64,000 nucleotides of DNA from Nostoc sp. DedSLP01 (lineage in GTDB: Bacteria; Cyanobacteriota; Cyanobacteriia; Cyanobacteriales; Nostocaceae): contig JAVRCJ020000005.1 in the NCBI GenBank assembly GCA_034530875.2, positions 128,001-192,000 on the forward strand, read 5' to 3'. The notes under the pieces are model-generated. The model had not been told where the DNA came from and did not search any database. It saw only the letters and a list, made by a program, of their open reading frames with translations. The position numbers were made by a program, and so were the translations under genes. Shown here in pieces: positions 1 to 64,000 of the stretch (positions are counted from its first letter, which is position 1; each line of letters opens with the position of its first letter).

Positions 1-227
1 AAAAAATTATAGGTTGTAAGTGACAGATAGACAACTGTCATCGACTACAAAGGTAGGATGTAGGAGCAGCTACTTGATTTGAGAAAGCATCTAGCCAATA
101 AATCGGGAATTTGGCGCGATGGGCTACGCCCCGCCGGATTGCGATCGCATTGTGTGATTTAGAATTTTCAATCCTCAGGAATCGCTGGGCAATACCTGCG
201 GTGTTTGCTAGGGTACAGCGATCGCAT

Positions 228-683
228 CTACAAAGTCGATATAATTAACGCCACCAGAGGAGGAAGCAACAATGTAGCAGCTACTAGCACTGCTACTAAA
301 GCTGAAACCAGCACTGCACCAGCAGCACAATCTTTGGCGACTTTTGCCAGTTCGTGGTATGTCTGCTTAACTGTCAAGTCAACAATAGACTCGATCGCTG
401 TATTCAGCAACTCTAACGCCAAAACTAAACCGCTAGTGATGCCAATTACTGAGATTTCTACTGGCTTTAGATGCAAATAAACGCTTAAAGCGATGGCTAA
501 AGCACACACACTCGTGTGAATGCGAAAATTACGTTGAGTTTGAAAGCTATAAGTGATTCCAGCCCAGGCATACTTAAAGCTAACAAATAAATTAGAAGCA
601 ACCTTCCACGAAAATTCTCGTTCGTTGTTCACGATTGTTGGTAACGAGGTGGCTGTTGGTGGTGGAGAAATTTTTTGGGACAT
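228..683 (-). CDS. dgkA: Prokaryotic diacylglycerol/undecaprenol kinase
   Basis: SFKYAWAGI...QRNFRIH, ELLNTAIESIVDL and AKVAKDCAAGAVL motifs; downstream of ybeY. Confidence 0.9.
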   Translation of the reverse strand: MSQKISPPPTATSLPTIVNNEREFSWKVASNLFVSFKYAWAGITYSFQTQRNFRIHTSVCALAIALSVYLHLKPVEISVIGITSGLVLALELLNTAIESIVDLTVKQTYHELAKVAKDCAAGAVLVSALVAVLVAATLLLPPLVALIISTL

Positions 684-834
684 AGGCTTAAAAATACAAA
701 AACACAGTTGTTACAGTGCGAATTTTGCCGATATTTCTAGAGTAATTAACTTTGAGGCAATATTTAAGCAATTTTCCATAGAGGTATTATAAAAGTATTA
801 CCCAAAATTTACACCAAAGTATGACTCATTAGTG

Positions 835-1368
835 CTATTGCTTGTCAATAGCAATACCTATCGCCGTCAGCAATTTTACTTGCTGTTCTAACATTCGCTC
901 TAAACTTTCTTCGTCAGGATGATCCCAGCCCAACAGATGCAATAAACCGTGAGCAGCTAACCAGGCCAGCTCGGTTGGTAAATCGTGTCCCTGCTGTTGG
1001 GCTTGACGTTGTGCGGTATCTACAGACACAATAATATCGCCTAGATATAACGGTACAGAAGCAAGCATTTCTTCGCTTTGAGGAAAATCTACCTCCAAAG
1101 CAGCAAAAGCTAATACGTCTGTGGGCTGATTTTTTTGACGATACTGGGCATTTAGTTCCTGAATTTGCGAGTCATCTGTCAAACGCAGCCCAATCTCATA
1201 ACCTGACGCTGGTGGAATGTGAGGGTGAAGTATTTCCAACCAGCAATTAAACCACTCTTCCCAAGTTTCAGATGTAATTCGAGGATGAGTGTCGCTAAAA
1301 TTTACCGACGTTGTTGGCGACAACTCGTCAAAATAATTTTCCACATACAATTCAACTCCCAGAACCAC
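835..1368 (-). CDS. ybeY: rRNA maturation endoribonuclease YbeY
   Basis: LNAQYRQKNQPTDVLAF, LGDIIVS and HGLLHLLGWDH zinc motif. Confidence 0.95.
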   Translation of the reverse strand: MVLGVELYVENYFDELSPTTSVNFSDTHPRITSETWEEWFNCWLEILHPHIPPASGYEIGLRLTDDSQIQELNAQYRQKNQPTDVLAFAALEVDFPQSEEMLASVPLYLGDIIVSVDTAQRQAQQQGHDLPTELAWLAAHGLLHLLGWDHPDEESLERMLEQQVKLLTAIGIAIDKQ

Positions 1369-1400
1369 GCAGTCTCCTAATCTGAAGTCACAGTTTTTCG

Positions 1401-1556
1401 TTAGCGAGTTAGGTAAGCAAGACCAATCAGGACAGCTAAAAGCCCTATAGTGGTTAACGCAAAATGTTTTAAGGAAGTTCCGCCCTTACGTACCATATTT
1501 CGCATGGCGAGTTTTACGTAACTAGGTTGGGGTTCTGATGAAGGAGAGTTACTCAT
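1401..1556 (-). CDS. Small cyanobacterial membrane protein, DUF3285-like (51 aa; not in ORF track)
   Basis: Manual translation MSNSPSSEPQPSYVKLAMRNMVRKGGTSLKHFALTTIGLLAVLIGLAYLTR*; lies between prfB and ybeY. Confidence 0.85.
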   Translation of the reverse strand: MSNSPSSEPQPSYVKLAMRNMVRKGGTSLKHFALTTIGLLAVLIGLAYLTR

Positions 1557-1726
1557 AGTTAGTTCGATCGCGGATTCTTTTATAACTGTAACAGTTGGCT
1601 CTGCGATAGGATTGCGATCGCTAAAGGCGGGGCATAGTCCATCGCGCCAATCTTCAAATACTCAAAAAATAATCGGTACTAAATAATAGTAAAAATTATT
1701 ACTTAGTACCGATAATTAACTGCCAA

Positions 1727-2849
1727 TTAAGCAGGAGTATTTTCCACTAGCTTATTTTCTTGTCGCAGATAAGCTTGGATGAAGGCATCAAGTTCGCCAT
1801 TCATCACATCTGTAATCCCTGTTGTTTCCGTATTTGTACGTAAATCTTTCACCATTTGGTAAGGATGAAACACATAGTTCCGAATTTGGTTACCCCAGGA
1901 GGCTTCCACCATATCGCCACGAATTTGGGCAATTTCTTGGGCGCGTTGTTCTTGGGCAATAACTAGTAGTTTTGCTTTGAGTCGAGCGAGAGCTTTTTCT
2001 TTATTTTGCAGCTGCGATCGCTCTTCTGTACAACGCACGGCAATTCCTGTAGGCAGGTGAACAACCCGTACAGCCGTTTCTACTTTGTTGACGTTCTGTC
2101 CGCCTTTACCACCAGAGCGAGTTGTGGTGATTTCCAAATCTTTCTCTGGAATATCCAATTGCACAGAATCATCTATTTGGGGCATTACTTCCACCCCTGC
2201 AAAACTAGTTTGTCGCTTGCCATTGGCATTAAACGGCGAAATTCTCACCAAGCGGTGCGTGCCTGTTTCCGACCGCAAGTAACCGTAAGCATAGCGACCA
2301 GTAATTTCTAGGGTTGCCGATTTAATTCCCGCTTCATCACCCTCTGACTCTTCAGCTAAAGTTACCTTGTAGCCGTGAGCTTCAGCCCAGCGCGTGTACA
2401 TACGCATCAGCATAAATGCCCAGTCTTGGGCATCTGTACCACCAGCACCAGCATTAATTGTCAGTACAGCACCTTCAGCATCATAAGGGCCGGAAAGTAA
2501 CTGTTGTAACTCCCACTGGTCAAGGTCGCGATTCAGTTGAGTGATGGTAGATTCCGCTTCTTGCAATAGTGCTTCGTCGGTTTCTAACTCCAACAGTTCG
2601 ACAACTGCCTTAGTATCTTCCAGACTGCTTTGCCACTGTTCGTATTGCTGGAGGTGGCTTTTTAAGTCGTTGAGTTCTTGCAGCGTTTTTTGGGCTTCGG
2701 GTTGATTATTCCAAAATTCTGGTTGGGCAGATATTTGTTCTAGGTCTTGAATTTTAGCTGTCAGTGCAGGTACGTCAAAGATAGTCCTGGGTCTTACCCA
2801 GGCGGCTAGACAACGTTTCAATTTCGCGTTTGAGTTCTAAAACTTCCAT
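1727..2849 (-). CDS. prfB: Peptide chain release factor 2 with programmed +1 frameshift (373 aa)
   Basis: ATG at 2849 gives [24 protein letters not shown], then CTT-TGA-C (2780-2774). The +1 frame continues DVPALTAK and contains SPF and GGQ. Confidence 0.97.
2774..2789 (-). promoter_or_regulatory. RF2 autoregulatory +1 frameshift site
   Basis: Minus strand CAGGACTATCTTTGAC: SD-like AGGA upstream of the slippery CTT-TGA-C. Confidence 0.92.
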
Positions 2850-2998
2850 AGTGCTTGCTAAATTTAGAGATTGAGCGCTTTGGATTGGTAAATTGCTCTA
2901 TATTTTACTTATCTTTTTTGATTTTAGCTGTAGTTGGGCAAATTCTCTTGGGAGGGCTGAATATTAAGTGACCAAAATTACTTTAAATTCTTTAGAAG

Positions 2999-4109
2999 TT
3001 ATTTGCTGACCGCAGTGGTTTGATTTTGTTGTATGGAGGCTTTGAGAAACAAATCGATTTCACCGTCCAAAACGTCTGTCACAGCAGTAGTTTCAAGTTT
3101 GGTACACAGATCCTTTACTTTTTTATAAGGATGTAAAACATATTCTCTAATGAGCTTTTTGGATAAAGATTTTATTTGCCAGGGTTGAATTTCGTTAACT
3201 TGCTGGACACCTTGAGCTAGTGCGATCGCCAACAGTTTACTCTTGAGAATAGCTAAACCTTTCTCTTTGCTTTCTAGCTGACGCCGCTCTTGGTTGCAAA
3301 ATACACTAATCCCAGTAGGAATGTGCAACACTCGCACCCATGTTTCTGGACGGTTGACACTACCTTGTGGGCGTGGCACAGTAATTTCCAAATCTTTTTC
3401 TGGAATCTCAAACTCCACAGACTTATCCAGAATTGGGCTAACTTCTACAGTAGCTTGGTAAGTATATCTCCTGCCATTGCCACGAACAGGAGAAATCCGC
3501 ACTATTTTTGTATGAGTTCCTTGTTCCGATTTTAGTCAGCCATAGGCATAACGCCCTGTAATTTCTAGGGCATAACTAATGGTATCTTTATCCCTATCAT
3601 TAATATCTAGAAAACATACCTGATGTAAGTGACTTAACCCCCACAAATAATACATTCGTAATAACATAGATGACCAATTTTGGGTTTCTATGTCACTAAC
3701 TTTAGCAGTAATAGTTACTAATGCTCCCTTTGAATTGTAGGGATTAGACAATAACTGCTTTATTTCTGGTGTTTCGATTTCTTGCTGGAGTTGAGCTAAG
3801 TTAATTTGAGTCTCTTGCAGTAATTGCTCGTCAACTAATGATTCCAAAAGTTCTAGAGCAGCCTTGATATCTTTTAAGATAGAGAGCGATCGCTGATATT
3901 GTTCCTGCCTTCTAGATATAAGATATTTGATTTTCTCAGACGTCTGATGAGCAGTAGCTAGATTTTCCCAAAAAGCCGTTTTAGCGATTAGCTGATTTAG
4001 GTAGTGAATTATTCCAGTAAAATATCGCAGGTCAAAGACAGTCCTCTGTTTTGCCCAAGATATTCGACAACCTTTCTACTTCTATTTTGAAATTTAACAG
4101 TTCGAGCAT
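2999..4109 (-). pseudogene. RF2 paralogue (PCRF/RF-1 domains) lacking GGQ, with its own +1 frameshift site and one in-frame UGA; pseudogene or recoded gene
   Basis: GGAG RBS, ATG 4109, MLELLNFKIEVERLSNILGKTEDCL, CTT-TGA-C (4037-4031). The +1 frame is open to TGA 3538-3536 and the same frame continues LKSEQGTHTKIVRISPV to 2999; colinear with prfB throughout. Confidence 0.85.
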
Positions 4110-4163
4110 AGTTTTGCTCCCTTAAATCTGAACTTATGTAGACATTTTACTGGTAAACAGATG

Positions 4164-4201
4164 AAAAAAACCGTGGTTGAATTTTTAGCAACCACGGTTT
4201 T
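4164..4201 (-). terminator. Intrinsic terminator after the YccA gene
   Basis: 13-bp inverted repeat AAAACCGTGGTTG/CAACCACGGTTTT with a T-run on the minus strand. Confidence 0.75.
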
Positions 4202-4242
4202 AGTTTGTAAAACTTTACTTCTGTACTAGTACGTACAGATAA

Positions 4243-4971
4243 TTAATCGCGGCCATTAAGGGCAATTAGCAACCGCAAAATAAAGATGAATAGGTTGATG
4301 TAAGTCAGGTACATCGATAAAGCAGCAGGCAAATATTGATCGTTACTGTAAGTGCGCGGCAAGATATAAAAATCAACAACTGAAGCGCCAACAAACAGAA
4401 ACACGCCCAAACCTGAGATAGCGATTTCTAACCAAGATGGTGTATAAACACCAAATAAGCTAAATGCAAATTGCGTCAGGCAGACAACCACCAAGGCAAT
4501 GATACCGAGATTGATGGTTTTCGTCAAAGCCATGCCATCTTGTTCGGAAAGATTTGAACCAATTTGACGGGCTGCTATGAAGGTGACGCCACAACCAAGG
4601 GCAGCTAAACCAATGCCTTGAATGCCAACGCCTTGAGTTCTCAAGGCGAGGAACACCAAACCACTGAGAGTGTATCCAGATAAAAGGCTGTAGGTTGCTA
4701 GCAGGGGTAATGCCAAACCCTTGTTACCTTTTTCAGCAACATTTTGGGCAACAAAGAACAGAATCAACTCCAAAATCACCGCACCAATGAAGGTAGGAAA
4801 GAATATTCCGGGATTAGTACGGATAATTCCCAAACCTCCGTATGTTCCCAATGCAGTTATTACCAGCCCGCCACCGACGTAGGGGAGGGCGTTAGCAATC
4901 ACATTGGGGCCGACGAGTGCGTGAGATTTCGCCTCACGGATAGCTTCACGAAAATTGCTGGTATTGCTCAT
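4243..4971 (-). CDS. Bax inhibitor-1/YccA family membrane protein
   Basis: About 7 hydrophobic segments and C-terminal AALSMYLTYINLFIFILRLL signature. Confidence 0.88.
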   Translation of the reverse strand: MSNTSNFREAIREAKSHALVGPNVIANALPYVGGGLVITALGTYGGLGIIRTNPGIFFPTFIGAVILELILFFVAQNVAEKGNKGLALPLLATYSLLSGYTLSGLVFLALRTQGVGIQGIGLAALGCGVTFIAARQIGSNLSEQDGMALTKTINLGIIALVVVCLTQFAFSLFGVYTPSWLEIAISGLGVFLFVGASVVDFYILPRTYSNDQYLPAALSMYLTYINLFIFILRLLIALNGRD

Positions 4972-5309
4972 ATTGAAAAACTAGTTTTTGAGGACAATGT
5001 TCTGCTTATTCCTATTCTTACCAAGATTTTGCACGATAAGCCAGGGAGGGGTTACCTAAGGTAACGGACAACTAAATAAAAAAGATTATGGTCTATTGAA
5101 ATTTTTATCCGCAAAACAAAAATAATTAGCAAAATAGCAAGCCACAAAATCATGCGTACAAATACTGAATTATAGACTGCGACCCCTTGTAAGTTCAGTG
5201 AAACGACGATGGCTTATTCAGTCTTGGCTAAGGAAAATAATTACAGTCTAAAAGAATATATACGCAGCTCCATTTTTTAATAAATAGGAGTTACAACAAA
5301 GGAATTTAT

Positions 5310-6095
5310 ATGGCAGCAAGTGAGTCCTCTTTACGAACTGATGGTATAGAATTATTACACTTGTACCACCAGAATCCATCTATTAAACTTCGTAATAAAC
5401 TTGTACAGTTACATACTGGCTTAGTACGGAAGATGGCTCATAAATTCAGCCATCAATGTAATGAACCTTATGAAGATTTAGAACAAATTGGTTATTTTGG
5501 TTTAATTAGAGCAATTGAGCGTTTCGATCCTAGCCAAGGATATGCTTTTAGTTCTTTTGCTGTGCCGTATATTCGCGGTGAGATGTTGCACTTTTTACGC
5601 GATCGCAGTACTCTATTAAAAATTCCTCGTCGTTGGCAAGAACTGTACAATGAAGGACAAAAGGTACGCAAAGAATTATCTGTATCTTTAGGCCGTCCTG
5701 CTAAAGATGCTGAAATTGCCAAAGAACTCCGTGTATCTCTGCAAGAATGGCAAGAAACCAAGTTGGCTGCTCAAAACCGTTTGCCTTTAAGTTTAGATGC
5801 GACGGCAGTTAATTACGTTGATTGTCAAATTACTTTGGGTGAAGCACTTCCTTGCCCTCGTTCTACTGCCCAACAACAACTAGACGAAGAACGCCAACAA
5901 CTCCAAGGGGCAATTAATATGTTAGAAGAAAAGCCCCGCATGGCAGTTGAAATGGTCTTTTTAAAAGAACTTTCTCGCAAGGATGCTGCTAAGAATATTG
6001 GCACTAGCCCGATGACAGTAACGCGGTATTTACAAAAAGGAATTCAGGATTTAATTTGCTATTTACAACCACAAGTTATGCCCACTGGATCTTGA
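5310..6095 (+). CDS. sigJ: Group 3 RNA polymerase sigma factor, SigF/SigB family, most like Nostocales SigJ
   Basis: EDLEQIGYFGLIRAIERFDP...FSSFAVPYIRGEMLHFLRDR region 2 and region 4 HTH. SigJ over SigF rests on recall of the EMLHFLRDR variant and chlD adjacency. Confidence 0.7.
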   Translation: MAASESSLRTDGIELLHLYHQNPSIKLRNKLVQLHTGLVRKMAHKFSHQCNEPYEDLEQIGYFGLIRAIERFDPSQGYAFSSFAVPYIRGEMLHFLRDRSTLLKIPRRWQELYNEGQKVRKELSVSLGRPAKDAEIAKELRVSLQEWQETKLAAQNRLPLSLDATAVNYVDCQITLGEALPCPRSTAQQQLDEERQQLQGAINMLEEKPRMAVEMVFLKELSRKDAAKNIGTSPMTVTRYLQKGIQDLICYLQPQVMPTGS

Positions 6096-6138
6096 TTTTA
6101 TTTATGAGAGGGATGAAGAATATAAAGGGAATAAGATT

Positions 6139-7050
6139 ATGACTTCCCCGGAAACAAAGACTAATCTTATGCCTTGGCAATGGGCTTTGATTGGTTCTGG
6201 TTCTACGGTGATACTTGCACTTGCAGGTTTAGGACTCTGGAACTTAGTTGCATCAAAATCTCCTAGCAATTCTTCTACCTCGGGTGCTTCAAATACCAAT
6301 TTAGAAAATATTACTATTAAACGCTTAGTCGGTCAGTGGCAGCAAAAAGATTCAACTAGGCTCATTTTTACTCCTGAAGGAAAGCTATTTGTTATACCCT
6401 CTAATTCCAACGAGGCTATTGAATCGCGCTATCAAGTAAATGATGCGACTCAACCAAATCAATTAACTATATTAACTCTTGGTAATCAGATTTCGCGAAC
6501 AGTAATTTTTGATTTTATATCAGATAATCAGTTACGAATTGATAAAAGTGCATCTGCAAACTCTAGAGAATTCAGCTCGAATACACAATTGTTTCAGAAA
6601 GTATCTGATGTGACGTCACTTCCTTTAGGGATTGCACTCGTAGGCGAGGAAGCGCTACTAAAGCAAGCCAACAAAGCGAAAGAATCAGAGGCAAAACAAT
6701 ATGTCGGTGCGATGAATCGCGCACAACAAGCGTTCTTTTTGGAAAATAATCAGTTCGGCTCAGACCTTGATAAGTTGGGATTAGGCATCAAATCCAATAC
6801 GGAAAACTATACTTAGAGTGTCGTTACAATTGATGATAAGCATGTTGTCCAGAATGTAGGATTAGCAAAAACAGAAGGTCTTAAAAGTTATACAGGTATA
6901 GTTTTTATAAAATCTGTTGGGACGGAGACAACTACTTTTGCTAAACTCTGTAAAAGTATTGAGCCAACTCGGAAAATACCACCACAAGTACAGTTATCAA
7001 AAGATGATATACAATGTCCGGCTGGCTATGTTGATTTGAGCCACAACTAA
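6139..7050 (+). pseudogene. Membrane-anchored protein with C-terminal type IV pilin-like G/H domain, interrupted by in-frame TAG at 6814-6816
   Basis: ANKAKESEAKQYVGAMNRAQQAFFLE...ENYT* then the same frame continues SVVTIDD...GLKSYTGIVF...LCKS...CPAGY to TAA 7050. Confidence 0.8.
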
Positions 7051-7088
7051 TATTGCTATTAGTAGAGAAACAATTAACTAATGACTAA

Positions 7089-9113
7089 TTATCGAGATTT
7101 TAAATCGGCGATCGCACCTTTAGTCATGGCAGCAATAGCTTTATCTGTTGCTTTCGGTAAATGATAATACTTACCTGCTGCTGTTTGCGCTAATTCTTTA
7201 GCAAAACCCGTAGAAACAAACTTACTCTCGGTATCAATTACTAATAGTTGCATCCCCAAACCACGAATTCTAGCCGCAATTTCTAGCAATTCTGCTTTGA
7301 TGTCTGGTTTTTCTCCTGGTTCTAGCTGTTCGCCTAAGGAACGCGCCAAGGGAATATTACCCCGTCCGTCGGTGATTGCTACAAGTACTACTTGCCCAAT
7401 ATCTCCACTCATCTGGGCATTTAAGCCGACGCGTACAGCTTGGGTTAAACCATGCGCTAAGGGCGAACCCCCACCACAGGGTAATCTTTCCAAACGGTTA
7501 CGCGCTAAGGCAATGGAACGTGTTGGCGGTAACAATACTTCTGCTTGTTCTCCTCGGAAGGGAATCAAGGCTATTTGGTCGCGGTTTTGATACGCTTCGG
7601 TTAAAAGTTGCATTACTGCGCCTTTCGCCGACTGCATCCGATTTAAGGCCATTGAGCCAGAAGCATCTACCACAAACACTACTAACGCCCCAGCTTTACG
7701 TACTAAGCGTTTGGAGCGAATGTCACCCTGTTCGACAATCACTTTTCTATCTGGGTGGCGCTCTCTGCGTGCTTTTTGATACGGTGCTGCTGCTCTGAGT
7801 GTGGCATCTACGGCAATGCGTCGCACTTTTCCTTTGGGCAACATTGGCTTAATGTAGCGTCCCCGGTCATCAGAAAAGATAATGCTGCGGCTACCAGATT
7901 TACCCTGGCGCTTGGCCATCTGAGTAAAATAAAGCACGCTATCATCCAAAATTACCCCTTCTGGATCGAAGATGAATTCTTCCGGGATACTGGGGGGTTC
8001 TTGCTCTTGATTTTCTTCTTGTTCTTCCTGTTCTTCTTGTTCTGATTCGTCTGGTTCTTCTTGATTTTGAGGTGGTGGTGGCGGTGGTGGTGGCGGTGCT
8101 TGTTCTGGTGGTGGCGTCTGTACGACTGTTGCCCGCGGTACAATTACCAATTCCACGGCACGGCGCAAATCTTCGGCATTTACTGTGTTGCGTCCTTCCA
8201 AAGCTGCGGCGGCCTTGGCAACTCGCACAGCAAATAACTCAGCGCGATGTCCCTGAACTCCACCGCGAATTGCTTCATTCACCAGGTAAGCGATTTGTTC
8301 GTGGGTAATGCAGACATCCTTGAGCCATTCCCGCGCTAGGATAATTTGGGTTTTCATGGCGTCTAAGTCTTCGCTGTATTGGGCAAGAAACTCTTGGGGA
8401 GATTGAGAGTAGGAGATCGCAACCTCTACTGCTGCTACTCTTTGATCTAGTCCCAGTACGCCATCCGCAGAAAGAGCGATCGCAATTCTATCTAGCAAAT
8501 GTTCCCTTAATGCTCCCTCTTCTGGGTTATAGGTCGCAATAAACAGCGGTTTGCAAGGATGCTGAAAACTAATTCCTTCTCGCTCTATCTGGTTGCGTCC
8601 CTCAGATAATACTGTCAGTAGTTGATTTGATATTTGGTCATCTAATAAATTGATTTCATCCACATACAAGACGCCGCGATTCGCACTAGCAAGTAAACCG
8701 GGCTGAAAAATTGTATCGCCTTGTTTGACGGATTGTTCTACATCCACAGAACCGAGAAGCCTGTCTTCTGTTACGCCCAAAGGAATTTGGATAAATGGTG
8801 CGGGGATGATTTGGGTGGGTACATCTTGAGTGTCTTTATCTGCATACTCTAGCAAAAGGCGATCGTCCCATTCTTCTGGGTGATTGGGGTCGCAATTACT
8901 GATAGAACCTTTAACGACTTCGATGGGTGGTACTAGGGCGTGGATAGCACGAGCCATTACAGATTTTGCCGTACCGCGACGGCCTGCGATCGCCACTCCC
9001 CCCAATCCCGGATCTACGGCTGCTAACAGCAAAGCTAGTTTAATCGCTTCTTGACCGACTACAGCTGTTAAAGGAAAGGCAGTGATAGTAGGGTTGATAG
9101 TGGGCGCAGGCAT
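7089..9113 (-). CDS. chlD: Magnesium chelatase subunit D
   Basis: AAA+ domain ([17 protein letters not shown]), Pro/Glu-rich linker, vWA domain (DASGSM). Confidence 0.97.
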
Positions 9114-9527
9114 GGTTTGAATAATCGTGAGTCTCGGCTTTTAGCATATCAATTTCTCGCACGTTTAAAACAAATCTTATGGGAATAAGTATGAAGTTTA
9201 AAAGCCATACGTGTTTTCACAGAGACTTTGGCGTTAATCCCCAAACGAAGTCAACTAAAGCTCAAACTCTGATTTTGGGATTTTGAGAGTTATTGAAAAT
9301 ACTGCAAGATTTTTTTTAACAAAATATTATCGTAGTTGCTGCTTACTTTTTAGGCATTGGTCACATTGGATAACATCACGAATTGACAATTGCTCTAAGT
9401 TTATTGTTGTAGCTGGGCAAAAATTCAAGTTTTTCACTTTCTAGTTAGCAAAGTGTGCGCTGCGATGCTTCGATACGCTTCTAAGGACACCCTGCCGCAC
9501 TGTACTATTTTCCAGGAGACTACAGCA

Positions 9528-10148
9528 ATGATGAAAGCTGAAGATATCATGACCAAAAACGTGGTTACCATCCGCGGTTCGGCAACTGTTGCAGAAGCGG
9601 TGGGGCTGATGAAAGAAAAAAAATTGCGGGCGCTGGTTGTGGATCGTCGCTATGACAATGATGCTTATGGCATTGTTACAGAAACAGATGTTGTTTATAA
9701 GGTAATAGCTTACGGTAAAGATCCAAAGCAAGTGCGAGTTTACGAAATTATGAGTAAGCCTTGCATTGTGGTAAACCCCGATTTGGGTGTGGAATATGTA
9801 GCCAGGTTATTTGCTAACACTGGTATCCATAGAGCGCCTGTGATTCAAGGTAAACTGTTGGGAATTATCTCAATTACCGACATTTTGACCAAAAGCGACT
9901 TTGTGGAAGCGCCAAAAGCACTATTGCTAGAGGAGAGAATTCAAAAAGCTATCGAACAGGCTCGTGCCATTTGCACCGAACAAGGTGCTTATTCTAAAGC
10001 CTGTGCAGCTGCTTGGGATGAGGTAGAAGAACTGCAAGCAGAAGCAGCTCATCAAAAAGCTGAGGGTATGGTGTCAGCCAAAGGTAGTTTTGAGAAATAT
10101 TGCAAGGAAAACCCAGATGCACCAGAATGTCGAAATTATCATCCGTAA
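9528..10148 (+). CDS. CBS-CP12 fusion protein
   Basis: AGGAG RBS before ATG 9528; CBS pair, then CP12 domain with AWDEVEEL and both Cys pairs (CTEQGAYSKAC; CKENPDAPEC). Confidence 0.9.
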   Translation: MMKAEDIMTKNVVTIRGSATVAEAVGLMKEKKLRALVVDRRYDNDAYGIVTETDVVYKVIAYGKDPKQVRVYEIMSKPCIVVNPDLGVEYVARLFANTGIHRAPVIQGKLLGIISITDILTKSDFVEAPKALLLEERIQKAIEQARAICTEQGAYSKACAAAWDEVEELQAEAAHQKAEGMVSAKGSFEKYCKENPDAPECRNYHP

Positions 10149-10171
10149 TTGAAGTGGGGCATTGGGCAAAC

Positions 10172-10359
10172 AGGGAGTGTGGGAGGTGTGGGAGGAGAGG
10201 GAGGTGTGGGAGGTGTGGGAAGCATAAATTCTCTTTCTTCCCTCACTTCCCCCATCTCCCCATCTCCCCACACTCCCCACACCTCCCCATCTCCCCACAC
10301 TCCCCACACTCCCCACACTCCCCACACTCCCCACACCTCCCCATCTCCCCATCTCCCTC
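10172..10359. repeat. Inverted arrays of 8-10-nt tandem repeats (GGGAGGTGT arm, CCCCACACT/CCCCATCT arm)
   Basis: Directly visible between convergent CBS-CP12 and lptF/G genes. Confidence 0.9.
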
Positions 10360-10362
10360 ATT

Positions 10363-11538
10363 TTACCGATTTGCGACTCGCATCAATAAAAAGACACCTA
10401 CTCCTAGAAAAATAAAGTTGGGTAACCAAGCTCCCATAAAGGGAGAGAGGATGCCTGTTTGTGCGATCGCGCCACTAATAAAGAAAATTAAGTAATAGGA
10501 AAAAATAACTATAACGCTAATCCCAAAACTGGTGCCTCTGCCTGTGCGCTGGGGTATGCTTCCCATTGCAGCGCCGACTAAGCCAAAAACTACGCACACA
10601 AAGGGCAAGGAGATTTTTTGTTGAATCCTGACTTCCAGTTTACGAATTTTTTGGCGATCGCCGCCCAAGCGTTCCACTTCTAATTGATCTAGTCCTTCAG
10701 AAATATTCATTTCGTCGTAGTCGCGGCTTTTTTCTGCCAAAATTAATGGCGTCCGGGGTAGTTGCAGTTGTTGCTGTTCAAACCTGACGATGTTGCGATA
10801 AGAGCGATCGGCTGCGACAAAATAGATTGTGCCGTTGTAAAAATCCCAAACATTTCGAGAAGCATTCCACTGGGCGGATTCTGATACCACAATTTGATTC
10901 AGACCTTTAGTTGAACGATCTATAATTGTCAAACCTGTCATACGCTTACCATCAAATTGGTCGGCGTAAAACAAGCGCGACAATATCCTATTTTTAGTGC
11001 CATCTGGCTGGACAACATCCTGATATTCAGGATAAAAAATATTTTGCTGTTTAAAAGTTGGCTTGTCTGATTTGAGGGCTTTATCCAGAGTCATCGCCGC
11101 TTGGTAATTTGCTGCTGGCGCTATGTGTTCGTTAAATACAAATGTCATTCCTGTGACCAGAAGACTTAATATCACAGCAGGTAGCACCATACGATAAACG
11201 CTGACGCCACAACCACGCAAAGCTATGAGTTCGCTTTCGCTGGAAAGACGACTGTAAGTCATCAGAGTAGCCAGCAACGTGGACATGGGGAAGGCTAAAA
11301 CAACAAAGTTGGGAAACTTTAATAAAAAAACCTGAATGGCAATGTCTATAGGTAGCCCAGATTCAACTACTTTTCTGACTAAATCGAATACAGCATCAAT
11401 GGTGACACCGATTGAAGAGAAAGCTCCGACACCAAAGAAAAACGGTGGCAATAATTCGCTGCTCAGATAACGATCCATAATCGTAAAAGGTAGCAGTGAA
11501 TGCAAACTGTAGAAAGATGTAACTTTCTTTGATATCAT
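10363..11538 (-). CDS. LPS export permease, LptF/LptG family
   Basis: MDRYL...PF start, RLSSESELIALRGCGVS motif, 3+3 TM layout; downstream of lptB. Start uncertain. Confidence 0.9.
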   Translation of the reverse strand: MISKKVTSFYSLHSLLPFTIMDRYLSSELLPPFFFGVGAFSSIGVTIDAVFDLVRKVVESGLPIDIAIQVFLLKFPNFVVLAFPMSTLLATLMTYSRLSSESELIALRGCGVSVYRMVLPAVILSLLVTGMTFVFNEHIAPAANYQAAMTLDKALKSDKPTFKQQNIFYPEYQDVVQPDGTKNRILSRLFYADQFDGKRMTGLTIIDRSTKGLNQIVVSESAQWNASRNVWDFYNGTIYFVAADRSYRNIVRFEQQQLQLPRTPLILAEKSRDYDEMNISEGLDQLEVERLGGDRQKIRKLEVRIQQKISLPFVCVVFGLVGAAMGSIPQRTGRGTSFGISVIVIFSYYLIFFISGAIAQTGILSPFMGAWLPNFIFLGVGVFLLMRVANR

Positions 11539-11925
11539 AAGCAACTGCAAAAGTTAAATATTGGTAACCCTGGTAAAGAAAACATACAGTATAAGTCAGA
11601 ATGGGCTACGCCCCGCTACGCTAACAGAATTCAGAATTCAGGAGTAAAAAAGTTTTCATCTTTGGTTTTAAAGTCTAAATTATGTACCTCACTTGGCTGT
11701 GTCTACTATGTTTAATATCAAAATTTAATTTTCAATGGCTAAAAGTTAGCTAAAAAATTCATGCCGATAAATAAAAAATGAAACTACTCTTTAAAATTAT
11801 TTACTAAATGCAGCAGTTTGTTATTAATTGAAGTACAACACCTTAGCCTAAAAATTAGATATAATCTTTTATTCACTTCTAACTCCTGATTCCTGAATTC
11901 TGACTCCTGAATTCTGATTCTGAAT

Positions 11926-12654
11926 TTACACTTGAAAGCTATCGCCCAAGTAATATTGCCGCACAAGGGGGTTGTGGTAGAGTTCGTCAGAAGTCCCAAA
12001 TGCAAGAATTTGTCCCTCACGCATGATATAACCGCGATCGGTAATGGCGAGAGTTTCGCGGACATTATGATCTGTGATTAAAATACCCATACCGCGATCG
12101 CGCAATTGAGCGATAATGTGCTGAATTTCTGAGACTGCTATCGGATCTACTCCCGCAAATGGTTCATCCAAAAGTAAAAACTTTGGTCCTTCTCGTCCAG
12201 CAGCCAGAGACCTTGCTAATTCCGTCCGCCGTCGCTCCCCACCAGAAAGTTGAATTCCCTTGCTATTAGCTACTTTTTCCAAGCGAAACTCCCGCAGTAA
12301 TGTTGTTAGTCGCCTCGACCATTCCCATCGTGGCACATTAGTCTGCTCTAGCACTAATAGAATATTATCTTGTACCGAAAGCTGACGAAAAACACTCGCC
12401 TCTTGTGCTAGATACCCAATACCCAATCGCGCCCTTCTGTGCATTGGCATTCCTGTAATGTCTAGATTACCTAGCCAGACTTTTCCTTGATTGGGTTTTT
12501 CTAAACCTGTGGCAATGTAAAAAGTCGTAGTTTTACCAGCGCCATTAGGCCCTAGTAAACCAACGACTTCCCCTTGAGCAACAGAAAGGTTGACACGATT
12601 GACAATGACTCGCTTGTTGTAAGATTTGTGAATATTCTCTAAAACAATTTTCAC
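11926..12654 (-). CDS. lptB: LPS export ABC transporter ATPase
   Basis: GPNGAGKTT, GYLAQEASVFR, LSGGERRR, LLDEPFAGVDP and ITDHNVRETL. Confidence 0.95.
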   Translation of the reverse strand: MKIVLENIHKSYNKRVIVNRVNLSVAQGEVVGLLGPNGAGKTTTFYIATGLEKPNQGKVWLGNLDITGMPMHRRARLGIGYLAQEASVFRQLSVQDNILLVLEQTNVPRWEWSRRLTTLLREFRLEKVANSKGIQLSGGERRRTELARSLAAGREGPKFLLLDEPFAGVDPIAVSEIQHIIAQLRDRGMGILITDHNVRETLAITDRGYIMREGQILAFGTSDELYHNPLVRQYYLGDSFQV

Positions 12655-12684
12655 GCTACAGGCAGCCTTTCTTAGTAGTAGATG

Positions 12685-13182
12685 CTAATTAGAACGCTTA
12701 AATTCTGGTGTCTTTGGGGGAGGTGTTGCAGTTTGTGCATTATTATTTGATTCCTCCACCATGTAGATCGACTCTACCTGACGGTTGGCTTGGGGTAAGG
12801 CCACAAATCGTCCTTCATCAATTAAATAGGTTACCTTCTCCGCCCGGATACTGTTACCTCCCTGCTGCAAAATATAGACGTTGCCACTAAAATCAATCCG
12901 GCGTTCTTTACTAAAATACTGTGCTTGGGCAGCTGTTGCCTGAAGTTGGCGAGAAGGATAAAACATTTGCACGTTACCGCGAGCCGTGATTACTTGAGTT
13001 TTGGCGTCATATTCTTGCACATCAGCACGGATGGTCAAAGGGCGATTTTCTCCAGATGTTTGTGCGGTAGCGGTTTGCAGTCGGTTGGGGAAAGCAAAAG
13101 TTCCGAAAAGAAAAGCTGGCAGTATTAAGGCTAATCCAACACGACGCATCTGAGACATGGGCAATTTATAACAGGAGGTCAT
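12685..13182 (-). CDS. lptA: LptA/OstA family periplasmic protein
   Basis: Signal peptide, TARGNV and FSGNVYI beta-jellyroll motifs; upstream of lptB. Confidence 0.85.
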   Translation of the reverse strand: MTSCYKLPMSQMRRVGLALILPAFLFGTFAFPNRLQTATAQTSGENRPLTIRADVQEYDAKTQVITARGNVQMFYPSRQLQATAAQAQYFSKERRIDFSGNVYILQQGGNSIRAEKVTYLIDEGRFVALPQANRQVESIYMVEESNNNAQTATPPPKTPEFKRSN

Positions 13183-13581
13183 TGCAATTTGGGGTTGAGA
13201 ATTTGGGCTTGTGTTTTAATTATCTCAAGTACTCTATCCAGATATGAAAGGTACAATCTGGAGGGATTTTACGATAACTACTGGCTCAAATACTGACGCT
13301 ACCGCCAACCTCAAGGTTTCAGAAAACTTTATATTCAGATCCACTACAGCTTAATATAACGGTCTTAGCTTTTTTCTCCACACTCTACACCTCATTGGCA
13401 TCAAGTTTAGCCAAAACCTCGATCGAGTTTCGTTTCCAGGTTTAGGAAATAAACGCAGACAAATTCAGAACTCGAACGTTGAGCTTTTGATATATCGTGC
13501 AGAGAATCTTGATTAACAGCAGTTATTTTGTACGATAAAGTACAAAGTGTCATCATAAATTAATCAATAAGGAATGCGTAC

Positions 13582-14157
13582 ATGGGCAAGGGGAGGTTAG
13601 AAGCATTCAGCGATGGGGTGATTGCCATCATCATCACTATTATGGTGCTGGAAATCAAAGTGCCGCATGGCAGTGAGTTAGCCGCACTGCGTCCGTTGAT
13701 ACCAATATTTCTCAGCTATGTGCTGAGTTTTATTTATCTCGGCATCTATTGGAACAACCATCATCACTTGTTACAGGCGATTCGCCATGTTAATGGGCGC
13801 ATCCTTTGGGCAAATTTACATTTGCTGTTTTGGTTGTCGTTAATCCCCTTTGGTACTGCCTGGATGGGTGAAAATAACTTTGCCATCATACCAGTTGCCC
13901 TTTATGGTGTGGTTTTGATGTTAAATGCGATCGCCTACTACATCCTGACTCGTACATTAATTTATTATCATGGCAGTGATTCTACTTTAGCGATCGCAGT
14001 CGGTCGAGACTTCAAAGGAAAAGTATCGGTGGTTATTTATGCCGTGGCAATTCCACTTGCTTTTCTAAATTCCTGGCTTGCCTGTGTATTATACATTTTG
14101 GTCGCAGTTATGTGGCTTATCCCCGACCGCCGCATTGAAAAAACTCTAACTTCGTGA
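13582..14157 (+). CDS. TMEM175 (DUF1211) potassium channel family
   Basis: RLEAFSDGVIAIIITIMVLE signature and YWNNHH. Confidence 0.92.
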   Translation: MGKGRLEAFSDGVIAIIITIMVLEIKVPHGSELAALRPLIPIFLSYVLSFIYLGIYWNNHHHLLQAIRHVNGRILWANLHLLFWLSLIPFGTAWMGENNFAIIPVALYGVVLMLNAIAYYILTRTLIYYHGSDSTLAIAVGRDFKGKVSVVIYAVAIPLAFLNSWLACVLYILVAVMWLIPDRRIEKTLTS

Positions 14158-14346
14158 CATCGCCCTGCAATTTGATTGCATCGCCCTGCAATTTGATTGC
14201 ATCGACCTGCAATTTGATTGCATCGACCTGCAATACGATTGCATCGCCCTGCAATTTGATTGCATCGACCTGCAATGCGATTGCATCGACCTGCAATGCG
14301 ATTGCATCGACCTGCAATGCGATTGCATCGACCTGCAATGCAATTG
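14158..14346. repeat. Tandem 21-bp repeat, 9 copies (CATCG[A/C]CCTGCAAT[TT/GC/AC]GATTG)
   Basis: Counted directly; begins at the first base after the TMEM175 stop codon. Confidence 0.95.
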
Positions 14347-14438
14347 CGCTTAATACCAAATTGGCAAAGGATGCTTTGTTTCAGATGCAGAGTAACAGAT
14401 TGAAAACCAGTTGTGTCAGCCTTTTCAAACTATGTCTT

Positions 14439-14592
14439 AACGTGAATTCGACCAACCTCTCCCTGTCTTGAACTAGTGTTCAAGTCTGTCCCTCTCCGAA
14501 TCGGAGAGGGACGGTTTTACGTAGTAAAACCAGGGAGAGGTTTTTTATTTGGCTAATTAGACGAACACTATATAAACCGTCGAATTCACGTT
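14439..14592. mobile_element. 154-bp MITE with perfect 14-bp terminal inverted repeats and 5-bp target-site duplication
   Basis: AACGTGAATTCGAC (14439-14452) / GTCGAATTCACGTT (14579-14592), GTCTT on both flanks (14434-14438, 14593-14597), multi-hairpin interior. Confidence 0.85.
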
Positions 14593-14696
14593 GTCTTAAT
14601 TACGTTAGCCCAGCGGGGCGTACTCCTACGGAGAAGCAAGCTACGCGGAGCGTCTCGTAGAGAAGCCCATTACGAATTACGAATTAGTATTAGATT

Positions 14697-15890
14697 TTAC
14701 ACACAAGTGCAATACCTAAATACAAAAAATATCAAAACTGCAAAACCCGTCGCTGCATGATAAACGCTATGAATTCCGCCAAAACCAAAAGCATACCCCA
14801 TCAATAGCGGCCCTAAAGTTTGTCCTAAACCGAAGAATGTGCCGTTGACCGATATAATTGTCGCTAAATATTCTCTTGGTGCTAAATCTGCTAACAGTGT
14901 TTGGATAGTGGGAAAACCAATCCCAAGGCCAATACCAAAAATTATACTAGGCACTAATAGTAACCACAGGTTTGGCACAAAAGGAATAATTAACATCGCT
15001 AAACCGTACAAAACATAAGATGCACTAATTAAATTAGTAGCGCGAAATCTTCTAGCTAATCTGCCTAACTGTGAAGATACAATAGTTATTGATATAGAAA
15101 CACTAGAAAGTAACAATCCAATAATAGTAGATGGTGCTTTAAAAGTGTCGTTAATTAACTGTGGTAAATAAGTAACATAAGCGCCATAAAGGAAAACAAA
15201 GTTAGCTGCACTGGCAAGAAAAAGTCCAAATAATTGGCGATTTTTGAGAACTTTTAGTGCATTTCTTAAGTAGTCTTTTAAATTGCGATCGCCTTGTGGT
15301 TCTGGATTCTTCAATCCAAACAATACCAAGAACCCCAGAGGAATCGCTAATATCGGCAACATAAAAGGATAATACCAGCCCATTGCTGCCAAAGCACCAC
15401 CAATTATAGGATAAGTTGACGTGCCAACGCTGCTGATACTGGCACTGTAACCCATTGCCTCAGTACGTCTATCTCCTATATATAAATCGCCAATTAAAGT
15501 AATACTTAAAGAAAGCAAAGGAGCAGCACCGATTCCTTGGAGCAAACGAAACAATAATAATAAATTAAAATCACGTGCTAAGGCGCACGCTGTACCAGCA
15601 ATCCCAAATAAAAATAGTGCAGGAACCATAATTCTTTTTCTGCCCCATCTATCAGCTAATATGCCAATAACCGGCCCTAAAAATAAAGATGGTAATGTAA
15701 AGAATGTAATCAATAAACCCAAATTTTGGGGATTGATATTTAACTCTTTAACTAACTTAGGAAAAGCTGGAGTTACGCTGGAAACCCCGATAACAGCAAT
15801 CAGAGAGACTGCACTAACTATCTGAAAATTTAGCTCTAGATAAACTGGCTTTTTACGCTCGCTTTGGCTGTTATCTTTTGGCGAATTCAT
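14697..15890 (-). CDS. MFS transporter
   Basis: GILADRWGRKR motif A, RLLQGIG, about 12 TM segments. Confidence 0.92.
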   Translation of the reverse strand: MNSPKDNSQSERKKPVYLELNFQIVSAVSLIAVIGVSSVTPAFPKLVKELNINPQNLGLLITFFTLPSLFLGPVIGILADRWGRKRIMVPALFLFGIAGTACALARDFNLLLLFRLLQGIGAAPLLSLSITLIGDLYIGDRRTEAMGYSASISSVGTSTYPIIGGALAAMGWYYPFMLPILAIPLGFLVLFGLKNPEPQGDRNLKDYLRNALKVLKNRQLFGLFLASAANFVFLYGAYVTYLPQLINDTFKAPSTIIGLLLSSVSISITIVSSQLGRLARRFRATNLISASYVLYGLAMLIIPFVPNLWLLLVPSIIFGIGLGIGFPTIQTLLADLAPREYLATIISVNGTFFGLGQTLGPLLMGYAFGFGGIHSVYHAATGFAVLIFFVFRYCTCV

Positions 15891-16148
15891 GAGATTACCC
15901 TAGAAAATTAGAATTCAGAATTCAGAATTCAGAATTCAGGAGTCAGAATGGTTAGATAATCGGAGAAGCGATGATAAATATATCGATCCCACTAGTACTT
16001 GAAATGTCTAAAACCCTTACGCAACAGTAATTACGTTAGCTAGCGGGGCGTAGCCCATTACGAATTACGCAAAGCAATACTAGGCTCTCGATGAATTCTG
16101 ACTTCTGACTCCTGATTAGTGAATTATTAACTGCGATTTATTGCCTTC

Positions 16149-16862
16149 TTAAGCTGCAACTTTTTCCTCAAATGGTTTAAAAGTTTTTTTCGTTGCACCG
16201 CAAATCGGACATTTCCAATCATCAGGAATTTCTTCAAAAGGTGTACCAGGTGCGATTCCCGAATCAGGATCGCCAGCTACAGGATCGTAAATCATACTGC
16301 ATTGTTTACAAATCCATTTACGAGTTTGAGGATCGTCAGCTACAACTTTATTTACTGTTTGTCCTCCGTTTAATACTTCTAAGGCTTCAGCATAGCGATC
16401 GGCATGATAATTTTCGATGAATTTTAATAAGCCGAAACGGTGTGCAGCTTCCCGAAATGTATTTGCATGGTCGGTAGATTCTTTTGCTTGTTTGAGAAAT
16501 TCTTCAGCAGCGGTATTATCGCGGTCGCGTTGAGCATCGGCGGCAAATTCTGGATACATTGTGGTGTATTCATAAGTCTCGCCTTCAATTGCCAACGATA
16601 AGCAGCGAGAGACAATTTCTCGCTTTTGCTCGTCAGTTAAAGCTGCTGGGTTTTCAACTACAAGTTCTGGATGTAGCAACTTAAAATGTGCAAAAGCATG
16701 TTCGGTTTCTTGATCTGCTGTCTCTTTAAAAAGTTTTGCCAAATCTGTGAACCCAAGTTGACGCGCTACATCAGCGAAAAACAAATATTTGCGATTTGCC
16801 ATCGACTCACCACCGAAGGCAGCTTCTAAGTTTTGAAGAGTAGTAAAGTTGGATAAATCCAT
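16149..16862 (-). CDS. Rubrerythrin with C-terminal rubredoxin domain
   Basis: AAFGGESMANRKY...ETEHA diiron motifs; CKQC...PDDWKCPICG. Confidence 0.93.
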   Translation of the reverse strand: MDLSNFTTLQNLEAAFGGESMANRKYLFFADVARQLGFTDLAKLFKETADQETEHAFAHFKLLHPELVVENPAALTDEQKREIVSRCLSLAIEGETYEYTTMYPEFAADAQRDRDNTAAEEFLKQAKESTDHANTFREAAHRFGLLKFIENYHADRYAEALEVLNGGQTVNKVVADDPQTRKWICKQCSMIYDPVAGDPDSGIAPGTPFEEIPDDWKCPICGATKKTFKPFEEKVAA

Positions 16863-17080
16863 AATTGTGGGATGCCTACGAAGTGATATTTAGTACGAAA
16901 ACACGAACTATGCAACCAAATAAATGAGCCGTTATTTGTATAAAGTAGAAACGTTTTATACAAAATTTAGCCCAAATTTATAAAGTTAGCACAGCTAGCT
17001 GTGCTAACCTACCTGGACAATTATAAAACCGAAAACTTTTGTAGCTGAAAATTTATCAACAAAGAATTCTGAATTCTATT

Positions 17081-18175
17081 TCAAGTTCTTTGAAGTTCTA
17101 AAAACGGATAATCAGTGTATCCTGTAGCGTCAGGTGCATAAAATGTTTTGGGATCTGGCGTATTTAACTGTGCATTCAGTTGTAAGCGTTTTGGTAAGTC
17201 AGGATTAGCAAGATATAGCTTGCCAAAAGAAACTAAATCTGCGTTATTGTTAGCTAGAATACTATCTCCTTTCGAGCGATCGTAGCCACCATTTGTAATT
17301 AAAGTACCTTGGAAGATTTGCCGATAGTAAGGCGTTAGAGGATTCATGACTTGGCGATTTGCTAAATCGACTTCGTTAGGTTCCATCAGGTGGAGATATG
17401 CTAATCCAAAGTGGTTGAGAGCATTGATAGCATAACTAAATGTTTCTTGAGGATTAGAGTCATACATTCCGTAAAAAGTATTACTTGGTGAAAGCTTAAT
17501 CCCAACACGGTTTTCACCCCAAACACTAGCGACTGCTTCCACAACTTCTAATAAAAATCGGCTGCGATTTTCTATTGAACCGCCATATTCATCTGTGCGT
17601 TGGTTAGAACCATCTTGTAGGAATTGATCGATTAAATAGCCAAAAGCGCCGTGAAGCTCAATTCCATCAAAGCCAGCTGCTAAAGCATTTTTAGCACCTT
17701 GGCGGAATTGTTCGACTATTTCGGCAATTTCCTTAGTTTCCAAAGCGCGGGGAGTTTCTAACGATACTTTACCTATGGGAGCGTGGAGCGAGCCAACGCC
17801 CGCGATCGCACTTGGAGCAACTGGTAATTTTCCACCGAGTAAAGCAGGGTGAGAAACCCTACCAGAATGCCAAAGTTGCAGAAAGATTCTACCACCTTCT
17901 TGATGGACTGCATCAGTTATTAACCGCCATCCAGCCACTTGCTCATCTGAGTAAATTCCTGGGCAATTGATGTATCCCAGGCTCAAAGGTGACACCATCG
18001 TACATTCAGTAACAATTAAGCCTGCGCTGGCGCGTTGGGCGTAATAAGTTGCCATCAACGAGTTAGGAATATTGTCAATCGCCCGCAAACGAGTCATGGG
18101 CGCCATTACAATCCTGTTCGGCAGAGTATAAGGGCCAAGCTGAACTGCTGTGAAAAGATTGATATTGGAATTCAT
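17081..18175 (-). CDS. Old yellow enzyme family alkene reductase (NemA-like)
   Basis: NRIVMAPMTR, QLWHSGR, GFDGIELHGAFGYLIDQFL and NQRTDEYGGS. Confidence 0.93.
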   Translation of the reverse strand: MNSNINLFTAVQLGPYTLPNRIVMAPMTRLRAIDNIPNSLMATYYAQRASAGLIVTECTMVSPLSLGYINCPGIYSDEQVAGWRLITDAVHQEGGRIFLQLWHSGRVSHPALLGGKLPVAPSAIAGVGSLHAPIGKVSLETPRALETKEIAEIVEQFRQGAKNALAAGFDGIELHGAFGYLIDQFLQDGSNQRTDEYGGSIENRSRFLLEVVEAVASVWGENRVGIKLSPSNTFYGMYDSNPQETFSYAINALNHFGLAYLHLMEPNEVDLANRQVMNPLTPYYRQIFQGTLITNGGYDRSKGDSILANNNADLVSFGKLYLANPDLPKRLQLNAQLNTPDPKTFYAPDATGYTDYPFLELQRT

Positions 18176-18294
18176 TGCTTAAATTTCCATTGGTAGATTA
18201 GCAGCCTATTTTGTATTGAGAATTGGGCATAAGGGCAGAGGGGAAAGACTTACTGCTACTTCCCCTGTACTCTTGTGCTTTGGGTTCCCTTCTT

Positions 18295-19605
18295 CTAAAA
18301 TTCTGGAGCGATCGCTACACCATCGGTTAGATTCAGCAGTCCTGAGATAATAATTTTATCTTCTGGCTGTAATCCTTCAAGCACTTGATAATTATTGCCT
18401 TTAATTTGACCTAGTTTTACTCGCTTTTGCCGGGCTACTTGTTGAGATACGCCTTGGGGAGACTTTTCAGTTTCAGCTACATACACAAAAGTTTCTCCAC
18501 CAACGCGAGTCACTGCTGCTGTTGGAATTAAAATTCCAGGACGTTGATTCCAAATAACTCTAGCCCTGGCCAATTGATTTGCACGTGCCTGACCTTTAGA
18601 GTTATTAAACAGTGCTTTAATTAGTATTCCTTGTGTTTCATTACTGGTATTAGGCGCAATGTAAAACACTCTAGTTCTACCCAAGTTTTGACCTTGTGTG
18701 TTCATAACTTCCACGGGCATCCCTTCACGCAACAGTGATTTTCGCTGTGGAGGAACGGAAATTCTAACTTCTAAAGGTTGATTTTGCATTAAGGTGGCTA
18801 GTGGCGTGGAAGTATTAACCAAATCGCCCACTTTTACGGAGATTTCGCCAACTGTACCAGCAAAGGGAGCAGTAATTTTTTCGTACCGCACTTGTGGCTG
18901 CTTCGGATTTACATTAGCTTGCTGTAAGGATTTTTCAGCTTGTAAAATATTAGCTCGTTGGGCTTGAATCCTAGAATCAATTACATTGAGATTAGTTTTG
19001 GCGGCGGCGAGTCTAGTAGCATACTGATTGCTAGCCAGTCGAGATACTGCTCCTTGTTGAGCTAAGTCGAAATACTTTTCGTATTCCTGTTGGGCAAGTT
19101 GCACATTAGTAACGTAAGATGCCCGTTCTGCTTCCAAAGATTGGAGTGTAGCGCGGGCGTTGGCTAGTCGCTCTAAAAATGCCTGAGATACAGGATTAAT
19201 TCCATTAACTCCTGCTTGTTGCGGTCTGGAGTCTACTACGAGAATTGCCGAGCCTTGTACTACTGAATCTCCAGCTTTGACAAACATCTGCGCGATTTGA
19301 CCTGGAATCGCGGGTCTGAGGTTAACTGAGCGCTGGGACTCTAGGCTAGCAATAAAATCTGAACTTTCCTCAATGATGCCGCTTTGTACTGTGGATATTT
19401 TGACCCTTACCCCTTGAGGTTGAACATTTGCAGTTGAAGGTGCTGAATTTTGTGGAGTCAGCAAACGCCAAACTATAGTTACTCCGCCTCCTAATAATAG
19501 TGCAGCTAAAAATAACCAAAGCCACCGCCGTTTTTTTGGAGGTGGCTCATAAGAGGTTTGTGAAGAATTTTCTCCAAAATCAGTTTCAGGCTGTGGGGAT
19601 GTCAT
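18295..19605 (-). CDS. RND efflux periplasmic adaptor (membrane fusion protein)
   Basis: N-terminal TM, lipoyl halves, coiled coil, ITAPFAGTV, IPTAAV. Start uncertain. Confidence 0.88.
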   Translation of the reverse strand: MTSPQPETDFGENSSQTSYEPPPKKRRWLWLFLAALLLGGGVTIVWRLLTPQNSAPSTANVQPQGVRVKISTVQSGIIEESSDFIASLESQRSVNLRPAIPGQIAQMFVKAGDSVVQGSAILVVDSRPQQAGVNGINPVSQAFLERLANARATLQSLEAERASYVTNVQLAQQEYEKYFDLAQQGAVSRLASNQYATRLAAAKTNLNVIDSRIQAQRANILQAEKSLQQANVNPKQPQVRYEKITAPFAGTVGEISVKVGDLVNTSTPLATLMQNQPLEVRISVPPQRKSLLREGMPVEVMNTQGQNLGRTRVFYIAPNTSNETQGILIKALFNNSKGQARANQLARARVIWNQRPGILIPTAAVTRVGGETFVYVAETEKSPQGVSQQVARQKRVKLGQIKGNNYQVLEGLQPEDKIIISGLLNLTDGVAIAPEF

Positions 19606-19980
19606 AGCTGATAAGGAATTAAGGAACAATTAACTAAAACTCAATGGAAATTTTCAGTAGACACACATAATTAAACTTCAAGTATCAATGACTGAAATCT
19701 CGTTGGTGACAAGCTTTTAGCTTCTGTCTTCAGCATAGCTGCCTTCTGACTTCTACATTATATATAGATACGAAAATTACTAATTTAGCATGATGTTTTA
19801 TGGCAAGTTTTGTATTATACAATCCAAATATACTGTTTTGATAATTCTGTCTCACTCTACCAAAAGGTGAGTAAACTAGCCACAGGTAATAGAGACAGGG
19901 CGCAGGGGGCAGGGGGCAAGAGGTAGTTGTTGCTGGAGGGAAAAGAAGAATATCTATATTTAATTCTCCAGTTGTCTACT

Positions 19981-20955
19981 TCATTTATTTGCAAACTGCT
20001 GTATATTTTGCTCGGAACTATTTAACATAGACGATATCAACATTTGTTCAAAAGCTTTGGAAAGAGCAGTTTGAAAACGCTGACGATGCTTGATTTTGAA
20101 AAAAGGTCGAACTATTTCGACGATGGCATTCTCTGGTTGTCTGTCATCAATAACTTTAATTGCGCGTAAAGTTCCCAACTGGATTTCTTTTTTTACCATC
20201 AACTCAGAAATTCCAGTTGCACCAACGCCGTTTTCAATGGCTGCTTTTGCCATCTCGCCGCTAGCGAACACTAAAATTATATTTAGTTCGCCGAGATTAA
20301 TTCCCCAATTGAGCAACGCTTCCTCAAACCTTTGCTGGGTTCCAGATTCGGGTACTCGCATTACCCAAGGAGTTTGAGTCAGCTGGCTTAACTCGATTTC
20401 TCCTTGCTCAAACCAAGGATGTTTTTCACCTACGACAATTTGTAAGCGATCGCTCCCCACAATTTCGTACTCTAAAGTAGTTTGCAGCGCTGGCTTGACA
20501 TCTCCTTCCACCAAACCCAAATCAAACTGTCCCATTGCAGTACCTACACAAATTGTTTCAGCGTTAGCCAGGGTACAGTCAATTTGGATACCAGGATATT
20601 GGCTCTTAAATTCACTAATCTTACTTGGTAGCCAATAATTACCAATTGTCAGACTCGATCCTAATTTCAACTCACCCCGTTGCAGATTATTCAATTCCCG
20701 CAACCCCCTTTCTGTCAATGAGACTTGATCGAGGATTTTCTTCGCCTCCACTTGCAGTAACTTCCCAGCCTCAGCAATCTCAATATGACGACCAATCCGA
20801 TGGAACAATTTGACCCCGTACTCTTGTTCTAAGTTCTGAATCGCTGCACTGACGGCTGGCTGTGTAATATAAAGTTCTTCTGCTGCCCGAGTAAAGTGTA
20901 AGTGCTGCGCCACAGCCATAAATATTTTTAGCTGTTCAAGCGTCATTCCTGCCAT
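19981..20955 (-). CDS. LysR family transcriptional regulator
   Basis: HFTRAAEELYITQPAVSAAIQNLEQEYGVKLF HTH and substrate-binding domain. Confidence 0.95.
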   Translation of the reverse strand: MAGMTLEQLKIFMAVAQHLHFTRAAEELYITQPAVSAAIQNLEQEYGVKLFHRIGRHIEIAEAGKLLQVEAKKILDQVSLTERGLRELNNLQRGELKLGSSLTIGNYWLPSKISEFKSQYPGIQIDCTLANAETICVGTAMGQFDLGLVEGDVKPALQTTLEYEIVGSDRLQIVVGEKHPWFEQGEIELSQLTQTPWVMRVPESGTQQRFEEALLNWGINLGELNIILVFASGEMAKAAIENGVGATGISELMVKKEIQLGTLRAIKVIDDRQPENAIVEIVRPFFKIKHRQRFQTALSKAFEQMLISSMLNSSEQNIQQFANK

Positions 20956-21198
20956 TGATGATATTCCTAAAACTTGGTGTCAAAATTTTAATCACTTTCA
21001 TTTATCATTTTGACAAAAAAAAGCATTTGATTCTATCGTTTAGTTTGCCTAAAGTATAAATCAAAGCTTTCTACGTAGTTATTGGTCATTGGTTATTGGT
21101 CATTAGTGATTATTCATTAGTTATTTGTAAATAGATTGATGCCCTATGCCATTTGCCCCATACCCAATTACCAAGTATCAAAATAAGGACTTGTACAG

Positions 21199-21897
21199 AT
21201 GAGCGGTTTAGCCACTGCAATTACCACAGGAATCACGGCATTCAGTGCCACCAATATTGACGATATTGTGATTTTGACTTTGCTTTTTTCACAAGTAAAT
21301 AAAACTTTCCGCAGTCGTCACATTATTGCCGGTCAGTATCTTGGTTTTGCTGCACTGATTGCCGCTAGCCTTCCAGGTTTTTTGGGTGGACTAATTATAC
21401 CGCAGTCGTGGATTAGACTACTTGGTTTAATGCCAATAATTATTGGTATGAGTAGTTTACTCAAACGCGAAGAGGATTCACAAGACGAAGCTACAGAAGA
21501 AACTGAGCCTGCTTGTCCCTCTGTAATTAGCAGTTTTCTCTCTCCCCAAACATGTAATGTAGCTGCGATCGCCTTTGCTAATGGTAGTGATAATATCAGC
21601 GTTTACGTACCTTTATTTGCCAACTCGGAATTAGAAACTCTATTGCCAATTTTGGGCGTATTCTTTTCTTTGGTGGGCGTCTGGTGTTATACAGCTTACA
21701 AGTTAACTTATTTACCAGCGATCGCTCAATTTTTAACTGAGAATGGCAAGAGTTTTATGCCTTGTATCTTGGTTGGCTTGGGTGTGTTTATTGTCTCAGA
21801 AAATGTTGCTTGGACTCTTTTATCTGTAGTTTCTAGTTATTTATTTTCCTTTATTTTGAACAGGGTACAGAATTGTGGAGTCAGAATAGTTGAATAA
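21199..21897 (+). CDS. Cadmium resistance transporter (CadD) family
   Basis: ATNIDDIVIL, GQYLGF and ANGSDNISVYVPLF motifs. Confidence 0.9.
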   Translation: MSGLATAITTGITAFSATNIDDIVILTLLFSQVNKTFRSRHIIAGQYLGFAALIAASLPGFLGGLIIPQSWIRLLGLMPIIIGMSSLLKREEDSQDEATEETEPACPSVISSFLSPQTCNVAAIAFANGSDNISVYVPLFANSELETLLPILGVFFSLVGVWCYTAYKLTYLPAIAQFLTENGKSFMPCILVGLGVFIVSENVAWTLLSVVSSYLFSFILNRVQNCGVRIVE

Positions 21898-22281
21898 GAA
21901 ACCAGAATTCAGAAGTCAGAACTAATGAGTTTAGATTGAGAATTGCTTATCGATCTACCAGGAACTACAAATTCAATTGAAAAACTCTTGAATCTGACAC
22001 CTTTATCTATTTGAACAATCAACTAAGTATTTGATAGATAAGTAGATTATGCATCATAACAATCTGTAAAATTATGACTTTTTAATTCTGAATTTTTCTC
22101 AAAACAATCGGGTCTAAAATCTCCCCTTTTAAGGCGAAAAGTTTTGGGAATGGGGTATAAATCCTCGTTACAAAACGGCCTTCTGCCGACGCTCGCGGAC
22201 TCGCTAACGCTGCGCTATCCTGCCTCCTGCCTTCGTTAAAACACTCTTCCAAATGAAATATTCATCAACAGGAATCTAATC

Positions 22282-22938
22282 ATGAAAATCTGGAAATCTC
22301 TGCTAATTGTTTTGATGATTTTTGCTAATTTAGCCTTTGCTCAACCTTCTTTTGCTGATAGGCCAAAATTTAGCGAAAACCCTGATTATGTCGAGGTTAC
22401 CAAAGCAATTAAGCAACTCACTCAGGCAAAAAAAGCCAAAAATCAACTCGTAGGTGTTACACCAGGAGAAATTCAACAGAAAATTGATGAATTAGAATTT
22501 CAAAAATATGCTTTAGAGACAGGAAGTAGCTGGGGTCAATGCGAGAACTACACAGGTAATACTATTGCAGTATACGGCAAACCAGCAAATGAGGAACTGG
22601 ATGATGATGCTGCATACGAGAATGGACTGTATTTTCTAGCCGATGGTCAGTCAACTCAAAATAACTGGGATTGTGATGGATTCTATCTGCCAAATGATGC
22701 GAAGCTTGCAGCTTTCACCCCAGACGGTAAAACTCAAGAATTGACACAACCGACAGCTATAAAAATACCTGATGGTAGCAAGTTAACGATTAAAAGCAAT
22801 CCTGATACTGGTGCGCTGGAAATCAACATTCCTAATGCTCAAATTGTCACAGCTAATGATGTGAACTGGTTTATTCCGAATGTAGCGCAGGCTTTAATAG
22901 ATACACGAGTTCCTAATGCGCCTACCCAAGAATCTTAA
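22282..22938 (+). CDS. Secreted hypothetical protein
   Basis: AGGA RBS, signal peptide ending AQPSFA; two Cys (WGQCEN, WDCDG). Confidence 0.75.
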   Translation: MKIWKSLLIVLMIFANLAFAQPSFADRPKFSENPDYVEVTKAIKQLTQAKKAKNQLVGVTPGEIQQKIDELEFQKYALETGSSWGQCENYTGNTIAVYGKPANEELDDDAAYENGLYFLADGQSTQNNWDCDGFYLPNDAKLAAFTPDGKTQELTQPTAIKIPDGSKLTIKSNPDTGALEINIPNAQIVTANDVNWFIPNVAQALIDTRVPNAPTQES

Positions 22939-23316
22939 ATCGCTCAACAGTAGATAGTTACTGCAATCTGGTTCTCAACGATTGCTCTCAAATTTAACAG
23001 GTTAACAGCCAAAATCAGAGATAAAAAAGCACGAGCTCTAGTGAAAAATCTCTCTGAGGTTGGCTGTTTTTTTTTATAAATTACTATTGACCGTTGCTTA
23101 AAAGATTGATTTTGATGTGGCATCGTAGCTGAGGTCACACTACTTGAGAAAAATCGAAAATTTCAGTTAAAATAAACCTAGAAAAAAATGTACGATCGCA
23201 ATAAATATATTTCACTAGCACAATTAGCGCGTTCAGTGCAAGTCATCTGGAAGGAGATTTGTTATCACTTTCGCGTTTTTTGGAGAGGTACATCTTTCGG
23301 CATAAAGGTATTATTA

Positions 23317-23745
23317 ATGCAGTTAAAATCTAAACCCACAGAAGAAAATAAAGAGCAAAAGAAACCAGGACGGCTGAATCCATCTCGCATCCGAGACCAC
23401 TTGGCAAATGAGCGTACATACCTGGCTTGGATGCGGACAGGGATTGCTCTTTTGGGTTTTGGTGTAGTCATTGTGCGCCTGCGGGCTTTCCAAATACCTT
23501 TAGTACCCCGTCCTGGCAATGGTTGGAAGTTAGGTTTAGTCTTCTCGCTGGTGGGTTTGATTACCGTGTGGCTGTCAACGGGACATTATTTTGCTGTCCG
23601 CCGCGATATTGAAGAAGATACTTACGAACCAACAGACCGCTGGGTGTTACTGTTCAGTTTGGCTGTGATGATTCTCGGTGCTGGAGTCATCTATTTTGTG
23701 TTTACAACTTCTTTAGATCCAACGAGTCCAATTATTGCTGAGTAA
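23317..23745 (+). CDS. YidH/DUF202 membrane protein
   Basis: RDHLANERTYLAWMRTGIAL signature; start chosen at MQLK. Confidence 0.9.
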   Translation: MQLKSKPTEENKEQKKPGRLNPSRIRDHLANERTYLAWMRTGIALLGFGVVIVRLRAFQIPLVPRPGNGWKLGLVFSLVGLITVWLSTGHYFAVRRDIEEDTYEPTDRWVLLFSLAVMILGAGVIYFVFTTSLDPTSPIIAE

Positions 23746-23861
23746 GTAGGGCGACGGAAATAAAGCTAATTGGCTGTGATTGTCATTAGTCATTGAGATA
23801 CTGAATTCTGACTCCTAAATTCTGAAGTCTGAATTCTGACTCCTGACTCCTGAATTCCTCT

Positions 23862-24584
23862 TTAAAACCGCACTTTATACAACTCGAATAATTCGCCTGA
23901 TTTCTGGGTTATGATTTTAGCGCCAGCAGCTTTAATTGTTTTTTCCCACTCAGCTAGAGGTTCTAAAAATACCTCAGCACCTAAATAAGTTTCCAGAACT
24001 GCCCAATCTTCAGCTAAAGGCTGTTCTGGATTGAGGACATCAAATACAAAATTTCCGCCTGGTTTTAGGACTCGTTTCACTTCTGTGAGGACAGTCTTCC
24101 AGTATTCGAGTGGAAAATAACAGCTAAATCCCGTGGCGATCGCCAAGTCAAATTGAGCCGATGAATAGTTTAGATCGTGAGCTGCTCCCAATTCAACACC
24201 TTTAAATAGCTTAGAATTCAACTGCGGGCCGCGAGAATTGAGAATATCTCGCGCTACATTACTGATTTCTTGCCCATAAAAAAATGCTTGCCAATCTCGC
24301 CAAGGATAAATTAACAAACTGACACCGCAGCCAATATCCAAACAGTGCTGATTTTTTTGAGGTTTGGCAACTTCCCAAAACGGAGAAGCAATTCTGCCGG
24401 AAAAATTGCCACTAGCCCACTCGCGAAAGATTGGCATTGCTTGAACTTCGGCTGGGAGTTCGGCGTGTTGACCTTGGTATTCTCTGTTGAAGCGATAGGC
24501 AACTTGTGTTAATCTTTCTTGCCAGTTGCTTGATTTGTGGGTGGCAAAGAGATTTTGTAACTGGGAATCGGGCTTTTTAGACAT
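23862..24584 (-). CDS. Class I SAM-dependent methyltransferase
   Basis: CLDIGCG motif I, FDLAI, EVKRVLKPGG. Confidence 0.88.
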   Translation of the reverse strand: MSKKPDSQLQNLFATHKSSNWQERLTQVAYRFNREYQGQHAELPAEVQAMPIFREWASGNFSGRIASPFWEVAKPQKNQHCLDIGCGVSLLIYPWRDWQAFFYGQEISNVARDILNSRGPQLNSKLFKGVELGAAHDLNYSSAQFDLAIATGFSCYFPLEYWKTVLTEVKRVLKPGGNFVFDVLNPEQPLAEDWAVLETYLGAEVFLEPLAEWEKTIKAAGAKIITQKSGELFELYKVRF

Positions 24585-24648
24585 GAAATTTTTGGTACTC
24601 TTTCTAAGGATTGTATGCAAATTCCCTTGGCGATCGCATCCCTATCAA

Positions 24649-24773
24649 TAGACTTCTTGCAGAAGTAGGGAAAAGGGTAAGGGGGAAAGGGAAAAGGGAT
24701 AAGAAAAAACGCTTTCCCTTTTACATGCATCCTTTTGCCCCAAGAGTGCAAAACTCTTTTTGCAAGAGGTCTA
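24649..24773. mobile_element. MITE-like repeat, copy 1
   Basis: Ends TAGACTTCTTGCA / TGCAAGAGGTCTA (13-bp TIR, 1 mismatch); interior matches the reverse complement of about 46703-46819. Confidence 0.75.
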
Positions 24774-24953
24774 ATATCCGATAAGTCAATACCGTTGAGT
24801 TAAGCTTTTTTCTCCTCCCCTGCCCCCTCTGCCCCCTTGCCCTTTTCCCTTCAACCTAAAAGTATTGCGAGTTTTTCCGACTTGCGATCGGTAACCAAGC
24901 TGCCAAAAACTGCTACTGTAATTTGATACAGCAACCTGCACGGAGAACCGAAT

Positions 24954-27479
24954 ATGACATCTCCAGAAACGGTTACATGGTTAGAAGAACGCACCACTTT
25001 CGGAAGTCTCTCACCTGAAGTGTTGAATGCGATCGCCCAAGCCATTGAAGAACGAGTTGTTCCAGCACAAGCACACCTTGTTGAAGAAGGCACTCCTCCA
25101 GAAGCACTTTACATTCTCATAGATGGTCAACTTGAGTGCGACAATACTAATCACCGCAACTCAGCTTTAGTTCGGGGATTTCTGCCTGGAGCAGTGATTC
25201 ACCTCCAAGAGTTAGTATTAGATGAATTAGCCACATTCACCATTGTCACCCTTACAGAATGCCATTTGTGGGTTGTACCTGCTGACAAATTTCGAGAATT
25301 AGTCAACCAATACCCAGAAATTGCTCAGGGTTTTTCCCGTCAATTAGCTCAAGAGTTAGCTCAAGTTACCTCTGCACTTGGCTACGAACAAGAACGTTCC
25401 ATAGCTTTGCGACCATATTTAGTTACCAAAGCGCAACGGGGAATTATCGGTACAAGTCGCTATGCAGTACGTCTGCGGGAGCAAATTCGAGAAGCCGCCA
25501 ATGACCGCAAATCTGTAGATATTTTCGGCGAACCAGGATTAGAAAAAGACAATATAGCAGCTTTAATTCACTTTGGTTCTCCCAAAAGACGAGAACCAAT
25601 TATTAAAGTCAATTGTGGTATTCTGCAAACCAGTGGTGCAGATTTATTTGGTCGCGTTGGCGGTAAACCAGGACTGTTGGAATGGCTGGGAGAAGGTACG
25701 CTAGTTTTCAACAACATCCAAGAATTACCCAAAGAGTTATTACCTGCTGTCACGGAGTTGGTAAAAACTGGTACATATACCCCCGTCACTCGTCCGGGAG
25801 AAGCAGAAGCCGAACCTCGTCCTAGTAAAGCGCGGATTCTGATCGTTTCGGAAAAAGCTCAGCCCACAATCGATCGCTCCGTTGGTCATATTATTAAAGT
25901 ACCGCCGCTACGAGTGCGAAAAGCTGATATTCAAGCCCAAGTAGACTACTATATCAGTCTCTACGTCCGCGCTAGAGGCGTTCCCAAACCGCACATTACC
26001 CCAGAAGCTTTGCGCCGTTTACAGTCTTACGATTTCCCTGGGAATCTCAAAGAATTAAAAAATCTGGTAGAAAGAGCGATCGTCCAAGCTGAAAATGCTA
26101 GCGAATTAACAGAAGAAATCTTTTGGCCAGCCGAAGCAAAGAAAAAAAGATTTCGAGCCAATCTTTTAAATGTTTATCCCAATTTACGCAAATTTTTGCG
26201 GAGTCCCTGGTGGCCGGATCGGATTAACTATGGTTTTACTGCAACGGCTTTTGCAATTATTGTGGCGATATTATTTATCGGCCCGCAAACCCGCGATCGC
26301 AATTTCGTTTTAAATTTATTTTGGGCTTGGTGGTGGCCTTTTTTCTTATTTCTCTTTCCTTTTTTAGGACGTATCTGGTGTTCTGTTTGTCCGTTCATGA
26401 TTTACGGAGAAATTACCCAAAAATTATCTTTATGGCTCTGGCCGCGAAAACTCAAACGCTGGCCGAGAGAGAAAGCCGAAAAATGGGGCGGATGGTTTCT
26501 GTTTGGGCTATTTACCTTAATTTTCTTATGGGAAGAACTCTGGCATTTAGAAAATACAGCTTACCTCAGCGCTTGTTTGCTATTATTAATTACCGCAGGA
26601 GCGATGATATTTTCTGCTATTTTCGAGCGCCGATTTTGGTGTCGATATCTCTGTCCCATTGGCGGCATGAATGGTTTATTTGCCAAACTTTCAATGACAG
26701 AACTTCGCGCACAGCAAGGCATTTGTTCTGCCAGTTGTACTACTTATCAATGCTATAAAGGAGGGCCGCAAAAAGGCGAAGGGATGGAAACTAATGGATG
26801 TCCCTTGTATTCTCACCCGGCGCAGTTAGAAGACAATAGAGATTGCGTCTTGTGCATGACTTGTCTTAAAGCTTGTCCCCATCGTTCCGTAGAATTTAAC
26901 TTGCGTCCTCCTGGTATTGAATTGTGGACAACCCATATACCCCACACTTATGAAGTAGCATTGTTGTTTTTGTTGTTAGGAGGAATATATCTGCATCGCT
27001 TGCCAGAGTTGCAATCTTGGTTAGGGTTACAACTAGATTTAACTAATTTTTGGCAACATTTAGGATTATCGCTGCTAGTGTTAATTATTCCGGCAGCTTT
27101 TGTCTTCGCTGCTTATGGGTTGCTGCGAATATTCAACTTTAACCGGAAGCCAAAACCATTTGTAGAGCTTGCATATAGCTATTTACCATTAGTTTTGGGG
27201 GGAAACTTGGCTCATTATCTGCGTTTAGGCTTAAGCGAAGGCGGACGCATTTTACCTGTGACTTTTGCTACTATTGGCTTGAATGGCGAACAATTACCAA
27301 TGTTAGTAGCTCATCCTGCTGTGATTAGCTTTTTACAAGGTGCAACTTTAATATTTTCGGTTTTATTAACGATATTATTAACGCAAAAAATTGCACGGCA
27401 ATCACTGATATCATTGCTTTGGCAACATTTAGCAGCGATCGCTTTGGGTGTTAGTATGTGGGCAATTATTGTGTTTTAA
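24954..27479 (+). CDS. cNMP-binding + degenerate sigma54-activator-type AAA+ + membrane 4Fe-4S binding domain protein
   Basis: cNMP-like N-terminus; GEPGLEK, VPPLRVR, YDFPGNLKELKNLVER; GRIWCSVCP, RFWCRYLCPIG, CVLCMTCLKACP with TM helices. Confidence 0.88.
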   Translation: MTSPETVTWLEERTTFGSLSPEVLNAIAQAIEERVVPAQAHLVEEGTPPEALYILIDGQLECDNTNHRNSALVRGFLPGAVIHLQELVLDELATFTIVTLTECHLWVVPADKFRELVNQYPEIAQGFSRQLAQELAQVTSALGYEQERSIALRPYLVTKAQRGIIGTSRYAVRLREQIREAANDRKSVDIFGEPGLEKDNIAALIHFGSPKRREPIIKVNCGILQTSGADLFGRVGGKPGLLEWLGEGTLVFNNIQELPKELLPAVTELVKTGTYTPVTRPGEAEAEPRPSKARILIVSEKAQPTIDRSVGHIIKVPPLRVRKADIQAQVDYYISLYVRARGVPKPHITPEALRRLQSYDFPGNLKELKNLVERAIVQAENASELTEEIFWPAEAKKKRFRANLLNVYPNLRKFLRSPWWPDRINYGFTATAFAIIVAILFIGPQTRDRNFVLNLFWAWWWPFFLFLFPFLGRIWCSVCPFMIYGEITQKLSLWLWPRKLKRWPREKAEKWGGWFLFGLFTLIFLWEELWHLENTAYLSACLLLLITAGAMIFSAIFERRFWCRYLCPIGGMNGLFAKLSMTELRAQQGICSASCTTYQCYKGGPQKGEGMETNGCPLYSHPAQLEDNRDCVLCMTCLKACPHRSVEFNLRPPGIELWTTHIPHTYEVALLFLLLGGIYLHRLPELQSWLGLQLDLTNFWQHLGLSLLVLIIPAAFVFAAYGLLRIFNFNRKPKPFVELAYSYLPLVLGGNLAHYLRLGLSEGGRILPVTFATIGLNGEQLPMLVAHPAVISFLQGATLIFSVLLTILLTQKIARQSLISLLWQHLAAIALGVSMWAIIVF

Positions 27480-27489
27480 GAGTTAGCCT

Positions 27490-27534
27490 GGAGCATTGCC
27501 AAAGCCACAAGCTTTGTGTGGTGATGCTCCTTTT
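27490..27534 (+). terminator. Probable intrinsic terminator
   Basis: GGAGCATTGCC...GGTGATGCTCC stem (with G-U pairs) followed by TTTT just after the stop codon. Confidence 0.5.
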
Positions 27535-27684
27535 GCTACTCTAATGCATTAAACCAGGCTTGTATCACTTTTTGCCGAAAATCATCACTATAAGCTTTAG
27601 CCATTGAAATGGGGGTAGACGCTATGGCAACTATTTTACTTTACGTCCTAACTTATGTGGCTATAGCTATAACTTTTAATGAGA

Positions 27685-30600
27685 TTACTTTTTAAGTAAT
27701 TCTACAATCGTTGCGATTAAATCTTCTGGTTCCACAGGCTTGGAAATATGCCTTTGAAATCCTGCTTTGATTGCCTGGTCTTCATTAATGTCGCCAGCAT
27801 AGGCAGTCAAAGCGATCGCTTTTACATTCCCTCCCTGTGCTGGCGGCAGATTTCTCACCTGTTGCATCAGCATATAACCATCAATTTGGGGCATTCCAAT
27901 GTCGCTCAACAATACATCTGGTTTGAAGTGTGCTAAAGTTTTTAATGCTTCAGTGGCAGAATCCACTTGTACCACAAAAGCGCCTTCCTGCTCTAATACA
28001 AACGCCACGAACTCACGACTATCAGCATCATCGTCCACCACTAACACTTTGATGCCACTTAAGTCTAATACTTCCTCGATTTGCTTACCATCGCCATCGA
28101 CTTGCCCTTGAGTCAGCATTAGCGGTAACCCGACTATAAAAGTTGCTCCTAATCCTTCCCCTAAACTCTGGGCGCAGACAGTGCCACCATGTAACTCAAC
28201 TAAGCGGCGCACAATTGCCAGCCCTAATCCCAAACCGCCAAATTTTCTAGTAGTCGTACTATCAGCTTGACGAAAATAATCAAATACGAATGGGAGAAAC
28301 TGGGGTGAAATACCTTGACCGTTATCGTTGACTGTAATTTGAGCTACAGAGTTACAGCGTTCTAGCCTGATTTCTACTTGCCCTCCTGAAGGCGTAAATT
28401 TAATGGCATTTGCCAGCAAATTCCAGACAATTTGTTGTAAGCGGCTAGCGTCTCCCGCTACTTGCCCCATATCTGGCTGGAGTATAGTCTGTATTGTAAT
28501 TAACTTAGCCTCTGCTGCCAGTCGTACTGTTTCCATCGCGTTAGCAATTATCGATGCTAAATTTACAGGACTGTTATTCAGATTCAGCTTGCCTTGGAGA
28601 ATGCGCGACACATCCAATAAATCCTCGATTAATTGCGCTTGTAACTTGGCATTGCGCTCGATAGTTTTTAAACCTTCAGTCGTTTTTGCTTGGTCTAATT
28701 TTTTTGATTGCAGTAATCTCGACCATCCCAAAATTGGGTTGAGGGGTGTCCGCAACTCATGGGATAGCACTGCTAGAAATTGATCTTTGATGCGGTTTGC
28801 CTGTTCTGCCTCGGCTCTGGCTTGGCGTTCTGTTTCATATAATTGAGCGCGAACAATTGCCTGAGCGCATTGACGACTCAACGCTAAGACAAATTCGCGG
28901 TCATCCTGACTCAATGGCTGAAATTCTTTAAAAGCTAGGGACAAACCCCCGATCGCTTTGCCCTGAGTTACCAGAGGTATTGACATCCACGAGCTAAAAT
29001 CATAAGCTCTGTAGCCTTGCTCTAAATGAGGATAGCGGCGAACTCTATCTGCCAAGGTTTCTATCCACACTGGTTCTCCAGCGCGGATTGCATCTGCTAG
29101 CGGTACGGGACTATCAATGGGAAATCGCCGCCAACTTTCTAGCGAACCGGTATGATAACCAATGGCTTTGACAATCTCTAGTTCTGTTCTATCTTCACTG
29201 ACCAAAACTACTAAGGCAGAAGCCGCTTCTAATGCAGCCATACTTTGTTCGGCAATTACCTCTGCAACTTGTGATGCAGTCAGGGATTCAGAAAGGGCAG
29301 CTGTAACAGTTTGCAGGCGAGTAGTGCGGTCTGCTGCTTTTTCTGCGGCTTGTCTGGCTTCCTGTGCTGCTTGGTAAAGACGAGCATTATCAATGGCGAT
29401 CGCAGCTCGTTGAGCTAAATCTTCAGCCAAGGCTAAATCCATCATGCTGTAATAACGATTAGACTCGGCAAACACAAAGGAAATAGTTCCTAATACCCGT
29501 TCCCGCGCGATCAAAGGAGCGATAAGACATGACTTTAAGCCTAAATCGCGTAACAGTTGCAAATATTCCAAATCTTGAATGGCATCTCTCAACTGCTCGT
29601 CAGTAATTTCCAGAGCAACTTCCATTTGCCCAGTTTGCATCACCGCAGAGACTCCATAGCCATCATCCAAATGTCTGGGGTAGCGTTGAGCAATTTCCCA
29701 CCCTAGTTTCACCTTTTCAGGGTCAGAATGAGCAACAGCTACGCGGCTGATAGTGCCATCTTCATTTAGCAAATCAATGCTACACCAGTCACCAAAATAA
29801 GGGACAGCTAAATTAGCGATGCTTTTGAGGGTTTGTTCGTAGTCCAAGGAAGATGCCAAGGTAGCGCTGACTTCAGCCAGAAAAGCTGACTGCTGCTGTG
29901 CTGCTTGAGCTGCGGCACGAGCTACCTGTTCTCGCACGAGTTGGACTCGTTTTTCCTCGGCTTGTTGGCGTAAGCGAAGCTCCTCGAAGACATTGGTGAT
30001 ATCGTGCATCACGACAACAGCACCTTGTTTGTTACCATTGGCATCTACAATTGCTTGCCCGTTAGCACTGAGGATGCGCGCTACTCCTTGCTTTGGCACG
30101 ATCGCCATTTCTAAATTTTTCACCTGCTCTCCTTGTAATGCCCGAAACAAGGGAATATCGGCTGTGTTCATTGGCGTCTTGCCATCTGGCAAATACAAAT
30201 CGTACTGTTTTGCCCATTCTTCTGGCAAAAGTGGTTCTTCGGGTAGACCGTGAAATAATCTTGCTGCTTGGTTAAATAGCTTTAATCGTCCCTCGGCATC
30301 GCAAGCGACAATTCCGGCTTGCACGTTATCTAACAGAACATTGAGAAAATTTTGTTCTTTTCGCAGCGTTGTTTCTAACTCTTTTTGTTCTGTAATATCT
30401 AAAAAATAGGCTAATACGCCGCTGGCAATTGGAATCAGCCGCACCGCAACAGAGCAAGCCAATGTTGGATAAAACTCCTCAAACTCCACGGTCGCTTGTT
30501 GGCTAATTGCTTGATGATATTGTTGAGATAACTCAGTTTTAGTACCTGGGGGAAATACCTCCCATAATGGTTTACCAAGCAGATTGCCTCGGTTTGTTCC

Positions 30601-30807
30601 CAAAAGCTGTTCTATTTTTTTGTTGACAAAAGTTACATAGCCTGTATTATTTGTCTCGATAGAGGCTTCTGCTATGTTGTCTAAAATGGCTGCTAAACGT
30701 TCTTCTGGGGATTGAGTGCCTGTAACCAAGTGCGGGAAACCTCCAGCAAGTTCTTCCTCTGAGCTAATTTGTTTTAGGCGATCGCTTTTGGGATAAATTT
30801 TTTTCAT
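27685..30807 (-). CDS. Hybrid histidine kinase HK1 (PAS-PAS-GAF-GAF-HisKA-HATPase-REC)
   Basis: LSHELRTPL, NLLANAIKFT, GGLGLGLAIV and LLSDIGMP. Confidence 0.95.
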   Translation of the reverse strand: MKKIYPKSDRLKQISSEEELAGGFPHLVTGTQSPEERLAAILDNIAEASIETNNTGYVTFVNKKIEQLLGTNRGNLLGKPLWEVFPPGTKTELSQQYHQAISQQATVEFEEFYPTLACSVAVRLIPIASGVLAYFLDITEQKELETTLRKEQNFLNVLLDNVQAGIVACDAEGRLKLFNQAARLFHGLPEEPLLPEEWAKQYDLYLPDGKTPMNTADIPLFRALQGEQVKNLEMAIVPKQGVARILSANGQAIVDANGNKQGAVVVMHDITNVFEELRLRQQAEEKRVQLVREQVARAAAQAAQQQSAFLAEVSATLASSLDYEQTLKSIANLAVPYFGDWCSIDLLNEDGTISRVAVAHSDPEKVKLGWEIAQRYPRHLDDGYGVSAVMQTGQMEVALEITDEQLRDAIQDLEYLQLLRDLGLKSCLIAPLIARERVLGTISFVFAESNRYYSMMDLALAEDLAQRAAIAIDNARLYQAAQEARQAAEKAADRTTRLQTVTAALSESLTASQVAEVIAEQSMAALEAASALVVLVSEDRTELEIVKAIGYHTGSLESWRRFPIDSPVPLADAIRAGEPVWIETLADRVRRYPHLEQGYRAYDFSSWMSIPLVTQGKAIGGLSLAFKEFQPLSQDDREFVLALSRQCAQAIVRAQLYETERQARAEAEQANRIKDQFLAVLSHELRTPLNPILGWSRLLQSKKLDQAKTTEGLKTIERNAKLQAQLIEDLLDVSRILQGKLNLNNSPVNLASIIANAMETVRLAAEAKLITIQTILQPDMGQVAGDASRLQQIVWNLLANAIKFTPSGGQVEIRLERCNSVAQITVNDNGQGISPQFLPFVFDYFRQADSTTTRKFGGLGLGLAIVRRLVELHGGTVCAQSLGEGLGATFIVGLPLMLTQGQVDGDGKQIEEVLDLSGIKVLVVDDDADSREFVAFVLEQEGAFVVQVDSATEALKTLAHFKPDVLLSDIGMPQIDGYMLMQQVRNLPPAQGGNVKAIALTAYAGDINEDQAIKAGFQRHISKPVEPEDLIATIVELLKK

Positions 30808-33789
30808 TTACTTGCTAACTAATTCTAAAATGGCTGCGATTAATTCCTCTGGTTCTACAGGTTTAGCAATATGTTTGCCAAATCCGGCAGCTATGGCAAG
30901 TTTTTGATTAATTTCTCCAGCATAAGCAGTCAAAGCGATCGCTTTGATATTTCCTCCCCGTTCTGGAGGCAGATTTCTTATCTGCTGCATCAACATATAG
31001 CCATCCATATCAGGCATTCCCACATCGCTGAGTAAAATGTCTGGTGTCGATTGTATTAATAGTTTTAGCGCTTCAGATGCCGATGCGGCTAAAATTACCT
31101 TTGCACCAGCTTGCTCTAACAGAAACCTGATATAGTCGCGGGTATCTGCATCATCATCTACCATGAGAATTTGCATATCCGCCAGGGATAAAGCCGCAGA
31201 CACATCTGATGCAGCATCAAAATTGAGTTCGTTGTCTGCTAAGGCTCTTTTGAGTAGCGGTATGCTGACTGTGAAAGTGGCTCCCTGTCCTTCGCCTAAA
31301 CTATGTGCCGTCACCATACCACCGTGTAATTCTGTGAGATGGCGGACAATTGCCAACCCTAACCCCAATCCACCGAATTTTCTCGTTGTGGCGGCATCTG
31401 CCTGACGAAAATAGTCAAATACGAATGGTAAAAAGTCCGGATTGATACCTCTACCTGTATCGGTGATGATAATTTGAGCTTGAGTACCAACACGCTGCAA
31501 ACGCACTTCTACAGACCCTCCGACATCTGTAAACTTCACTGCATTCGATAACAAATTCCAGAATATTTGCTGTAAACGTGCCGTATCTCCTGATACTTGA
31601 AATTGATAATTTTGAGATTTTGCAGCCAGTCCCAGCGATTGAGAAGTTTCGCCGATGGAGTTGAGATTACTTAATTGTTCGGTATAAAGATTTGCCGATA
31701 CTAAATCTGATATTGAAAATTGCAAATTGATAGACTTGGCTTGGGCAGCCAGGCGCACCGTCTCGATTGCGGCGGCGATGGTAGTTTCTAAATTAACTGG
31801 GGCAATGTTGAGACTGAGCTTTCCTTGGAGAATACGGGATACATCGAGTAAATCTCCAATTAACTGAGTTTGCAATTGGGCATTGCGTTCGATGGTTTCT
31901 AGGGCGTAAGCTGTTTTTTGGGCATCCAATTTGGAATTGCGGAGCAGTTTTGCCCAGCCGAGAATGGGGTTGAGGGGCGTCCGCAATTCATGGGATAAGA
32001 CCGCCAAAAATTCATCTTTGATGCGGTTTGCGGCTTCTGCTTGTTCGCGTGCCGCTTGTTCTCGTAACAGCAATTGTTCTCGTTCGGCTTCTGCTTTTCT
32101 GCGTTCGCTAATGTCAGTATGAGTTCCCAACATCCGCAGGGGTTGCCCGTTATTATCCCACGAGACAATCTTGCCCACCGAGAGAATCCATTTCCAATCT
32201 CCAGCTTTCGTGCGCTGCCTAAACTCGACTCGGTACTCCTCAAGTTTCCCCGCAGCGTAATCTTCAAACACCTGAGAAACTAGTGCTACATCATCGGGAT
32301 GCAGGCGATCGCGCCACTTGGCATTAGTTTCCTGAAATTCATCCGCTTCGTAACCCAGCATCCACATATACTCTGGAGTCACAATTGCATCACCAGTTTG
32401 CATATTCAGGTCATAAAGTCCCTGATTTGCTGCTGCTAAAGCTAAACGCAGACGTTCTTCGCTATCTCGCAGGGCTGCCTGTGCTTGCTGGCGTTGAGTA
32501 ATGTCCTGAAGAATCAGTAAAATTCCGTTGACTCTGCCGCAGTCGTCATAAACGGGAGCCGCTGAAATATTGAGAAATACATTTGAACCATCGCGCCTGC
32601 AACGATAGGTTTCTACACTAGAGAAAACTTCTCCTCTAATCACAGCCTCTCGTATTTGTTGGCATTCTTCGAGCTTTTCTTCTGGAACAATGGACAATTG
32701 TTGACCTAAAATTTCTGCCTCACTCCAGCCAAATAATTCTTCTGCGGCTGCATTCCATAATTTCACCTTCAGATTTAATTCAATAACAACAATTGCCAGT
32801 GGCGAAGCTTGAATCAGGGTACTCAAGGTTTGTAGGGTTTGTTGGAGTTCTTGTTGGACTTCTTTATATTCGGTAACGTCCATATTCACGCCAATCAAAC
32901 GATTTGGCTGACTTCCGCCATCAAAAATTTTGGCCTTGGCAGCCAACCAGCGAATTTTGCCATTAGGAAGGATGATTCGCCATTCAGTGTCGAAGTCAAC
33001 TCCTTCGTTAACAGTTCTTTGGGCCGCCAGATCTGCCGCAGGGCGATCGTCTGGGTGCAAACGTTTTAACCAATGCTCGTAGCTGCCCTCAAAACTTCCT
33101 GGTGTCAGCCCAAATAAGGCTTCCATTTCTTCTGTCCAAATCAATTCTCCGGTTTGGATATTCCATTCACAAGTGCCGATTTTGCCGACTTGTTGTGCCA
33201 AAACTAAGCGTTCGCGACTCACCCGCAGAGCAATTTCCACCCGCTGTCGCTCATCAATTTCCTGCTGTAATTGCTGGTTAACTTGCATCAGTTCGGCAGT
33301 TCTGGACTCGACGCGCTGCTCTAGTTCTTCTTGCAGGCGTCGGAGTTGGTTTTCAACTTGCAAGCGTTCTTCAATTTGGGCGTGTAATGCTTTGTTTGCT
33401 TCCCTTAATTCCAACGGACTAGGCAAGGCTAGCGCTTGAGGAACAAGCGGTATGAGTTCGATCGCTGTAAATAAGGAAACGATCGCAGTTGCGGCTTTAA
33501 TCACCCCAGATAGCCAATAGGTAGGATGCCACAGCGTCCAGATTTCAGCAATGTGGGTCGTACCGCAGAAGATAATAAAAGCGCCAAATAATAAAAATAT
33601 CCAAGAGAAAGGTAAATCTTGCCGCCGACGAACAAAATAAAACAAAGTCAAAGGAATCGAATAATAAGCCAGCGCAATGATGGCATCAGAAATTATATGC
33701 AGCCAAACTAACCCTGGGTTCCAGAGGTAGCAGTGACCATGAGGAATAAATGAGCCTGCGCTAAATAAATTAACTACAAAGTCTTGCAT
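30808..33789 (-). CDS. Hybrid histidine kinase HK2 with ETR1-like ethylene-binding N-terminus, 3 PAS, HisKA-HATPase-REC
   Basis: SDAIIALAYYSIP...FGAFIIFCGTTH...KAATAIVS TM domain plus kinase and REC motifs. ATG 33789 preferred over the ORF-track start, which lies inside a repeat. Confidence 0.92.
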   Translation of the reverse strand: MQDFVVNLFSAGSFIPHGHCYLWNPGLVWLHIISDAIIALAYYSIPLTLFYFVRRRQDLPFSWIFLLFGAFIIFCGTTHIAEIWTLWHPTYWLSGVIKAATAIVSLFTAIELIPLVPQALALPSPLELREANKALHAQIEERLQVENQLRRLQEELEQRVESRTAELMQVNQQLQQEIDERQRVEIALRVSRERLVLAQQVGKIGTCEWNIQTGELIWTEEMEALFGLTPGSFEGSYEHWLKRLHPDDRPAADLAAQRTVNEGVDFDTEWRIILPNGKIRWLAAKAKIFDGGSQPNRLIGVNMDVTEYKEVQQELQQTLQTLSTLIQASPLAIVVIELNLKVKLWNAAAEELFGWSEAEILGQQLSIVPEEKLEECQQIREAVIRGEVFSSVETYRCRRDGSNVFLNISAAPVYDDCGRVNGILLILQDITQRQQAQAALRDSEERLRLALAAANQGLYDLNMQTGDAIVTPEYMWMLGYEADEFQETNAKWRDRLHPDDVALVSQVFEDYAAGKLEEYRVEFRQRTKAGDWKWILSVGKIVSWDNNGQPLRMLGTHTDISERRKAEAEREQLLLREQAAREQAEAANRIKDEFLAVLSHELRTPLNPILGWAKLLRNSKLDAQKTAYALETIERNAQLQTQLIGDLLDVSRILQGKLSLNIAPVNLETTIAAAIETVRLAAQAKSINLQFSISDLVSANLYTEQLSNLNSIGETSQSLGLAAKSQNYQFQVSGDTARLQQIFWNLLSNAVKFTDVGGSVEVRLQRVGTQAQIIITDTGRGINPDFLPFVFDYFRQADAATTRKFGGLGLGLAIVRHLTELHGGMVTAHSLGEGQGATFTVSIPLLKRALADNELNFDAASDVSAALSLADMQILMVDDDADTRDYIRFLLEQAGAKVILAASASEALKLLIQSTPDILLSDVGMPDMDGYMLMQQIRNLPPERGGNIKAIALTAYAGEINQKLAIAAGFGKHIAKPVEPEELIAAILELVSK

Positions 33790-34435
33790 ACCACTGAAAA
33801 CTAGGCTGATAGAAAAAATTAAAGAATAACAGTCCGAGTTATACCAATTCAAAATTCAAAATTTAAAATTCAAAATTAATAAAACTAGATATTATACCAA
33901 GTTGACAAAGACAGTATGTTTGGCAAGCAGACTAATACCATTTCACTTTAATGATACGCATAGGCAAGCAGAGGAGCAGAGGAAGTAATTATTATCAATA
34001 ATTTCGTGAATTGCTATAAAGTCTTGGAAACAAACTTTATAAATATTTTCACAGTGTATATTAATTACGAATTACGAATTAGTATCGCAACGGTTTGACT
34101 ATATGTATCGGAAGCATTCTTTTTTCAAATTGGTATTAGATATTAAATATACTGTTGGTAGAAATTATCAATGAAGTCAGGAGGCAGCCCCGATGAAACA
34201 AGTTTCACAAGCCTTAAATGAAAGTGTCTTTCTCCCCCTGCTCTTTTTCTAGCTAGTAGGCAGTCCCGATGAAACAAGTTTCACCGCCATGCATGAAAAA
34301 GGAATATCCCCTACACCCCACACCCCGCACCCTACACCCTTTTTGAAGGCAGGAAGAAAACTAACCCCTAACTCCTGCTGATACTGTCAGAACAAGGTGA
34401 AACACCTCACCAAATTAAAATTTGGTGGCTCTTAT

Positions 34436-37400
34436 TCAGGAGGGGTCTGAATCCCCTTCTGAATAAAAACCTCCTGCCTTCTGCCTTCTGCCTCTTGCCT
34501 CCTTCAACAGTTCTGAAATGGCATTGATTAATACTTCCGGTTCGACAGGTTTGGCAATATGTTTGTGAAAGCCGACTTTGAGGGCTTGCTGTTGGTCATA
34601 TTCTCCAGCATAGGCCGAAAGAGCGATCGCTGGGATCTTTGCGCCTTGTTGTGGCGATCGGCTGCGAATTTGCTGCATCAGGGTATAGCCATCCATATCT
34701 GGCATTCCCAGGTCGCTAATCAAAATATGTGGCGCTTGGCGCTCAAACAGCATCAACGCCTCAGCAGCAGAAGCCGCAATGGTAACTTGCGCTCCCTGTT
34801 GTTCGAGAATGAACCGGACTAAATCGCGCATATCTGCTTCGTCATCCACGACTAAAATTTGTAGCTGACTGAAGTCAATCAATTGAGTAGTCGCAGAAAT
34901 TTCTGGCTCTGGGGCTGTGGCAACAACCATCAAAGGTAATTTCACGGTGAATGTGGCTCCTTGTCCTTCACCTTGGCTCTGTGCGTGAATTGTGCCGCCA
35001 TGCAGTTCGGTCAAATGGCGAACAATCGCTAACCCTAAGCCCAGCCCACCAAACTTGCGAGTAATTTTGCTGTCTTCTTGGCGAAAGTAGTCAAAAACGA
35101 ATGGTAAAAAGTCTGGAGTGATACCAATACCTGTATCCTTGACTTGAATTTGAGCATAGTTATTAACTTGCTCTAAGCGAATTTCTACCTTGCCGCTATT
35201 CGGTGTAAATTTAATGGCATTGGAAAGTAAATTCCAGACAATTTGTTGCAGTCTTGCTGAATCTCCCGAGATTTTTGCGTTATTCAAGGCGATCGCAGTT
35301 TCGATTTGAATCTGTTTTGCCTCTGCTGCTAACTGTACCGTCTCTAGAGCCGATTCAATAATCTGAACTGGATTGACGGGATAAATCTTCAAAGCTATTT
35401 TGCCGCGTAAAATCCGAGAGACATCAAGCAAATCGTCTATGAGTTGGGTTTGCAGCTTGGCATTGCGTTCGATTGTCTCTAGGGCGCGTTGTCTTGAGGG
35501 TGCATCTAACTTACCCGACTGGAGTAGTTTTGCCCAGCCCAAAATCGGGTTGAGAGGCGATCGCAATTCATGAGATAGTACCGCTAGAAACTCATCTTTA
35601 ATTCTGTTGGCGGCTTCTGCTTGTTCGCGGGCGGCTTGTTCCCTGGCTAGGAGTTGTTCTCGTTCGGCTTCTGCCTGTTTGCGTTGGGTGATGTCGCTAA
35701 AGGAGATTGCTACGCCATCTTCTAACTTGACTGCCATATTGCGGAACCAGCTAACGATTCCGTCTGCGTTGTAAAATAATTCAATATCGTGGGCAACTCC
35801 TGTTTCTACAACTTTTACATAGCGTTCAAATAATTCACTTTTGGTTTTATGACCGGGAAGTACTTGCAGCAACCGTTGACCGATCGAGTCTTGAACGGGA
35901 CGCTGAATAATCTCGGCTGCTTTGGGATTGAGGTAAATGCAGACAAAATCAACGATCGCTCCGGTTTCATCTCGGACACTTTCCAAAATGGTAAATGCAT
36001 CTAGGGATAACTCTTGACTGATGCGGAAGCGTTCTTTACTCCGTCGCAGCGCCTCTTGGGTGCGTCTGCGATCGCTAATGTCAATCAAGTTTGCCACCGC
36101 CCCGACAATTTGTCCGTCTTTGAGCAAAGGTGCGGCACTAGCCAGGATGTCATAGTAGCTACCATCGGCGCGTACCATGCGCGACTCCAAGGCGTTATTT
36201 ACTTCTCCCCTTAAAGCTCTCGATATTGCATAATTTTCTAAGGGAATGACGCTTCCCTCGACATCGTAGGCAGTTCCCCAGCTGGAAACATCCAGGTCAA
36301 GGGCGGTGCTATTTGGGTCTTGCTGCGCTAGTCGCCTCGCTTGGGGATTGGCAAATGTGACTTTTCCGGAAGCATCGCACACCAGAATGGCATCAGCAGC
36401 ATTGTTCAAGATGATTTCTAACAAGTGCCGTTGTTCGCTTAGTTCTGCTTCGGCTTGCTTGCGTTCGGTAATATCAAAAAACAAACCATCCCAAGCTTCT
36501 CCGTATTCGGTTTGTTCTGGGCGGGAACGTCCCTGAATCCATTTGAGTTTTCCCGATGGTGTAATAATTCGCCCTTCCCATTGCCAAACAAGCGAATTTT
36601 TCACAGCGTTGGCCACTGAATATTCAAAAGACGGCAAGTCATCAGGATGAATCAAGCTCAAGAAAGAATTGGCATCTTGCAAAATCGTTTCTGGTTCCAA
36701 TTCAGCCAGTTCGCGGGAACCAGAACTGACATAAGTAAAGGCAGGCGTACCATTGCCATCGCCAAAGGGAGCATAACGATAGACGATTCCTGGCATATTG
36801 CTAACCAGCACTTGAAACCTGGCTTCGCTTTGGCGCAGTGCTGATTCTGCTTGCTTGCGTTCGTGAATGTCGGTATCCATACCAATCCACTCGCGCACTG
36901 AACCGTCGGCATTGAATAAAGGAACCGCACGGGCAATAATATGGCGATACTCACCGCTAGGAGCGTGCCACAGCCGCCCCTCAACTTCATAAAATGCCCG
37001 TTTTGTCAAGGAATGTTCCCAGCGTGCTTTTAATTCTTCCCGATCTTGGGGATGAATCATTTCTAGCCAACCCCATCCAGCGTATTGTTCCCAACTTTGC
37101 CCGGTGTAAGCTTCCCACGCAGGCTGAGAATTAATAAAGGCACCATTGGCGTCAGTTGTCCAGACAAGTGCTGCCGTTGTTAACACCAGCAAACGATACC
37201 GTTCCTCGCTGGTTCGCAGTGCTGTTTCTACTTGCTTGCGTTCGCTGATATCCCAAGCAATACCCAGACAACCGGAATTTCCTTCGACATCGTGGGTTAA
37301 ATTCGCCCAAATCTCTAAATCCACCATCCGCCCATCTTTAGCTTGATGCTGGACTTCAAATCCGTTGAGCGATCGCCCGCTTAATACTGTTTCCAGGCTG

Positions 37401-39091
37401 GCAAGAAATTCTTTTTGTCGATGCGGCACCGTTGGCATAAATCGCCCGATGGCTTCTTGGGCACTCCAGCCAAAGATTCCCTCGGCGGCACGATTCCATA
37501 ACCTGACAATTCCTTGCGGATCGAAAAAAGCAATGGCGACGGGACACACATCAATCAGAGTTTGTAGCGTTTGATTGGTGCGCCTCAGTGTTTCCTCTGT
37601 ACGTTTGCGCTCGGTAATATCTAAAAATGCAGCTACCGAGCCTCTTACGGCTCCCTGCTTATTTAGTAGGGGTTTGGCGTAACCAAACAAATTAAATACA
37701 CTGCCATCGCCCCGGACAATATCCACTTCAGTACCTTTAATTTCTGTTTTGTGAATGGCGGCGTAGCGCAGGGGAAATTCATTCAGGGTGAGTTCCCGAT
37801 CGCCCTGGAAGAGTTTGTAGGCTGGAGGCGGTGCATTCGCTGGAGTGTAGGAAACATTGGCATCAACAGCCAGACCTAAAATTGCAGCAAACGCTGGGTT
37901 AGATTTAACGTGTTTAAATTCTGGGTCTTGGCTGAGTAGCACGCCAATGGGAATCACCTCAAACAGCGTTTGCATGTCTTGATTTAGGGAGGCGATCGCC
38001 TGTTCTCTGGCTTCGAGGGCAGCTGCCATCTCATTAAAGGCTCTCCCCAGTTGCCCTAGTTCTCCCGCTTCCCCAGCAAGTTCGCTGCGGGCGGTGAAAT
38101 CGCCGCTTTGGATTTTCTGGGTCGTCTGTACCAGAGACTTCACCTTGCGAGTCAAGAAGACATCCCCCCCGACCCAGGCAACCGTTAGCGCCAAAACAGT
38201 AACACATCCCAGCACCATCAGGTTTTGTCCCAGAAGCCGGTCGGCTTGGGTAAAAACAACCAGCTTGGGAACGCCAATTCTGATATGTACATCTCGATCG
38301 CTGGCGTTAGTGCCTAAGGTTGTAAAAGCGTAGAATCGCTGGATGCCATCCAAACTCATGGCTTCGGCGGTACCTTCTATTTGGGATAACACCACTTTGG
38401 TCATGGGAGCATTGGGAACGGATTTTCCCATCCACTTTTGCGAATCTGGGTAGCGTATCAGAATAGTTCCCTGGCGATCGGTTACTGTAACTGTCGATCC
38501 CTGTGGCAACTTCATCTCGCCTGCCAGCCGATCGAACCAAGCCAAATCCAATGCTGCCACTACAACTGCCTGGACTTGCCCCGACCGATTCAATATCGGA
38601 TAAGCAAAATTCAGCGTTGGTTTGCCCGTTATCCGACCGATTTGAAATTCCCCAATGGCAAAGTCATGAGTCTCCTTAGCCAAGCGGAAGTAAGGGCGAT
38701 CGCTGACATTTATCGGCTTTTTCGCTACGGGAGCGCTACAAATTAAGTTACCTGCCCCATCAACCACCCCGAAACCTGCGTAGAAGTGGTATTGTTTGAG
38801 CAGATTTACTAGCAGGCGATCGCACTCATCAACATTTCTTTGGCGAATATCAGGCATTTGAGCCAAAGCAATTAGCAATTGCCGTGCCGCTTCAGTGGTT
38901 TGTCGCTGATTGGCGGCTGCCACTTTCACCAAGCGCAGCAGGTTCTCCTGTGCTTCTATGGCTGCACTCTGTCGTTGAGCCGTGGCAGTGTAAAGGATCG
39001 ATCCCAATGCCGGAATCACTGCCAGGAAGAAGAGCAACATCAGGCGAGTCCGGAGGCTGCATAAGCTGGGGTGACGGAACCAGGAGTGCAT
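34436..39091 (-). CDS. Hybrid histidine kinase HK3 (TM-Cache-TM-HAMP, multiple PAS, HisKA-HATPase-REC)
   Basis: NVSDRPYF...GRITGKP Cache motif, GELGQLGRAFNEM HAMP, LSHELRSPL. Confidence 0.93.
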   Translation of the reverse strand: MHSWFRHPSLCSLRTRLMLLFFLAVIPALGSILYTATAQRQSAAIEAQENLLRLVKVAAANQRQTTEAARQLLIALAQMPDIRQRNVDECDRLLVNLLKQYHFYAGFGVVDGAGNLICSAPVAKKPINVSDRPYFRLAKETHDFAIGEFQIGRITGKPTLNFAYPILNRSGQVQAVVVAALDLAWFDRLAGEMKLPQGSTVTVTDRQGTILIRYPDSQKWMGKSVPNAPMTKVVLSQIEGTAEAMSLDGIQRFYAFTTLGTNASDRDVHIRIGVPKLVVFTQADRLLGQNLMVLGCVTVLALTVAWVGGDVFLTRKVKSLVQTTQKIQSGDFTARSELAGEAGELGQLGRAFNEMAAALEAREQAIASLNQDMQTLFEVIPIGVLLSQDPEFKHVKSNPAFAAILGLAVDANVSYTPANAPPPAYKLFQGDRELTLNEFPLRYAAIHKTEIKGTEVDIVRGDGSVFNLFGYAKPLLNKQGAVRGSVAAFLDITERKRTEETLRRTNQTLQTLIDVCPVAIAFFDPQGIVRLWNRAAEGIFGWSAQEAIGRFMPTVPHRQKEFLASLETVLSGRSLNGFEVQHQAKDGRMVDLEIWANLTHDVEGNSGCLGIAWDISERKQVETALRTSEERYRLLVLTTAALVWTTDANGAFINSQPAWEAYTGQSWEQYAGWGWLEMIHPQDREELKARWEHSLTKRAFYEVEGRLWHAPSGEYRHIIARAVPLFNADGSVREWIGMDTDIHERKQAESALRQSEARFQVLVSNMPGIVYRYAPFGDGNGTPAFTYVSSGSRELAELEPETILQDANSFLSLIHPDDLPSFEYSVANAVKNSLVWQWEGRIITPSGKLKWIQGRSRPEQTEYGEAWDGLFFDITERKQAEAELSEQRHLLEIILNNAADAILVCDASGKVTFANPQARRLAQQDPNSTALDLDVSSWGTAYDVEGSVIPLENYAISRALRGEVNNALESRMVRADGSYYDILASAAPLLKDGQIVGAVANLIDISDRRRTQEALRRSKERFRISQELSLDAFTILESVRDETGAIVDFVCIYLNPKAAEIIQRPVQDSIGQRLLQVLPGHKTKSELFERYVKVVETGVAHDIELFYNADGIVSWFRNMAVKLEDGVAISFSDITQRKQAEAEREQLLAREQAAREQAEAANRIKDEFLAVLSHELRSPLNPILGWAKLLQSGKLDAPSRQRALETIERNAKLQTQLIDDLLDVSRILRGKIALKIYPVNPVQIIESALETVQLAAEAKQIQIETAIALNNAKISGDSARLQQIVWNLLSNAIKFTPNSGKVEIRLEQVNNYAQIQVKDTGIGITPDFLPFVFDYFRQEDSKITRKFGGLGLGLAIVRHLTELHGGTIHAQSQGEGQGATFTVKLPLMVVATAPEPEISATTQLIDFSQLQILVVDDEADMRDLVRFILEQQGAQVTIAASAAEALMLFERQAPHILISDLGMPDMDGYTLMQQIRSRSPQQGAKIPAIALSAYAGEYDQQQALKVGFHKHIAKPVEPEVLINAISELLKEARGRRQKAGGFYSEGDSDPS

Positions 39092-42000
39092 TACGGTTTC
39101 GTTTGACCTCCAACTTGTTGAACTAAGTCTGTTATCGCTTTGACTAAAACTTCTGGCTCTACGGGTTTGGGTACGTGCCGTTGGAAGCCTGCCAACATCG
39201 CTTGTTGGTAGTCGATTTCTCCGGCATAAGCAGTCAGGGCAATGGCTTTGATTTGTCCCCCTTGTGCTGGCGCTAAGGCTCTGACTTGCCGCATTAGCAT
39301 ATAACCGTCCATCTGGGGCATCCCAATATCGCTGACTAGCACATCTGACTGGGACTGAGTTAAAGTGGCGATCGCTTCTACGGCTGAGGCTACGGCAGTT
39401 ACCTCTGCTTGGTAGTGTTTCAGCATGAAGGCGAGGAACTCTCGCGTATCGGTATCATCATCGACTACCAAAACTTTAATGCCCTGCAAGCTCAAAGATG
39501 GCTGAGATTGTCGATTGTCTGAGTTTATTGGGGACGGATTGAGCAAACTCGGCAGTCTGACGATAAAAGTTGCCCCTTGCCCAACGCCACGACTTTGTGC
39601 TTGGACTGTGCCGCCATGCAGTTCTACTAAGTGACGGACAATGGCCAATCCTAACCCCAGTCCGCCAAATTTGCGAGTTGTCGCGCCATCTTCTTGGCGG
39701 AAGTAGTCAAAGACGAATGGCAGAAAGTCTGGGTCAATTCCCCTACCTGTATCGCTGATGCTAATCTGGGCAAAACCACCAACTCGTTCTAAGCGAATGT
39801 CTACTCGTCCCCCGACATCGGTGAACTTAACGGCATTGGAAAGGAGATTCCAAATTACTTGTTGTAGTCGGTTAGGATCGCCGGATACCTGAAACTTGGG
39901 ATTTGGCGAATTACCGTAGGTAAAGGTTAGCGAATCCGACGCACCAGAAGGGCTGTCAAGACCAGTGGTATATGGAGGAAACCCCCAAAGCTGGGCTGTC
40001 TCCTGTGCGACCGACTCTGGCTGACGAATTTTTGATTTTGGTTTTTCGGCTGGTTCTTGAGAGTCTCGATCGAGAAAGGCAGAGGGCAGAGGGCAGGAGG
40101 CAGAAGGAATACTGCCTTCTGTACTCTGCTGCGGCCAAGGGGAGCAAGGGTTTAAGACCCCCATTGAACTCTCGTTCAGTGGCTCTCCTTCAGGAGGGGT
40201 TGAATCTCCTTGAAGCTTACTCCTTCTGCCCTCTGCCGACGCTCGCGGACTCGCTAACGCTGCGCTATCCTGCCTTCTGCCTTCTTCAATTTCCAGTCCC
40301 AAATCTAAAATCGGAAATCCTAAGTTGATGGACTTAGCTCGAGCTGCTAATCTTACCGTTTCCATTGCTGCTTGAATCGTCCTGACTAAATCGACGCGGG
40401 AAACCTTGAGGCTGAGTTTACCTCGGAGAATCCGAGAGACATCGAGCAAGTCTTCAATCAGTTCCGATTGCAACTTGGCATTGCGTTCGATGACATCTAA
40501 GGCTTGAGCCGTCTTAGCTTCGTCAAGCTTGGCTGTTTTCAAAAGCTGCGACCAGCCTAAGATGGGGTTGAGGGGCGATCGCAATTCGTGTGACAGAACG
40601 GCTAAAAACTCATCTTTAATGCGGTTGGCTTGTTGCAATTGTTCGGCTTGTTGCTGGATGGAACTCAGCAATTCTGCCCGTTCTAGGGCGATGGCTATTT
40701 GGTCGCAGGTCGATTGTAATAGGTTAGTTTCTTCTAAAGTAAAACGCTCTCTGATTAAACTGCAAAATGACAGCGACCCCAACAACCGCCCGCGGACGAT
40801 TAATGGTTGACCGGCATAAGCGGTAATTTTCATGGAGTTGAGCATTTTTGCGTGCGGTTCGCGGGCAATTTGCGCTGCATCGAGAACAATTTGCCGCTGC
40901 TGTTGTGCCACCAATCCACACATGTACTGACCAAAGTCAACCCATTCGATTGAACGAGCTACATCATCAGCAAGCCCGCCATAGTTTGTCAGATGCAGCA
41001 TCAAGCGGTTGTCTTTTTCCTCAACCATGTAATTGTAGTAGCAATGCAACTCCAGCTGCTCTGAAAGTTTGCTGAATAAATTTGTCATCAACTGCATGGG
41101 GTGTGCGGCAGCGAGTAAATCGCGGGTCGTCTCATAAAGCAGATGCAAGCGTTGGTCTGCTTGCCGTTTTGCAGTTTTGTCTTGCAAAATTTTCACAAAC
41201 CCATGTATGTCACCTGCTTCATTTTGCAACGGCATCATTAAACCACTCGCCCAAAATCGCGTTCCGTCTTGACGCACATGCCAACGTTCGTTGTCGGCGC
41301 GTTCTTGAGTCAAGGCTGTTTGCATTTCCCATTCGGCGCGTCCTTGCTCGTTATCTTCTGGGGTGAAAATAATGCGAACGTTGCGGCCTAAAGCTTCTGT
41401 CTCGGTGTAGCCCAAGAGCTTTTGAGCGCCAAAATTCCAACTGGCAATTGTGCCGTTGAGGTCGAGGGTGAAAATGGCATAATCTTTGGCGCTTTCCACC
41501 ATCAGCCGGAAACGGGATTCACTCTCGGCGATCGCTATCCGCGCTAATACTTGGGCGGAAATGTCCCGGAAGTAGCAAACTACACCGTAGCGTCCCTCTG
41601 GCAGGGGAATGCGGTTGATTTGCCACTCATAATATTCGATGGCGTTGCGATCGCGCCGTTGCTTGATTTGCTCTGGGACAAAATACGGCTCCCCTGTTTC
41701 TAGGGTGTGGCGAAAACGCTGGACGACTTCATCTGCATACTCTTGCGGCCACAGAATGTGGATGACCTCAGCGAAGTCTCGACCGATTAAACCCGGAATA
41801 TCTGCAAAAGCTGGCAATGCTGTAGGATTCACCTGTCGGATGCGAAAGTCGCCATCAATCGAGTAGACGCCAAGGGGGGCTGCATTAAAGAGCGTTTGCA
41901 ACTGTGCCTGACTCGATTGCAAAGCTTCCTGTGCCTGCTGGCGCTCGGTGATATCTTGAAACAAAAGTACCATCGTATTGTTGCTATCTAATAGCGCAGC

Positions 42001-44730
42001 CGAGATACTGACAATTACTCTTGAGCCGTCGCGTTTGCAGCGGTACGTTTCTATCCCAAAAAAGCTTTCCCCCTTCATCACTGCTTCTCTGGTTTGGCGG
42101 CATTCCTCTTGTTTTTCTGGCGGCACAATGGGAATCGGTTTGCCTAAGACTTCTGCTGCACTCCAATCAAAAAGCTTTTCGGCTGCTGGGTTCCACAGTT
42201 GCACGATACAATCGCGTTCGATAATCGCGATCGCTAAGGGCGAGGCTGCAATCAAAGTTTGCAATGTATGCAGAGTGCGTTGCATTTGCTGTTCTGAGAG
42301 TTTGCGGCCGGTAATATCGAGGGTAACACCAATCGTCTGCTGGGGTTGACCGTTAGCATCGTAGAGCGCTCGACCTCGGTCAATAATCCAATGCAGGCTG
42401 CCGTCTGGCCAGAAGATGCGATATTCCGCATCGTAATCAATGCCATCGGCGATCGCTTCTTGCACCTTCTGTTGAACGGATTGGCGATCGTCAGGATGAA
42501 TGAATTCAAACAGCCGTTGGTAAGATAACTCCGCCTCTGGGGGCAGCCCAAAGTTTAGTTTACAGCGATCGGAAGTATCCAGGACTCCCGTTACCAGATT
42601 TAGCTGCCAAGAGCCAAGCTTGCCAGTTTGCAGCGCAATTTTCAACCGTTCTTCATTTTCACGCAGATTAGCTTCGTCCAGAACGCGCTGAGTAATATCG
42701 ACAAATGCCGCCAGAACGCCCCTTACTTTGCGATGTTCGTCTAATAATGGCGAGGCATAACAAAGCAGTTTAATGACTGTGCCATCAGCATGTACGATGT
42801 CTACCACTTCATCCTGCACTGATGTGTTGTGCAGCGCTGCATACTGCATCGGTAAGTCTGCAATGGCAATGTCTTCGCCGTCTCGACATAAGCGATAGGC
42901 AGGGCGTTCGTTGGTAGGAGCGCCTAAAGAAGCATTTCCTCCTATGGGAACTCGAATCAGTTGCGACAGGTAAGGATTGACGCGAATCGTTTTGCACTCT
43001 GGGTCTTGTGCGATCGCCACGCCAATGGGCAGCAATTCAAATAGAGTTTGTAGTTCGTTGACGCGCTGGATGAGTTGCTGATTGAGCTGTTGAATTTCGA
43101 CTTCGGCTTGTTTGCGATCGGTGATGTCTACAGCAGCGCCGTAAAGCACTTGTTCTTCTAGGTTGGGCTTTGCCTTCCAAAGCAACCAACGGTAGGAACC
43201 ATCTTTGTGTCGATAACGGTTCTCAAACCTCATGGTTTCATTGCCAGAAAATAGACTGCCAGTTTCCGAGACCGAGGCGCTGATGTCCTCCGGGTGGACA
43301 AAATCTGTCCAAGGACGGGATGTCATTTCTTGTGCTGTCCAGCCGAGTATGCGCTCAAAGGTCGGGCTGACCCATTTAAAGTACCCATTTATACTAGTAA
43401 TGACTTGTAAATCGGAACCAACAGCGAGAAATCGTTCGCGATCGCCTTCGACTTGTTTGCGATTGCTGATGTCGGCAAATAGAATCGCAAATTTGTGGCT
43501 TTGGGCTGCATCGATGCCAAACGCTTTCACATCAAACCAGCGATTATTCATGGCAACGGATTGAGCCTCAAACCGAATCGGTTGACCTGTCAGTACTACT
43601 TGGCCGTAAATCTCCAACCAAGAAGCTTCGAGATTGGGCATGAGTTCTCGTGCCGTCTTCCCCGTAGCTTGTTTCAACCCCGTCATTGTTTCAAAAGCCG
43701 GATTGACTTTCAGCAGTCGGTAATCAATTGGTCTGCCGTTTTCGTCAAACAGCATTTGGCAGATGCAGAAGCCTTCATCTATGGATTCAAACAATGTGCG
43801 ATATTCGGCTTCGGATTTCTGTAAGGCCAGATGAGAGCGATCGCGCTCGAAGACAATACTAGCAACTTGCGTGCCAAAGTCTGCCAGTTGATACTCCCAA
43901 TCAGTCGGCGTCCGCGATCGGTCAAAGCAAAGCATCAACGACCCCAGGGGTTGCCCATCCGCGCCCATCACTGGCTGGGAATGACACGCCAGAATGCCGT
44001 GAGCCACACATAAATCTCGCCATTCCTTCGACCAGCGATCGTCATTGGCAATATCTGCACAGTTAATCGGCTTGCCCCGATACACTGCCTCGCCGCAGGT
44101 ACCAATGCACAAATCGTTAATGGGAGCATCCTTGAGTCCTTCCCCAAAGGACGAAGCAAAGTCTGGTGTAATAGAACTTTTAAATGTAGCTCCTTGAGCG
44201 TCAGCCAGCAAAAAGCAGGCGCGCGTACCTGGATGCAGCCCAGACACCGACGCGCATATAGCAGCAAGGCATTCATTCAAAGGATGCCCGGAGGCAATTA
44301 ACTCCAGCAGTCGCTTTTGCTCGAATAATATCAGTTCGGTTTGTTTGCGTTGCCGACGTTCTTGGGTTTCTCGCAACGCCCGCTGCACCGCTGGTACTAG
44401 CCGCCCCAGCCGTTGCTTCAACACATAATCTGTAGCTCCACGTTTGAGCGTTTCAATTGCCAATTCCTCACCCAAACTCCGAGACACGAAAATGAATGGC
44501 ACATCAGGACGCAAATCGCAAGCAATTTCTAAAGCTGCAATGCCATCAAACTTTGGTAGCGCATAGTCTGCTAGGATGACATCGAACTCATCCCTCAAAA
44601 GTGCTGTAACAAAATCAGCACGAGTTTCTACTTGGACTAGTTCGCAGTCGATACCGCCACCCCTGAGGGTGACTTCAAGAATATCCGCATCTAAGCGATT
44701 ATCTTCGAGCAAGAGAAACCGGAGTGCCAT
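39091..44730 (-). CDS. Hybrid histidine kinase HK4 (REC-GAF, multiple PAS, GAF-HisKA-HATPase-REC)
   Basis: N-terminal REC (LLLED...ILADY...DYVLK), GGAGG RBS, LSHELRSPL; its stop overlaps the HK3 start (TAATG). Confidence 0.95.
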   Translation of the reverse strand: MALRFLLLEDNRLDADILEVTLRGGGIDCELVQVETRADFVTALLRDEFDVILADYALPKFDGIAALEIACDLRPDVPFIFVSRSLGEELAIETLKRGATDYVLKQRLGRLVPAVQRALRETQERRQRKQTELILFEQKRLLELIASGHPLNECLAAICASVSGLHPGTRACFLLADAQGATFKSSITPDFASSFGEGLKDAPINDLCIGTCGEAVYRGKPINCADIANDDRWSKEWRDLCVAHGILACHSQPVMGADGQPLGSLMLCFDRSRTPTDWEYQLADFGTQVASIVFERDRSHLALQKSEAEYRTLFESIDEGFCICQMLFDENGRPIDYRLLKVNPAFETMTGLKQATGKTARELMPNLEASWLEIYGQVVLTGQPIRFEAQSVAMNNRWFDVKAFGIDAAQSHKFAILFADISNRKQVEGDRERFLAVGSDLQVITSINGYFKWVSPTFERILGWTAQEMTSRPWTDFVHPEDISASVSETGSLFSGNETMRFENRYRHKDGSYRWLLWKAKPNLEEQVLYGAAVDITDRKQAEVEIQQLNQQLIQRVNELQTLFELLPIGVAIAQDPECKTIRVNPYLSQLIRVPIGGNASLGAPTNERPAYRLCRDGEDIAIADLPMQYAALHNTSVQDEVVDIVHADGTVIKLLCYASPLLDEHRKVRGVLAAFVDITQRVLDEANLRENEERLKIALQTGKLGSWQLNLVTGVLDTSDRCKLNFGLPPEAELSYQRLFEFIHPDDRQSVQQKVQEAIADGIDYDAEYRIFWPDGSLHWIIDRGRALYDANGQPQQTIGVTLDITGRKLSEQQMQRTLHTLQTLIAASPLAIAIIERDCIVQLWNPAAEKLFDWSAAEVLGKPIPIVPPEKQEECRQTREAVMKGESFFGIETYRCKRDGSRVIVSISAALLDSNNTMVLLFQDITERQQAQEALQSSQAQLQTLFNAAPLGVYSIDGDFRIRQVNPTALPAFADIPGLIGRDFAEVIHILWPQEYADEVVQRFRHTLETGEPYFVPEQIKQRRDRNAIEYYEWQINRIPLPEGRYGVVCYFRDISAQVLARIAIAESESRFRLMVESAKDYAIFTLDLNGTIASWNFGAQKLLGYTETEALGRNVRIIFTPEDNEQGRAEWEMQTALTQERADNERWHVRQDGTRFWASGLMMPLQNEAGDIHGFVKILQDKTAKRQADQRLHLLYETTRDLLAAAHPMQLMTNLFSKLSEQLELHCYYNYMVEEKDNRLMLHLTNYGGLADDVARSIEWVDFGQYMCGLVAQQQRQIVLDAAQIAREPHAKMLNSMKITAYAGQPLIVRGRLLGSLSFCSLIRERFTLEETNLLQSTCDQIAIALERAELLSSIQQQAEQLQQANRIKDEFLAVLSHELRSPLNPILGWSQLLKTAKLDEAKTAQALDVIERNAKLQSELIEDLLDVSRILRGKLSLKVSRVDLVRTIQAAMETVRLAARAKSINLGFPILDLGLEIEEGRRQDSAALASPRASAEGRRSKLQGDSTPPEGEPLNESSMGVLNPCSPWPQQSTEGSIPSASCPLPSAFLDRDSQEPAEKPKSKIRQPESVAQETAQLWGFPPYTTGLDSPSGASDSLTFTYGNSPNPKFQVSGDPNRLQQVIWNLLSNAVKFTDVGGRVDIRLERVGGFAQISISDTGRGIDPDFLPFVFDYFRQEDGATTRKFGGLGLGLAIVRHLVELHGGTVQAQSRGVGQGATFIVRLPSLLNPSPINSDNRQSQPSLSLQGIKVLVVDDDTDTREFLAFMLKHYQAEVTAVASAVEAIATLTQSQSDVLVSDIGMPQMDGYMLMRQVRALAPAQGGQIKAIALTAYAGEIDYQQAMLAGFQRHVPKPVEPEVLVKAITDLVQQVGGQTKP

Positions 44731-44933
44731 TATTATTCCTCCTGCTGGAATTTAGGTAACAAAAAGTAGAACTGTGCGTTATTATAACGATTTGCAACAG
44801 TGCGATTAAGTTACAGGTAAATTCTAAAAAGCACCCTTGAAATCCCTGCCCAAATTCTTTAGGATGCTTTACACCAATGCTGGGGCGGCTAGCATCGTTA
44901 TATACTGGTGTCTTCAGGTCAGGGGGCACAATC

Positions 44934-45176
44934 TCAACTCCTCCCAGAGGAAAAATACTTGGCTAGTAAATCTTCACCGCGATCGCCCAAGGAGTACAAT
45001 ACTGCTTCAATTTGTTTCAATGCCAGTGGTAAAGGCTTTGTCCGTCCGTTCTCCCATCGATTCACGCTATGGAACGAAACTCCCAGTTTCTCTGCAAATT
45101 TGACCTGTGAGAGTTCAAGGCGGACTCTTGTCTCACGGATCAACTCTGCAAGCTCTGTTTTCTCCATTGCACCCAT
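44934..45176 (-). CDS. XRE-family HTH regulator
   Basis: LSQVKFAEKLGVSFHSVNRWENGRTKP. Confidence 0.88.
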   Translation of the reverse strand: MGAMEKTELAELIRETRVRLELSQVKFAEKLGVSFHSVNRWENGRTKPLPLALKQIEAVLYSLGDRGEDLLAKYFSSGRS

Positions 45177-45580
45177 GAATGCGGATACCTTTGATTGTTA
45201 TAAATGAGCAAGCTATAGCAGGTGCGATAGTTTGCTGTTAAATATACCATATTGATTTGTTTTTATAGTTTCTACTGCAAGAAACAGAACGTCTGTTTTA
45301 CAAAACTTTGTTGAGTACAAAACTTCGTAACAATTTGCTCTTCGATAAAAGTGTAAGTAGTTAGTACAGATTGGTGTAAAATCGTACAAAATTGACGGTT
45401 GAAATTTAAACGCAAAGGAGTGCAGAGTTAAGCGCAAAGTTACGCAGAGATTCGCTAAAAACTAATTAAATAATAGCAATTTTCATTAATATTAATTCTA
45501 TTTTTAAATCTCTAGTTTTACTTTTTATCTATAAAATTAATTAAAATATATTTTTATTCCTAGCCGTTCGCTTAATCTGT

Positions 45581-46340
45581 ATTTCAATCCCTAATAGGGA
45601 TTTTAGTTAATTGCAATGTGGTTTTTGGCGAAGTGCAATATTTACCGCGAAGTTTCAATCCCTAATAGGGATTTTAGTTAATTGCAATAGTAACAGGTCT
45701 AGGCGTTGCCATAGTTTCGCGCGTTTCAATCCCTAATAGGGATTTTAGTTAATTGCAATACGCGATCGCCTAATTTCAGATCCAGCTACCAACACGTTTC
45801 AATCCCTAATAGGGATTTTAGTTAATTGCAATGGGCATCGTGGGGATAAGATAGGCGATCGCTTCGGTTTCAATCCCTAATAGGGATTTTAGTTAATTGC
45901 AATTTTCGGTAATTTTTTCTTTAAGCCAAGATGCTATGTGTTTCAATCCCTAATAGGGATTTTAGTTAATTGCAATTTTGATGAGTTGGTGAATGTGGGC
46001 GTCGGCTAATTTGTTTCAATCCCTAATAGGGATTTTAGTTAATTGCAATTATCTCAATCGCTGGGGCGAAATCCTACAATAGCGGGTTTCAATCCCTAAT
46101 AGGGATTTTAGTTAATTGCAATTTTCTGATACTGGCAGCCTTTGGGTACTATTCAGGGTTTCAATCCCTAATAGGGATTTTAGTTAATTGCAATTTTTAT
46201 TAGCCTTAATACCTTCAATATCCCTGTGCTGGTTTCAATCCCTAATAGGGATTTTAGTTAATTGCAATTTTTTGGTTACGTTTTTTGACGCCGTTAACCG
46301 GTTGTTTCAATCCCTAATAGGGATTTTAGTTAATTGCAAT
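45581..46340 (-). CRISPR. CRISPR array: 11 repeats of 37 nt, 10 spacers of 34-37 nt, no adjacent cas genes
   Basis: Repeat GTTTCAATCCCTAATAGGGATTTTAGTTAATTGCAAT (+) starts at 45581 (G>A variant), 45652, 45723, 45796, 45867, 45940, 46013, 46086, 46158, 46232, 46304. The variant left repeat and the ATTGAAAC 3' end on minus imply minus-strand transcription; resembles Nostocales type I-D repeats. Confidence 0.98.
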
Positions 46341-46570
46341 TGGCTGACGCCTGAAAGTGCTGCTATATTTAGTTTTCAAGGTTCTGTTGCGCGGATGGGC
46401 AAATCATAACACAACCGATGGTGATTTGACTAGACAAAAATCGTTGAAAGCTAGGCCAGATAAGGTGCGCGGATGGTTTTGAGAAGAAACCGCAGTCAAA
46501 TGCTTACATAGAGGGCAATTCAGCGATTTTTGTAGTTACCTGTTTACGAACACCTACCCATCCGCGCATT
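46341..46570 (-). promoter_or_regulatory. Probable CRISPR leader
   Basis: Non-coding flank at the non-degenerate end, with three copies of TGCGCGGATGG. Confidence 0.7.
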
Positions 46571-46612
46571 CTGCACAGAAGTTAGTCTAATTAGAAAGCT
46601 GTTAGCTATCAA

Positions 46613-46819
46613 TAGACCTGCCTTGAAAATAGGGACTGGGGACTGGGGACTAGGGAAGAGATATTTTTATTGTTGCTTGTGAGTTCCACTCATGGAGTAA
46701 GAGTGCAAAAGTCTTTTTGCATTCTTGGGGTAAAGGGATGTATCTAAAAGGGAAAGGGTTTTTTCTTATCCCTTTCTCCTTTCCCCCTTACCCTTTTCCC
46801 GACTTCTGCAAGAAGGCTA
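46613..46819. mobile_element. MITE-like repeat, copy 2 (composite, with GGGGACT heptamers)
   Basis: Right ~115 nt are the reverse complement of the 24649-24773 element with scattered mismatches. Confidence 0.65.
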
Positions 46820-46847
46820 ATGACTTTAACTAATTTAAGGCAATCGG

Positions 46848-47600
46848 CTAAACTAACATTTGTAAAATTTTTTCCATACGATCCAAGTCTCCAACGATGC
46901 GCCGAATTGGGTGAGGCCAAACCTTGACAAGGGTAGGAGTAGCAGAAACTTGATCGATTTCTGCTTGTTCTGGATTAGTTAAAACATCAACCACTTTTAA
47001 AGTATAGGGGTGTCTGAGCGATCGCTCTAACAATTCGTGTAGATTTTGCAGGATGCGTTCGGTAGTTCCGCTATGTCCAGCAACAAACAAGCGCAAGACA
47101 TAGCCTTGTGTTGTTAATTGCTCTTTTTGTGCTACTACTGGTTGGTGGTATTTTGGCACGGGTTCAGAAAGATCTAAGCGTACAATTAAATCGTGATCCT
47201 CCCAAAGCTGAGGAAATGTGGAACGATAAGTTGTAAGTACCATGCGATCGCACAATCCTTCTTGCCAAGGAGCTGCTTGCCATACTAACTCCTCTGTACC
47301 AAAAATGGCATTCAGCAAAGCCTGATATCTAATTACAGCCGGATAAGCTTCAGCAAAAGTTCGCACCTGTTGAGTCCGCGGATCTAACCAGTGATCAATA
47401 GTTGCAGTATAACAAGGCACTAAAAAGTGCGGTGGCTCTGGTAAATCTAAAATTTCCTGCAAAGCAGAACACAAATGCAAATGCCATCGACCCTGCTTGC
47501 TAGGGTCGATGCAATAAATCAAATCTCCTCCAGGCGTAAATAGCGCAATGCCTTTAAACAACTGGGGTGTAGATAGTTTGTTGGTGGTCAAGTTATTCAT
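46848..47600 (-). CDS. KaiB-domain protein
   Basis: C-terminal YVLRLFVAG...YTLKVVDVL...ATPTLVKVWPHPIRRIVGDL KaiB fold; long N-terminal extension, so not canonical kaiB. Confidence 0.87.
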   Translation of the reverse strand: MNNLTTNKLSTPQLFKGIALFTPGGDLIYCIDPSKQGRWHLHLCSALQEILDLPEPPHFLVPCYTATIDHWLDPRTQQVRTFAEAYPAVIRYQALLNAIFGTEELVWQAAPWQEGLCDRMVLTTYRSTFPQLWEDHDLIVRLDLSEPVPKYHQPVVAQKEQLTTQGYVLRLFVAGHSGTTERILQNLHELLERSLRHPYTLKVVDVLTNPEQAEIDQVSATPTLVKVWPHPIRRIVGDLDRMEKILQMLV

Positions 47601-47806
47601 AAAAGCTAAGTAAAAAGTAAAAAATTCCTCTTTTACCTTTTACCTTAACGATAACCGCAACCAGGAGTGCAAAGATATTTGAGGATTGGGAACTGGGGAC
47701 TGGTGACTGGGGATTAGGTACTAGTCAATAATTATTAGTTATTGTCCCACTACTTCCGATTTCCCCCAGTCCCCAGTCCCTAGTCACCAGTCACCAGTCA
47801 CCAACC

Positions 47807-49093
47807 CTAAACCCGACCTCGGAGAAACTGTGCCATTTCGTTGGGAGTTGGTGACATTTCTAGAGCAGTTTCTTCAGTAATGCGACCTTCTTGATAAAGA
47901 TTCAGCAACGACTGGTTCATAGTCACCATGCCGTCAAAGCTGGCTTGTTTCATCAATTCGGTAATTTCATCATACTTACCGTCTTTGATCCATTCCTTAA
48001 TTGCTTCAGTATTGATCAAGATATCGTGGAAAGCAGCACGTTTGCCGTCAGTTGTACGGCACAAACCTTGGGCAATTACTGCGACTAAAGACTCAGAAAT
48101 TGCCACGCGCATAGCATCTTGTTCTTCACCAGAGTAGAGGTTGAGTATCCGTTCAATGGTTTTAACAGCGCTATTGGTGTGCAAGGTTCCCATTACCAAG
48201 TGACCAGTTTGAGCAGCTTTCAGGGCGGTGTTGACTGTTTCTTTATCCCGCATTTCCCCCACTAGAATCAAATCTGGGTCTTCCCGCAAAGCTGCTTTCA
48301 AAGCGTTGTCAAATTTCCGGGTGTGCATTCCCACTTCCCGCTGTTTGACTAAGGACTTACGACTTTGATGGACAAATTCTATCGGATCTTCAATGGTGAT
48401 GATATGTTTAGCCATCTCTTTATTGATGTAGTCAATCATCGCTGCCATTGTTGTAGACTTACCAGAACCAGTAGGCCCGGTTACTAAAATTAAGCCTTTA
48501 TGGTGGTGACAAATATCCCGAAAAACTGGAGGTAATCTCAACTGTTCCATAGTTAAGATTTTCAACGGAATCAACCGCAATACCATTGCAGGCCCTTTGA
48601 GAGAGCCAAAGACGTTAATCCGCACGCGAGCAAAATCGTACTGAGTCGCGCCGTCAAATTCTAAGGATTCTTCAAAGCGTTGAATTTCTGCCTCAGTCAT
48701 CACCTCCCTCAACCAACCCATCAAAGCTTCTTTATCCGTTTCTGGATACTCGGTTGATTGAATTTCTCCTCGGTTGCGGAAACGAGGTACTTCGCCTACG
48801 CCCAGGTGAATATCAGAATATCCGCGATCGTAAGCTTCTTTAATAATCTGCGCTAAAGTCAGCTTTGGAGTGCTATTTTTCGGTTGCGCTGAACTGGGTA
48901 TTGGGGGTGGCGTACCCGGACGATGAGCAGGAGCAGGCGCAGGGTTCGCAACAGGAGGGTTGCCACTCATATCCAATGTTTGTGTCATCTGACGTTGCGT
49001 ACTAAACGTTGGCGGTGGTGGCGGCATTGGTGGCATTGGTGGCGCACCGTTACGTCCAGCAGCAGAGTTTAATGGAGACTGTGATTCTGTCAT
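47807..49093 (-). CDS. pilT: Type IV pilus retraction ATPase PilT (PilT2-like, Pro-rich N-terminus)
   Basis: SDIHL, GPTGSGKSTT, TIEDPIE, ALREDPD, GEMRD and TGHLVMGTLH. Confidence 0.93.
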   Translation of the reverse strand: MTESQSPLNSAAGRNGAPPMPPMPPPPPTFSTQRQMTQTLDMSGNPPVANPAPAPAHRPGTPPPIPSSAQPKNSTPKLTLAQIIKEAYDRGYSDIHLGVGEVPRFRNRGEIQSTEYPETDKEALMGWLREVMTEAEIQRFEESLEFDGATQYDFARVRINVFGSLKGPAMVLRLIPLKILTMEQLRLPPVFRDICHHHKGLILVTGPTGSGKSTTMAAMIDYINKEMAKHIITIEDPIEFVHQSRKSLVKQREVGMHTRKFDNALKAALREDPDLILVGEMRDKETVNTALKAAQTGHLVMGTLHTNSAVKTIERILNLYSGEEQDAMRVAISESLVAVIAQGLCRTTDGKRAAFHDILINTEAIKEWIKDGKYDEITELMKQASFDGMVTMNQSLLNLYQEGRITEETALEMSPTPNEMAQFLRGRV

Positions 49094-49822
49094 ATATCTT
49101 CACATTTGCTGTTAAAAATTTGAATTTGTAAGAAGTCAAGTCACTTTCTGAGAGTGGCTATGAAAAATGCTGCCGTGCCAGTCATAGCAGTAATGCAGGG
49201 CGATTGAAACTCTAGAATCACCGTCAATACATTAGATCTCCCTCCATTTGTATCTTTATTTGCCGTTAATTTAATTAATCAGAAGTTGTATAAAAGCAAT
49301 TTAGCCTGTATAACCTGGTTTAACATATATAAGACCTCCTTTTACCTCAGGAAATACCCTGTAATAGCAGGTAATTTAAATCACTCTTTTCTTTGTATTA
49401 AACATTCAAACTTTATTAAATGAGAAATTTATCTCCACTCTGGAGTTTAATTGCTAGCAGTTAACAACACAAACATTAGTAATTAATGAATTCAGCCAAT
49501 CTTGAGAATTATGAGAAACAGTCCAAATAATTATAAGAAATGTTAAGCGAACGCGAATCATCGGCTGGGGATCGAGTCTAAAAGCTGATGTCTTTTACCT
49601 TCTATTCCTCAAGACAGATGCTACAGACAACCTTTTTGAATAAAAAGCAACTGTAGTTTACATTCATAATTACAAAAAATTAACTGTAAAGTTTAGTAAA
49701 AAAATGCTCATTTTACTAATTAGGTTTTATATACTGAACTTCACTAAATGATTCAGTTTAATCGCAAAAGCGCTAAAAAACTGGAAGTTAAAAGTTGTTG
49801 TGTATTTTTGGGAGGAAAAGTC

Positions 49823-50197
49823 ATGGTTTCGGCTCAGAGCTCTAATCTAGGAAAGACCTACTCCTTGATGATGATTAAAAGCTTTTTAATATGGACTTTC
49901 ACATTGGCAGTATGCTTGCTGGTTGTCGGTTTTCCACTTGTTGTTTTGATGGCTACGGTCGGATGTCTGTTATCGATGATTTTGCAATCGGTAATGCCTG
50001 TTAGTGCTGTTTTGCTAGTAGCAGGTGGTTTAATCTTGTTTAATGTAATGGCAGTTGTATTTGCAGCAGGTGTCTTAACTGTTAAAGGAGTTCATCCTAA
50101 AGAGGTGAAATGGTTAAGTTGGCTGCATGGAGAGGCAGACCAAATGCAGACTACTGTTTACGCTGCTTGTCCTTTAACTTGTGAGATTAAAATGTAG
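49823..50197 (+). CDS. Hypothetical membrane protein
   Basis: GGAGG RBS before ATG 49823, hydrophobic segments, C-terminal CPLTC; followed by a terminator. Confidence 0.75.
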   Translation: MVSAQSSNLGKTYSLMMIKSFLIWTFTLAVCLLVVGFPLVVLMATVGCLLSMILQSVMPVSAVLLVAGGLILFNVMAVVFAAGVLTVKGVHPKEVKWLSWLHGEADQMQTTVYAACPLTCEIKM

Positions 50198-50231
50198 TCA
50201 TTACAATTAAATACGACAAACAGTGCGTCTG

Positions 50232-50252
50232 CCCGGTTAAGCCGGGTTTTTT
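50232..50252 (+). terminator. Intrinsic terminator
   Basis: CCCGG-TTAAG-CCGGG followed by TTTTTT. Confidence 0.75.
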
Positions 50253-50284
50253 CATGTTTTTATAAAAATTTTTGACCAAAATAA

Positions 50285-50601
50285 TGGGATACAAGCCCCG
50301 TCCTAAAGAAGCGGCTTTTGTTGGTTTTTAATGTACTGCTTTAAAACTTCTATTGGCACACCGCCTACGGAGACAGCAACTAGGACTCCATAGTGCTGGT
50401 TCGTGGAGCTTTTTGTACCCAGCCTGCCCATATCTGCGACTTGATACACCTGTTTAATGCGTTTACGATTTGGGAGACGGACAGCTTGGGCGGATACTCA
50501 ATCAACGCCTGAACGTGGTTGTCCTCACCATTAAATTCAAGCACCGATCTGTCAGCGAAGCGTCAAGAATCACCTCGCCTAAAGGCAGATGAGTATGTCA
50601 A
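50285..50601 (-). mobile_element. Decayed IS200/IS605-family element with tnpA fragment
   Basis: Minus strand reads VLEFNGEDNHVQALIEYPPKLSVSQIVNAL / KGVSSRRYGQAGY...LWSPS / AVSVGGVPIEVLKQYIKNQ across two frameshifts; hairpin-like ends, left end beginning TTGAC. Confidence 0.85.
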
Positions 50602-50790
50602 AAATGGGACGAGCCAAAAAATCAGCGATCGCGATCGTTAATAATGTTGGTAAATTAATATTCATAGCAAAAGCTAACTCAAATCCTGGGCTGGACGCCA
50701 AAATATCTGGTACATTTGCAAAATTGTACTTTTTTGACACGGCTGGGTAAAGAAACAGAACTATATAATTGTTCTTTACACATCACAAGC

Positions 50791-51711
50791 ATGGCAGCGT
50801 TGAACGGACGAGATTTATTAAGTCTGGCGGACATTAGTCCAACGGAAATTCAAGAACTTCTGCAATTGGCAACTCAACTTAAATCCAAACAGCTGAAGTT
50901 GCAGTGTAATAAAGTTTTGGGGTTGTTGTTCTCTAAAGCTTCGACTCGCACGCGAGTAAGTTTTACTGTGGCGATGTATCAACTCGGGGGACAGGTAATC
51001 GATCTTAACCCTAATGTTACTCAAGTTAGTCGCGGGGAACCCGTGCAAGATACGGCGCGAGTGTTAGATAGATATCTCGATATTTTGGCAATTCGCACTT
51101 TTGCACAGCAAGAATTGGAAACTTTTGCCAACTATGCCAAGATTCCAGTAATTAATGCCCTAACTGATGCAGAACATCCTTGTCAAGTATTAGCTGATTT
51201 ATTGACGATTCAAGAAGCTTTTAGCACTCTTGCTGGGTTAACTTTAACTTACGTGGGTGATGGAAATAATGTGGCTAATTCTTTGATGTTGGGCTGTGCT
51301 TTGGTGGGAATGAATGTCAGAATTGCCACTCCTAGTGGATTTGAGCCAGATCCTAAAATTGTAGAACAAGCAAGAGCGATCGCTAATAATAAAACTGAAG
51401 TCTTACTCACTCACGACCCAGAATTAGCCGCCAAAGGAAGTACCGTACTTTATACTGATGTTTGGGCAAGTATGGGACAAGAAGCAGAAGCAGACGATCG
51501 CTTACCAATTTTCCAACCTTACCAAATTTCCGAGCAGTTATTGAGCCTTGCTGAACCAGAGGCAATTGTTTTACACTGCTTACCAGCTCATCGTGGTGAA
51601 GAAATTACGGAAGCAGTTATTGAAGGTTCTCAATCACGAGTTTGGGAACAAGCAGAAAATCGCCTCCACGCGCAAAAGGCTTTGCTTGCTAGTATCTTAG
51701 GGGGAGAATGA
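50791..51711 (+). CDS. argF: Ornithine carbamoyltransferase
   Basis: STRTRVSF, HPCQVLAD, DVWASMG and HCLP. Confidence 0.97.
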   Translation: MAALNGRDLLSLADISPTEIQELLQLATQLKSKQLKLQCNKVLGLLFSKASTRTRVSFTVAMYQLGGQVIDLNPNVTQVSRGEPVQDTARVLDRYLDILAIRTFAQQELETFANYAKIPVINALTDAEHPCQVLADLLTIQEAFSTLAGLTLTYVGDGNNVANSLMLGCALVGMNVRIATPSGFEPDPKIVEQARAIANNKTEVLLTHDPELAAKGSTVLYTDVWASMGQEAEADDRLPIFQPYQISEQLLSLAEPEAIVLHCLPAHRGEEITEAVIEGSQSRVWEQAENRLHAQKALLASILGGE

Positions 51712-51917
51712 AGGGAGTTAGGAGTAGAGAAGCGATTAACCCAAGTCTGCCCAAGAGTTAGGAGTTAGGAGTTAAGAGTCAGAATAATGACGTGCGGCTG
51801 ACTCTTGACGATTTATTGGTAAAAAATGAAGAATAAATAAATGAAAGAAAAGAAAAAATATTCTTACTTTTATCTTTAGTATTTTTACTTTTCTATTGCT
51901 TATGGGGAGTTTTTTGT

Positions 51918-51931
51918 AGTACTAATGTTCT
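51918..51931 (+). promoter_or_regulatory. Cyanobacterial LexA box upstream of lexA
   Basis: AGTACTAATGTTCT fits RGTACNNNDGTWCB; TATAAT at 51941-51946. Confidence 0.85.
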
Positions 51932-51962
51932 AGAGACATTTATAATTACTTCCCGAAAATTT

Positions 51963-52568
51963 ATGGAACGTCTAACAGAAGCTCAACAAGAACTTTACGA
52001 ATGGTTGGTAGAATATATCCGAACGCATCAGCATTCGCCTTCAATTAGGCAAATGATGCAAGCGATGAATTTGAAGTCACCGGCACCAATTCAAAGTCGT
52101 TTAGAACATTTACGTACAAAAGGATATATAGAATGGACTGGAGGCCAAGCAAGAACGATTAGAATTTTGCGTTCTGTTAAACAAGGCATACCAATTTTGG
52201 GGACGATCGCTGCTGGTGGTTTAATAGAACCATTTACTGATGCTGTAGATCATTTAGACTTTTCTAATTTCTCGTTACCTCCCCAAACCTACGCTTTGCG
52301 GGTAGCTGGCGATAGCATGATTGAAGATTTAATTGCTGATGGCGATGTGGTATTCTTGCGTCCAGTACCAGAACCAAATCAGTTGAAAAATGGTACTATC
52401 GTCGCCGCGAGAGTTGATGGATTCGGTACAACATTAAAACGTTTTTATCGTCAAGGCGATCGCGTTACTCTCAAACCAGCAAATTCTAAGTACAATCCCA
52501 TTGAAGTCAGCGCCATGCAAGTGCAGGTGCAGGGTTCTTTGATTGGTGTTTGGCGGGGTTACAACTGA
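51963..52568 (+). CDS. lexA: LexA repressor
   Basis: wHTH (SPSIRQM), IAAG cleavage site, GDSM and TLKR catalytic residues. Confidence 0.97.
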   Translation: MERLTEAQQELYEWLVEYIRTHQHSPSIRQMMQAMNLKSPAPIQSRLEHLRTKGYIEWTGGQARTIRILRSVKQGIPILGTIAAGGLIEPFTDAVDHLDFSNFSLPPQTYALRVAGDSMIEDLIADGDVVFLRPVPEPNQLKNGTIVAARVDGFGTTLKRFYRQGDRVTLKPANSKYNPIEVSAMQVQVQGSLIGVWRGYN

Positions 52569-52696
52569 ATAAGTGGGGAGTGGGGAGTGGGGAATAGGGA
52601 ATTGGGGAGATAAGGGAGAATAATAACTCCTAACTCTTAACTCCTCACTTAGCACTCCCAATAATTAAGGTTCATCACCACTTTTGTGCTTAATAT

Positions 52697-54178
52697 ATGT
52701 ACTTGACGGCAAATCCAGTGCGGCAACTGCCCACTTTCCGCTTAAAACCACCATTTGCGAGGGAAAGTAAGGGCAGTTATCAAACATCGCAACCATTACC
52801 AGGATGTCCATTAAAGCCTGCATCTTTGCAATTGCGGCAATATCAGCGAGAAGCTATCGCCAGCTGGTTTGCTAATAATGGTAGAGGGACGCTCAAAATG
52901 GCTACTGGTAGTGGTAAGACTATTACGGCATTAGCGATCGCTTGTGAATTATATCAGCAGATTAATTTACAAGTGTTGTTGGTGGTGTGTCCTTATCGCC
53001 ATCTTGTCACCCAATGGGCAAGAGAATGTGAAAAATTTAATTTGCAACCGATTTTAGCTTTTGAGAATTTACGCACTTGGCAAAGTCAACTTTCAGGGCA
53101 AATTTATAATCTGCGTTCTGGTTCTCAACGGTTTGTTACTGTCATCACTACAAACTCGACTTTAATTGGAGATGGGTTTCAATCTCAACTCAAATATTTT
53201 CCCGCCAAAACTTTAATTATTGGCGATGAAGCACATAATTTAGGCGCACCGAAGTTAGAAGAAAGTTTGCCGCGCCGGGTGGGGTTAAGATTAGCTTTAT
53301 CTGCCACACCGGAGAGGTATTTTGATGATTTGGGTACGCAATCTTTATTTGATTATTTTGGCCCGGTTCTCCAGCCAGAGTTCGCTTTAAGGGATGCGAT
53401 CGCCTGCGGTGCTTTGGTACATTATCTGTATTATCCGGTGTTGGTGGAGTTAACCGAAGCAGAAAGTATTGCTTATTTAAGGTTAACTAAAAAAATTGGG
53501 CGATCGCTTTTATTTCGAGAACGAGAAAATGGACAAGCAGGAGATTTTGAAGACAATGAAGATTTAAAGCCTTTATTGATGCAAAGAGCAAGGTTAATTG
53601 GTGCAGCCGAAAATAAATTAAATGCTTTGCGCGATTTAATGGCAACTCGCCGCGAAACTACTCACACTCTTTTTTATTGTAGTGACGGTTCGCCAGAAAC
53701 AGGACAGCGTTCATCGCTACGCCAACTCAAAGCTGTTGCCAAAATTCTCGGAGTAGAAATAGGTTACAAAGTTAGCACCTATACGGCTCAAACTTCTTTA
53801 GAAGAAAGGGAAATATTACGCCGTCAATTTGAAAGTGGTGAATTGCAAGGTTTGGTAGCGATTCGTTGCTTAGATGAAGGTGTCGATATTCCGGCAATTA
53901 AAACTGCGGTGATTTTATCAAGTTCTGGTAATCCCCGCCAGTTTATCCAGCGACGGGGGCGAGTTTTACGCCCTCATCCAAGTAAAGAACGTGCAACTAT
54001 ATTCGACATGATTGTTTTGCCACCAGATTTAGATAGAGAAACAATAGAAGTTGAACGCAATTTATTAAGAAAGGAGTTACGCCGCTTTGTTGAATTTGCC
54101 GATTTGGCTGATAATGCTGGTGAAGCCAGAATGAAATTACTGGATTTACAAAAGCGATATGGTTTATTAGATATTTAA
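52697..54178 (+). CDS. SF2 DEAH helicase of the 'DNA phosphorothioation system restriction enzyme' family
   Basis: LRQYQ, ATGSGKT, DEAH, LSATPER, LDEGVDIP and QRRGRVLR; dnd context. Confidence 0.88.
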   Translation: MYLTANPVRQLPTFRLKPPFARESKGSYQTSQPLPGCPLKPASLQLRQYQREAIASWFANNGRGTLKMATGSGKTITALAIACELYQQINLQVLLVVCPYRHLVTQWARECEKFNLQPILAFENLRTWQSQLSGQIYNLRSGSQRFVTVITTNSTLIGDGFQSQLKYFPAKTLIIGDEAHNLGAPKLEESLPRRVGLRLALSATPERYFDDLGTQSLFDYFGPVLQPEFALRDAIACGALVHYLYYPVLVELTEAESIAYLRLTKKIGRSLLFRERENGQAGDFEDNEDLKPLLMQRARLIGAAENKLNALRDLMATRRETTHTLFYCSDGSPETGQRSSLRQLKAVAKILGVEIGYKVSTYTAQTSLEEREILRRQFESGELQGLVAIRCLDEGVDIPAIKTAVILSSSGNPRQFIQRRGRVLRPHPSKERATIFDMIVLPPDLDRETIEVERNLLRKELRRFVEFADLADNAGEARMKLLDLQKRYGLLDI

Positions 54179-54507
54179 TAATGAATCAGATTGTATTTGT
54201 ATTTTTTTGTAAAAATTTTTCTGGGTTTGTAGAAACAAGCATTAAGTATGAAATAATGAAAATATGAATTAAATTATAATGGGATATAAGCAAAATTTTT
54301 AGAGCAGCTTACATCCCATTATAATATGGTTTATTAAGACTAATTTTATCAGAAAAATATTAAAGGATAAAGCATTTTTTCAAAAAAATTCAGATTTAAA
54401 TATTATAGTTTTTCAAAATTTAAAGATAATGCTAACCGTAGCTTTACAGTGACAAATGCACCAGTAGAGAGGGTTAAAATATAGAAAAAATTATTTTAGA
54501 ATCAAAG

Positions 54508-54681
54508 ATGCCACAAGAGGCGAATATCGATGATGTGCAGGAGCCAATAACCAACGCTCCACCAGAAGTACGACAAATTATTGAGCGAGTGTGGAAGCTG
54601 GAAAAAAGTAGGCTCGATCGCAAAAGTAAAGGGCATATTAACGATGATATTCTAGATATTATCAAGGAAGCAGTGCAATGA
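54508..54681 (+). CDS. 57-aa small protein translationally coupled to the ABC ATPase (not in ORF track)
   Basis: MPQEANIDDVQEPITNAPPEVRQIIERVWKLEKSRLDRKSKGHINDDILDIIKEAVQ*; ATGA overlap at 54678-54681. Confidence 0.75.
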   Translation: MPQEANIDDVQEPITNAPPEVRQIIERVWKLEKSRLDRKSKGHINDDILDIIKEAVQ

Positions 54682-56750
54682 AGCTGACTTCAATTAAGCT
54701 GTGCAATTTTCGCTCGTTTTATGGTACAACGCCAGAGATGAATCTCGCTGGAGGAGAAATTCACAACACGACGATTATTCATGGTAATAACGGTGCTGGT
54801 AAAACGAGTTTGTTGAATGCATTTACGTGGGTATTATATGAGAAATTTAGTGCGGCGTTTGCATCGACAGAACAGTTAGTAAATAAAAGAGCGATCGCCG
54901 AAGCCCAAAGAGGGCAAACTATAGAATGTTGGGTAGAAGTTGGTTGGGAACATGATGTCACCCGCTATCGAGTTAAACGTTCTTGTCGGGTTTACAAAAA
55001 CGCCAGCGAAATGGAAGCAGGTAAAACTCAATTAACCATGTGGGTGAGTGGTGACGATGGCAAATGGAATTTACCGACTCAGCCACCAGAAGATATTATT
55101 AATCAGATTTTACCTGCTAGTTTACATCAATATTTTTTCTTTGACGGCGAACGAATTGAAGAGATAGTCCGTTCTGATAAAAAAGCCGAAATCGCCGAAG
55201 CAACAAAGATTTTTTTAGGCGTGGAAATCATCGAACGTTCAATTACACATTTGAAAGGAGCTAAAAAAAGTTTAGAAACTGAATTAACAGCTATTGGGGA
55301 TGCAGAAACTAAACAACTTTTACGACAACAAGAAAAAATAGAACGTGAAATTGATAGTATCACCAAACGCCAAAGTGAAATTCAGCAAGAATTAGAATAT
55401 CAACAAACCTTCAAAAAAGAGACAAGCAACCGTTTACGAGAACTCAGTGCTGCTAAAGAACTGCAAGAAAGACGGCAGAGTTTAGAATCACAAAAAGAAG
55501 CAAACCGAGAAGAACTCAGAAAAACTAGAGACGCGCTGAAAAAAGTAATTTCAGCGCGGGGTTATACAGTATTGCTATCAGATACTACAAGCCAATTTCG
55601 CAAAATATTTGATGATTTTAAGCAACGCGGCGAGTTAACCTCAGGAATTTCGCGGGAATTTATCAATGAATTACTGAAATCTAAACGTTGTATTTGTGGT
55701 GCAGATTTAAAGGCAGGGACTCATCATCATAGTAATGTACAAGTCTGGCTAGAAAGAGCAGGTTCATCGACAGTAGAAGAAACTGCAATTCGTATGAGCG
55801 CCCAAGTAGATGAAATTGATAAGCAAGCAATAGCATTTTGGGAAGAAGTTGATAGAGAACAACTGAGAATCGAACAGTTAAGACAGACGATATCTCAAAT
55901 TGAAAGCGAATTAGATAGTATTCAAGAACGATTACGCAAAGATGCTAACGAAGAAATTAGCAGTTTACAAAAACGCCTAGACGAAATTGAAAACAAAATT
56001 GATGAATTAAATCGAGAACAAGGTGCAAATCAGCAGCGAATTGCTCATTTAAAAACAGAAATTGATGTTTTGGTTAAACAAATTGCTAAGCAGAAATTGA
56101 ATGAAGCGAAACAAGTTTTGGCGCAACGGCGTATCAATGCCACCCAAGATGCAATTGAACGGTTAACGGAAGTCAAAAATCGTCAAGAAAAACAATTTCG
56201 TCTGCAACTTGAAAAGCGAGTGCAAGAGATATTCACAGAGATTTCTGTTGCACCATATATCCCAAAAATCAGCGATAAGTATGAATTGACGCTGATAGAA
56301 AATACAGCAGGTATCGAAGCGCCAGTTGCAGCTTCCACAGGAGAAAATCAAATTCTTAGTTTGTCCTTTATTGCCAGTATCATCGATAGAGTGCGGGAGT
56401 GGAGCGAGAAGCGAAAAATGATGATGCTTCCCGATAGCAGTACTTTCCCAATTGTCATGGATTCGCCATTTGGAAGTTTAGATGAAATTTCACGGCGACA
56501 CATTGCTAAGACAATTCCTAAATTAGCCAATCAATTAATAGTGTTAGTCACTAAGACTCAATGGCGTGGTGAAGTAGAAGAAGAAATCACAGACAGAATT
56601 GGTAGAGAATACGTGCTGACTTATTATTCATCAAAGCCACATTGCGAGCAAGATTATATTGAATTGGGTGGTGAAAGATATCCTTTAGTGCGGCAAAGTC
56701 CTAATGAATTTGAGTATACCGAGATTATTGAAGTGGAACGCGATCGCTAA
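54678..56750 (+). CDS. SMC/Rad50-like coiled-coil ABC ATPase with CxC hinge (DndD paralogue)
   Basis: NFRSF, GNNGAGKTS, FFFDGE, central RCICG, ASTGE signature, VMDSPFGSLD. Confidence 0.9.
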   Translation: MKLTSIKLCNFRSFYGTTPEMNLAGGEIHNTTIIHGNNGAGKTSLLNAFTWVLYEKFSAAFASTEQLVNKRAIAEAQRGQTIECWVEVGWEHDVTRYRVKRSCRVYKNASEMEAGKTQLTMWVSGDDGKWNLPTQPPEDIINQILPASLHQYFFFDGERIEEIVRSDKKAEIAEATKIFLGVEIIERSITHLKGAKKSLETELTAIGDAETKQLLRQQEKIEREIDSITKRQSEIQQELEYQQTFKKETSNRLRELSAAKELQERRQSLESQKEANREELRKTRDALKKVISARGYTVLLSDTTSQFRKIFDDFKQRGELTSGISREFINELLKSKRCICGADLKAGTHHHSNVQVWLERAGSSTVEETAIRMSAQVDEIDKQAIAFWEEVDREQLRIEQLRQTISQIESELDSIQERLRKDANEEISSLQKRLDEIENKIDELNREQGANQQRIAHLKTEIDVLVKQIAKQKLNEAKQVLAQRRINATQDAIERLTEVKNRQEKQFRLQLEKRVQEIFTEISVAPYIPKISDKYELTLIENTAGIEAPVAASTGENQILSLSFIASIIDRVREWSEKRKMMMLPDSSTFPIVMDSPFGSLDEISRRHIAKTIPKLANQLIVLVTKTQWRGEVEEEITDRIGREYVLTYYSSKPHCEQDYIELGGERYPLVRQSPNEFEYTEIIEVERDR

Positions 56751-56812
56751 ATTAATTGCATACAATTATATTTAATATTATTTGTCGCTTTGTGTGGGCG
56801 ATCGCCATCATC

Positions 56813-57421
56813 ATGAGCAGAGCCAAAATTCTCGATCCATCCGAGATTTATACCTTCGCCAGCTATGCCGAATTAGCCTACGATAGTGCCGATATTCTAG
56901 CTGAATTTGGTGTTACTCTCAACAATAGTTCACTCCAACTTCCACAACAGTTACCAATAGATCCCGAACCACTGAGAACAGAACTACAAGAAAATCTCAC
57001 TTTGGTAGATCCTGTTTCCGAAATAGCTAGACGCGAAGCACTAATCTTTCCGATTCTCAAAACAGTTTGCAAGTTCATTCAAGTACCACTCAAAATTGAA
57101 TATCCCGTGCGAGTTAGCAATTGGCTCAAAGGCAGTTTTGATTATTTCATTCCTACACCACAAAACTTATTAGTAATTGAAGCTAAAAATGCGGACTTAG
57201 CAAGAGGTTTTACCCAGTTAGCAGTAGAATTAATTGCGCTCGATCGATGGACTGAATCAACAGTTCCCATGCTTTATGGTACTGTGACAACAGGAGATAC
57301 CTGGAAATTTGGAATTTTTCACCGCCAAGAAAAAATAATTGACAAAGATATTAATACATACGCCGTTCCTAGCGATTTGAATTTGGTGCTTTCTGCTCTG
57401 TTTGGTATTAGTTTGAGCTAG
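56813..57421 (+). CDS. Hypothetical protein with PD-(D/E)XK nuclease-like motif
   Basis: IEYP...GSFDY...VIEAK...GFTQLAVEL...YGTVTTGDTWKF. Confidence 0.7.
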   Translation: MSRAKILDPSEIYTFASYAELAYDSADILAEFGVTLNNSSLQLPQQLPIDPEPLRTELQENLTLVDPVSEIARREALIFPILKTVCKFIQVPLKIEYPVRVSNWLKGSFDYFIPTPQNLLVIEAKNADLARGFTQLAVELIALDRWTESTVPMLYGTVTTGDTWKFGIFHRQEKIIDKDINTYAVPSDLNLVLSALFGISLS

Positions 57422-57532
57422 GTGAGGTGTTTTAAGAGAAGATGTTGCATTTAACTAAAAAATTAGAATAACAGTTGACTAAAAGTGAGAAAATAGAAGC
57501 ATAAATTAGCTGGAATTTTCAGGATTTAGATT

Positions 57533-57874
57533 ATGGGAATTAAGGAATTATTACTACCATTTCGGGAAGAGATATTAAAAATTGCCGCTAAATATGGCGC
57601 ATATAACGTGCGGGTGTTTGGTTCAGTTGCTAGAGGAGAAGCAAGATCTGATAGTGATGTAGATTTTTTGGTAGAACTTGAACCGGGACGTAATTTGTTA
57701 GACCGTATTGCTTTAATGCAAGATTTGGAGGAGTTGCTAAACCGTAAAGTTGATGTAGCCAAGCCTAATAATTTACATGAATTAATTAGGGAAAAAGTGT
57801 TAAGTGAAGCTGTAACACTACGAGAGAATAAAAGCGTTATTTACTGGATATTGCAGAATGTATTGAGAGGATAG
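57533..57874 (+). CDS. MNT minimal nucleotidyltransferase antitoxin, C-terminally extended by stop loss
   Basis: [16 protein letters not shown] (GSX10DXD); the family-typical end EAVTL is followed by CGA at 57821. Confidence 0.88.
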
Positions 57875-58158
57875 AAGAATACACCCGTGATGGTAGAGAG
57901 GCTTTTATCCAAACAAAGATGATTCAGGATGCTGTGGTCAGAAATTTTGAGATTATTGGTGAAGCAACTAAAAGAATATCTCAGGATTTAAGGCAAACTT
58001 ATCCTGATGTGCAATGGAAACGTATAGCTGGATTTAGAGATGTGCTAATTCACGACTATCTACGAGTTGATTATGATGATGTTTGGGGAATTATTGAGCG
58101 TGATTTACCAGCTTTGAAAGCAAATATTCAGATGATTTTAAAAGATTTAGGTATGTAG
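57820..58158 (+). pseudogene. HEPN (DUF86/HepT-like) toxin with destroyed start
   Basis: Frame reads ACG AGA GAA TAA then [17 protein letters not shown]...[16 protein letters not shown]...FRDVLIHDY. Confidence 0.82.
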
Positions 58159-58226
58159 CGCAAAAAGCTTGTAGGCATCGCTTATAGCTTTCGGTTAATA
58201 TAGCTACACAGTAGATATTAAAGTCA

Positions 58227-58697
58227 ATGGCTGCAAATAGAATCAAGGTTGCTAAAGATAAAGCTGAGTTAGTGAAATCCTTAGTCGCATCAAAAGACAC
58301 AACAGGGCCTTTTCAAACTTATGTAGAAGTGATGGTATTTGCTGCTGCTTTAGGCGTTAGATATAAAAAGCGTATACCTTTAGGCGAAACTACAAAAAGA
58401 GAACCTTCTCCCATTCCACAAGAAAACTTTGTCTCGTTGGGACATGAGCTAATAATTAAATTATTGGGAATTAATGAAACACAAGATATAGAAATTATTT
58501 CTTCGCAACAAGAAGAATATGAAGATAAACGCACCCAAATTTTTGAAGAATACGCCAATGGAGGTCTAGAAATTTTACAAACCGAATTACGCGGAGCCGT
58601 AGATTATTCAGAGCGTATTCTTTTATTCTTAATTGCAGAAAAAGATAATAAAGAATCGATAGATGAAGAATTTGACCTGAGCAGATTTTTAAGTTAA
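58227..58697 (+). CDS. DNA phosphorothioation-associated protein 4-like
   Basis: GPFQTYVEVMVFAAALG...IFEEYANGGLEIL pattern; dnd context. Confidence 0.8.
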   Translation: MAANRIKVAKDKAELVKSLVASKDTTGPFQTYVEVMVFAAALGVRYKKRIPLGETTKREPSPIPQENFVSLGHELIIKLLGINETQDIEIISSQQEEYEDKRTQIFEEYANGGLEILQTELRGAVDYSERILLFLIAEKDNKESIDEEFDLSRFLS

Positions 58698-58721
58698 TTT
58701 TTAAGACTCATTTAAAGAATT

Positions 58722-59663
58722 ATGAAAACATTAGATTATTACTATAAATCTTTTTCTCAATTAAATGTAAGTAGTAGCAGTAAGCGTGGTAATGCTCACT
58801 ATAAACCAATATTGGTTTTAACTGTAATTGATTTGATAACACGAGGACTTATTAATGATAATCAAATTCCAGTCTCAGAAGAATTAATTGATACATTTGA
58901 GAGATACTGGAGTATTTTAGGCTCTAAATCTTATAAAGGTGGTTTGCATTATCCATTCTTACATCTACAAAGTGATAGTTTTTGGCACTTAATATTTAAA
59001 CCAGAGTTTAAGGGACTACAGCCAAAAACCACTAACAAGTTGAAAGAAGCTGTTGAATATGCTTATCTTGATGATGAACTATTTAATTTTTTACAAGATG
59101 AATCTTCCAGACAAGAATTAATTGATTCACTCGTAACAACTTTTTTTCAGGAACAGCAAGACGAATTTGAAGAGATTTTGCAAATTAACCGATCTTTTCA
59201 AGAAGATGACTTAGCTACAGAGAAATTAGCTGCCTCGACTAACTTAGATAATAATCCAAGGTGGGGTATTAGAAAGGCAGTGATTAGAAATGCTTTTTTT
59301 AGAAAAACTATCGTTCGTGTATATGATTCCAAATGTGCTTTTTGTGGCATTAGAGTAACTAAAGGTGCAAATCAAAATATTGTAGATGGCGCACACATCA
59401 AGCCTTTTGCACAATTCTATGACAGCAGAATCAATAATGGTATTGCTATTTGCAAAAATCACCATTGGGCTTTTGACCGTGGTTGGTTTACTGCTGATGA
59501 GCAGTATAAAATTATTGTTAGTAAAGAATTAGAAGAAATATCTCCTTACACTAAACGTATGAAAGATTTTCATGGCGAAAGCTTACTGTTGCCAAATAAA
59601 GAGCAATACTTTCCAGAAGTAGAAGCACTGAAATGGCATCGGCAAAATATATTTCAAAGGTAA
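58722..59663 (+). CDS. HNH endonuclease with N-terminal sulfur-binding-domain (SBD)-like region
   Basis: AHYKPILVL...HYPFLHLQSDSFWHL; CAFC...GAHIKPF...NGIAICKNHHWAFD. Confidence 0.82.
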   Translation: MKTLDYYYKSFSQLNVSSSSKRGNAHYKPILVLTVIDLITRGLINDNQIPVSEELIDTFERYWSILGSKSYKGGLHYPFLHLQSDSFWHLIFKPEFKGLQPKTTNKLKEAVEYAYLDDELFNFLQDESSRQELIDSLVTTFFQEQQDEFEEILQINRSFQEDDLATEKLAASTNLDNNPRWGIRKAVIRNAFFRKTIVRVYDSKCAFCGIRVTKGANQNIVDGAHIKPFAQFYDSRINNGIAICKNHHWAFDRGWFTADEQYKIIVSKELEEISPYTKRMKDFHGESLLLPNKEQYFPEVEALKWHRQNIFQR

Positions 59664-61262
59664 TTACAACACAGGTGGAAGTCCTACTTCTTTTAGTTCC
59701 ACGAATTCACCATCAAAACCAATTGTTTTATTTTCCACAGTCCTAGCATTAGCCAAAGCCTTACGCAGTTCAGCACGTTCCATTGAATCTTCAATTCCGC
59801 CAAGGATGTAAATTAATAACTTTGTTGCTAATTCTTTTCCCGAAACCTGCACTCGCTTTTTATTAGCGTCATACAAAACCCCATACCAAAGAGACTGAGG
59901 ATATTCCATACCAGCAAAACCGCCTTGCTGGTCAAACTTTCGCAACTTCTTAAAAATACTGGTTATAGAAAAACCTTTTTTAAATACTAAAAATCCTAAA
60001 GCTTGTGCTAAAGCAACTTGCGCTACAGGACGGAAAAGTATATTTGCTTCGCCTCCACCTTTCTCAAAACTAAATCTTCGCAAAACAGGCGTATCTTCAT
60101 GTTCTAAAATTTTATAACTAGGCAAATTAGCCAAATTATCAAAAAGCTTTTTAAATTCCTCAATTCCTTGCTCAATTTCTTCATTTTCTGGACGCATGGG
60201 AATTAAACCTTTTTCCACTGGTTTCCAGTGTGGGAATTTTTGACCTAAATATCGCTCAGACATATCTTGTAGTGCTTGCAGTGTCGTCAAAACTGTAGAG
60301 TTTGCTGCTACAGTTGCACTATTCCAATTAACACGCGGGTTACGATTTAAACGTTGTTCTAAAAGTGGATGAGTCACTGCAATTTTTCTAGCCACAATAG
60401 AAAAACCATCATCTTCATTTAACTGTGCTAACTGGCCTTTAGTTAAAGGCGCAGCCATAAGGTTGACATGGACAAAAATCGACCTCACCCTTCTTCTAGC
60501 TTGGTTGCGAGTCTCTCCAGAATTTACTGCACAAATGAACTCAATACCAATTTTTTCTTTAGGTAAGCTTTGTAAATAAGCAGGATCTACTTGATACTGG
60601 TTTATCAAATCTGACACCGTAATAAAACTATCATCAGCAGTTTTATCTTTTTTATATCGCTGGAGTTTGCCAGTTTTTATTAACTCCATCAAACCCTGAA
60701 CTCCCATCAGCCGATGTTGACCATCTAGGGCATAAATGGTTACATTTTCTTCAGAAACATTGAGTAAGCCGACCTTACCATCTTTATCTAGAGGTGTAAA
60801 ATCTGTAGTAGATTTTGTGGCGCGTTCTTCACTGTCCCACTCAGATGCTTTAGGGTTATCCACCCAAGGTTGATTAATTACTACTAGCACTGCTGGAAAC
60901 TTATGATTTTTTCTAGCAGCTAAATACTGAACTAAGGGCGCTTGACGCGACCAGTCAACGGGACGTTGTTGAATTTCATCAATACTATCCGCATCAATTT
61001 CGATGTTATCTGTTTCTGGATTGTATTTTTTTTGTAGCAAAGGTAAACCAGAAGCAAAATGAACTCGGCCTGCGAACCATTCTAGGGTGACAGAACCAAC
61101 ATAAGCTTCACTTCCACCCATCTCAGTTTTTTGAACGAGAATTTGGTCTTTCTTTTCTAAAAATTTCTCTAGAAGTAAAGCTAGTACCTCTTTTTCCTTG
61201 TTTTCTCTCTCTAGGTACTCTCTAGCAATATCAGCAGTTAAGTCAGATGCAATGTCTCTCAT
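59664..61262 (-). CDS. DGQHR-domain (DndB-like) protein
   Basis: QQRPVDWSR, FPAVL and ALDGQHRL; divergent from dndC. Confidence 0.88.
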   Translation of the reverse strand: MRDIASDLTADIAREYLERENKEKEVLALLLEKFLEKKDQILVQKTEMGGSEAYVGSVTLEWFAGRVHFASGLPLLQKKYNPETDNIEIDADSIDEIQQRPVDWSRQAPLVQYLAARKNHKFPAVLVVINQPWVDNPKASEWDSEERATKSTTDFTPLDKDGKVGLLNVSEENVTIYALDGQHRLMGVQGLMELIKTGKLQRYKKDKTADDSFITVSDLINQYQVDPAYLQSLPKEKIGIEFICAVNSGETRNQARRRVRSIFVHVNLMAAPLTKGQLAQLNEDDGFSIVARKIAVTHPLLEQRLNRNPRVNWNSATVAANSTVLTTLQALQDMSERYLGQKFPHWKPVEKGLIPMRPENEEIEQGIEEFKKLFDNLANLPSYKILEHEDTPVLRRFSFEKGGGEANILFRPVAQVALAQALGFLVFKKGFSITSIFKKLRKFDQQGGFAGMEYPQSLWYGVLYDANKKRVQVSGKELATKLLIYILGGIEDSMERAELRKALANARTVENKTIGFDGEFVELKEVGLPPVL

Positions 61263-61416
61263 ATTAATTTTTAAAAACTTAGTCTTGTGAGGTAGCTATA
61301 TTGCCCAAAAAGTTAGATACTAATACTTTAGTTTTTAAAAACTTTTTGGGAACCCGCGCATTCCATACGCTGAGGTAAAAAAGCGGTAACGCCCAAATGT
61401 CCAGAGGTAGGAAGCA

Positions 61417-63075
61417 ATGACTGAAGCACAACAACCAGAAAATAAAGGTCAGCAGACACGTACTGTAGCAGAGTTGGTAGAGTATATCCAAGTTCTTACC
61501 ACTGAAATTCAAGAATTGTATTGTTTAGATGCGATACCTTGGGTTGTTGGTTATTCGGGCGGCAAGGACAGCACGGCGACTTTACAGCTTGTTTGGAATG
61601 CAATACTGGGACTGCCACTAGAAAAGCGAACTAAGCCAATTCATGTCATTACAACTGATACAGGTGTAGAAAATCCTTATGTAGCTGCTTGGGTACGCAA
61701 CTCATTAGAGCAAATGAAAATAGCAGCTCAAGACCAAAAGATGCCAGTGGAACCGCATTTATTACAACCAGAGATTAAACAAACATACTGGGTGGGTTTA
61801 ATTGGGAAAGGCTACCCAGCACCACGTCATAAATTCCGTTGGTGTACTGGACGATTAAAAATTGACCCATCTAACCTTTTTATTCGTAATGTTATTAGAG
61901 CTAGCGGCGAAACAATTGTTTTATTAGGAACTCGCAAAACTGAAAGTGTCAATCGTGCTACTATCATGTCAAAACGTGAAGTAGGTAGAGTGCGGGAGCG
62001 TCTTAGCCCTCATCCCAGCCTTGTTAACTCATTGCTTTATACTCCTATAGAAGATTGGCGAACTGATGAAGTTTGGCTGTATTTAATGCAATGGAATAAT
62101 CCTTGGGAATATAGCAATAAAGATTTATTTGCTATGTATCGAGGTGCAACAGCAGATAATGAATGTCCTTTAGTTGTTGATACTTCTACCCCTAGTTGTG
62201 GTAGCTCTCGTTTTGGATGCTGGGTCTGCACACTAGTTAATAGTGATAGGTCTATGCAAGCGATGATTCAAAATGATGAGGAAAAAGAATGGCTACAACC
62301 TTTAATTGATATTCGTTTAGAGGAATTAGATATTGATAACGACCGTGAGAAACGAGACTTCCGCCGCATTTGGGGAGAAGTCCAACTATTTGAGCGTAAC
62401 TTGGATGGAGAAATTTCTATTGAACCAATACCAGGCCCTTACGTTAAATCTTGGCGCGAACATTTATTAAGACGACTTTTAGAAGCGCAAACAAAAATTC
62501 GTCAAACAGCACCAGAAAATATGCGCGATATTAACCTTATCTCTCTGGAAGAATTGAGCGAAATTCGCCGTATTTGGTTAGAAGAAAAACACGAGTTTGA
62601 CGATAGCTTACCCCGCATTTATCAAGAGGTCACAGGTGAAGAATTTAAAGACCCACGTCCAGGTGCAGACCTTAGCTTATTAGGTAGCGATGAATGGGCT
62701 GTGTTAGAAGAAGTCTGTGCAGATGATGAAATGCATTTAGAACTGATGGCGAAACTGTTAGACACAGAACGCCAATTTCGGAAAATGTCGCGTCGTATAG
62801 GAATTTACGAAAGCTTGGAAAAATGCTTTACTACCAGTTCTCGTTCTAAAGATGAAGCAGTGAGAAATGCTCATCTAAAACGAGATTTGAAAACAGCAGT
62901 TGAACAAGGTGATATTGAAAAAGTCAAACAATTAACTTTAGCAGATTTTGTTGCACCAGAGGAACAAACAACTACACCAGATACACAAATTGAGACAACA
63001 AATACTACAAAATCTGCTGACAATGACAAGACTTGGGCAAATGTGAAATTTAAAAATAAACAGGCAAAGCCTTAA
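61417..63075 (+). CDS. dndC: DNA phosphorothioation sulfurtransferase DndC
   Basis: PWVVGYSGGKDS, IGKGYPAP..FRWCT, ECPLVVDTSTPSCGSSRFGCWVCT. Confidence 0.96.
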   Translation: MTEAQQPENKGQQTRTVAELVEYIQVLTTEIQELYCLDAIPWVVGYSGGKDSTATLQLVWNAILGLPLEKRTKPIHVITTDTGVENPYVAAWVRNSLEQMKIAAQDQKMPVEPHLLQPEIKQTYWVGLIGKGYPAPRHKFRWCTGRLKIDPSNLFIRNVIRASGETIVLLGTRKTESVNRATIMSKREVGRVRERLSPHPSLVNSLLYTPIEDWRTDEVWLYLMQWNNPWEYSNKDLFAMYRGATADNECPLVVDTSTPSCGSSRFGCWVCTLVNSDRSMQAMIQNDEEKEWLQPLIDIRLEELDIDNDREKRDFRRIWGEVQLFERNLDGEISIEPIPGPYVKSWREHLLRRLLEAQTKIRQTAPENMRDINLISLEELSEIRRIWLEEKHEFDDSLPRIYQEVTGEEFKDPRPGADLSLLGSDEWAVLEEVCADDEMHLELMAKLLDTERQFRKMSRRIGIYESLEKCFTTSSRSKDEAVRNAHLKRDLKTAVEQGDIEKVKQLTLADFVAPEEQTTTPDTQIETTNTTKSADNDKTWANVKFKNKQAKP

Positions 63076-63317
63076 GCTTGCTCATTATCATCGTCAGCAT
63101 CTCCCAAGTACAGCCTGATAAAATCTTCGGCTGCGGCGGGATTAATTTTCTTGAGTGCGTCACGAATTTCTAACAGCGTATCAGCAACAGGATCTCTAAT
63201 TTCATTCACCCAACGGTGAACATTTGGCCGTCCCGTTCCCATTGCCACTGCTAACTTGTTTTGGCTGATGCTGTATGTTTCTAACACCTGTTTGAGTGCT
63301 TTTCCTGCTTTTCCCAT
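63072..63317 (-). CDS. XRE-family HTH regulator
   Basis: MGKAGKALKQVLETYSISQNKLAVAMGTGRPNVHRWVNEIRDP. Confidence 0.85.
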   Translation of the reverse strand: MGKAGKALKQVLETYSISQNKLAVAMGTGRPNVHRWVNEIRDPVADTLLEIRDALKKINPAAAEDFIRLYLGDADDDNEQA

Positions 63318-63438
63318 GCCTTTGATTGTGTCAAAGGCTTCTGACAGAGTAAATGTTACCCATCGGTAACTAAAGGTGTAAGATAGTGTTGTTGCCAATA
63401 GGTAACAGCGCAGCTTATCAACAAACAGGTAAATTTCA

Positions 63439-63693
63439 ATGAGTACAAGCTTTCTAGCAGACACTTGTCAAACCACCACGCCGCTTGTTTCCATCAAGGA
63501 TTTTACAGAAACAACACCAGATAGAGAGTCTGTAAAAGTAGTAATTTATGGTTCTAAAAGAGGAGTTAACAACACAATCTTGACTTTATACAAACTTGGT
63601 TTCGCCCAAGTTAACGAGTGGAGTCCTTTATTACCTAGTTCTAACCCTGGTGAAGTTATGAGTATTTTAACTAGACACATTCTGACAAACTAA
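63439..63693 (+). CDS. Small hypothetical protein divergent from the XRE gene
   Basis: 84-aa ORF with AGGT RBS; LYKLGFAQVNEWSPLLP. Confidence 0.7.
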   Translation: MSTSFLADTCQTTTPLVSIKDFTETTPDRESVKVVIYGSKRGVNNTILTLYKLGFAQVNEWSPLLPSSNPGEVMSILTRHILTN

Positions 63694-63734
63694 TTAGTGG
63701 TTCATCGCATTAATTTTAAGAAGTGGGAGTGGTC

Positions 63735-63767
63735 AGATCCCTGACTTGTTGAAGAAGTCGGGGATCT
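63735..63767. repeat. REP-like palindromic hairpin
   Basis: AGATCCCTGACTT...AAGTCGGGGATCT. Confidence 0.65.
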
Positions 63768-63806
63768 CGTAGCCCATCTCGACCTATATTTCATCTATAA
63801 CGACCA

Positions 63807-64000
63807 ATGATATTTCTAGAACTCGTATTACAAAATTTTGGCCCTTACTCAGGCAGACAAGTAATCAATCTTGACCCAAGAACTGAAGAAAATCCTCGCC
63901 CAATTCTCTTATTAGGCGGTATGAATGGCGGCGGTAAAACTACTCTCATGGATGCTATTCGTCTTGCCCTATATGGACAACGCGCCCAATGCTCAACGCG
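63807..64000 (+). CDS. dndD: DNA sulfur modification ATPase DndD, 5' part truncated by window edge
   Basis: MIFLELVLQNFGPYSGRQVINL...ILLLGGMNGGGKTTLMDAIRLALYG; downstream of dndC. Confidence 0.88.
   Translation, partial: MIFLELVLQNFGPYSGRQVINLDPRTEENPRPILLLGGMNGGGKTTLMDAIRLALYGQRAQCST

Follow-up and report, generated by a model that had tools for sequence, protein, structure and literature searches.

The window, that is, the complete stretch of 64,000 nucleotides from Nostoc sp. DedSLP01 analyzed here, carries on its minus strand yccA (4971-4243), a hairpin, a paralogue of release factor 2 (RF2; 4109-2999), prfB (2849-1727), a DUF3285 gene, ybeY and dgkA in this order. The upstream neighbor, which lies outside the paralogue gene, belongs to the yccA/Bax-inhibitor-1 family (4243-4971, minus strand; Pfam Bax1-I, E 7.6e-31) and is kept at this place in 67 of 74 homologue loci and in three of the four distant members of the paralogue family. 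Both the sequence and the conserved upstream alignment reveal a hairpin with a U-tract 3' of yccA (4164-4200, minus strand), which is likely to separate yccA from the paralogue as an intrinsic terminator. This element was absent from the listing of a consensus terminator scan. Downstream of the paralogue, prfB (1727-2849, minus strand) encodes a canonical RF2 of 373 amino acids with GGQ, SPF and a frameshift cassette at 2789-2774. The other release factor genes in the same genome are this one RF2 gene, one RF1 gene and one short ArfB-like match.

The paralogue starts with an ATG at 4109 behind the ribosome-binding site AAGGGAG (4117-4123). Its first frame of 25 codons ends with TGA (4032-4109; dN/dS of 0.25 in 66 homologues) and leads into an RF2-type +1 frameshift cassette (4031-4046) composed of the Shine-Dalgarno-like GAGGAC, TGT and the shift site CTT-TGA-C (4037-4031). 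A comparison of both cassettes revealed GAGGAC-TGT-CTT-TGA-C (4046-4031) in the paralogue and CAGGAC-TAT-CTT-TGA-C in prfB, and ribosome-binding site, first frame and cassette are all present as described in an earlier note on this DNA, made from the sequence alone. The +1 frame comprises codons 26-369 and the TAA at 3001-2999 (2999-4033, minus strand, as all elements of the gene) and encodes an RF2 fold with PCRF and RF-1 domains according to Pfam, TIGR00020 and AlphaFold2. Read through the +1 shift, the gene has 369 codons and shares 172 of 365 residues (47%) with PrfB. Therefore, the note was right about one gene of about 369 codons that is colinear with prfB and has no frame-breaking indel in its sequence, but it missed that the +1 frame is not open: codon 191 is an in-frame TGA (GGC TGA CTA, 3536-3538), which we regard as a candidate readthrough site. 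The gene also contains two strandless HIP1 sites (3222-3229 and 3886-3893), from which the note had concluded a long residence; as the genome has 0.89 such sites per kb on average, two in 1.1 kb carry little weight. At the position of HIP1 site 3222, 30 of 74 homologues have a 21-nt in-frame repeat insertion, which is missing in the window's copy, and our literature searches returned nothing on this repeat.

All four elements with which RF2 contacts the ribosome (GGQ, SPF, the tip of helix alpha5 and the switch-loop Trp; for their roles see PMC3472500 and PMC5378476) drift or are lost in the homologues, while the RF2 fold is kept. In the window's copy the catalytic loop is shortened to VPRPQGSVN (3353-3379) and lacks the GGQ motif, the loss of which is also confirmed among the homologues, as GGQ is kept in just 2 of 73 homologues and in 4 of 87 protein clusters. 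At the position of the stop-codon discriminator SPF the window's copy has SPV (3485-3493), and the 73 homologues divide into 31 with SPF, 25 with SPV and 17 with other residues. The alpha5 tip is represented by TAKVSDIETQNW in place of a 12-residue RF2 stretch (3674-3709), with KVSD where 17 of 73 homologues keep GxGG and, more broadly, KVSDIETQNW where RF2 has a stretch of 10 residues. In the switch-loop region EIQPWQIKSLSKKLI replaces 15 residues of RF2 (3149-3193); WG at this place, the switch-loop Trp being W319 in E. coli RF2 (PMC5378476), occurs in none of the 73 homologues, and the region carries the family signature AxxQGVxxIxxIxP instead. Thus the motif changes listed in the note are all present in the window, but the loss of SPF does not extend to the 31 homologues that keep it. 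The best reading of these changes is a catalytically dead RF2, the product of which would be unable to release peptides and would thus be no backup RF2, whereas A-site binding could persist for part of the alleles, given that SPF is kept in 31/73 and GGQ in 2/73 homologues.

Despite these losses the domain organization is that of a release factor. Pfam profiles detect the PCRF and RF-1 domains, and the TIGR00020 profile assigns 259.7 bits to the paralogue, which is under the cut-off of 370, and 487.4 bits to PrfB, which is over it (both scored without the 25-residue first frame). An AlphaFold2 model based on a 136-row alignment, with TGA-191 read as W, reached a pLDDT of 84.8 and a pTM of 0.73 and replaced a poor model from seven sequences (pLDDT 54). 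All PDB matches listed for this model are bacterial or organellar RF1 or RF2 structures, with the compact RF2 1gqe as best match (TM 0.61).

A protein search detected a second full-length RF2 copy in 13 of 151 genomes of the taxonomic family and a second RF2 match, five times a partial one, in 45 of 61 genomes of the genus, the window's genome being counted in both cases. A DNA pattern search among species representatives yielded 91 matches; among the 80 matches listed, 78 bear the names Nostoc, Aulosira, Tolypothrix, Calothrix, Komarekiella or Amazonocrinis, the remaining two being metagenome bins under other labels. In a search of 5.8 billion proteins 87 paralogue clusters ranked ahead of ordinary RF2, named, where a name was given, "PCRF domain-containing protein", "peptide chain release factor 2" or hypothetical, and 9 of 149 further cluster representatives were GGQ-less. 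Outside the taxonomic family, overlapping samples of 151, 401 and 401 genomes contained four members (G273, G324, G930 and G375), all of them GGQ-less and all with CTT-TGA-C or CTT-TAA-C. GGQ is retained in the extra RF2 matches from G450, G628, G774, G875 and G920, which resemble contaminants or ordinary duplicates, and an extra match in G242 is an RF1.

A careful tree was built from 41 rows, after 23 of 64 had been set aside as long, partial or redundant. Its 16 GGQ-less rows form one clade with a support of 100/99, which is nested in cyanobacterial RF2 and spans several families; two long branches meet inside this clade. A first tree from an unfinished quick search had given the clade a support of 88. 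The order yccA–paralogue–prfB is found in Nostocaceae as well as in G273, G375 and G930, and this shared gene order together with the shared C-terminal signature provides independent support for the clade. The phylogeny thus shows an old cyanobacterial clade that arose by one duplication of prfB. Our searches of the open-access literature, which leave most subscription papers outside their coverage, found no description of this paralogue family, which is real and apparently undescribed.

To describe selection we used 92 loci after removal of duplicates, and codon models were run on the 73 loci that are full-length and single-frame and also show prfB, whereas 19 loci were left out as frameshifted, truncated or without prfB in the locus. 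The dN/dS of the paralogue is about 0.37 compared with 0.055-0.057 for prfB (39 loci), that is, about seven times higher, and shows purifying selection on the RF2 fold at the level of the codons. Selection at the amino-acid level spans the whole gene. The lowest value of any segment (0.157) surrounds codon 191, helix alpha7, the linker and the first frame follow with 0.21-0.25, and the switch region, alpha5, the GGQ loop and domain 1 show 0.44-0.55. In other words, the core is slowest (0.16-0.25) and the ribosome-contact loops are among the fastest segments (0.44-0.54), together with two domain-1 segments of similar rate (0.45 and 0.55). As none of the segment-wise estimates exceeds 1, positive selection on the paralogue was set aside. 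A protein search with a query that lacks the cassette, which makes the count unbiased, found CTT-stop-C at the same place in 42 of 42 loci (40 TGA, one TAA and one TAG). Taken together with the old clade (100/99) and the dN/dS of about 0.37, this supports the note's assumption of long selection on a GGQ-less RF2 that retains the RF2-sensing cassette. The alleles are mosaics, along which nucleotide identity switches between stretches of 50-60% and stretches near 90%, and the state of codon 191 (TGA or not) changes 14 times on the prfB tree compared with 6-7 times on paralogue trees. For the GGQ alleles, an origin by recent gene conversion from prfB is unsupported, with 65-70% nucleotide identity in that segment.

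TGA is found at codon 191 in 28 of the 73 full-length homologues, next to TAC (23), TGC (6), TGG (5), TGT (4) and seven rarer codons; across 91 loci TGG occurs six times, Cys codons 11 times and TAA or TAG never. In a local tree the carriers fall into one group, which also includes the TGG alleles and four others. Behind codon 191, dN/dS is 0.358 in 25 carriers and 0.352 in 41 non-carriers, and for codons 192-235 alone it is 0.356 in all carriers. The eight-member all-TGA clade around the window shows a value of 0.41 behind the TGA (2ΔL of 35.7 against neutrality), and in the five copies closest to the window it is 0.39 with a 2ΔL of 21.9, which rejects 1. Even on the window's own branch the value is 0.30, with 20.5 synonymous changes per 110 sites and 20.5 non-synonymous changes per 364 sites. 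Furthermore, none of the 28 carriers has a later stop, whereas about 18 would be expected under neutrality in the eight-member clade; this count covers the filtered set, from which the carriers L079, L092 and L096 with downstream breaks had been removed beforehand. These patterns argue that TGA-191 is not a sign of decay, and readthrough is the best reading of them.

The amino acid inserted at UGA-191 would probably be Trp by near-cognate readthrough. E. coli RF2 has Trp at the matching position, and TGAC, with 69 of 3427, is the least frequent among the genome's 12 stop tetramers. We found no stimulatory RNA structure beyond shuffled sequences behind either of the two stops (z from -0.5 to -1.5; -1.4 downstream of TGA-191). 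In E. coli, UGA readthrough has been described as a competition between Trp-tRNA and RF2; for most of the E. coli strains tested, the same source reports that overexpression of RF2 alone lowers it little (PMC10570021).

The promoter region of the window's copy (4132-4151, minus strand) lies just past the yccA terminator and contains a -10-like TAAAAT (4149-4144), which aligns with TACAAT or TAGAAT of the homologues. In many homologues this hexamer is located inside TGTAATACA-ATA-TGTAGTAA(G/T), and the alignment suggests that the window retains a decayed remnant of such a tandem repeat. Similar repeats were published for the trn operon's promoter (TGTAATACA-TTA-TGTAGTATA) and that of rtcB (TGTAATACA-AA-TGTAATATA) of Anabaena (PMC8421152), and the homologue form to be compared with that of trn is TGTAATACA-ATA-TGTAGTAAG. 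In the description of that system two such repeats over the -10 region and the start site give induction under translational stress, and TrcR is the repressor that acts on them (PMC10272220). The regulon includes genes for ribosome repair and assembly; the table of 23 strongly derepressed genes in this source contains no release factor gene (PMC10272220).

We built an operator matrix from 11 published repeats and scored it against the 4929 upstream windows of one genome, that of the window. The tandem repeats sit 45-46 nt before the ATG of the paralogue, and the promoters of L005, L006, L008, L013, L083, L121 and L141 reach scores of 19.8-20.5, above all background windows. The score is in the top 0.5% for 16 of 73 paralogue promoters and in the top 5% for 34 of 73, whereas not one of the 89 promoters of prfB enters the top 5%; many further paralogue promoters show a degenerate form. 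Among 34 million genome positions three reach 19.8, one of which is identical to a trn repeat pair, and 5 of 151 genomes of the taxonomic family contain the exact motif, each time in front of the paralogue. As the promoters are related, they amount to few independent observations. The operator is weak or absent in the window's copy and in most main-group Nostoc copies; the window's promoter scores -5.0, which 75% of the background windows equal or exceed. The four distant members score at most 2.8, although their genomes encode a TrcR-like protein. A TrcR-like gene was also found in the window's genome by means of the exact published promoter motif, and five other genomes tested contain homologues. 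Thus 16 of 73 homologues carry a predicted TrcR-type operator that resembles that of the translational-stress tRNA operon and seems to have been lost from the window's copy. The tandem 9-nt repeats, their spacing of 2-3 nt and their position over the -10 region match those known from the trn operon, rtcB and rsgA, which TrcR controls in Anabaena PCC 7120, whereas the predicted operator is strong in just these 16 paralogue promoters. Four RNA runs, all from a single study, match the gene of a relative with a word share of 0.06. The contigs from the RNA runs of this relative cover the paralogue at a depth like that of prfB, but contigs of more than 100 kb suggest that the libraries contained DNA, so that this coverage is uninformative about transcription.

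Taken together, we tentatively propose an old family of catalytically dead RF2 paralogues that would be made just when termination fails and for which a decoy is the likeliest role, a reading that we rate slightly below even. If RF2 is slow, ribosomes would shift into the +1 frame at codon 25 as in prfB. The window's copy would then need readthrough of UGA-191, most likely by Trp-tRNA, itself the competitor of RF2. As both events are favored by low RF2, full-length output would be doubly dependent on low RF2 activity, and we consider these two steps together quite probable. In lineages with the operator, TrcR would in addition repress transcription until translational stress sets in, a layer that the window's copy would lack; for the 16 operator loci this gating is moderately likely. 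Finally, the product might act away from the decoding site as a decoy in the shape of RF2. It could soak up whatever binds or inactivates RF2, be it a toxin, a peptide antibiotic, a protein of a phage or a protease, and thereby spare the real RF2. This is the weakest step of the proposal. Contact loops that drift, a core that is kept and alleles that are shuffled and often lost favor a decoy over a shield in the A site, and among the three roles that the note had suggested for the protein (A-site modulator, decoy or cis sensor for prfB) the decoy appears to fit best. A search with PADLOC gave no match for three family members, and none of our analyses identified an RF2-binding antagonist. The patchy presence of the gene across genomes is a point for a decoy, and a point against it is the segment-wise dN/dS, which nowhere reaches the values above 1 that an arms-race decoy might show.

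With the same gating, the dead RF2 could instead sit in a compact form in the A site without reading a codon, where it would park or shield stalled ribosomes or recruit RF3 via domain 1. All four domains are kept, the replaced switch loop is basic and helical in the AlphaFold2 model, and the model, which reaches a TM of about 0.43 with open forms, is nearer to RF2 in its compact or pre-accommodated state (0.58-0.61). The latter is weak evidence, as AlphaFold often gives compact RF2. The genes for ribosome repair and assembly in the TrcR regulon (PMC10272220) are in line with such a role, and Balon is described as a stress-linked release factor homologue without GGQ and codon-reading motif that can act as a hibernation factor in the A site (PMC10901736). 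Unlike the paralogue, Balon belongs to the aeRF1/Pelota fold family, binds with EF-Tu and involves no recoding, and for the paralogue family binding to the ribosome is hypothetical. Against this role stand the face toward the decoding site, which has no new invariant surface motif, and the alpha5, GGQ-loop and switch segments, which are among the least constrained. The A-site modulator of the note is therefore possible, though no element that contacts the decoding site is conserved, and we regard this role as rather unlikely. In a wider sense the dead RF2 might be the output of a detector of termination failure with up to three gates, namely TrcR, an RF2-sensing +1 frameshift and an RF2-sensing UGA readthrough, and then act as decoy or A-site shield; this wider scheme is conceivable, with the balance somewhat against it.

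A more skeptical view would be a weakly selected relic, that is, a duplicate that is slowly lost, with cassette and TGA-191 keeping a useless or mildly harmful protein at a low level. In line with this, extra stops, frameshifts or truncation have disrupted 22 of 92 loci (in one case it may just be a contig end), 5 of the 45 genus matches are partial, full-length copies are confined to 13 of 151 genomes of the taxonomic family and are rare outside, and dN/dS is sevenfold higher than for prfB. From the window's copy, the operator and most of the acidic charge have been lost (net +1 compared with a family mean of -10). The note had regarded independent stops and frameshifts or a dN/dS near 1 as signs of a decaying duplicate; the value of about 0.37 speaks against decay, and because of the 22 broken loci this test is only partly passed. 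On the other hand, dN/dS is significantly below 1 on branches that are all younger than TGA-191, including that of the window, a useless gene would gain stops (about 18 expected, none seen) and the clade spans several families. At the level of sequence evolution the relic is thus largely refuted, and we consider it clearly unlikely.

It is also conceivable that the protein was repurposed in the manner of plant PrfB3 (mtRF2b, At3g57190) as an RNA-binding protein that stabilizes specific transcripts, with the cassette as inherited wiring. PrfB3 is likewise a full-length RF2 homologue that is GGQ-less and altered in the codon-reading motif, it no longer has SPF or GGQ and shields the 3' ends of petB (PMC5897788), and its cluster ranked third in a language-model feature search (0.94). 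The combination of full length with absence of GGQ and SPF is found in the window's copy as well, but the loss of SPF is not family-wide. The C-terminal part of the paralogue is less acidic than that of RF2 (+1.4 compared with -5.1), whereas the family is acidic overall, with a mean pI of 5.6. Furthermore, PrfB3 is a land-plant nuclear gene that binds the petB 3' UTR and is described as a separate land-plant duplication of plastid RF2 (PMC3472500), whereas the paralogue family, with its recoding signals, goes back to a duplication of its own in cyanobacteria. In our tree, which contains no PrfB3 sequences, its clade lies within cyanobacterial RF2 and apart from three long RF2s that we take to be plastid-type. 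A fixed RNA target would be ill-suited to shuffled alleles and frequent loss and would leave the kept cassette unexplained, which makes such a repurposing improbable.

Termination at TGA-191 with separate production of the C-terminal half by re-initiation, and thus two polypeptides, could draw on an AAGGA that most carriers have 10-14 nt behind the TGA, as well as on a GTG at codon 203 of the window's copy. Among the 28 carriers there is no conserved restart codon behind TGA-191: a start codon at 203 occurs in just 9 of them, and no other early position has one in more than one carrier, for which reason re-initiation was rejected. In addition, codons 192-235 are under selection and the TGA would cut domain 2 within its most conserved segment (dN/dS of 0.157), so that a split product is very improbable.

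The third role suggested in the note, a cis sensor in which translation of the upstream gene tunes prfB and the protein itself is irrelevant, would agree with the distance between the starts of paralogue and prfB, which is at most 1.7 kb in 88 of 91 loci. It is at odds with amino-acid-level selection along the entire gene and with a -10-like element of prfB itself (CAGCTAAAAT, 2921-2930, minus strand), which 83 of 89 loci with the paralogue possess and which lies upstream of prfB in the paralogue-less loci L023, L025, L028 and L029 as well. As the copy in G324 is moreover unlinked to prfB and that in G069 lies about 5 kb away from it, we consider a cis sensor even less probable than a split product. 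Dedicated recoding of UGA-191 by selenocysteine or a suppressor tRNA was rejected and is next to negligible, because, although Cys codons, the usual mark of a Sec site at the aligned position, occur in 11 of 91 loci, the 99.8% complete genome yielded no selA, no tRNA-Sec over the cut-off and no tRNA with a TCA anticodon, the tRNA-Trp is ordinary with a 5-bp and not a 4-bp stem, and the structure downstream is not significant. The presence of the operator shows no link to TGA-191 either, as TGA occurs in 5 of 16 loci with a strong operator and in 21 of 57 others, by which counts a connection between operator loss and TGA-191 was dismissed.

The paralogue is not a member of RF2, PrfH, Balon or PrfB3. 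It shares with bacterial RF2 the fold, the domain order, the 25-codon first frame, the Shine-Dalgarno-like stimulator and CUU-UGA-C, but it lacks GGQ and the switch-loop Trp, SPF and alpha5 drift, the gene is dispensable and has an extra in-frame UGA, and its sensor drives a product that would be unable to restore termination. The mechanism of the +1 frameshift in prfB has been reviewed (PMC5009743), and the RF2 frameshift was also reported in Synechocystis (PMC12873609). Readthrough-type control at an early UGA is unknown in bacterial RF2 genes according to the corresponding passage of the same review (PMC5009743). PrfH–RtcB and ArfB are, like the paralogue, accessory and patchy release factor paralogues, and they are linked with damaged or stalled ribosomes (PMC6514570); the catalytic Gln is present in both and domain 1 in neither, whereas the paralogue shows the reverse. 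Its score against TIGR03072 is 34 bits at a cut-off of 167, its neighbors are yccA and prfB, and rtcB is located on another contig. ArfB and PrfH are the only bacterial release factor paralogues named in the relevant section of a review (PMC6514570). The class-I release factor gene of Mimivirus and Megavirus comes closest in its recoding, as two internal stops are passed by one frameshift and one readthrough, a combination that the authors termed unique to those viruses (PMC3521657). This gene is viral and of the eRF1 type, in contrast to the bacterial, RF2-derived and GGQ-less paralogue.

GGQ-less functional homologues of release factors are known in the form of plant PrfB3 and of Balon with its aeRF1 fold, and a selected GGQ-less clade of bacterial RF2 would be a third case with its own regulatory logic. 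If our reading is true, a cellular gene needs both frameshift and readthrough, and the cassette of prfB has been reused to control a non-working RF2. UGA-191 would then represent a natural and conserved bacterial readthrough site with TGA, TGG, TAC and TGC alleles within one genus, which is a built-in comparison. The predicted operator may tie the family to the translational-stress response of Nostocales and hints at conditions for a phenotype. In databases the proteins are named "PCRF domain-containing protein" or mislabeled as RF2, and the TGA alleles show up as two fragments.

A full-length loop with the catalytic motif GGQ, accompanied by a retained stop-codon discriminator SPF, was found in a minority of alleles of the RF2 paralogue upstream of prfB (loci L058 and L138 of relatives; homologue proteins P0023, P0033, P0067 and P0073). 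A comparison of these GGQ-bearing alleles with prfB revealed a DNA identity of only 65-70% in the loop segment, which argues that an old GGQ-bearing allele of the paralogue is co-segregating with the dead ones. The GGQ-bearing alleles might be active. In a deep-branching cyanobacterium, GGQ and SPF are present in a second RF2 of divergent sequence (L174, G546:C54:222-1196), which reads CTT-TAG-G at the shift position and falls outside the paralogue clade. In another distant genome (G273), yccA is separated from the paralogue by an insertion of two small genes that each encode 120 aa (L158:4182-4936).

The frameshift cassette of the paralogue also varies between relatives. In L053 and L071 it reads CTT-TAG-C, and codon 191, an in-frame TGA in the copy of the window, is TGG in both; with this stop codon in the cassette, the two paralogues would sense RF1 instead of RF2. 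The variant CTT-TAA-C occurs at seven loci, five of which are broken. Directly 5' of the prfB shift site lies a 7-bp hairpin (window 2786-2802), which resembles the conserved structure in PMC12873609; the paralogue has no such hairpin.

An in-frame insertion of 21 nt (MPTAGYAYA/MSTTGYAYA) is located at a HIP1 site, equivalent to window 3222-3229, in 30 of the 74 homologues, and its 14-nt core is present in 20 copies in the genome of the window. It is similar to the small dispersed repeats of Nostoc; a literature search found no paper on this insertion.

Candidate sites for TrcR, the repressor of the Anabaena trn operon and rtcB, are located elsewhere in this genome before an ABC transporter (G000:C9:27109), upstream of rtcB (G000:C64:8150) and on the minus strand of G000:C8 at 250591, where the repeat pair is identical to the trn operon repeats. 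Using a TrcR-type matrix built from 11 published repeats, the lexA upstream region (window 51963-52568; G000:C5:179962) scored 11.7, which is probably due to overlap with lexA's own operator.

Among the other genes of the window, one (6139-7030) codes for a type IV pilin-like G/H domain and ends at a TAG (6814-6816) within this domain, of which Pfam positions 1-44 of 114 are matched; the frame seemingly continues beyond the TAG, and therefore this gene may be broken. Four consecutive, very large PAS/GAF hybrid histidine kinases of 1040, 1014, 1551 and 1879 aa, named by eye from their motifs, are encoded at 27685-44730, and a phosphorothioate-type cluster with genes for a PbeA-like helicase, a PbeC/DndD-like ATPase, an HNH nuclease, a DndB-like protein and DndC extends from 52697 to 63075.
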